A stretch of 25,342 nt of DNA from a virus (taxonomy: Duplodnaviria; Caudoviricetes), in the IMG/VR virus record IMGVR_UViG_3300046115_000144, positions 1 through 25,342 of that record; one strand, written 5' to 3'. Shown in pieces: positions 1-25,342 of this stretch (positions are counted from its first letter, which is position 1; each line of letters opens with the position of its first letter). Under the pieces are notes generated by a model, which was given only the letters and a program-made list of their open reading frames with translations, made no database searches and was not told where the DNA came from. The position numbers were made by a program, and so were the translations under genes.

Positions 1-265
1 CGGACGCGGGGTCGGAATTGCCCTTGCGATCGCGGTAGGCCAGCATGTCCGTCTGCCGCTCCTGGCGGATGGACTCGGCCAGCAAGGAAGCCCGCTTCTT
101 CTGCAGCGCCTCGGCCTCCAATTCCCTGGCCATCATCTCGCGGATGGCCGAGGGCGCCAGCACCTCGCGCGCGAGCTGGTCGTAGCGCCTGTAAAGGCGC
201 TGGGCATCCTCGGCGGAGATCTCGCCCTGCTGCTGGGCGCGCTTGATGCAGTCCTTGAGGCTCAC
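1..265 (-). CDS. 5' part of a probable internal virion (ejection) protein, runs off the window; MSLKDCIKRAQQQGEISAEDAQRLYRRYDQLAREVL...
   Basis: GTG start at 263-265 overlaps the TGA of the 72-aa ORF (GTGA coupling). Open to the window edge. An N-terminal M-x-x-K-D-C-I and this position fit the last large internal virion gene of such podoviruses (inference). Confidence 0.7.
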   Translation of the reverse strand, partial: MSLKDCIKRAQQQGEISAEDAQRLYRRYDQLAREVLAPSAIREMMARELEAEALQKKRASLLAESIRQERQTDMLAYRDRKGNSDPAS

Positions 266-480
266 GGTCGCTTTATCTCAATGCGGGGCTCGACGTCGAG
301 CGGGGTGGCGTGCAGCTGGCGCAGGAACTGCACGATCAGATCGATAGCCAACTCGCGCGGCAGCTCATGACAGCCATCGAACAGAAACTTGGCGATGGGC
401 CGGTAAGTCGCGTCTTGCAGGACGCCGATCTCCGGATGGGCGTCGAGCAGGGCCGCTAGGGGTTCATCGGGTTGCCGCAT
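262..480 (-). CDS. small hypothetical protein, 72 aa
   Basis: Strong RBS (GAGGAG) 7 nt before the ATG, just after the stop of the giant gene; its stop overlaps the next start. Confidence 0.75.
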   Translation of the reverse strand: MRQPDEPLAALLDAHPEIGVLQDATYRPIAKFLFDGCHELPRELAIDLIVQFLRQLHATPLDVEPRIEIKRP

Positions 481-493
481 ACGTTATCTCCTC

Positions 494-3400
494 TTAGGCC
501 TTGCAGGCTTTCACGAGCTCGGAGAGGTCGGACGCCTTCTGGGCGTCCTTGACCTCGCCGGCGGCCACGTCGCCCCGAGCCGGCGCTGCCCCTTCCCACT
601 CGCGATCGCGTTGCGCCTGCAGTGCCTGGCGCTCGGCTGATTCCGTGGTGCGCTGCTTGTTGGCCTCCCAGTATTCCCCGAGGTAGGCCTTCCTAGGAAC
701 AGTCAGCTCGTGGGCCTCGATACGGCTGCCCGCGCCGCCGCGACCGCCCGGGTAGTGCTTGGTTGTCAGGGGCTGGCCCAGCAAGTCATCGGCCAGGGGC
801 CCGAGGTAGGCGCGCAGCTCATCCGGCGTGAACTGCGAGACGGGGTTCCAGTGTGGTTGCTTGCTGTTCGGGCTGCGGTAGCTGAGCAGGCCGCGCACAT
901 GCGTGGTGAGATCCGTGCCGCCCGTGCGAACATCGGATCCCTCCAGCGGGATGTAGCGCAAGCCGCCGAAGGGCTTGCCGTGGTTGCTCATGAGACCGAC
1001 CCGCCAGGCCTCCAGCTGCGGCTCACCAGCCACCGCCTTGAACGGCTCCTCCTCGCCCGAGCGCAACACATAGCTCTCGTCCCAGGCCAGCCGCCCCTCG
1101 CGCCTGAAACCAGCCGGAACAACCAGTGCTTCGCGGCGCTGCTGGCTGAGCCCGGCGATCTCCCCCTCACCCAGGCGCTGCGATGTCGGGGCCTCGATCC
1201 TCACTTCCTCGCCGGCGTCGACCCGCTTCTTCCAGCGCCGCAGCGTGTCGTTGCCGAGGCCCACCTCGCGGGCCGCATTGGTGAAGGACATGCCCTCCTC
1301 GACCAGGGCTAGACCGCGCTTGATGCGGTCGACCTGGGTGGCGCGGTCCTCGGCGGTGACGGCCGGGAACGGCGGCTCCTCGTCGGGCCCTAGTGCACCG
1401 TATCCCCGCGCCGGTTGCGCAGGATCACCAGCGCCTCCAGCGCCTTTTTCCTCAATTCCAGGTGCTTTTTCCACTGTTCCGCGTCGAGCAAGGGTTTGCC
1501 GGGCTTCGGCTTCGGTGCGGGCGGTTTGCAGTCCGTATCGCGCGAGCTCATTTTCCAACTCCGGCAACTCACGGATATGCAGCCACAGCTCTTTGTCCAT
1601 TTCACGGACGACGGGTTGTCCCCGCAAGTCTGTGGATAACATCTCCAGGAGGTCGTTGATGGCGGGCCGCTCGGCCCCCGTCAAGTACCCGGCCTCCCAG
1701 GCCCGCAGAGTTGCATCGTCAAGCGAGAGACCCCCTTTGTTCAGGAGGCCCGGCAACTGCTGGCCGGCGCCCCGGCTCTTGCCGCCTCGCCCCCGCACGG
1801 TGAGATCGCCGCCCTCGTCCTTGACGCCGCCCATGCGCACCAGGAAGGCGCCTAAGCGCTCCGGCACGGGCTGGGACTTGACCCAGCGCACGTAGCGCCA
1901 GGCATCGAGTATGGGAGCCATGGCCTTCTCGGCCTCGGCCAGCGCGCGCGCGGGGTCGCCGAGGTCCTCCTCGAGGATCCTGTTGACGGGTACGCCGAAG
2001 CGCTCGGCGGCGCGCAGCTGCTCGTCCAAGTCCTGGCCCAGGCGGTTGCGCTTGCCGATGATGGCCTGGCGCGAGACATGGGTGCCCGGGAAGCGCGCGG
2101 AGAGCACGGCTGCCGCGTCGGCGGCGGTCAGCCTGGCGATCTCGTCGCTGGTCAGCATGGCCACCATCTCAGGGGTCCACTGCCCGCGCGAGCGGTCGAT
2201 GACGCCGATGTCCAGGAGCCGCCGATAGACGGCCCGATCCGAAAGCTCCCGCCCCGTCTCCAGGCTGATCTTGGCCGCCACCGCCTTGACGCGGCCGTTC
2301 TTGGCCGTCGGCGTCTCCTGCCACAGCCGTGTGAGCAGGGCATCCCTGTCCGCCGACCAGAAATCGGGCAAGCCGGCGACCCGGCGCTCGATGCCCAGAC
2401 GCTGCATCTGGTCCTTGACGGCGCGCTCGGAGATGCGGCGCACGGGCCGGCCCTCCCGCGCAGCCTCCTCTGCGATGTCGGCCTGCAGGCGCTGGGTCAG
2501 CTCGGTGACGATGCGCGCCGGCGCGCGCTGATCGAGGCGGCCGGCCGACGCGATCTCCTTGGCTACCAGGTCGTCGTGCAGGCGCTCGATCAGATCATTG
2601 CGCGCCTCCGTCCACACCTCCGACAGCGGGCCCTTGCGGGTCACGCTGACGAGACCCCTCTGGCGCAGCCGGGTCTCGATCGCCGCCCGCGACACACGCC
2701 GGTCCAACCATTGCGGCTGCGCCATATGCGCGGCCATGTCGGCGACCTTCATGCCCTCCTTGTGCAGGCGGGCCAGCTCGGCGTTGTCCTCGAAGCGCCA
2801 GCCGACCGAGCGCCCGCGCCCCTTGCCCCCCGTCTCTGCGGCGATGATATCGTCGACCCGCCACCACACCTCGCGCTGGGCGACCTTGAGGGGATCGACG
2901 GGGAAGCCGAACTTGGCCTCGATGGCGGCCGCGACTTCCTCCACGGTACGTCCCGCCGCCATCTGCGCCCGCTCGAACTCCGCCACCGCCTTCTGCAGGG
3001 GATGCGGCGCCTCCTTGGCGTGCGCGGGCTGTCCGGCAAAATCGGGCCGCGCCTCCTTACGCTCGACCGCCTGCTCGATGCGGTGGCTGCGCTGGGACAG
3101 CGCGTCCCACAACTCCTTCTGCCACTCGTCCTCATCCTGCGCGAACTGGCGGGAGGGCCCCTCGGCGATCAGCTGCGACTTGCGCGGGGTGTCCTCGCTC
3201 TCGATGGGCGCCATGCGGCTGCGCATCTCCTGCGTCCAGCCGAAGCGTTGCTCGATGTTGCGTCCGGCCACGGTGCCGCCCAAGCGGCGGTAGGCCTCCT
3301 GCATGGGGAGCAATTCGAGCTCCTCGCGCATGGCCTGCAGCTTGGCCAGATCGTCGAGCAGGGCCTGCTCCGCCTCGTTGCGACCGAAGGCGCGGCGCAC

Positions 3401-6400
3401 AGCCGTGGCAAGCCTCGGCAGGGCCGCGAGCTGCTCCAGCACGGCGGCGGCCTCGCGGTCGAGATCCCCTGCGGCCTGGCGCACGACCTCCAGGGCAGAG
3501 GCGGGCGTGCCGCCCTCGGCCATGCCCTCGCGCCGGGCGATGAACCGATGCAACTCCACCACCAGCTTCTTGGCCGCCTCCCGCGGCGTACCGGCGCGAA
3601 TATGGATGGTTCCGGCCTCGAGGTCGGCCACCCCCGCCGGCAGATCGCGGATATCCCCGCGCTCCAGCGTCACGGAAATGCCGCGCAGCTCCGGGTAGTC
3701 CTGGAGCTGGTGAGCATTCCTCAGGAAGGCCTCGGCCGACCCCCGCATGCTCTGGCCCTTGCGCGCATCGACGAAGGCTGCCTCAACAGCGGGGGACAGG
3801 GAGGTCTTGATGTCGGAGCGCTCCGAAGCCCACTGCCCCGCCCCTTCGCGATACCAGTTCGTGAGGCGGAAGATCTCGGTGTCCACGCGTCCGGCACGCT
3901 CCATGCGCTGGGCGGCGTCGAGCAGCATCAGGTCGGCCGAGCGCCCCTGGCGTCCAATGACGGCAAGCAGCGGCTCACCGTCCTCCAAACCCTGGAGCAG
4001 GCGGGAGGCATGGCCCGAGCGCCCGTCAAACAGTTGCTTGAGCAACGGCGCGATGGGGCGGATATCCTCGAGGGGGAGGGCGCGATGGTAGATCAACTCG
4101 ACGAGATGTGCTACGGCTTCCTGAGCGAGACGATGATCCTTGCTGCGCAGTCCCGCGTACTCGCGCTCGTAGCGTTGGCGCAGCGTTTCGCCCGTGATAT
4201 CGACGGCGTCTGAGCGTCCCACTTTCTCCAGGTAGTCGCTGAGCGACATATCGAGGATACGGAGCTTATTGGCATGGTCGACAAGAAGGTCCAGCAGGCG
4301 GCGGTTCGGCCCCGTATCGACCTGGAAGATCACATGGACGAGCTCATGCCACAGGTCACCCCTGAGGCTATGCTCGAATCCGCCCGACAGGCCCGCACGA
4401 AAGAAGATGACCTCCCGCAGCGCCGGGTTGGCGAAGGTGAGCGCACGCGCCCCCTTGAACCACTTCCACGATCCCTCGATCTCGCGCGTGGAGCCGTCGG
4501 TGTAGCGGATGACCGCGCGCACCCTGACGTCGCCAACCCCGCCGCGACCGCGAGCAATGCGGCGGGCCTCGGCGGGAGCGACGGTGGGCTCGATGCGCGC
4601 GAGCGTGCCGACGCTGAAGCCCTCCGGAATAAGGTCAAGATGCGGGGCAAGGGCGGCAAGGGTACGGTCGACAATCCCCGCTCTAATCGCAATCGGCGCG
4701 CCCGCCGCAACCCGTGAGTTGATGGCCTCGCGCGCCAGGCTGTCGCTGACGAGCTCATCGGGCACCATGCCCTTGGCAGCCGCAGCCGACTGAGCCGCAG
4801 GCGCGGCGCGCGCGGCCGGCGCAGCCTTCGTCTCGGTCCCAACCCCGCTTGCCGCCGCCCTCTCCCTGGCGATCTCCTGCGGCGTGATGCGCCGGCCGAA
4901 CAATTCGCTGAGCAGGGGTGCGGCGACCACGGGGTTGGCGGGGACGTGGGACATGCCGGCGAGCCGCCGCTCGCCCTCCGTCCAGGGCTTCTCCTGCCGG
5001 GCAGGGAAGCGGACGCGGTCGGACTTGACGAGGCTGCGCACGGCATCGGGCGTGACCTCGCGCCCTGTCGCCTCGCTCATGTGACGGGCGACGTCGACCG
5101 CAGACCACGCGGCATTGGCGGGATCGTTCCAGACCCGCTCGAGCTCGGCCATCCGCGGCTCGGTCCAGACGCGTGGCACTGCCTCCAGGCGTCCTGGATT
5201 GAGCGCGCGCCGGTCCGGGAAGCGGGCGCGATCACGGTGCGCCTGCCAGCCGATCGAGGCCGTACTGATGTCGCTGCGCTGAAACAGCTCGCGCATCTGC
5301 TCGGCGATCTCTGGGACCGACAGCTTGGTCTTCCACAGGCGCTCAAGCTCGGCCAATTCGTCGGCATCGAGCAGCGGCTTGCCGCCGGGTCGGGCGACAA
5401 TGCCGCGCCGATCCGGGAAGCGCTCGCGGTCAGCCAACGCGATCTCGGCGATCTGGCGGGCCGTAATCGGCTGCTCCGCCACCTCGCTCATAAGCTCGGC
5501 CATGCGCGCCAGAGACTGCTTGGGATCGCCCCAGACCTTGTCGAGCTCGGCGAGCTGGCCCTCATTGAGGAGACCGCGCGCCGCCTTCTTCTCGGCTGCG
5601 CTCAGCTCCTCGGCCCGCCACCACACCTTGCCCGAGGCCACCTCCTCCGGGGTGACCCGCGAGCCGAAGCGCTCGTTGACCGCTTTGGCGATCTCGTCGG
5701 CGCCGGCATCGGCCTTGCGCAGGCTGTCCTCGAGCGCGCGCGCGGCCTTGAAGAGGTCGCCGGCCTCCATCTCCAGTGCCGACTTCGGCACGATCCTCTG
5801 CGCCACGCGCTGGGCTGCTTCGCCCACGCTCTGGTAGGCGTGGGAGATCTCGCCAGCCGTGGCCCGGCGTGAGAGGGCGTCCCAGTGCTCGTCGATCCAG
5901 TCGCCACCAGCACCGGCACCGGTGCCTTCCTCGCCCTCCGGGAGGAAGTCGCGTCCCGTGCGCTGGGCTGCGGCCAAGAGGGGCTGGCCCTCCTCCGTCA
6001 CGACAGCCTTGACCTTCTCGGTCAGGGGGAAGACATGGAACTGGATGGGCTTGCCGCGCTCTTCTCCGGGGCGATCAAGGTGATCCAGCCGATGCGAGAA
6101 CGCACGCCCATCCATGGAAGAGAAAAGGCCCTCTTGCGAGGGCCCCTTGATGCTCGGATCGAGCGATTGGAGGTATTTCAACAAGGCCCGCGGCAGTATC
6201 TCATCGTAGAACGAGCGCATGCCCTGGGGATTGTTTGCGCCCTCTGCCCGATCAATGAGAGCCTGGGCTGGGCTGATCGCGATCTTGTCGACATCCGCGT
6301 CGATGAACTGGCGCACCACCCAGCGCAGGCCCGTCTCCATGGCTTGGTCAGTGGTGTCGACGAGAGGATGGCTGGGAACCGCGGCTTTGGCGGTCTGCAG

Positions 6401-9400
6401 CTCTGCGTCCAGCAAGCCGAGCCGTTCGTTAGCGTGACGGATCGCGTTTAGGTGCCTAAACGCCTGCGCGACAATGCTCCGGCCTTCCTCATCCCGCGTT
6501 CCTGCGGGCGTCTCGTCATGCCAGCGCGATAGCGCAGCCCACACCTCAGAGGGATTGCCACCATTCGGCATGGCGCTCTTTTCACCGTCCGGCAGCCAGC
6601 GGCTAGCTTCGTCGAGGATATTCCTCTGCGCTTGCTCGGCCTGCTTAATCTGATCCAGCAGGCTGGCAACCTTTGCCTCGTCTCGAACCCCACCCTTGAG
6701 CGCGCCAGCCTTGCGATCCTTGTCGATGGCCTTGCTGACGGCTGCTTTCTGTTTCTTACTGAGGGCCTTAAAGCTCGTCAGCGCGGGCGTTGCCTCTATC
6801 TCCTGGTCGAGGAGCCCCCGTTGCGTGCCAAGCTTTGAGTAGCGGGCACGCATCTCCACCGGAATGATCTTGCCGGCGTCTACGCGATTACGAATGAGGT
6901 CAGAGATCTGATCCAGCCCATCCTTGACGGAGACCCGGCCGACCGGCGGGGTCAGCCACTTCTCGCCCAGCTCTGGGTTCCACGCAAACAAGCGCCTGTT
7001 GATTTCATCGCGCAGTTCGTATAGCGCAGCGTCAGCCTCCTCATGTCGCTTCGTGAGATCAGCAAGCTTTGCTTGATGCTCAGACTCGAACATCGTCTTG
7101 GCGTACGCATTGCGTACCGAATCCCGGATGCTTTGCGCCCACTGCGGCTGGAACCGATCCAGGACGCCTACGGCTTTACCATCTCCATCCTTCTGAATCG
7201 AGGTGCCGGTGTTGACGATGGGGTTGGGCTCGTTGGGGAAATGGGAGTCGGTGAAAGTTGCCACTCGATCTTCGAATTGGGTCTCGAAGTTGAATGGCCG
7301 TCCGGGCAGATGCAGCACGCTCTCCCGGTTCGTGCGGTTGCCGCGGTCGATCTGGTACTCAGGCCAGCGCAGCGGACTGAACAGCTTCTTTGCGGCCTCC
7401 ATGTCGTGGACGACCATGTCGCCAGACGCTTCCGTCCAGCCGTTATCACTGCGGCCCGCGCGTCGCTGCACCAACAGCGTCCCATCACCCTGCGGCGAAA
7501 TCTCCGCGATGATGGTGCCCTCGCGATTGGCAACAAGCGTGGTGGCGGGGTCATCAGGATCGTTGCCGAACGTCACCCCGTCCGTATCATTGCGATAGAC
7601 CGCCTCCTTCACCGATACTCGGTTCTCTTCTAGGTGTTTGACGATCTCGACCTTGGTGACGCTCCTCTTGCCCTCCAGGAACTTGTCGAGACCGGTCGCT
7701 GCAAGCTCGGCCTCCTTGACGCCGGTGCCCTTGGTGAGCATCGAGCGCATCTGCTCAGGCGTTCCCTTGGCCTGCTTCAGTGCCTTGGCCGCCTCCAAAG
7801 CTTGGCTGTAGAACCCAAGCTGGTCGAACGCCCGCCTCTGTACGGCCCCGTCGCTCTCCCCCAGTACCGCCTTCGCCGGGAAGATATCCGGATACATCGG
7901 CCCTTCCACCGGAACGGCCTTGGCATCCGACAGCTTGATGTTCTTCGATCTGAGCGTGCCGTGCGCCCGCTCCTTGAAGTAGCCCTGTTGGTGCGCATGC
8001 ATCAGCGCGTAGTAGAGATAGTCCGGGAGGATGTTGTGGTTCCTGACGAGCACGCCGATATGCTCCGGCGAGAACTCGCGCGTCACCGACCCGACCTTGT
8101 CGTCCGAGCCCTTCCTGACGATCCAGAAGTCGGCCTCGGGGAAGTTGGTGCGCATGTCGGCATGTATGCCGAGCTCGCGGCCGTAGGTGAGGTGCTTATC
8201 CGCACCCTTGGGCGCCTGGCGCTCGCCCGCCACCGCCTTCATCGGCGCGGTATCGGGCTCCCTGCGCCAGAACCCGTCCTTGCCCTCCCGGAACCCCAGG
8301 GAGGCGTAGAACATGCCCAAACGGGCATCGTCGACGCCCTTGGCCCCCTCCACGATCAGCGAGACGGCCTTGCCCGCCTCGTCGGCGGCAGCCACGAACC
8401 GCTGCATGGCCGAGCGCGCGGCCCCGAGGTTGCGGGCCTCCGGGAAGGTGCGCAGGTACTCCAGATACACGCCCCCGTCGGGCTCGACGCTGTAGCGGAT
8501 GCGGGTCGGGCCGTACTCGACAACGCGCTCGCCTCCCCCCGGAGCAAAGTCGACAACGGGGCTGTCGAGCTCCCCCGCCACCGCCTTCAGCGGGGCGGCG
8601 TCTTCTTGACTTTGAACGAGTTGGCGTCTAAAGCTGTGCCACGAAGGCCCCCGGTTGCGCGGCGGTACTTGGCTGATTAGGGCCAGGATTTCACCCGCGC
8701 GCTCAGGGGCCTTCTGCCATTTCAGGGCCTCTGGACCCTGCTGGTGCAAAGCGGCGGACAACCGGGCGATGGTATCGCTGCGCATCTGATTGAAGGCCGT
8801 CATGATCTTGAGACGGCCGCGGTCAGCCTCCCTGATGCCGATGACGACGACGCCGTCATTCTCCTTGCCCAGGCGTATCAACCGGACACCGGTTCCTCCG
8901 TCGAATTGAGCGTACGTCGGCGCGGCAAGTACATGGGCAATGTGAGCCGCGATCTTCTCGTGCGTCGACAAGTCCCCGTGCCGTGCCGGATCGTCCTTGC
9001 CGGTGCGTTTCTCCCAGATGTGCTGCAGGTTGGCGCGCAGTTCAGCCTGGGGCAGGCCAGCCCAGGCGAGCTCGGTGGGCGCGAACACGCCTTGCGGCAG
9101 CCGCGTCGCCTCGGCGATCATCAGCTGGCGGCGCTCGAGCTGGGATTGTAGCGCCGCGATATGCTCAGGATCGGCATCGGCCGCCGCCTTCAGGCGGGCG
9201 CTCTTGTCGGCGATGGCGTCGGCCTGCTGGCGATAGGCCTTGACATGATCGGGCGGCCCTTCGGCGATGCGGATACCCGGCACCTCGATCGTCGGAACTG
9301 CAGGCTCGACGTCTTTGGCTGCCGGCGCCGCTGACGACTCCCCGGGCTTGCGACCCGGCAGCGACAGGGTCTTGCGCTCCGACAGCTCGGGCGCCTCGAG

Positions 9401-12370
9401 CACGGCCTTGGCCTGCTCCAGGGCCGCCACCTTGGCCGCCAGCTCCTCCGGCGGATAGAGCTCGGGCCTTGCCCTGAGGTCGGCGATGGTCCTGTCGATG
9501 GTGGAGAGGAGATCGGATTCGGCAGTGACGGCTTTGAGCGGGTCTTCCTCTGCGCCGCCCTTGCCCTTGCCCTCGGGCTTGTCCCGAGGGTCGAGGATCT
9601 CCCGCACCTCGGCCTCGGACTTGGCGTTGGCGACGCCGTAACGCCTGAGCTCGGCCTCCATGCCGGCAATCTCGGCGTCTTTCTCCTTGCCGATCTGGCG
9701 CGCCGAATCGACGTAGCGCCACATGGACACCAGAGGCTCGACATCCTCCGGCGATTCCGGCTTCAGCGTCCCCGCGCGCTCGGCCTCGGCGTCGGCGAGA
9801 TCGATGACCCGCTTGGCCTCGGCGGCCGCGACTTGCTCGCGCGCCAGCTTGATGGCATCGGGCACGGCATCGCCCGCCGCCACCAGGCGCACCACCTCCG
9901 CGCGCACCACCGGATTGAGCGAGGGCACGGCGCGCTTGTTGAGGCGCTGCCAGTCGAACCAGCGGTCGACGTTGGCGTCGGCGACCTTCAGGGCGACAGT
10001 CTTGAGACGCGATTCCAGCGCCGTCTCCAGCTCGGCGATCTGCGCCTTGGCCTCGGCGCCCACGGGATCGTCGATGCCGCGGCCGCGCAGGGGGGCCGGC
10101 GGCTCGGGCTTCAGGCCGTCGAGCCCATGCGCCTCGATCTGGCCCCGGACGTCGTCGGCGAACTCCTGGGCCACGGCTTTCACGGGCCGCCCGTTGGCCA
10201 CCGCGAGCGCGGCTTCATCGAGCCAAGTCCGGACAGGACCCGGCCTCGACGCCACCGTCTCCAGCAGCGCGGAGACCATGTCGCCACGCAGAGCACGCAG
10301 AGCGTTGGCATCGACGGCCAGAACGTTGCCGGCCCCTGAGATGCGCTCGGCCTCCCGGGACAGCAGGGCGAAGATCTTCTCGTCCTCCTTGAGGAGGCGC
10401 AGCGCGCGGTCGAGCACCTGGGCCCGCTCGGCCAGCAAGGCCTGCCGGGTGTGCCCGCCGAGCAATACCTCCTGCACGATCTCGCGCGGGCCCTGCAGCA
10501 GGTCGGCGATGATGTGGCGGGCTTCGCGCTCGTTGTTGGGCTCGGCCTCGGCCAGCGCCCGGATCACGCCGAGGTGCTCGGCCTTGGCCTCCACGAGATC
10601 GCCGACCAGCGCCGCATGGTTGGGCGCGACCCGACCGGCCAGCACCTCGCCGAAGGCCTCGTCGGAGAGCCTGGCGAGATTGCGCGCCTGGCGCATGGCA
10701 TGCGCCGTGAGCGGCACGGAGCTATCGATGATATCGGGGCGCTCGCGGATCACGCGGGCCGCGTCGATCACGTCGCCCGAGCCTTCCTGCAGGTTCTTGC
10801 GCGCGGCGATCGCCCTGATATCGGCCGGCGTCCAGCCGTCGGCCTCGCGGAACACCGTCGCCGGCAAGGCGATGGGCTCGTGCCCTCCGGCCTCCAGCCG
10901 CTTGGCCAGCGCGAGACGCTGATGCCCGTCCGCCACCACCAGCGAGCCATCGGCCCGCTCGTAGACGATCGCCCGGCCGGCGGCGATGGGATCCCACTGC
11001 GACACCCCAAGCAGCCGCTCGCTCACCCCTTGGGCGTTGCCGCCGCCCTTGAACTGGAACCTCTCGGCATCGAAGCCGATGGCCTGGGCCGGCACCTCCC
11101 TGAATGCCACCGGCTTGCCATCGAGCTTGAACTGTGCGGGAGGGGTGGGCCCGCCATCGGCGAGACGCTCGTAGCCGCCACGCGCCGGCACGACGGGGGA
11201 AACCCCGCTCGCGGGAGGCTCGGCATCGTCGGTGGCGTGGCGGAAGGCCTGGGCGAGCTTGTCCAGCGCCTCGCCCTCGTCGACCATCCCGGGCTTCTTG
11301 CCGGCAATCGCATCCTCGATTTCAGCGGCCTGCCGCGCGCCCTTGATGGCCGGGTCGTCGCTGACACCCACGGCCTTGGCGGCGCGGTGCAGCGCATCGA
11401 TATCGCCCTCGGCGGCCTTGCGGATGGTGGCGGTGGGGGCGGCGCCCTTGGCGGCCGCGTCCAGCGCCTCCTCCGCCGACAGCGGCAATCTTGGCCGCTG
11501 CCAGCCCTCGACCTTGCCCGCAGCGTCGAGGATCGGCTCGCGTCCGGCGCTGCGCTGGAGCCCGCGATAGGCCCCGCGAATGCCCAGATCCGCCGCCACG
11601 CCAAACCCGAAGGCCGTCATGACGTTGAGCGCAGCGTGGCTCACCCCGTAGTCGAGGCCGGCGTCCTTGCGCCAGGACTGCACGAAGGGCTCGGTTACCA
11701 GCTCCGCCCCAGCGTTGACGGCTCCGACCTTGGCCGCATTCCACAGCAGCTCCTTGGCGCCGATCCCGACGCGCCCGAACGGGCCTGCCGCCAGGGCGGC
11801 GAGGTTGATGGGGTCGTACATCTGGCCGGCCATGCCGCCGGCGAAGCGCGTGGCGTAGCCGGCGCCAAAGCCACTGGGAAGCTGGCTCCACACCTCCTCG
11901 AAGCGCTTCTCGGCGTTGCGGGCCTTCTCGCGCGCATCCTCGCGCACGGAGCGGTCGAGCTTGAACACCTCGGCCTTGTCGGGGTGCTTGCGAGACAGCT
12001 CGAAGAGGTGGCGGTCGAACTCCTCGTAGGGGTCGTGCTGCGGCAGCCCCATCTCCAGCGCCGTACTGCTGGGCGAGAAGCGCGTGGGATTGACTAGGCT
12101 GTGGGAGATTCCGGCCTTGGTGACGGCATCGATGCGATCGTCGTAGGCGCGCTCGAGCGCAACGCTGGACGAGTTGGAGTTGTCAACGAGACGGGCCGAG
12201 TGGAAGGCCGCGCCGAACAGGGACCTCGGATCGAGCTCTTGCTCCGGCACCTCGACGCCACCGCCGATATCATGCACCTTCCCGCCCTCGGTGGGGCGGA
12301 AAGAGATCAGCGATGAGGGCTCCCCGCGGGCGCTCGAGCCTGCGGGGAGGACGGGGTTTTCGGAGTACAT
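494..12370 (-). CDS. giant polyvalent internal virion/ejection protein, 3958 aa (ParB-like, PBECR-like nuclease, GNAT, HsdS-TRD-like, GFYS module, GcrA-like HTH arrays, HExxH metallopeptidase, degenerate LPD23, HTH)
   Basis: 11.9-kb ORF among the ejection genes. Motifs: ParB-like VVADGHQRL (~10780-11130); PBECR-like HIWEKR...KIMTAF (~8790-9040); GNAT PEARNLGAA...FYASLGF (~8255-8560); HELVH (4334-4348) with downstream QEAVAH; LPD23-like EIFRLTNWYR...YPEL (~3190-3940); C-terminal HTH GMSFTNAAREVGLGNDTLRRW (~1215-1330). Confidence 0.9.
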   Translation of the reverse strand: MYSENPVLPAGSSARGEPSSLISFRPTEGGKVHDIGGGVEVPEQELDPRSLFGAAFHSARLVDNSNSSSVALERAYDDRIDAVTKAGISHSLVNPTRFSPSSTALEMGLPQHDPYEEFDRHLFELSRKHPDKAEVFKLDRSVREDAREKARNAEKRFEEVWSQLPSGFGAGYATRFAGGMAGQMYDPINLAALAAGPFGRVGIGAKELLWNAAKVGAVNAGAELVTEPFVQSWRKDAGLDYGVSHAALNVMTAFGFGVAADLGIRGAYRGLQRSAGREPILDAAGKVEGWQRPRLPLSAEEALDAAAKGAAPTATIRKAAEGDIDALHRAAKAVGVSDDPAIKGARQAAEIEDAIAGKKPGMVDEGEALDKLAQAFRHATDDAEPPASGVSPVVPARGGYERLADGGPTPPAQFKLDGKPVAFREVPAQAIGFDAERFQFKGGGNAQGVSERLLGVSQWDPIAAGRAIVYERADGSLVVADGHQRLALAKRLEAGGHEPIALPATVFREADGWTPADIRAIAARKNLQEGSGDVIDAARVIRERPDIIDSSVPLTAHAMRQARNLARLSDEAFGEVLAGRVAPNHAALVGDLVEAKAEHLGVIRALAEAEPNNEREARHIIADLLQGPREIVQEVLLGGHTRQALLAERAQVLDRALRLLKEDEKIFALLSREAERISGAGNVLAVDANALRALRGDMVSALLETVASRPGPVRTWLDEAALAVANGRPVKAVAQEFADDVRGQIEAHGLDGLKPEPPAPLRGRGIDDPVGAEAKAQIAELETALESRLKTVALKVADANVDRWFDWQRLNKRAVPSLNPVVRAEVVRLVAAGDAVPDAIKLAREQVAAAEAKRVIDLADAEAERAGTLKPESPEDVEPLVSMWRYVDSARQIGKEKDAEIAGMEAELRRYGVANAKSEAEVREILDPRDKPEGKGKGGAEEDPLKAVTAESDLLSTIDRTIADLRARPELYPPEELAAKVAALEQAKAVLEAPELSERKTLSLPGRKPGESSAAPAAKDVEPAVPTIEVPGIRIAEGPPDHVKAYRQQADAIADKSARLKAAADADPEHIAALQSQLERRQLMIAEATRLPQGVFAPTELAWAGLPQAELRANLQHIWEKRTGKDDPARHGDLSTHEKIAAHIAHVLAAPTYAQFDGGTGVRLIRLGKENDGVVVIGIREADRGRLKIMTAFNQMRSDTIARLSAALHQQGPEALKWQKAPERAGEILALISQVPPRNRGPSWHSFRRQLVQSQEDAAPLKAVAGELDSPVVDFAPGGGERVVEYGPTRIRYSVEPDGGVYLEYLRTFPEARNLGAARSAMQRFVAAADEAGKAVSLIVEGAKGVDDARLGMFYASLGFREGKDGFWRREPDTAPMKAVAGERQAPKGADKHLTYGRELGIHADMRTNFPEADFWIVRKGSDDKVGSVTREFSPEHIGVLVRNHNILPDYLYYALMHAHQQGYFKERAHGTLRSKNIKLSDAKAVPVEGPMYPDIFPAKAVLGESDGAVQRRAFDQLGFYSQALEAAKALKQAKGTPEQMRSMLTKGTGVKEAELAATGLDKFLEGKRSVTKVEIVKHLEENRVSVKEAVYRNDTDGVTFGNDPDDPATTLVANREGTIIAEISPQGDGTLLVQRRAGRSDNGWTEASGDMVVHDMEAAKKLFSPLRWPEYQIDRGNRTNRESVLHLPGRPFNFETQFEDRVATFTDSHFPNEPNPIVNTGTSIQKDGDGKAVGVLDRFQPQWAQSIRDSVRNAYAKTMFESEHQAKLADLTKRHEEADAALYELRDEINRRLFAWNPELGEKWLTPPVGRVSVKDGLDQISDLIRNRVDAGKIIPVEMRARYSKLGTQRGLLDQEIEATPALTSFKALSKKQKAAVSKAIDKDRKAGALKGGVRDEAKVASLLDQIKQAEQAQRNILDEASRWLPDGEKSAMPNGGNPSEVWAALSRWHDETPAGTRDEEGRSIVAQAFRHLNAIRHANERLGLLDAELQTAKAAVPSHPLVDTTDQAMETGLRWVVRQFIDADVDKIAISPAQALIDRAEGANNPQGMRSFYDEILPRALLKYLQSLDPSIKGPSQEGLFSSMDGRAFSHRLDHLDRPGEERGKPIQFHVFPLTEKVKAVVTEEGQPLLAAAQRTGRDFLPEGEEGTGAGAGGDWIDEHWDALSRRATAGEISHAYQSVGEAAQRVAQRIVPKSALEMEAGDLFKAARALEDSLRKADAGADEIAKAVNERFGSRVTPEEVASGKVWWRAEELSAAEKKAARGLLNEGQLAELDKVWGDPKQSLARMAELMSEVAEQPITARQIAEIALADRERFPDRRGIVARPGGKPLLDADELAELERLWKTKLSVPEIAEQMRELFQRSDISTASIGWQAHRDRARFPDRRALNPGRLEAVPRVWTEPRMAELERVWNDPANAAWSAVDVARHMSEATGREVTPDAVRSLVKSDRVRFPARQEKPWTEGERRLAGMSHVPANPVVAAPLLSELFGRRITPQEIARERAAASGVGTETKAAPAARAAPAAQSAAAAKGMVPDELVSDSLAREAINSRVAAGAPIAIRAGIVDRTLAALAPHLDLIPEGFSVGTLARIEPTVAPAEARRIARGRGGVGDVRVRAVIRYTDGSTREIEGSWKWFKGARALTFANPALREVIFFRAGLSGGFEHSLRGDLWHELVHVIFQVDTGPNRRLLDLLVDHANKLRILDMSLSDYLEKVGRSDAVDITGETLRQRYEREYAGLRSKDHRLAQEAVAHLVELIYHRALPLEDIRPIAPLLKQLFDGRSGHASRLLQGLEDGEPLLAVIGRQGRSADLMLLDAAQRMERAGRVDTEIFRLTNWYREGAGQWASERSDIKTSLSPAVEAAFVDARKGQSMRGSAEAFLRNAHQLQDYPELRGISVTLERGDIRDLPAGVADLEAGTIHIRAGTPREAAKKLVVELHRFIARREGMAEGGTPASALEVVRQAAGDLDREAAAVLEQLAALPRLATAVRRAFGRNEAEQALLDDLAKLQAMREELELLPMQEAYRRLGGTVAGRNIEQRFGWTQEMRSRMAPIESEDTPRKSQLIAEGPSRQFAQDEDEWQKELWDALSQRSHRIEQAVERKEARPDFAGQPAHAKEAPHPLQKAVAEFERAQMAAGRTVEEVAAAIEAKFGFPVDPLKVAQREVWWRVDDIIAAETGGKGRGRSVGWRFEDNAELARLHKEGMKVADMAAHMAQPQWLDRRVSRAAIETRLRQRGLVSVTRKGPLSEVWTEARNDLIERLHDDLVAKEIASAGRLDQRAPARIVTELTQRLQADIAEEAAREGRPVRRISERAVKDQMQRLGIERRVAGLPDFWSADRDALLTRLWQETPTAKNGRVKAVAAKISLETGRELSDRAVYRRLLDIGVIDRSRGQWTPEMVAMLTSDEIARLTAADAAAVLSARFPGTHVSRQAIIGKRNRLGQDLDEQLRAAERFGVPVNRILEEDLGDPARALAEAEKAMAPILDAWRYVRWVKSQPVPERLGAFLVRMGGVKDEGGDLTVRGRGGKSRGAGQQLPGLLNKGGLSLDDATLRAWEAGYLTGAERPAINDLLEMLSTDLRGQPVVREMDKELWLHIRELPELENELARYGLQTARTEAEARQTLARRGTVEKAPGIEEKGAGGAGDPAQPARGYGALGPDEEPPFPAVTAEDRATQVDRIKRGLALVEEGMSFTNAAREVGLGNDTLRRWKKRVDAGEEVRIEAPTSQRLGEGEIAGLSQQRREALVVPAGFRREGRLAWDESYVLRSGEEEPFKAVAGEPQLEAWRVGLMSNHGKPFGGLRYIPLEGSDVRTGGTDLTTHVRGLLSYRSPNSKQPHWNPVSQFTPDELRAYLGPLADDLLGQPLTTKHYPGGRGGAGSRIEAHELTVPRKAYLGEYWEANKQRTTESAERQALQAQRDREWEGAAPARGDVAAGEVKDAQKASDLSELVKACKA

Positions 12371-12383
12371 CTCAATCCCAGGG

Positions 12384-15300
12384 CTAGGGCTTGGTCGAGG
12401 TGAGCCGCCCGCGTTGCGCGGCGGCAGGCAGGCGCGCGCGACGCTCGGCCTTGGTCAGGCCATGGCGGGCCTCGAGGTCGAAGGCCTCGCGCTCCTGCGT
12501 TCGGTCAGCGTAGGGGCCCGCAGTGTCGAACCCGAAGCGCTCCTTGTTCTGGATGTGATGCTGGGTCTCGTGCAGCAAGGTTTTCAGGAAATCGTCCTCG
12601 CTCTTGATGCGATCGAGGTTGACGCCGACCACCCTGCCCTTCCCATCGCCGAAGGCGGCCCCGGAGGCCGCGCTCTTACCGGCAGCACGGAATATGACTT
12701 TCACGTCCTTGAGGTCGGGATAGGCCGCGAACAGGTCCGGGTGGTCCAGTATGTGACCCAGCGTCGTCTCCCCCTCCTGCTCCGGCAACTTGGTTGCGCG
12801 CGCGGCGCTATCGTCGATCTCGTTGCGCCACTTGTCGTCCTGCCCCCTGAACCAGCCGGTCTTCTCCCAGATCTCGCGCGCGGGGGTGTCGATGGTCGTC
12901 AGCTCCTTGGCCTCGGCCAGCGCCGCCTTGTCTGCGGTAGCCGAGCCCTCGCCAGCGAACGTGGTCTTCTCGATGGGAGGACCGGACCCTTCCTCGGCCA
13001 GCCGCCCGGGCCCGCCGAGGTTCATCCGCCCGCCCATGTCCGTCATGCTGGGTGGGCTAAGCACCGGCTCGACATACCCCAGGTACAGATCGGGACGCCG
13101 CTTGCGCAGCAGCGGCTCCAGCTGGTTGACGTCGAGCACGTAGCGCTTGCCCATGCCGTTCTCGACCCACTGCGGGTCGGCGCCCTGAGGGTCGCCGATC
13201 GCCATCCAGTATTGGCCTGGACCGACTGTGACCATGGTGGCGCGGCGCAGCACGCCCATCGACAGGGGATTGCCCGCTCCCGTTGCGGGACCGGCCCCGA
13301 ACGCATCGAGGAGGTCGCCATCCCTCAGCGTCGACAGGATGTCGCCAAAGCCTGCTTGCTTCATGTTGCTCGGCACCACCACGGGGCTGCCGCGGCCGAT
13401 GCCGAAGAGGCCGGGGCTCTGGTAGTAGAGCCCACCGTAGGTCGTGCCCTTGCTGACGTGCTCGCCCAAGGCCTCCTTCAGGCCCTGCTTCCACAGCTCC
13501 GCGTCGAATTTGGTGATGTTGCCCTTGCGGAAGGCGCGGGTCTCGAAGATTTCGTCGGCCGTGGCGATGACGGCCGCGTCGTTCCCCGGCAGGGCCTGGA
13601 AGGTGGTGCCAAGGGCTGCGCGCGCGGTCGTCTTGTGCTCGTCGCCGTCGCTACCCCCGCCGTGGATGATGGCCTTGAAGTTCTTGTCCTTCTTGAGCTC
13701 GACGGCCTGTGCCGCATCCTTGGCCGCTTGCATGGTGGCGCCGTTGTTCTTGCCGGCATCCACCGCCATGCCGCCGATCCACGCCGCGACAGGCATGTCC
13801 TTGGCGAACTCTCCCATGGCAAGCCTGGCATCCGGCCCGAAGTTGGCGACGATCCGGCCCAGCACCCCCATCATCGGCTCTCCCCCCTTGCGCACGACGT
13901 CGACGAGCGCATCCTTCTCGTTCTTGGTGAAGAAGATGGGGGCCTGGTTGTAGTAGGCGCCGACCTGGCGCGCCTGCTCGGCCCGCTTCTGCAGGGCCGC
14001 GTCGTCGTTGAACTTCTCGAGCAGATCATCGACGGGGACGATGCCGACACGGTTGGCCCACGTCAGGGGATCGGTGTTGATTTGCGTGCGCATGTTGGCG
14101 AGAGTGGCCTCGACGTGCTTGAGGCGCTTCTGCGCCGCCTCCGTCATACCCTCGCGTAAGACGCGCTGGCGCTCGTCGCCCACCATCTTCTCCAGCTGCA
14201 TCGGCGGCATCTTGTTGAGCTGGGAGGTCAGCTCCGCCAACCCCAAGGTGGACACAAAGTGCGCGTTCAGCGTCGGGTCGTTGAACTCCTTGACCCGGCG
14301 CGCCAGGTCCTCGAGCATCGGCGCCGGCAGCGCATAGCCGTTCTGGGCCACGGCCTCGAACTTGGTGATCTCCTTCTCCATCCCGGCCAGCAGCGCCTTG
14401 CGCCGCGTCTCGAGCTGCCCGTGGATGGCTTTGCGCTCGGCAAGCGAGAGATTCTGGTAGGGCCCGTCGTAGGTCGCCTCACCCTTCTCCTCGCCGTCCC
14501 ACAGGGGCTTCATCGCGCCCTCGGTGACCACGGTGGTGGGCTTGCCCTCGGCGGATGCCGGGGGTTTGCCCGTTGGCACTGCATCCCCCGCCGAAGGCAA
14601 CACCGCGCCGCCCCCGGGGACCGGAGGCGTAGCGAACTCGCGCGCATAGTCCAGCACGCTCGAGCGATTGCGGTCAGCCGAATTGGTCCGGCCGCCTGAT
14701 TCGAGTGCCGCCCGTGTCGAGCCGATGCCACCCAGATGCAGCATGGCTCTCAGGCCATCCTGGGTGATGGTCACGCCGGCGACGTTCTGACCGATATACT
14801 TCTCGAGACCCGCCCGCCTGATCTCCCGATCCATTTCTCCAGCGTGCACTTCGTAGGCAGCTTCCTGCGCCTCGGGGTTGGCAAGAAACTGGTCGACCGT
14901 CTTGATGTCGGGGAAGCCTTCGATGTTGAAGCTGCCGGACCATTTGTTGCCGGACCAGCCACCGCGCGCAGACTTGTCGGTGATGTTTTCACCAGCCCCA
15001 GGCTTATAAATCCCCAGCGTCGCGAGCCGCGGCGCGCCGAACTGATAGAGACCTGCAAAGCCATCTTCGTTGATGATGTCCGCTTGCGCGGTCGACTCGC
15101 GCGCCTTCAACTTGGCGCGGAAGAAATCGCTTCCCGAGCGGTCGACGGGTCGCGCTTTGCCCGGCGCGCTAACGAATAAGGTCCCGGTGACCCTGTTGAA
15201 GTCGTCGCCGGTATTGGCCCCCAGCGCCTCGGCAAGACCTGCGGTCTTGTCGGCGCTCTTCAAGAACTCCTTGCGCACCCGGTATTTGTCGGCGGGGTTC

Positions 15301-15884
15301 ATGGGCGAGAGGTCGATGACGCCGAGGCCCTCGCTCTTGAAGCCCGGCAGCCGAGCCGGCGCCCCCTCGATGTCTTTGAGCGTCTTGCCCAGCGCCTCGC
15401 CCAGGCTCTCCTTCTCGTAGCGATCGCGCTCGACGACCTGGTAGGTCAACGCCTTGGTGGAGAGCCCCCCGCCGATCTCCAGGAGCTTGGTGTCGACCTT
15501 CTGCCTGAGACGGTTGGGGAAATTGCCGCCCTCCTTGCCGAAGAACTCGCGCGCGCGCTCGCCGTAGCCCTGATACCAGCCGTCCTGGAAGCCGTCGCCG
15601 CCGGGCTGTATGGTGCGCTTGTGCTCCTCATAGGCCTGCTCCTCGGCACGCCGGAACTCGATGAGACGCTTGGTGGCCTCGTAGTCCTCCTGCTCCTCGG
15701 CCTTCTTGATCAAGGCCTCGCCGAACTCGCCGATGCCCTTGCCGAGCCCGGCCAGCGACTTGGACGCGGAAGCCGCCTCCGTGCCGATGACGGAGGCGTC
15801 CGCACGCGCAAGCCCGCGCGGCGGCTGCACCGCGGGAACGGGCGGCAGCCCACCCAGATCGTCGCGTGAGGGAAGCCTTGCCAT
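12384..15884 (-). CDS. internal virion protein, 1166 aa, with lysozyme-fold/lytic transglycosylase domain and C-terminal LPD23 metallopeptidase domain
   Basis: Muralytic motifs ARES...GFAGLYQFG...FLANPEAQE...MLHLGG...DRNRSSVLDY (~14635-15130). LPD23 motifs IWEKTGWFRGQDDKWRNEIDD, LDHPDLFAAYPDL, LLHETQHHIQ, EREAF (~12420-12960). Confidence 0.85.
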   Translation of the reverse strand: MARLPSRDDLGGLPPVPAVQPPRGLARADASVIGTEAASASKSLAGLGKGIGEFGEALIKKAEEQEDYEATKRLIEFRRAEEQAYEEHKRTIQPGGDGFQDGWYQGYGERAREFFGKEGGNFPNRLRQKVDTKLLEIGGGLSTKALTYQVVERDRYEKESLGEALGKTLKDIEGAPARLPGFKSEGLGVIDLSPMNPADKYRVRKEFLKSADKTAGLAEALGANTGDDFNRVTGTLFVSAPGKARPVDRSGSDFFRAKLKARESTAQADIINEDGFAGLYQFGAPRLATLGIYKPGAGENITDKSARGGWSGNKWSGSFNIEGFPDIKTVDQFLANPEAQEAAYEVHAGEMDREIRRAGLEKYIGQNVAGVTITQDGLRAMLHLGGIGSTRAALESGGRTNSADRNRSSVLDYAREFATPPVPGGGAVLPSAGDAVPTGKPPASAEGKPTTVVTEGAMKPLWDGEEKGEATYDGPYQNLSLAERKAIHGQLETRRKALLAGMEKEITKFEAVAQNGYALPAPMLEDLARRVKEFNDPTLNAHFVSTLGLAELTSQLNKMPPMQLEKMVGDERQRVLREGMTEAAQKRLKHVEATLANMRTQINTDPLTWANRVGIVPVDDLLEKFNDDAALQKRAEQARQVGAYYNQAPIFFTKNEKDALVDVVRKGGEPMMGVLGRIVANFGPDARLAMGEFAKDMPVAAWIGGMAVDAGKNNGATMQAAKDAAQAVELKKDKNFKAIIHGGGSDGDEHKTTARAALGTTFQALPGNDAAVIATADEIFETRAFRKGNITKFDAELWKQGLKEALGEHVSKGTTYGGLYYQSPGLFGIGRGSPVVVPSNMKQAGFGDILSTLRDGDLLDAFGAGPATGAGNPLSMGVLRRATMVTVGPGQYWMAIGDPQGADPQWVENGMGKRYVLDVNQLEPLLRKRRPDLYLGYVEPVLSPPSMTDMGGRMNLGGPGRLAEEGSGPPIEKTTFAGEGSATADKAALAEAKELTTIDTPAREIWEKTGWFRGQDDKWRNEIDDSAARATKLPEQEGETTLGHILDHPDLFAAYPDLKDVKVIFRAAGKSAASGAAFGDGKGRVVGVNLDRIKSEDDFLKTLLHETQHHIQNKERFGFDTAGPYADRTQEREAFDLEARHGLTKAERRARLPAAAQRGRLTSTKP

Positions 15885-15890
15885 TTCAGG

Positions 15891-16568
15891 TTATCCGAAA
15901 CGATAGGGGCTGGCGGACGCCGACGTGCCCGACGGCGTGCCCGACGGCGTGCCGCCGAAGCGCAGCGCCAGATTAGAGACCGCGCCGAGGATGGTGGACG
16001 CCGCATCGATGCGGCTGGCCTTGCGCGCGTAGCGCCCGGCGATGCGGTCGGCCGCAGCCTCATAGCGGGCGCCGCCGGCCATGGCGTCGAAGGTGCGCGC
16101 CTGCGCCTCGGCGCCGGCACGCTTGATGGTGCCGCCAGCAACGGCACGCTCCTCCTGCAAGGTGCCGTAGCCGGAGATGTCCTCGGCGAGCTTTAGGCTC
16201 GACGCATCCGTCGCCGAGAACCCGGACGCGGCGCCGCGCGCCTGCAGGGTCGACAGCGCCAGCTCCTTCTTGTGCTTGAGCTCGCCGGCGTCGCTCTGGG
16301 CCTGGGCCAGCATGTTCTTGCCGGACTCACGCTCGAGCCGCCCCTTCTCGTCGAGCTGCAGGGCCTCGTATTCCCGCGAGCGGGCCTTGGACTCGTAGGC
16401 CTGCTCCTTCGCCTTGCCGGCACCGATGGTGCCGAGCGCACTGACGCCACCTCCCGCGATGGCGGCGCTAGCGCCGATCACCGAAAGCGTGACGGGGTCC
16501 CAGCATGGCTGGAACGAGAGGCATCCGCCCCGCCAGCCTCCAAGGCCCCAGGCTGCTGGATTAAGCAT
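15891..16568 (-). CDS. small internal virion/ejection protein (T7 gp14-like position), 225 aa
   Basis: ATG overlaps the TGA of the upstream gene (TGATG). DPVTL followed by a Gly/Ala hydrophobic helix, a coiled coil and a GAASG motif, typical of small ejection proteins. Confidence 0.75.
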   Translation of the reverse strand: MLNPAAWGLGGWRGGCLSFQPCWDPVTLSVIGASAAIAGGGVSALGTIGAGKAKEQAYESKARSREYEALQLDEKGRLERESGKNMLAQAQSDAGELKHKKELALSTLQARGAASGFSATDASSLKLAEDISGYGTLQEERAVAGGTIKRAGAEAQARTFDAMAGGARYEAAADRIAGRYARKASRIDAASTILGAVSNLALRFGGTPSGTPSGTSASASPYRFG

Positions 16569-16936
16569 CAGGCATCCCCGCTCCAGCGGTAGAAGTGTTG
16601 CGATCGCTCATCGAACTCGAAACCGAGGCTCGCCAGCCACAAGCCGGCGCGCGGCTCGAGCGGTGAGATCTCCGCGTAGATGGTGCGGATGCCACCGGCC
16701 CGCGCGGCAGCCAAGAACCTCTTGGCGGCACGGGCAATCGTCATCTTGTAGGGACGCAGCTCCGGGTTGACATCGCAGAACGCATACCAGCGCCCCTGCT
16801 TCAGGCCGATGCCGCCAAAGCCCACCATCACCCCGTCAATCTCGGCGACGAGGGCGCGGATGGTCGGCTTACTCGGCAGGTCATGGCAGAAGGCAGCGAT
16901 GTCCTCAGGTGTCGCAGGACGCACCACCACAACCAT
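16568..16936 (-). CDS. GNAT-fold virion-associated protein (T7 gp13-like position), 122 aa; start revised to ATG 16936
   Basis: GGAG RBS before MVVVVRPATPEDI; GNAT-type VRPAT.ED start and WLASLGF end; located between nozzle and ejection genes. Confidence 0.8.
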   Translation of the reverse strand: MVVVVRPATPEDIAAFCHDLPSKPTIRALVAEIDGVMVGFGGIGLKQGRWYAFCDVNPELRPYKMTIARAAKRFLAAARAGGIRTIYAEISPLEPRAGLWLASLGFEFDERSQHFYRWSGDA

Positions 16937-17004
16937 ATCGTTTTGCTCCGCGAGCCAGGTGATCGAGAGTCGAGCGCCCGGAACATCGGGAGCCCTAACT
17001 GATC

Positions 17005-17031
17005 CATCCTCGGAACGAGTCCGAGGATGAC
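17005..17031. repeat. REP-like palindrome (GTCATCCTCGGA-CTCGT-TCCGAGGATG on the minus strand)
   Basis: 10-bp perfect stem CATCCTCGGA/TCCGAGGATG with 5-nt loop, just after the nozzle stop. Resembles the GTCATCC..GG...CC..GGAT palindromes common in Alphaproteobacteria. Confidence 0.6.
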
Positions 17032-17036
17032 AGTCG

Positions 17037-20000
17037 TTATTTCTCGTGCGTGACAACCGTCGGGATCGCCGCCAACACCGTCGCAGGCCTCGGTGACTTC
17101 CCGCGCAACACGAGCCTCGCGTCGGGGTGCCAGCGACTCGGTATGGGGACGGCGACCATATCGAGCGTCTGGTGAATTTGGTTGTCGTCGACAACGGCAC
17201 CCTCGATCATCCGAGGCAAGTCATCCAGGTGCCCAGTATCAGATCCGTAGCGCAAACCACGGTTGTGTGTCGCAAAGAGGAGCAAACCGAGCTGCGGCGC
17301 CCGCTTCTCTTGGGCCAACGCACTGCCCAATTCAGCAGCGTAGGCGAGCTTGGAACTCTCCCACGTTGCCTTATAGGGAAGGCCGGCGATCGAATGATGC
17401 ACCGCGACGCCGAGAGTAATATCGCCCCCGGTATCGGGCGTCCAACGAACCTGCACCCCATCGACATCCGGCGACCGATCGACACCAGGAATAGACCCCG
17501 TGTCATCGCTCCACACGACGACCGACTCACCCACCAGATGCGGAGCAATGTCGACAAGCGCGGCGTTTTGCCCAGTGTCCGTGTAGCTCTTGGCGCAGTC
17601 CATCAGCCAGCCCGTCAACCCGCTATCGCCCGTGCACTCGCTCTCCTTGGCCCACTTTTCCAGGTAGCGCTTGGTCGACCCATTGATCGTGCGCCGCACA
17701 TGATAGTAGACCGCGTCCTCGACGGTCCCGGGCAGGCTCATAACCTTCTCGACCGCACCCGATGTTCCCGTGTCCGTCTGCCACATCGACCAGGCCACGA
17801 CCTCATCGCCCGGCTCATAGGTCAGGATGGCAACCCGCCCATCCCCGAGGCAGGCGTGGATTCTGGTGTCGGGCTGCCGCTGCACGGCAATAGACACCAC
17901 GCCCGCCTCCAGCAGATCCGGCACCAGCCGCGTCAGGTCGGCCGCCTCATAGTCCCCCGACGTGCTCCCCCCACCCCCGGCACCCGCCACCAGCAGCCGT
18001 TGCCCGGAACGCTGCACGTAGGCGGCCTTGGTATCGATCTTGACGGCCCGCAGGCTCGCCGCCCCCTGGGTCGAGAACGGCGTCGAGGCGTTGCAGTTGG
18101 TCGGCGTCAGCGGCTCGTCGAGCGAGGACGACCGCGCCGTGAGCTCGGCCCCGGCCGTGCCGATGATGAGCCGCAACAGCGACATCAGGAAGCGGATGGA
18201 ATCGACCGGTCCCGAGCCCAATGTCTTGACGATGGGGGCGGCATCCCCGATCGTGGCATCGTCGAAGTTCTCGTAGTCGTCCGAGACGCTCATGAACAGC
18301 TGCCCACCCCGGGCGTGCGCGAGCCTTCCGCCATGCAGGGCAACGGCCGCCGGGAAGGAGCGCGCCGCCGACCAGAAGCCCTCCTGCCAGTTCTCGGAAG
18401 CGCCTGTGGCGGAGAAGCGCGACAACACCTCGATGCTGACAGAGACGTTGGAGGCAAAATCGGTGACGCGGGCAATGCCGGTGATGCCGCCGCCCTGATA
18501 GGTGAGGACCACGATGGCCACGCCCGAGCTGTAGGCGGAGATGCGCGCCCGATACCAGGTCTGCACGTTGTCGTCGGTGTCGAAGATGGTGCGCGTGAAC
18601 GAGCCGGTATCGGTCGCCAGCGCATTGGCCATGAAGTTGGTGTCGACGGGATGGAAGCCGCGATCGGCCCCGTCGATCGAGCGCTCGAGCGTGATGGTGC
18701 CGGACCAAGTGCCGGTCACGCTGACGGAAACCCTGCGCTCGCCGCCGGTGCCTGTGCCGGTGTCGTTGTAGCCGTTGACCTCGATGGCGTCCGTTTTGGC
18801 CTCGACCGCGCCGAGCCGCCATTGCCCGCTCTGGCCCGTGTGGAAGATGCGCATCAGCGCACCGACATGGTCGATCGAGAAGAACGGAATATCGCTCGCC
18901 AAGGTGGTGTTGCCGAACAACGCAGCCGGCGACAGCTTGGCGCCAGAAGAGGGCGATGGCAGGAACGGCCCGTTGTCGGGAGCATAGTCGACCACCGACC
19001 AGGAGCGCCCCGTGCCCCGGCGCTCGATCTTGGATGGCCTGACCCCATCGCTATCGGCATAGACCACATCGGCCGACTGGTCGTAGCGGACGTTGTCGAG
19101 AGCGTTGGCCTCCCACGGCGCCGTGACCTCGACCGTACCGGAATCGCCGACGGCGAGCGAGCCGACGATGCGGTTCATCACCTCGTCGGTCTGCAGGGTG
19201 ACCCAGAAATAGGGCGTCGTCGGCGTCAGGGCGAGGTTGTGGTAGCCGGTGCCGAGCTCAGTCTCGGAGATGTAGTCGTCGTCCCTCTGGGTGGAGCCCA
19301 CCCGCAGCGTCACGGGACCGCGCTCGACATAGAGGCTGAGCGAATGCTCGGTGCCCGTATCGGACACGACAACCCGCTTCTCGCGCCTGGCGAGCGAGCC
19401 GATGGCGGTGGCATTCAAGGTCAGCTTGCCGCCGGACACCAGGATCTGCTGCGCCGAGGACGAGAAGATCTCGAACATCTCGATTTCCGAGACGATCAGT
19501 TCGGTGTCGCCGTCGACAGCCGAAACATTGAGCCGCCAGAAGCGGTGCGCAGTGACCGTGCCGGTGTCGCCCTCGGCCGTGGTGTAGGTGCGCTTCTCAC
19601 CGGCCGCCCAGCCGGTAATGTTCGACTTGGTCTGCTCGACGGTCCAGACGCTGCCGTTGTCGCTCGACTCCAACGTCCAGGCCTTTGGTGCGTTGTTGGT
19701 GTTGACGGCGCTGGGGCCGGCCCGGATCGAGTATCTGGCAATCGACTTGGTGTTGCTGGCCCCGAAGTCGACAGCCCACGTGCTCGGCAAGGAGCTGACA
19801 TTGCTCGAGCCCGTATCCTGCCAGCCGCTGTTGTTGTTGTCATCGGCCGCCTTCCATGCGGCCCGGTTGCCGCCGAGGAGGGCAACGGGCTGATCCTCGC
19901 TGTCCATCGGAACAAACGGGCTGCCACCGAGACCATCGCTGTTGTGGACGACATTCTCCGAGGAGGCCGAGACCGTCACCCCGTTGGTCGTCGCCCCCAC

Positions 20001-20420
20001 CATGGTGGGGATGGCATCGACCGAGGATATCAGCCGGCCGGTAAAGGCCCCACCCGCCGAGGTATCGGCCCAGCCGGTGTCGGTCAGCGACAGCGTGGTA
20101 TTGACCGCAGGCCGGCCCAGCAGCGAGAGCGCATGCGCATCGCTGCCGATCCACAGGCGCATCTTCTGGTGCGTCAGCTCGATGAGCGCCACGTCGTCGG
20201 TCGAGGCGATGAACTCCAGGTACTGGGCGCCGGTATCGTTGAGGGACGAGCCGAACCACTTGGTGCCAGGACGAATGGTGAGCGCGCCCTGGGTCTTAGG
20301 CAGCCAGTTGGTGAACACCTCGGCCGACAGCCTGGTGCGGTCGAGGTCGACGCGCGCCAGCGCCTTGGGTGAGAGCAATCCGCGGTTGAATGCCAAAAAC
20401 GGCACATTGGCGCGCGCCAT
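17037..20420 (-). CDS. tail nozzle / tail tubular protein B (T7 gp12, P22 gp10-like), 1127 aa, with inserted discoidin (F5/8 type C) domain
   Basis: N-terminal AFNRGLLSP...R.DL...NW....G....RPGT, YDQSADVVY, YAPDNGPFL, FPAAVALHGGRL, S.SDDYENF and AGLPY motifs. GAGGG RBS. Follows the adaptor gene. Confidence 0.9.
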   Translation of the reverse strand: MARANVPFLAFNRGLLSPKALARVDLDRTRLSAEVFTNWLPKTQGALTIRPGTKWFGSSLNDTGAQYLEFIASTDDVALIELTHQKMRLWIGSDAHALSLLGRPAVNTTLSLTDTGWADTSAGGAFTGRLISSVDAIPTMVGATTNGVTVSASSENVVHNSDGLGGSPFVPMDSEDQPVALLGGNRAAWKAADDNNNSGWQDTGSSNVSSLPSTWAVDFGASNTKSIARYSIRAGPSAVNTNNAPKAWTLESSDNGSVWTVEQTKSNITGWAAGEKRTYTTAEGDTGTVTAHRFWRLNVSAVDGDTELIVSEIEMFEIFSSSAQQILVSGGKLTLNATAIGSLARREKRVVVSDTGTEHSLSLYVERGPVTLRVGSTQRDDDYISETELGTGYHNLALTPTTPYFWVTLQTDEVMNRIVGSLAVGDSGTVEVTAPWEANALDNVRYDQSADVVYADSDGVRPSKIERRGTGRSWSVVDYAPDNGPFLPSPSSGAKLSPAALFGNTTLASDIPFFSIDHVGALMRIFHTGQSGQWRLGAVEAKTDAIEVNGYNDTGTGTGGERRVSVSVTGTWSGTITLERSIDGADRGFHPVDTNFMANALATDTGSFTRTIFDTDDNVQTWYRARISAYSSGVAIVVLTYQGGGITGIARVTDFASNVSVSIEVLSRFSATGASENWQEGFWSAARSFPAAVALHGGRLAHARGGQLFMSVSDDYENFDDATIGDAAPIVKTLGSGPVDSIRFLMSLLRLIIGTAGAELTARSSSLDEPLTPTNCNASTPFSTQGAASLRAVKIDTKAAYVQRSGQRLLVAGAGGGGSTSGDYEAADLTRLVPDLLEAGVVSIAVQRQPDTRIHACLGDGRVAILTYEPGDEVVAWSMWQTDTGTSGAVEKVMSLPGTVEDAVYYHVRRTINGSTKRYLEKWAKESECTGDSGLTGWLMDCAKSYTDTGQNAALVDIAPHLVGESVVVWSDDTGSIPGVDRSPDVDGVQVRWTPDTGGDITLGVAVHHSIAGLPYKATWESSKLAYAAELGSALAQEKRAPQLGLLLFATHNRGLRYGSDTGHLDDLPRMIEGAVVDDNQIHQTLDMVAVPIPSRWHPDARLVLRGKSPRPATVLAAIPTVVTHEK

Positions 20421-20430
20421 TTTTATTCCC

Positions 20431-21069
20431 TCAACCCGTCAACGAGCCGCGCGAGCCGCGATCGCGCGAGCCACCGCCACCGCGCGCCGTCGTCCAGGAG
20501 CTGGGCGGGGGGAACTTCGGATTGGGCTCGTTCATGCTGTCGTGGTTCTTGGCCGTCTTGCGTGCCTTGTCGCGCCGCTTCTCGACGCGCTCCAGCATCG
20601 ACTCACTCGACGTCAGCTTGAGGCACACGCGGCTCGCCAGCTCCAGCTGCACAAAGCGCGTGAAATTGGCCGTCCATCGCGTGAGATCAAGCCCAAGCCC
20701 CGTGTCGTTCGACACATAGCGGATGTAGATCGGGCTGGAGTCCGCCGACCAGAAGTTGCTGTCGTCGTAGTAGTGCAGCAGCGGAAAGGCGAAGTTCTCA
20801 TCCGCCGACACCCCGTGCGTCCTGACCCAATCCGACGGCTTGGCGAACACCTCGGGGTAGCCGAACTCGGGCGTGACCCCTGTGTCCGACACGGCCTTGA
20901 TGGTCTCCATGGCGAAGTTCCAGGAGCCCGCCGCCAGGCACTCGGCCACCACCTGATCGTAGGCGGCGACGAGCTCGCGCCCCGCCTCCACGGCCTCGCC
21001 GGTATCGCTCAAGCGACGATGGCCGATCTCGACGAGAGAGCCGTTGAAGACGGCGAGCTTGGTGGTCAT
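20431..21069 (-). CDS. tail adaptor / tail tubular protein A (T7 gp11-like), 212 aa; start revised to ATG 21069
   Basis: MTTKLAVFNGSLVEIG...WNFA...P.FGY...F.KPSDWVR...IRYVS...F...V...LA; AAGGA RBS; directly upstream of the nozzle. Confidence 0.85.
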   Translation of the reverse strand: MTTKLAVFNGSLVEIGHRRLSDTGEAVEAGRELVAAYDQVVAECLAAGSWNFAMETIKAVSDTGVTPEFGYPEVFAKPSDWVRTHGVSADENFAFPLLHYYDDSNFWSADSSPIYIRYVSNDTGLGLDLTRWTANFTRFVQLELASRVCLKLTSSESMLERVEKRRDKARKTAKNHDSMNEPNPKFPPPSSWTTARGGGGSRDRGSRGSLTG

Positions 21070-21071
21070 GG

Positions 21072-21089
21072 TCAGTTCCTTTGGAACTG

Positions 21090-21090
<1 letters not shown>
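21072..21090 (-). promoter_or_regulatory. hairpin occluding the adaptor ribosome-binding site
   Basis: TCAGTTCC-AAA-GGAACTGA, a perfect 8-bp stem ending 2 nt before the ATG; the AAGGA SD lies across the loop and 3' arm. Confidence 0.55.
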
Positions 21091-21182
<92 letters not shown>

Positions 21183-21190
<8 letters not shown>

Positions 21191-21665
21191 TCTCGAGCGG
21201 CATCGGCCTCTTGGCCTTGAGATCGTAAGGGCATGGCGCACCCGTCTTGGGATCGCAGGCCGGGCCGACGCAGTCGACGACGAGACCATCGGCAACACCA
21301 TGTGTGTTGAAGCGCACGCCGGTGACGATGAGGCGCGCAAAAAAGCGGTGATCGGTGGTGCGCACCTCAAGCTCGGTGCCGAGGTAGTCGCCGCCGTTGG
21401 CCTTGGCGGATGACTGCAGCATGGGGGCGATCGAGGCCCAGAAGCCCGGCTCGAAGGTCTCCTCCAGCGTCCAGTCTGCCGGCAGCAGGACCTGCTGCGG
21501 CTCGGAGAAGTGGCCCGTGGGCTTGAAGTTGCTGATCGACAGCTGCCGCTTCTTGCGCGGCACGGCAACAGCGGGGGCTGCAGCGACGGCAGCCGCAGCG
21601 CTTGGCGCGCTCGGAATAGGTTTGGATTCGGACTTGACGGGAGCAACAGTTGCGGCTTGCGCCAT
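21183..21665 (-). CDS. hypothetical phage protein, 160 aa
   Basis: AAGGA RBS; Ala/Pro-rich N-terminus then a globular region (TLEETFEPGFWASIA...LEVRT.D..F.ARL.V); lies between head and neck genes. Confidence 0.8.
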
Positions 21666-21691
21666 AGGGTTTCCTTGGATTGTGGGTTGAC

Positions 21692-21724
21692 AAACAGAAA
21701 AGAGCCGGCCCGAAAGCCGGCTCT
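21692..21724 (-). terminator. Rho-independent terminator after the capsid/decoration genes
   Basis: AGAGCCGGC-TTTCGG-GCCGGCTCT stem with UUCG-type loop followed by TTTCTGTTT; same position as T7 T-phi. Confidence 0.85.
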
Positions 21725-21739
21725 CTCCAGTGGCATGCC

Positions 21740-22018
21740 TCAGCCGGTATCGCCGATGAGGGTTCCAGGTCCGGTCGTGCCCTGCGTGGCACCGGTATCC
21801 TGCACATAGCCGGGAGCAAACGCGGCAGCCCTCACGACCTTGGTGACACCGCCACCGCTGGACATGATCAGGTCGCCCGAGTCCACGCCCATGTCGCCGG
21901 CATTGGCGAAGAACCCGGCCACATCCAACACCGTACCGGTGTCATGATAGGACCAGATCTTGAAGCCAGTCATGCCCTGCGCCATGAGCTTCAGCTTATC
22001 CTTGGAATAGGTAGCCAT
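21740..22018 (-). CDS. probable head decoration/cement protein, 92 aa (MATYSKDKLKLMAQG...IGDTG); start revised to ATG 22018
   Basis: GGAGG RBS right after the capsid stop; co-transcribed with the capsid before the terminator; W.Y...GFFANA.D.G...GDLI pattern typical of small post-capsid proteins. Confidence 0.75.
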   Translation of the reverse strand: MATYSKDKLKLMAQGMTGFKIWSYHDTGTVLDVAGFFANAGDMGVDSGDLIMSSGGGVTKVVRAAAFAPGYVQDTGATQGTTGPGTLIGDTG

Positions 22019-22032
22019 GTGGTTTCCCTCCC

Positions 22033-22744
22033 TTAGATAGCCGACGCGTCGTGCAGGAACTGCACGATGCCGGACTGCTGGAGCATCTTGGAACCGGTGA
22101 ACGACGATGCGCGAGCATACGAGTAGTCCTGCTCGTCGTCGTAGCCGATGGCGATGTTGAGGCCTTCGCCCTGGTCGAATGCCGATCCCACCGCATCTCT
22201 GTGGTAGAAGTAGCACTTCTCCGAGGACGTCCCGACACCCGTCAGATTGGGATGGAAGATCCAGTTGAAGCCTGCCCAGCGCATGGTGCGGCGAGCGGGA
22301 CCCGTCAGGAACTTCTGCTCCACGTAGTCGATCTTCGTGGCTTCGGGCAGCTGCATGATGTAGCCGCGCACCGCAGGGGTGGCGACGGCCCACATCTTGT
22401 CGACCTCCTCGACGGGAACCTCGTTCTCGCCGAGAGTTACGATGGCCTTCGCGGCAGCCGACAATGCGAAGGTCGCGGCAGCACCGAGGTTGTTGGTCGC
22501 CGTATCGAGCTGAGCGATGACGTCAGCATCGAGCCGGCGGTTCAGAACCTTACGCGTGGTCTGCTGCATCAGGGCGCGCTGGTCGCCCTGCGACTGGAAG
22601 ATGTTGAACCTGGTCTTTCGGACCAGATCATGCCACTCAACCAGAGTCGCGGTCGTCTGGGTCAAACTGTCCGCGCGAGCGGGAATGAGACCGTTGATAC
22701 CGCGCGTGACAGCCGCGGCGCCGCCGCTGCCTGCCACGAGGAAA
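22033..22744 (-). CDS. major capsid protein, exon 2; spliced CDS = join(23786..23907, 22033..22744), 277 aa
   Basis: T-TTC-CTC-GTG-GCA joins exon 1 in frame to give IKGNQAVFLVAGSGGAAAVTRG. Capsid-like motifs LNRRLDADVI, W.GFNWIFHP, YFYHRDAVG, GSKMLQQSGIV. Confidence 0.9.
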
Positions 22745-23785
22745 CAAACGCATATTCATGCGTTTAGACTGTCGCTTACCCCGTGTCGTCTTTTGCGCCA
22801 GTAGTGCATTTGACAAAGTCCATGTCCGTGCACTCGACGGTCACAACCTTGTATTTCGCAAAAACGACGATCAGGGCCTGGGATACTCAGTCGTTGCCGA
22901 TGATGGTGAAGAATCGCGTCTATCTTATCGCGTTTGAACCGAGAATGCTTGGCGAGATTTGGAAGGAACTGCTCTGCAAACGAGCGGTTCTGATAGCCTA
23001 GCATTCTTCTCCAGTGTAACACTGGCGATCGATGATCCTGATATATGCTTCCACCAAACGCATGGAGCAAAAAATCGAGGACGCAGCGATCGTTAACGTG
23101 AGCCACGGCGCTTACTGCTATTCTCCACCGCGTCACTCCGTCTTTGGTCTTGGACGAGCGGATATAGCTGCCATCCCCATCAAGATACCCGGCGAGCCAC
23201 GCCCATGTGGGGTGGTTCTTCGGTTTGATGGGACCGGCATTGGCGCGCCGTGATTCCTTGCTTTGCGCGATAAGCGCTTCCCTTACTCCCGCCGATATCT
23301 GGCCGCCACGTTTTTCACGCCAAACATCCAGCAGCCACTGCCAGTGTTTAGCTTTGATCACCATGTGTTTGATCAAACGTGGGAGAAGCATCTCCAGATC
23401 AGCGCGCTTGGACACTTGCCAAACGTTGATGTTGTGCGTCTGCCTTGTTGGTTTGTCGCCGATTACTACCTCCCTTGGGAGGATTACGCTTGAGCGACCC
23501 ATTCCCGTAAGATTTGGTAGCTTTGCGACAAATCCTTCTTTATCTATTTGCTCTGAAGCGCATAGATAAAGAAGCAGACCTACATTGCAGTCACCTGACT
23601 GTGTTTTATTGGCAAAATGGAACGATAGAGAACCGTCCGCATCTAGCAATCCAGCCAGGTACTTGACCAGCGATTCGTTCACAATCTCAACACCTTTTGT
23701 TGCGGTTGAGAAGCATCTTTCGTCGGGTTGCCTTCTATCTTACAGAAGGTTTTCCCGTTATTCAATCCCAGTTACGCGGCCATCG
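22745..23785 (-). mobile_element. group I self-splicing intron (1041 nt) carrying a homing endonuclease
   Basis: P1 GCGGU/GCCGC with U.G at the 5' splice site; P3 CUGGGAU (23765-23771) / AUCCCAG (22878-22884); P AAUAACGGGAAA and Q GGCAACCCGACG around the P5 stem CCUUCU/AGAAGG; P7 GACUG (22888-22892) / CAGUC (22767-22771); P9 AAACGCAU-GAAU-AUGCGUUU then terminal G at 22745. Visibly lower GC than the flanks. Confidence 0.92.
22756..23682 (-). CDS. intron-encoded double-motif LAGLIDADG homing endonuclease with C-terminal Zn-finger, 308 aa
   Basis: YLAGLLDADGS and WLAGYLDGDGS motifs; C-terminal CEIQGCDRRVHGHGLCQMHY; GTG start with AGGTG SD. Confidence 0.92.
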   Translation of the reverse strand: MNESLVKYLAGLLDADGSLSFHFANKTQSGDCNVGLLLYLCASEQIDKEGFVAKLPNLTGMGRSSVILPREVVIGDKPTRQTHNINVWQVSKRADLEMLLPRLIKHMVIKAKHWQWLLDVWREKRGGQISAGVREALIAQSKESRRANAGPIKPKNHPTWAWLAGYLDGDGSYIRSSKTKDGVTRWRIAVSAVAHVNDRCVLDFLLHAFGGSIYQDHRSPVLHWRRMLGYQNRSFAEQFLPNLAKHSRFKRDKIDAILHHHRQRLSIPGPDRRFCEIQGCDRRVHGHGLCQMHYWRKRRHGVSDSLNA

Positions 23786-23907
23786 ACCGCCTGGTTGCCC
23801 TTGATCACCGCCTCTGTGACGGTGGTCTGGCGCAACCAGCTCATACCCTCCTCGAACTCACTGACCAGTTCCTTTCGGTACTGGATGACTGGTGCACTTT
23901 CTGCCAT
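23786..23907 (-). CDS. major capsid protein, exon 1 (MAESAPVIQYRKELVSEFEEGMSWLRQTTVTEAVIKGNQA + GT)
   Basis: AGGAG RBS and ATG at 23907; 40 codons + 2 nt; the unspliced frame stops shortly inside the intron. Not in the ORF track. Confidence 0.9.
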
Positions 23908-24128
23908 GTTGGCATCTCCTAAGTGCGTTTGGGGATGCCGGTCGTTCTGGTTCTCCTTTCACGATACGCTCGCGGGTTGACCCACCAGAGTGAGGGCCGC
24001 TCACGCATCCAAAGGCGCTTCACGAACGGTTGGGTGCCCGCGGAACAAAGTCCGAGGGCGTGGAACGCTGACGGTAAGCGCTAGGCGCCGGCGAGCCGGG
24101 TTGGCCAGGCGTCGACCGTCTCTACAAA
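23908..24128 (-). promoter_or_regulatory. structured 220-nt capsid leader, including an SD-sequestering hairpin (23911-23939)
   Basis: GGCAUCCCC-loop-GGAGAUGCC pairs over the AGGAG SD; further GC-rich stems upstream. Confidence 0.45.
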
Positions 24129-25262
24129 TCAGGCCCGTTGCCGGGACTGAATCTTTTGCTGGGCCTCGATGAGCTCACGCTCGCGGGCCTGCATGGCATA
24201 GTCCTTGTTGTAGGCGGGCCTGTTCTCGCGCCGGGCCTTGTCGATGGCCTTGAGCTCGGCATCGATCGAAAGACCCGTCTGGTTGCCGTCCTCGACCACG
24301 GTTGCGGCCGGGTTGACCTCGCTGGCGAGGCTGACCAGGAAGCGCACCATGTCGGGATCGTTGCCGATCAGCTTGCCGTCGGCCGTGCGCCCGCCCATCA
24401 ATCTGGCATAGAGCGACTTGTCGTTCTTGACATCCACCCCACCAGGAGCCGTGGCAAACAGGCTCGAAATGGCGTTGGTCTTGCGCTTGAAGGCCGGACC
24501 GAACTCCTCCTTGAGGGCAGCTTCGGACTCGCGCCGGTAGGTGTCGTCGGCCTCGTCGAGGGCAGCGGCTGCCTCTTCCTGCTGCTTGAGGTTCCAGTTC
24601 ACCGCCTTGTTGACGAAGTCCTGCGCAGTAGTGGCTCCGTTGACGGCTTGGAGGAAGCTCGACACCAGCGGCTTGTCGGTATCGCCGAGGACGGCCCCGC
24701 TCTCGAGCTTGATCGCGCCCATCAGCTCCTCGGGCTTCTCGGTCCAGCCGAGAGCCTTGGCAAAGGCCGTGACCTCCTCGGGCTTGGCGTCCTTGCCGGG
24801 GATCTTGACGAGCCCGCCGGCGGAGAACTTGCCCTCCAGCTCCCGGTACATGCCCGCTAGTGCGGCGGGGTCGGTGATGCGCTCGAGGCGTTTAAGCTCC
24901 TTGGCCAGCACCTTCTTGTCGCCGGCAACCAGATGCTCGGCTGCCTTCTGGCGCCAGTCCTCGGGCCAGTAGGGCTTGTGCGCCTTGTCGGCTGCCTCCT
25001 GCTTAGCCTTGTCCTCGGCGTTTACGTCGCCGCCGGTGGCAATGGTCTTCTTGCCCTCCGCTCCCACGGCTTTATCGTCGGCGCCTTCGTCGCCACCGGC
25101 GACAGTCTTAGCGCCCTTGCCCGCCTCGGCTCCCTTGCCTGCGGCGTCATCCGTCGTCGAGGTCGTTGCGTCGTCGGCCTCCCCGTCTTTTACTTCAAGC
25201 GCCTCTTCAGCCCCCAGCACTGCCAAGTCCTCCTGTGTAAACGTCGGTTTCTCGTCCTGCAT
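24129..25262 (-). CDS. capsid assembly/scaffolding protein (T7 gp9-like position), 377 aa
   Basis: Acidic low-complexity N-terminus, WPEDWR, Y.ELE.K, L..E.G..F and C-terminal helix; directly upstream of the capsid gene. Confidence 0.8.
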   Translation of the reverse strand: MQDEKPTFTQEDLAVLGAEEALEVKDGEADDATTSTTDDAAGKGAEAGKGAKTVAGGDEGADDKAVGAEGKKTIATGGDVNAEDKAKQEAADKAHKPYWPEDWRQKAAEHLVAGDKKVLAKELKRLERITDPAALAGMYRELEGKFSAGGLVKIPGKDAKPEEVTAFAKALGWTEKPEELMGAIKLESGAVLGDTDKPLVSSFLQAVNGATTAQDFVNKAVNWNLKQQEEAAAALDEADDTYRRESEAALKEEFGPAFKRKTNAISSLFATAPGGVDVKNDKSLYARLMGGRTADGKLIGNDPDMVRFLVSLASEVNPAATVVEDGNQTGLSIDAELKAIDKARRENRPAYNKDYAMQARERELIEAQQKIQSRQRA

Positions 25263-25268
25263 GATCGG

Positions 25269-25342
25269 TTACGCTTTCTTCTCGGCGCCGATAGCGGCGA
25301 GCGCCTTCATCTGCTCGGCGTGGCATTTCATGGCCGCGGCGT
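25269..25342 (-). CDS. 3' end of an upstream hypothetical gene (...AAAMKCHAEQMKALAAIGAEKKA*)
   Basis: Open frame from the window edge to TAA at 25269-25271, 6 nt before the scaffold ATG. Confidence 0.55.
   Translation of the reverse strand, partial: AAAMKCHAEQMKALAAIGAEKKA

Follow-up and report, generated by a model that had tools for sequence, protein, structure and literature searches.

A strict DTG tripeptide in late virion proteins of a phage clade as a candidate O-linked modification signal

The virion gene module and its DTG content

The window, that is, the whole 25,342-nucleotide stretch of viral DNA analysed here, carries on its minus strand a virion module resembling the T7-type tail (gp11, gp12) both in fold and in gene order, with scaffold, capsid, adaptor, nozzle and three ejection proteins. 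The AF2 model of the nozzle matched solved podovirus nozzles in Foldseek, with Carin-1 first (8ck1_A, E = 1.9e-21), then LME-1 and T7 gp12, and with Kp9 also among the matches, supporting a T7-like nozzle; different from T7, the nozzle here holds an inserted CBM32/F5-F8 type C-like domain. The adaptor was identified as T7-like (gp11) by its family profile, and the sole family match of a 92-aa protein of the module is PHROG 18004, for which no function is annotated, which leaves the earlier label of decoration protein putative. Rfam gave no family match across the whole window, and the capsid insert matched no intron model. The genes and DTG positions are as follows.

Positions 17037..20420, minus strand: tail nozzle, 1127 aa (PHROG 376 tail protein, E = 2.4e-118), with 12 DTG and 2 DSG
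Positions 20229-20237, 20073-20081, 19809-19817, 19560-19568, 19353-19361 and 18756-18764, minus strand: nozzle DTG codons 1-6
Positions 18603-18611, 17766-17774, 17571-17579, 17496-17504, 17427-17435 and 17232-17240, minus strand: nozzle DTG codons 7-12
Positions 19137-19145 and 17619-17627, minus strand: nozzle DSG codons
Positions 20431..21069, minus strand: tail adaptor, 212 aa (PHROG 394 tail protein, E = 1.5e-33), with 3 DTG
Positions 20998-21006, 20878-20886 and 20698-20706, minus strand: adaptor DTG codons
Positions 21740..22018, minus strand: 92-aa virion-module protein (PHROG 18004), with 3 DTG and 1 DSG
Positions 21935-21943, 21791-21799 and 21743-21751 (the last at the C-terminus), minus strand: DTG codons of the 92-aa protein; its DSG codons at 21875-21883
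Positions 21183..21665, minus strand: 160-aa protein between the 92-aa protein and the adaptor, without DTG (contrast)
Positions 494..16933, minus strand: GNAT-like gene and three ejection/internal virion genes of 3958, 1166 and 225 aa (contrast)
Positions 4310..4318, minus strand: the lone DTG beyond the three tagged proteins, at residue 2685 of the 3958-aa ejection protein
Positions 22036..25262, minus strand: capsid (two coding pieces) and scaffold, without DTG (contrast)

The counts of a preliminary description of this DNA were all reproduced, both for the three tagged proteins and for its contrast set (scaffold, capsid, 160-aa, GNAT and three ejection proteins; about 6,300 aa), which holds one DTG in total. 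The nozzle has 12 DTG against 0.72 expected by composition, in line with the earlier estimate of roughly one; 20,000 shuffles all stayed below 12 (Poisson 2e-11). The adaptor has 3 against 0.08 expected and the 92-aa protein, which ends in GDTG, 3 against 0.17, so that the excess over chance in the three proteins is about 17 to 40 times. When each of them was tested separately, DTG was its most over-represented tripeptide. By comparison, the lone DTG of the 3958-aa ejection protein is close to chance (0.75 expected), and the GNAT-like and ejection proteins together hold 1 DTG per about 5,470 aa.

At the DNA level, the coding strand of the window has 21 copies of GAYACNGG and the opposite strand has one. 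Inside the three tagged genes all 18 copies lie in frame 0 and their codons differ at third positions only, indicating that the signal lies at the protein level, as had been proposed; a DNA-level repeat or methylation site is ruled out by the same pattern. We therefore give practically no credence to chance, composition or DNA-level features as the source of the enrichment, considering the Poisson probability in one protein alone, the recurrence in 120 of 120 homologues (below) and the in-frame copies with synonymous codon variation.

Conservation and strictness of the tripeptide in relatives

In viral contigs, relatives were found by an alignment-based scan, and a single-protein query scan returned zero matches. 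Among named phages, megablast found no close relative, and tblastn found only distant nozzle relatives. All 120 nozzle homologues with 56-74% identity carry 10-20 DTG, on average 15.1, where about 0.8 would be expected. In this clade about 16 sites keep a fixed position, with D and G invariant in 120 of 120 and only T or S in the middle, and they stay invariant while the flanking residues drift; other sites have been gained and lost, also in inserted domains. In contrast, the full-length nozzles of a sister clade (n = 11, 39-51% identity) have 0-2 DTG each, with variable polar loops at the aligned positions or gaps where the DTG clade has insertions.

The other tagged families behave alike. 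DTG is present at all three sites in 24 of 30 distinct clade adaptors; the remaining six lack the first site, two of these being N-terminally cut and one having 5 DTG in a longer called frame, whereas all eight sister-clade adaptors are without DTG. Clade members of the 92-aa family keep W-x-Y-x-DTG and VQDTGATQ, while the two clearest sister-type homologues have none. In a 287-aa family, the '...DR-V' of DTG-free homologues becomes '...RDTG[LTD]' at the chain end in the DTG clade. Alignment with the DTG-free homologues shows that the tag arose by substitutions and small insertions. The preliminary description had named an equal DTG frequency in all nozzle and adaptor homologues as a result that would count against its proposal; the 39-51% identity nozzles show otherwise, and since DTG-free nozzles and adaptors exist, DTG as a generic property of these folds is excluded.

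To what extent is the tripeptide strict? Across 22 tagged proteins from five complete relatives (10,104 aa in all), DTG occurs 183 times against 8.8 expected. The near-variants reach 16 against 7.0 (DSG), 0 against 3.3 (ETG) and 1 against 4.0 (NTG), and changes at the third position give 4 against 8.6 (DTA), 3 against 6.6 (DTS), 3 against 6.4 (DTV) and 3 against 5.9 (DTL). The rest of these five proteomes has 13 DTG against 27.2 expected (observed/expected 0.48, P = 0.002), a moderate depletion that ranks DTG 49th lowest among 2,756 tripeptides. Four DTG-free relatives have 21 against 19.4 expected. Fibre proteins of the five complete relatives are also DTG-rich (35 in 911 aa). Together, these sequence comparisons show a tag of strict D-[T>S]-G form, shared by at least six late protein families that are unrelated to one another, namely the nozzle, the adaptor, the 92-aa, 287-aa and 105-144-aa proteins, and the fibres.

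The nozzle model, a monomer of middling confidence (pLDDT 66.6), places T-G in coil for 13 of 14 D[ST]G sites, either where a strand ends or at a hairpin tip, and three of the sites are in short low-confidence loops. In fibres, short helical segments are repeatedly bounded by DTG, which is also found at free chain ends (GDTG stop, RDTGL stop). The Asp-box, a beta-hairpin with the consensus S-x-D-x-G-x-T-W, was rejected as an identity for DTG: the 183 sites do not show Ser at D-2 or T-W after Gly, the commonest residues at -2 being F and D (11% each) and W lying outside the six commonest at +1 to +4. The only Asp-box-like site in the window is a DNG at residue 254 (SSDNGSVW).

The host-assignment search found sister-clade prophages only and no DTG-clade prophage. 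The DTG-free sister-clade prophages are located in Mesorhizobium, Pseudaminobacter, Bauldia and one MAG labelled Flavobacteriaceae, and the hosts are probably Gram-negative Hyphomicrobiales. One protein of a complete relative, G001, is listed under Aquamicrobium sp.

Enzyme genes in DTG-bearing relatives

Gene content was judged by tblastn in five DTG genomes, four DTG-free genomes and five DTG-free prophage loci. A GT-A family, a 242-aa protein, a Methyltransf_25 protein and a P-loop protein are present in five of five DTG genomes and an FkbM methyltransferase in four of five; all of these are absent from the four DTG-free genomes and the five prophage loci. The GT-A family belongs to PHROG 1962 glycosyltransferases (E about 1e-10) and has an invariant DxD, while its family profile gave no meaningful match against PDB sequences. 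In all five complete relatives, the PHROG 1962 gene and the 242-aa, sialyltransferase-like gene are flanked by the fibre genes and the terminase gene. A phage-encoded glycosyltransferase close to structural genes is therefore seen in the relatives and not within this window, in agreement with the earlier remark that no modifying enzyme lies there; that the phage itself has these genes, outside the 25-kb window, is inferred from its relatives. The suggested search for gene co-occurrence was positive, within a single clade: every DTG-bearing genome belongs to it, so the joint presence of tag and enzymes amounts to a single evolutionary event.

The 242-aa gene always adjoins a DTG-rich gene. Of 21 metagenome loci with a 242-aa homologue (at least 36% identity, at least 700 nt of upstream sequence), all have 5-43 DTG-coding motifs on the gene strand and 0-6 on the opposite strand. 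Since longest-ORF calling sometimes picked antisense frames in GC-rich DNA, masking the DTG-rich genes of one locus (L233), the main presence/absence results were obtained again by a method free of ORF calling.

The AF2 model of the 242-aa protein (pLDDT 87, pTM 0.84) matched CstII, Cst-I and Pasteurella sialyltransferases with Z 8.8-9.2 over 153-166 residues (Foldseek E = 7.6e-4). All 25 entries of the sialyltransferase superfamily scored Z at least 6.8, the next entry being at Z 4.4, and an ESM Atlas lead pointed to PF01973 at 0.83. The predicted structure thus corresponds to the GT42/MptE-like fold over most of the chain, but it matches pyrophosphokinases equally well (Z 9.0-9.4, same fold). 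Pfam gave three weak matches, all below cutoff (best E 0.019), and the only match of the family profile against PDB sequences was at E 0.65. We describe the protein as sialyltransferase-like by predicted fold, a fold common to pyrophosphokinases.

Independent support was sought in other glycosyltransferase-bearing phages and was not obtained. The GT/Methyltransf_25/P-loop cassette is also present in unrelated phage contigs (L114, L116, L118 and L119; GT 35-46% identical), where 11-17 kb of sequence contain 0 DTG and no other tripeptide is enriched. Tetraselmis viridis virus S20, whose GT/sialyltransferase/methyltransferase cluster includes a 30%-identical GT, has 4 DTG against 4.2 expected and no other enriched tripeptide, and contigs with GT homologues at or below 35% identity showed neither a DTG excess nor another enriched tripeptide. 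The cassette enzymes could alternatively serve DNA hypermodification or host-surface conversion. The GNAT family of the window also occurs in one DTG-free genome and is not clade-specific; in pelagiphages, acetyltransferase genes adjoin the nozzle gene. Pfam detected neither a nonulosonic-acid synthesis gene nor an oligosaccharyltransferase-like gene in G001.

A proposed modification signal, its alternatives and known systems

On balance, we lean towards DTG being an O-linked modification signal on threonine, read by a phage-encoded transferase; the attached group would most probably be a sugar. We propose that a clade-specific tag is placed in loops and at chain ends of outer virion proteins, where a phage transferase would recognise DTG and O-modify its threonine. 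The tag reader would be one of the co-inherited enzymes, with the sialyltransferase-like 242-aa protein as the best candidate, and the GT-A transferases, methyltransferases and P-loop protein may build or trim the attached group. That only T and S alternate at the middle position fits a modification signal. The earlier proposal that D-T/S-G marks modification sites is thus upheld in part: clade restriction, the T/S-only middle position and enzyme co-occurrence favour it, while the single clade and the cassette without DTG elsewhere do not. The other readings offered earlier, a docked decorating protein or a bound metal, draw no support from the present findings. A more specific version, which we put forward tentatively, is that a temperate-phage clade has its own sequence-directed cytoplasmic O-glycosylation, in which the 242-aa enzyme would read DTG and start a glycan, to be extended by GT-A transferases and two methyltransferases. 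Acting on folded tail, adaptor and fibre proteins and on head-associated ones, the system would put a sugar coat on the outward-facing tail machinery only. A search of full-text literature returned no description of a DTG tag in phage proteins.

DTG might instead stay unmodified and serve structure or assembly, for instance as a capped turn, a fibre helix start, a subunit contact or a metal site, with the cassette unrelated. Asp, hydroxyl residues and Gly are common turn formers, the modelled nozzle sites lie almost all at strand ends or hairpin tips, the fibre sites are regularly spaced at helix boundaries, and other phages have the cassette without DTG. We nevertheless find this unlikely, because the same folds lack DTG in nozzle, adaptor, 92-aa and 287-aa homologues, because DTG also sits at free chain ends where there is no turn, and because one exact tripeptide, with E, N, A and S excluded at its outer positions, recurs in six unrelated folds, which turn propensity hardly explains, and is scarce in other proteins of the same phages.

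Less probable again is a non-sugar modification of Thr or Asp, that is, phosphorylation by the P-loop protein, methylation by FkbM or Methyltransf_25, or acylation. The distribution of the P-loop and Methyltransf_25 genes (five of five DTG genomes, none of four DTG-free genomes) and of FkbM would suit it, as would the T/S-only middle position, which suits any hydroxyl chemistry, and a motif-linked tail protein methylation that depends on a host enzyme is described for a mycobacteriophage in the relevant passages of PMC13445384. On the other hand, phages without DTG also carry the P-loop and Methyltransf_25 genes together with the GT, the closest linkage to DTG-rich genes is that of a gene whose predicted fold is of glycosyltransferase type, and the acetyltransferase-type gene of the window is not clade-specific, such genes also adjoining the nozzle gene in pelagiphages. 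An unmodified, multivalent, RGD-like adhesion motif that binds a host surface component seems to us quite improbable: the restriction of DTG to tail-side and fibre-type proteins, its density in fibres and its position in loops are consistent with it, but the adaptor and the inner nozzle parts are unlikely contact surfaces, and the co-inherited enzymes and the scarcity of DTG in non-virion proteins would be left unexplained.

Should DTG prove to be a modification signal, a handful of small phage enzymes could use this portable three-residue tag to decorate chosen virion proteins in the bacterial cytoplasm, and virion coating would extend to phages outside the actinobacteriophages. The tag would provide a rule for predicting coated virion surfaces, with consequences for receptor binding, particle stability and host or grazer recognition, and a simple tag-enzyme pair for site-specific protein glycoengineering. 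If the glycosylation reading is true, viruses of bacteria would have their first known strict signal for protein glycosylation. The 92-aa protein, with three to four sites and a C-terminal tag, is a convenient test substrate. Even if the sites are unmodified, the simultaneous appearance of a single exact tripeptide in dozens of loops of unrelated proteins is an unusual case of convergent selection at proteome level and calls for an explanation.

The general O-glycosylation sequon of Bacteroidota is D-(S/T)-(A/I/L/V/M/T), and the glycan is moved en bloc onto substrates in the periplasm. DTG is likewise three residues long, with Asp directly before the hydroxyl residue (DTG 183 and DSG 16 versus ETG 0 and NTG 1) and T or S accepted, but its third residue is Gly, the A, V and L variants being below expectation. 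Different from exported proteins that receive a lipid-linked glycan in the periplasm, the tagged proteins are virion proteins, which fold and assemble in the cytoplasm, and the candidate enzymes are soluble GT-A and sialyltransferase-like proteins. The analogy drawn earlier holds for the Asp before T/S and is otherwise loose, because Gly follows Thr and the substrates are cytoplasmic.

Maf-type (MptE-like, PF01973) transferases O-glycosylate Ser/Thr of flagellin with nonulosonic acids, and we know of no strict sequence signal in flagellin glycosylation. The predicted fold of the 242-aa protein matches this system, in which a surface filament protein made in the cytoplasm is modified; the phage protein has a far shorter chain than Maf proteins, and donor-sugar genes were not found in G001 by Pfam. 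The comparison extends to GT42 sialyltransferases, CstII among them; PMC13317340 is a related paper.

Among phages, the closest comparison is with mycobacteriophages, and their hosts differ from the probably Gram-negative Hyphomicrobiales here. Mycobacteriophage virions are reportedly glycosylated by phage-encoded glycosyltransferases, with a methyltransferase gene said to lie beside the structural genes as well and tail tube proteins said to be glycosylated too; to our knowledge, no strict tripeptide signal is involved. Capsid glycosylation by phage-encoded glycosyltransferases is stated in the corresponding passage of PMC13445384 (citing Freeman et al. 2023, Cell Host Microbe 31:1216). In contrast, the capsid here is without DTG, and an exact tripeptide lies on tail, adaptor and fibres in a candidate system. 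Both, here judging by the relatives, have phage-encoded glycosyltransferase genes beside structural genes, and in both, cytoplasmic virion proteins are the proposed O-linked substrates.

DTG in the virion proteins of the window

The genes of the window follow a T7-type morphogenesis order, and every one of them lies on the minus strand:

24129-25262, minus: scaffold
23907-23788 (residues 1-40) and 22743-22036 (residues 42-277), minus: major capsid protein, in two coding pieces
21740-22018, minus: 92-aa protein
21183-21665, minus: 160-aa protein
20431-21069, minus: tail adaptor (PHROG 394, E 1.5e-33)
17037-20420, minus: tail nozzle (PHROG 376, E 2.4e-118)
after the nozzle in module order, minus: GNAT-like gene
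minus: three ejection/internal proteins of 225 aa, 1166 aa (12384-15884) and 3958 aa (494-12370)

Recounting reproduced all numbers of the tripeptide Asp-Thr-Gly (DTG) given in the preliminary description, which had proposed DTG as a virion modification or docking sequon. The nozzle (1127 aa) contains 12 DTG and 2 DSG, with 0.72 DTG expected (0 of 20,000 shuffles reached 12; Poisson 2e-11), the adaptor (212 aa) contains 3 DTG against 0.08 expected, and the 92-aa protein, whose C-terminal end is GDTG, contains 3 DTG and 1 DSG against 0.17 DTG expected. In each of these proteins taken alone, DTG is the top over-represented tripeptide, and the remaining seven proteins (about 6,300 aa) hold a single DTG, about 1.6 being expected. 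The motif GAYACNGG occurs 21 times on the coding strand of the window and once on the opposite strand; all 18 copies within the three tagged genes are in frame, with codons varying at third positions only. The enrichment is therefore a protein-level signal and not a DNA repeat, as had been argued from the sequence.

The AlphaFold2 model of the nozzle, a monomer built from a 35-sequence alignment with a mean pLDDT of 66.6 (middling confidence), matched solved podovirus nozzles, led by Carin-1 (8ck1_A, E 1.9e-21) and followed by LME-1, Kp9 and T7 gp12. In this model, the T-G of 13 of the 14 D[ST]G sites is predicted to lie in coil, at a strand end or at a hairpin tip, three sites falling within short low-confidence loops (284-288, 551-558 and 929-940); only site 948-950 lies in a predicted strand. 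A CBM32/F5-F8 type C-like (galactose-binding-like) insert is predicted at about residues 190-320 (window about 19460-19850). This insert is absent from nozzles of the sister clade described below, and some relatives have an additional laminin-G-like insert (PF13385), resulting in nozzles of about 1,320 aa.

Other features were observed in the same module. The 1,044 nt between the capsid pieces (window 22036-23907, minus) contain a LAGLIDADG-type endonuclease ORF (22756-23682) that shares one frame with both pieces. A simple intein is ruled out by a stop at 22756-22758, and Rfam intron models gave no match to the insert, which makes an unrecognised intron carrying a homing endonuclease the probable explanation; the capsid gene is unbroken in the relatives G002 and G004. 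Across 24 capsid-family members of relatives (e.g. G002 52472-53305), DSG occurs 18 times, probably as one conserved site near residue 45 (FLVGDSGG in G002), and the equivalent position of the window capsid reads AGSGG, exactly at the endonuclease-insert junction. The 3958-aa ejection protein contains 15 KAV tripeptides (1.6 expected) and an LPD23 domain, and its C-terminal part has a helix-turn-helix region. Besides a lysozyme-like stretch supported by PHROG hits, the 1166-aa ejection protein has LPD23 and DUF3920 close to its C-terminus, where an HExxH-like 'HETQHH' is also located.

Conservation and limits of the DTG clade

Nozzle homologues were retrieved from a large protein collection, and among the matches listed, all 120 at 56-74% identity contain 10-20 DTG (mean 15.1), with about 0.8 expected. 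In their alignment about 16 DTG sites are conserved in position, with D and G present in 120 of the 120 listed sequences or nearly so, a middle residue that is T, less often S and nothing else at the best conserved sites, and freely varying flanking columns. The DNG at residue 254 and the ATG at residue 671 of the window nozzle are DTG in most relatives. Additional DTGs are found in only some homologues and in inserted domains, so gain and loss of sites is still going on.

An alignment-based scan of IMG/VR with the nozzle gave 52 loci, in which nozzles of at least 50% identity (about 1,100 aa) have 9-22 DTG where most of the gene is covered, whereas 11 full-length nozzles (39-51% identity, about 900 aa) of a sister clade, known from prophages in Hyphomicrobiales, have 0-2, the chance level. 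At DTG positions the sister nozzles have variable polar loops (e.g. SDQAA, NDAVA, GGT-L, VSS-GS) or gaps, the latter where the DTG clade has DTG-carrying insertions. DTG occupies all three adaptor sites in 24 of 30 distinct clade adaptors; the other six lack it at the first site, two of them being N-terminally cut and one having 5 DTG in a longer called frame. All eight sister adaptors have 0 DTG; the three sites read DAG, DTS, DPD, SPS or similar in them. Clade members of the 92-aa family keep W-x-Y-x-DTG and VQDTGATQ, and its two clearest sister-type homologues have 0 DTG; in a 287-aa family of the relatives, the clade chain end '...RDTG' plus one residue is replaced by '...DR-V' in DTG-free homologues. 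For the preliminary description, DTG being a structural turn equally frequent in all nozzle/adaptor homologues would have refuted the idea; outside the clade, homologues of these four families proved to be DTG-poor or DTG-free. DTG is thus excluded as a generic feature of the nozzle/adaptor fold, and, judged from these alignments, is not a requirement of the protein folds.

Five complete or near-complete relatives (79-101 kb) were fetched for proteome counts. Each has 26-58 DTG, with about 7 expected, nearly all in the nozzle, the adaptor, the 92-aa and 287-aa families, a 105-144-aa protein and fibre-like proteins (35 DTG in 911 aa, 10 in 386 aa and 9 in 471 aa). Across loci, no DTG was found in the portal (28 members), large terminase (21), scaffold (30) or small internal protein (34), and two capsid-region families have one DTG each (in 23 and 24 members). 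In 22 tagged proteins of the five genomes, the observed/expected ratios are 183/8.8 for DTG, 16/7.0 for DSG, 0/3.3 for ETG, 1/4.0 for NTG, 4/8.6 for DTA and 3/6.6 for DTS, with weak flank preferences around DTG. The remaining proteome of these relatives contains 13 DTG against 27.2 expected (P 0.002; 49th lowest of 2,756 tripeptides), a real but moderate depletion; four DTG-free relatives have 21 against 19.4 expected.

Genes that accompany DTG

Co-occurrence of DTG with particular enzyme genes, suggested as a check in the preliminary description, was scored by tblastn, independently of ORF calls. A 246-aa GT-A glycosyltransferase (GT) family, a 242-aa protein, a Methyltransf_25 protein and a P-loop protein were each present in 5/5 DTG genomes, 0/4 DTG-free genomes and 0/5 DTG-free prophage loci, and an FkbM-type methyltransferase in 4/5, 0/4 and 0/5, respectively. 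In the relatives these genes are clustered, with the fibre genes on one side and the large terminase on the other. None of them lies in the window, which agrees with the earlier observation that no modifying enzyme is encoded there; the phage of the window presumably carries the enzyme cassette of its relatives. Members of the 246-aa family have an invariant DxD and match PHROG 1962 'glycosyltransferase' at E about 1e-10.

A Pfam search with the 242-aa protein gave no match reaching its cutoff, and PF01973 MptE-like, proposed by a language-model look-up, is a weak lead (0.83). Its AlphaFold2 model (pLDDT 87, pTM 0.84) resembles the sialyltransferases CstII and Cst-I and a Pasteurella enzyme (Z 8.8-9.2 over 153-166 residues), and, on a shorter alignment, also thiamine pyrophosphokinase and archaeal HPPK (Z 9.0-9.4); the row following the 25 superfamily rows is clearly separate (Z 4.4). 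The 242-aa gene is directly downstream of a DTG-rich gene. On the strand of the gene, DTG-coding motifs number 5-43 in all 21 metagenome loci with a homologue of at least 36% identity and at least 700 nt upstream, versus 0-6 on the opposite strand; the number is 0-1 in four loci that lack upstream sequence, 0 in a single locus at 33% identity and 0-6 in ten at 24-32% identity. Of the accompanying genes, only this one is so far confined to the DTG clade, to which 12 of 13 IMG/VR loci belong; the thirteenth, an outlier at 25% identity, has no DTG.

Since the DTG-bearing genomes all belong to one clade, a single common origin may be all that links tag and enzymes. The GT (PHROG 1962 type, 35-46% identity) and P-loop genes also occur inside late regions of four IMG/VR contigs of unrelated phages (L114, L116, L118 and L119; 11-17 kb), three with Methyltransf_25 and three with a 160-aa gene, and these contigs have 0 DTG and no other enriched tripeptide. 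In the siphovirus-type Tetraselmis viridis virus S20 (L100 = NC_020840.1), a 30%-identical GT lies within a GT/'sialyltransferase'/methyltransferase block (26950-33219) in the structural module, between capsid and head-closure genes, and DTG is not enriched (4 against 4.2 expected). Possession of the GT/Methyltransf_25/P-loop cassette is thus not enough for a phage to have the tag. The enzymes might instead serve DNA hypermodification or host-surface conversion, for which phage GTs have been published. No donor-sugar synthesis genes were seen by Pfam in the relative G001 (L058-L061; 79.8 kb, terminal repeats). Among the G001 genes are those for an integrase, a GcrA-like regulator, an ISL3 transposase, an N6/N4 DNA methylase and an RNA ligase, and the NCBI entry for one of its proteins carries the name Aquamicrobium sp., a hint that G001 is a temperate Hyphomicrobiales phage.

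Interpretation and comparison with known systems

We lean towards DTG being a recognition signal for O-linked modification of Thr, most likely glycosylation, because such a signal best fits the strict D-[T>S]-G form, the retained hydroxyl, the siting in loops and at chain ends of outer proteins that are unrelated to each other, the low DTG count in the other proteins and the transferase-like genes inherited along with the tag, one of which may encode the enzyme that reads DTG. The same tripeptide marking another modification, such as phosphate or methyl, seems decidedly unlikely. An unmodified structural or assembly motif is the likeliest of the rivals, though still an unlikely reading; where the tag stands at a free chain end (GDTG-stop in the window 92-aa protein, RDTGL-stop in the 287-aa family), it cannot form a turn. 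That DTG acts as an unmodified adhesion motif on these proteins, fibres included, we consider improbable, and, with the in-frame copies and shuffle counts described, the chance that the enrichment is an artefact is negligible.

Full-text literature searches turned up no paper in which phage proteins are said to carry a DTG tag. The O-glycosylation signal of Bacteroidota is D-(S/T)-(A/I/L/V/M/T), excludes Gly and is used in the periplasm; it shares the Asp-hydroxyl core with DTG, but Gly is the third residue here, and the periplasmic action belongs to the bacterial system. Maf-type flagellin glycosylation uses enzymes of the fold type predicted for the 242-aa protein but has, to our knowledge, no strict sequence signal. 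In mycobacteriophages, virions are glycosylated by phage GTs, and the capsid is reported to be among the glycosylated parts (Freeman et al. 2023, as summarised in PMC13445384). Different from the system outlined in that summary, the candidate signal described here is an exact tripeptide, and the capsid is without DTG.
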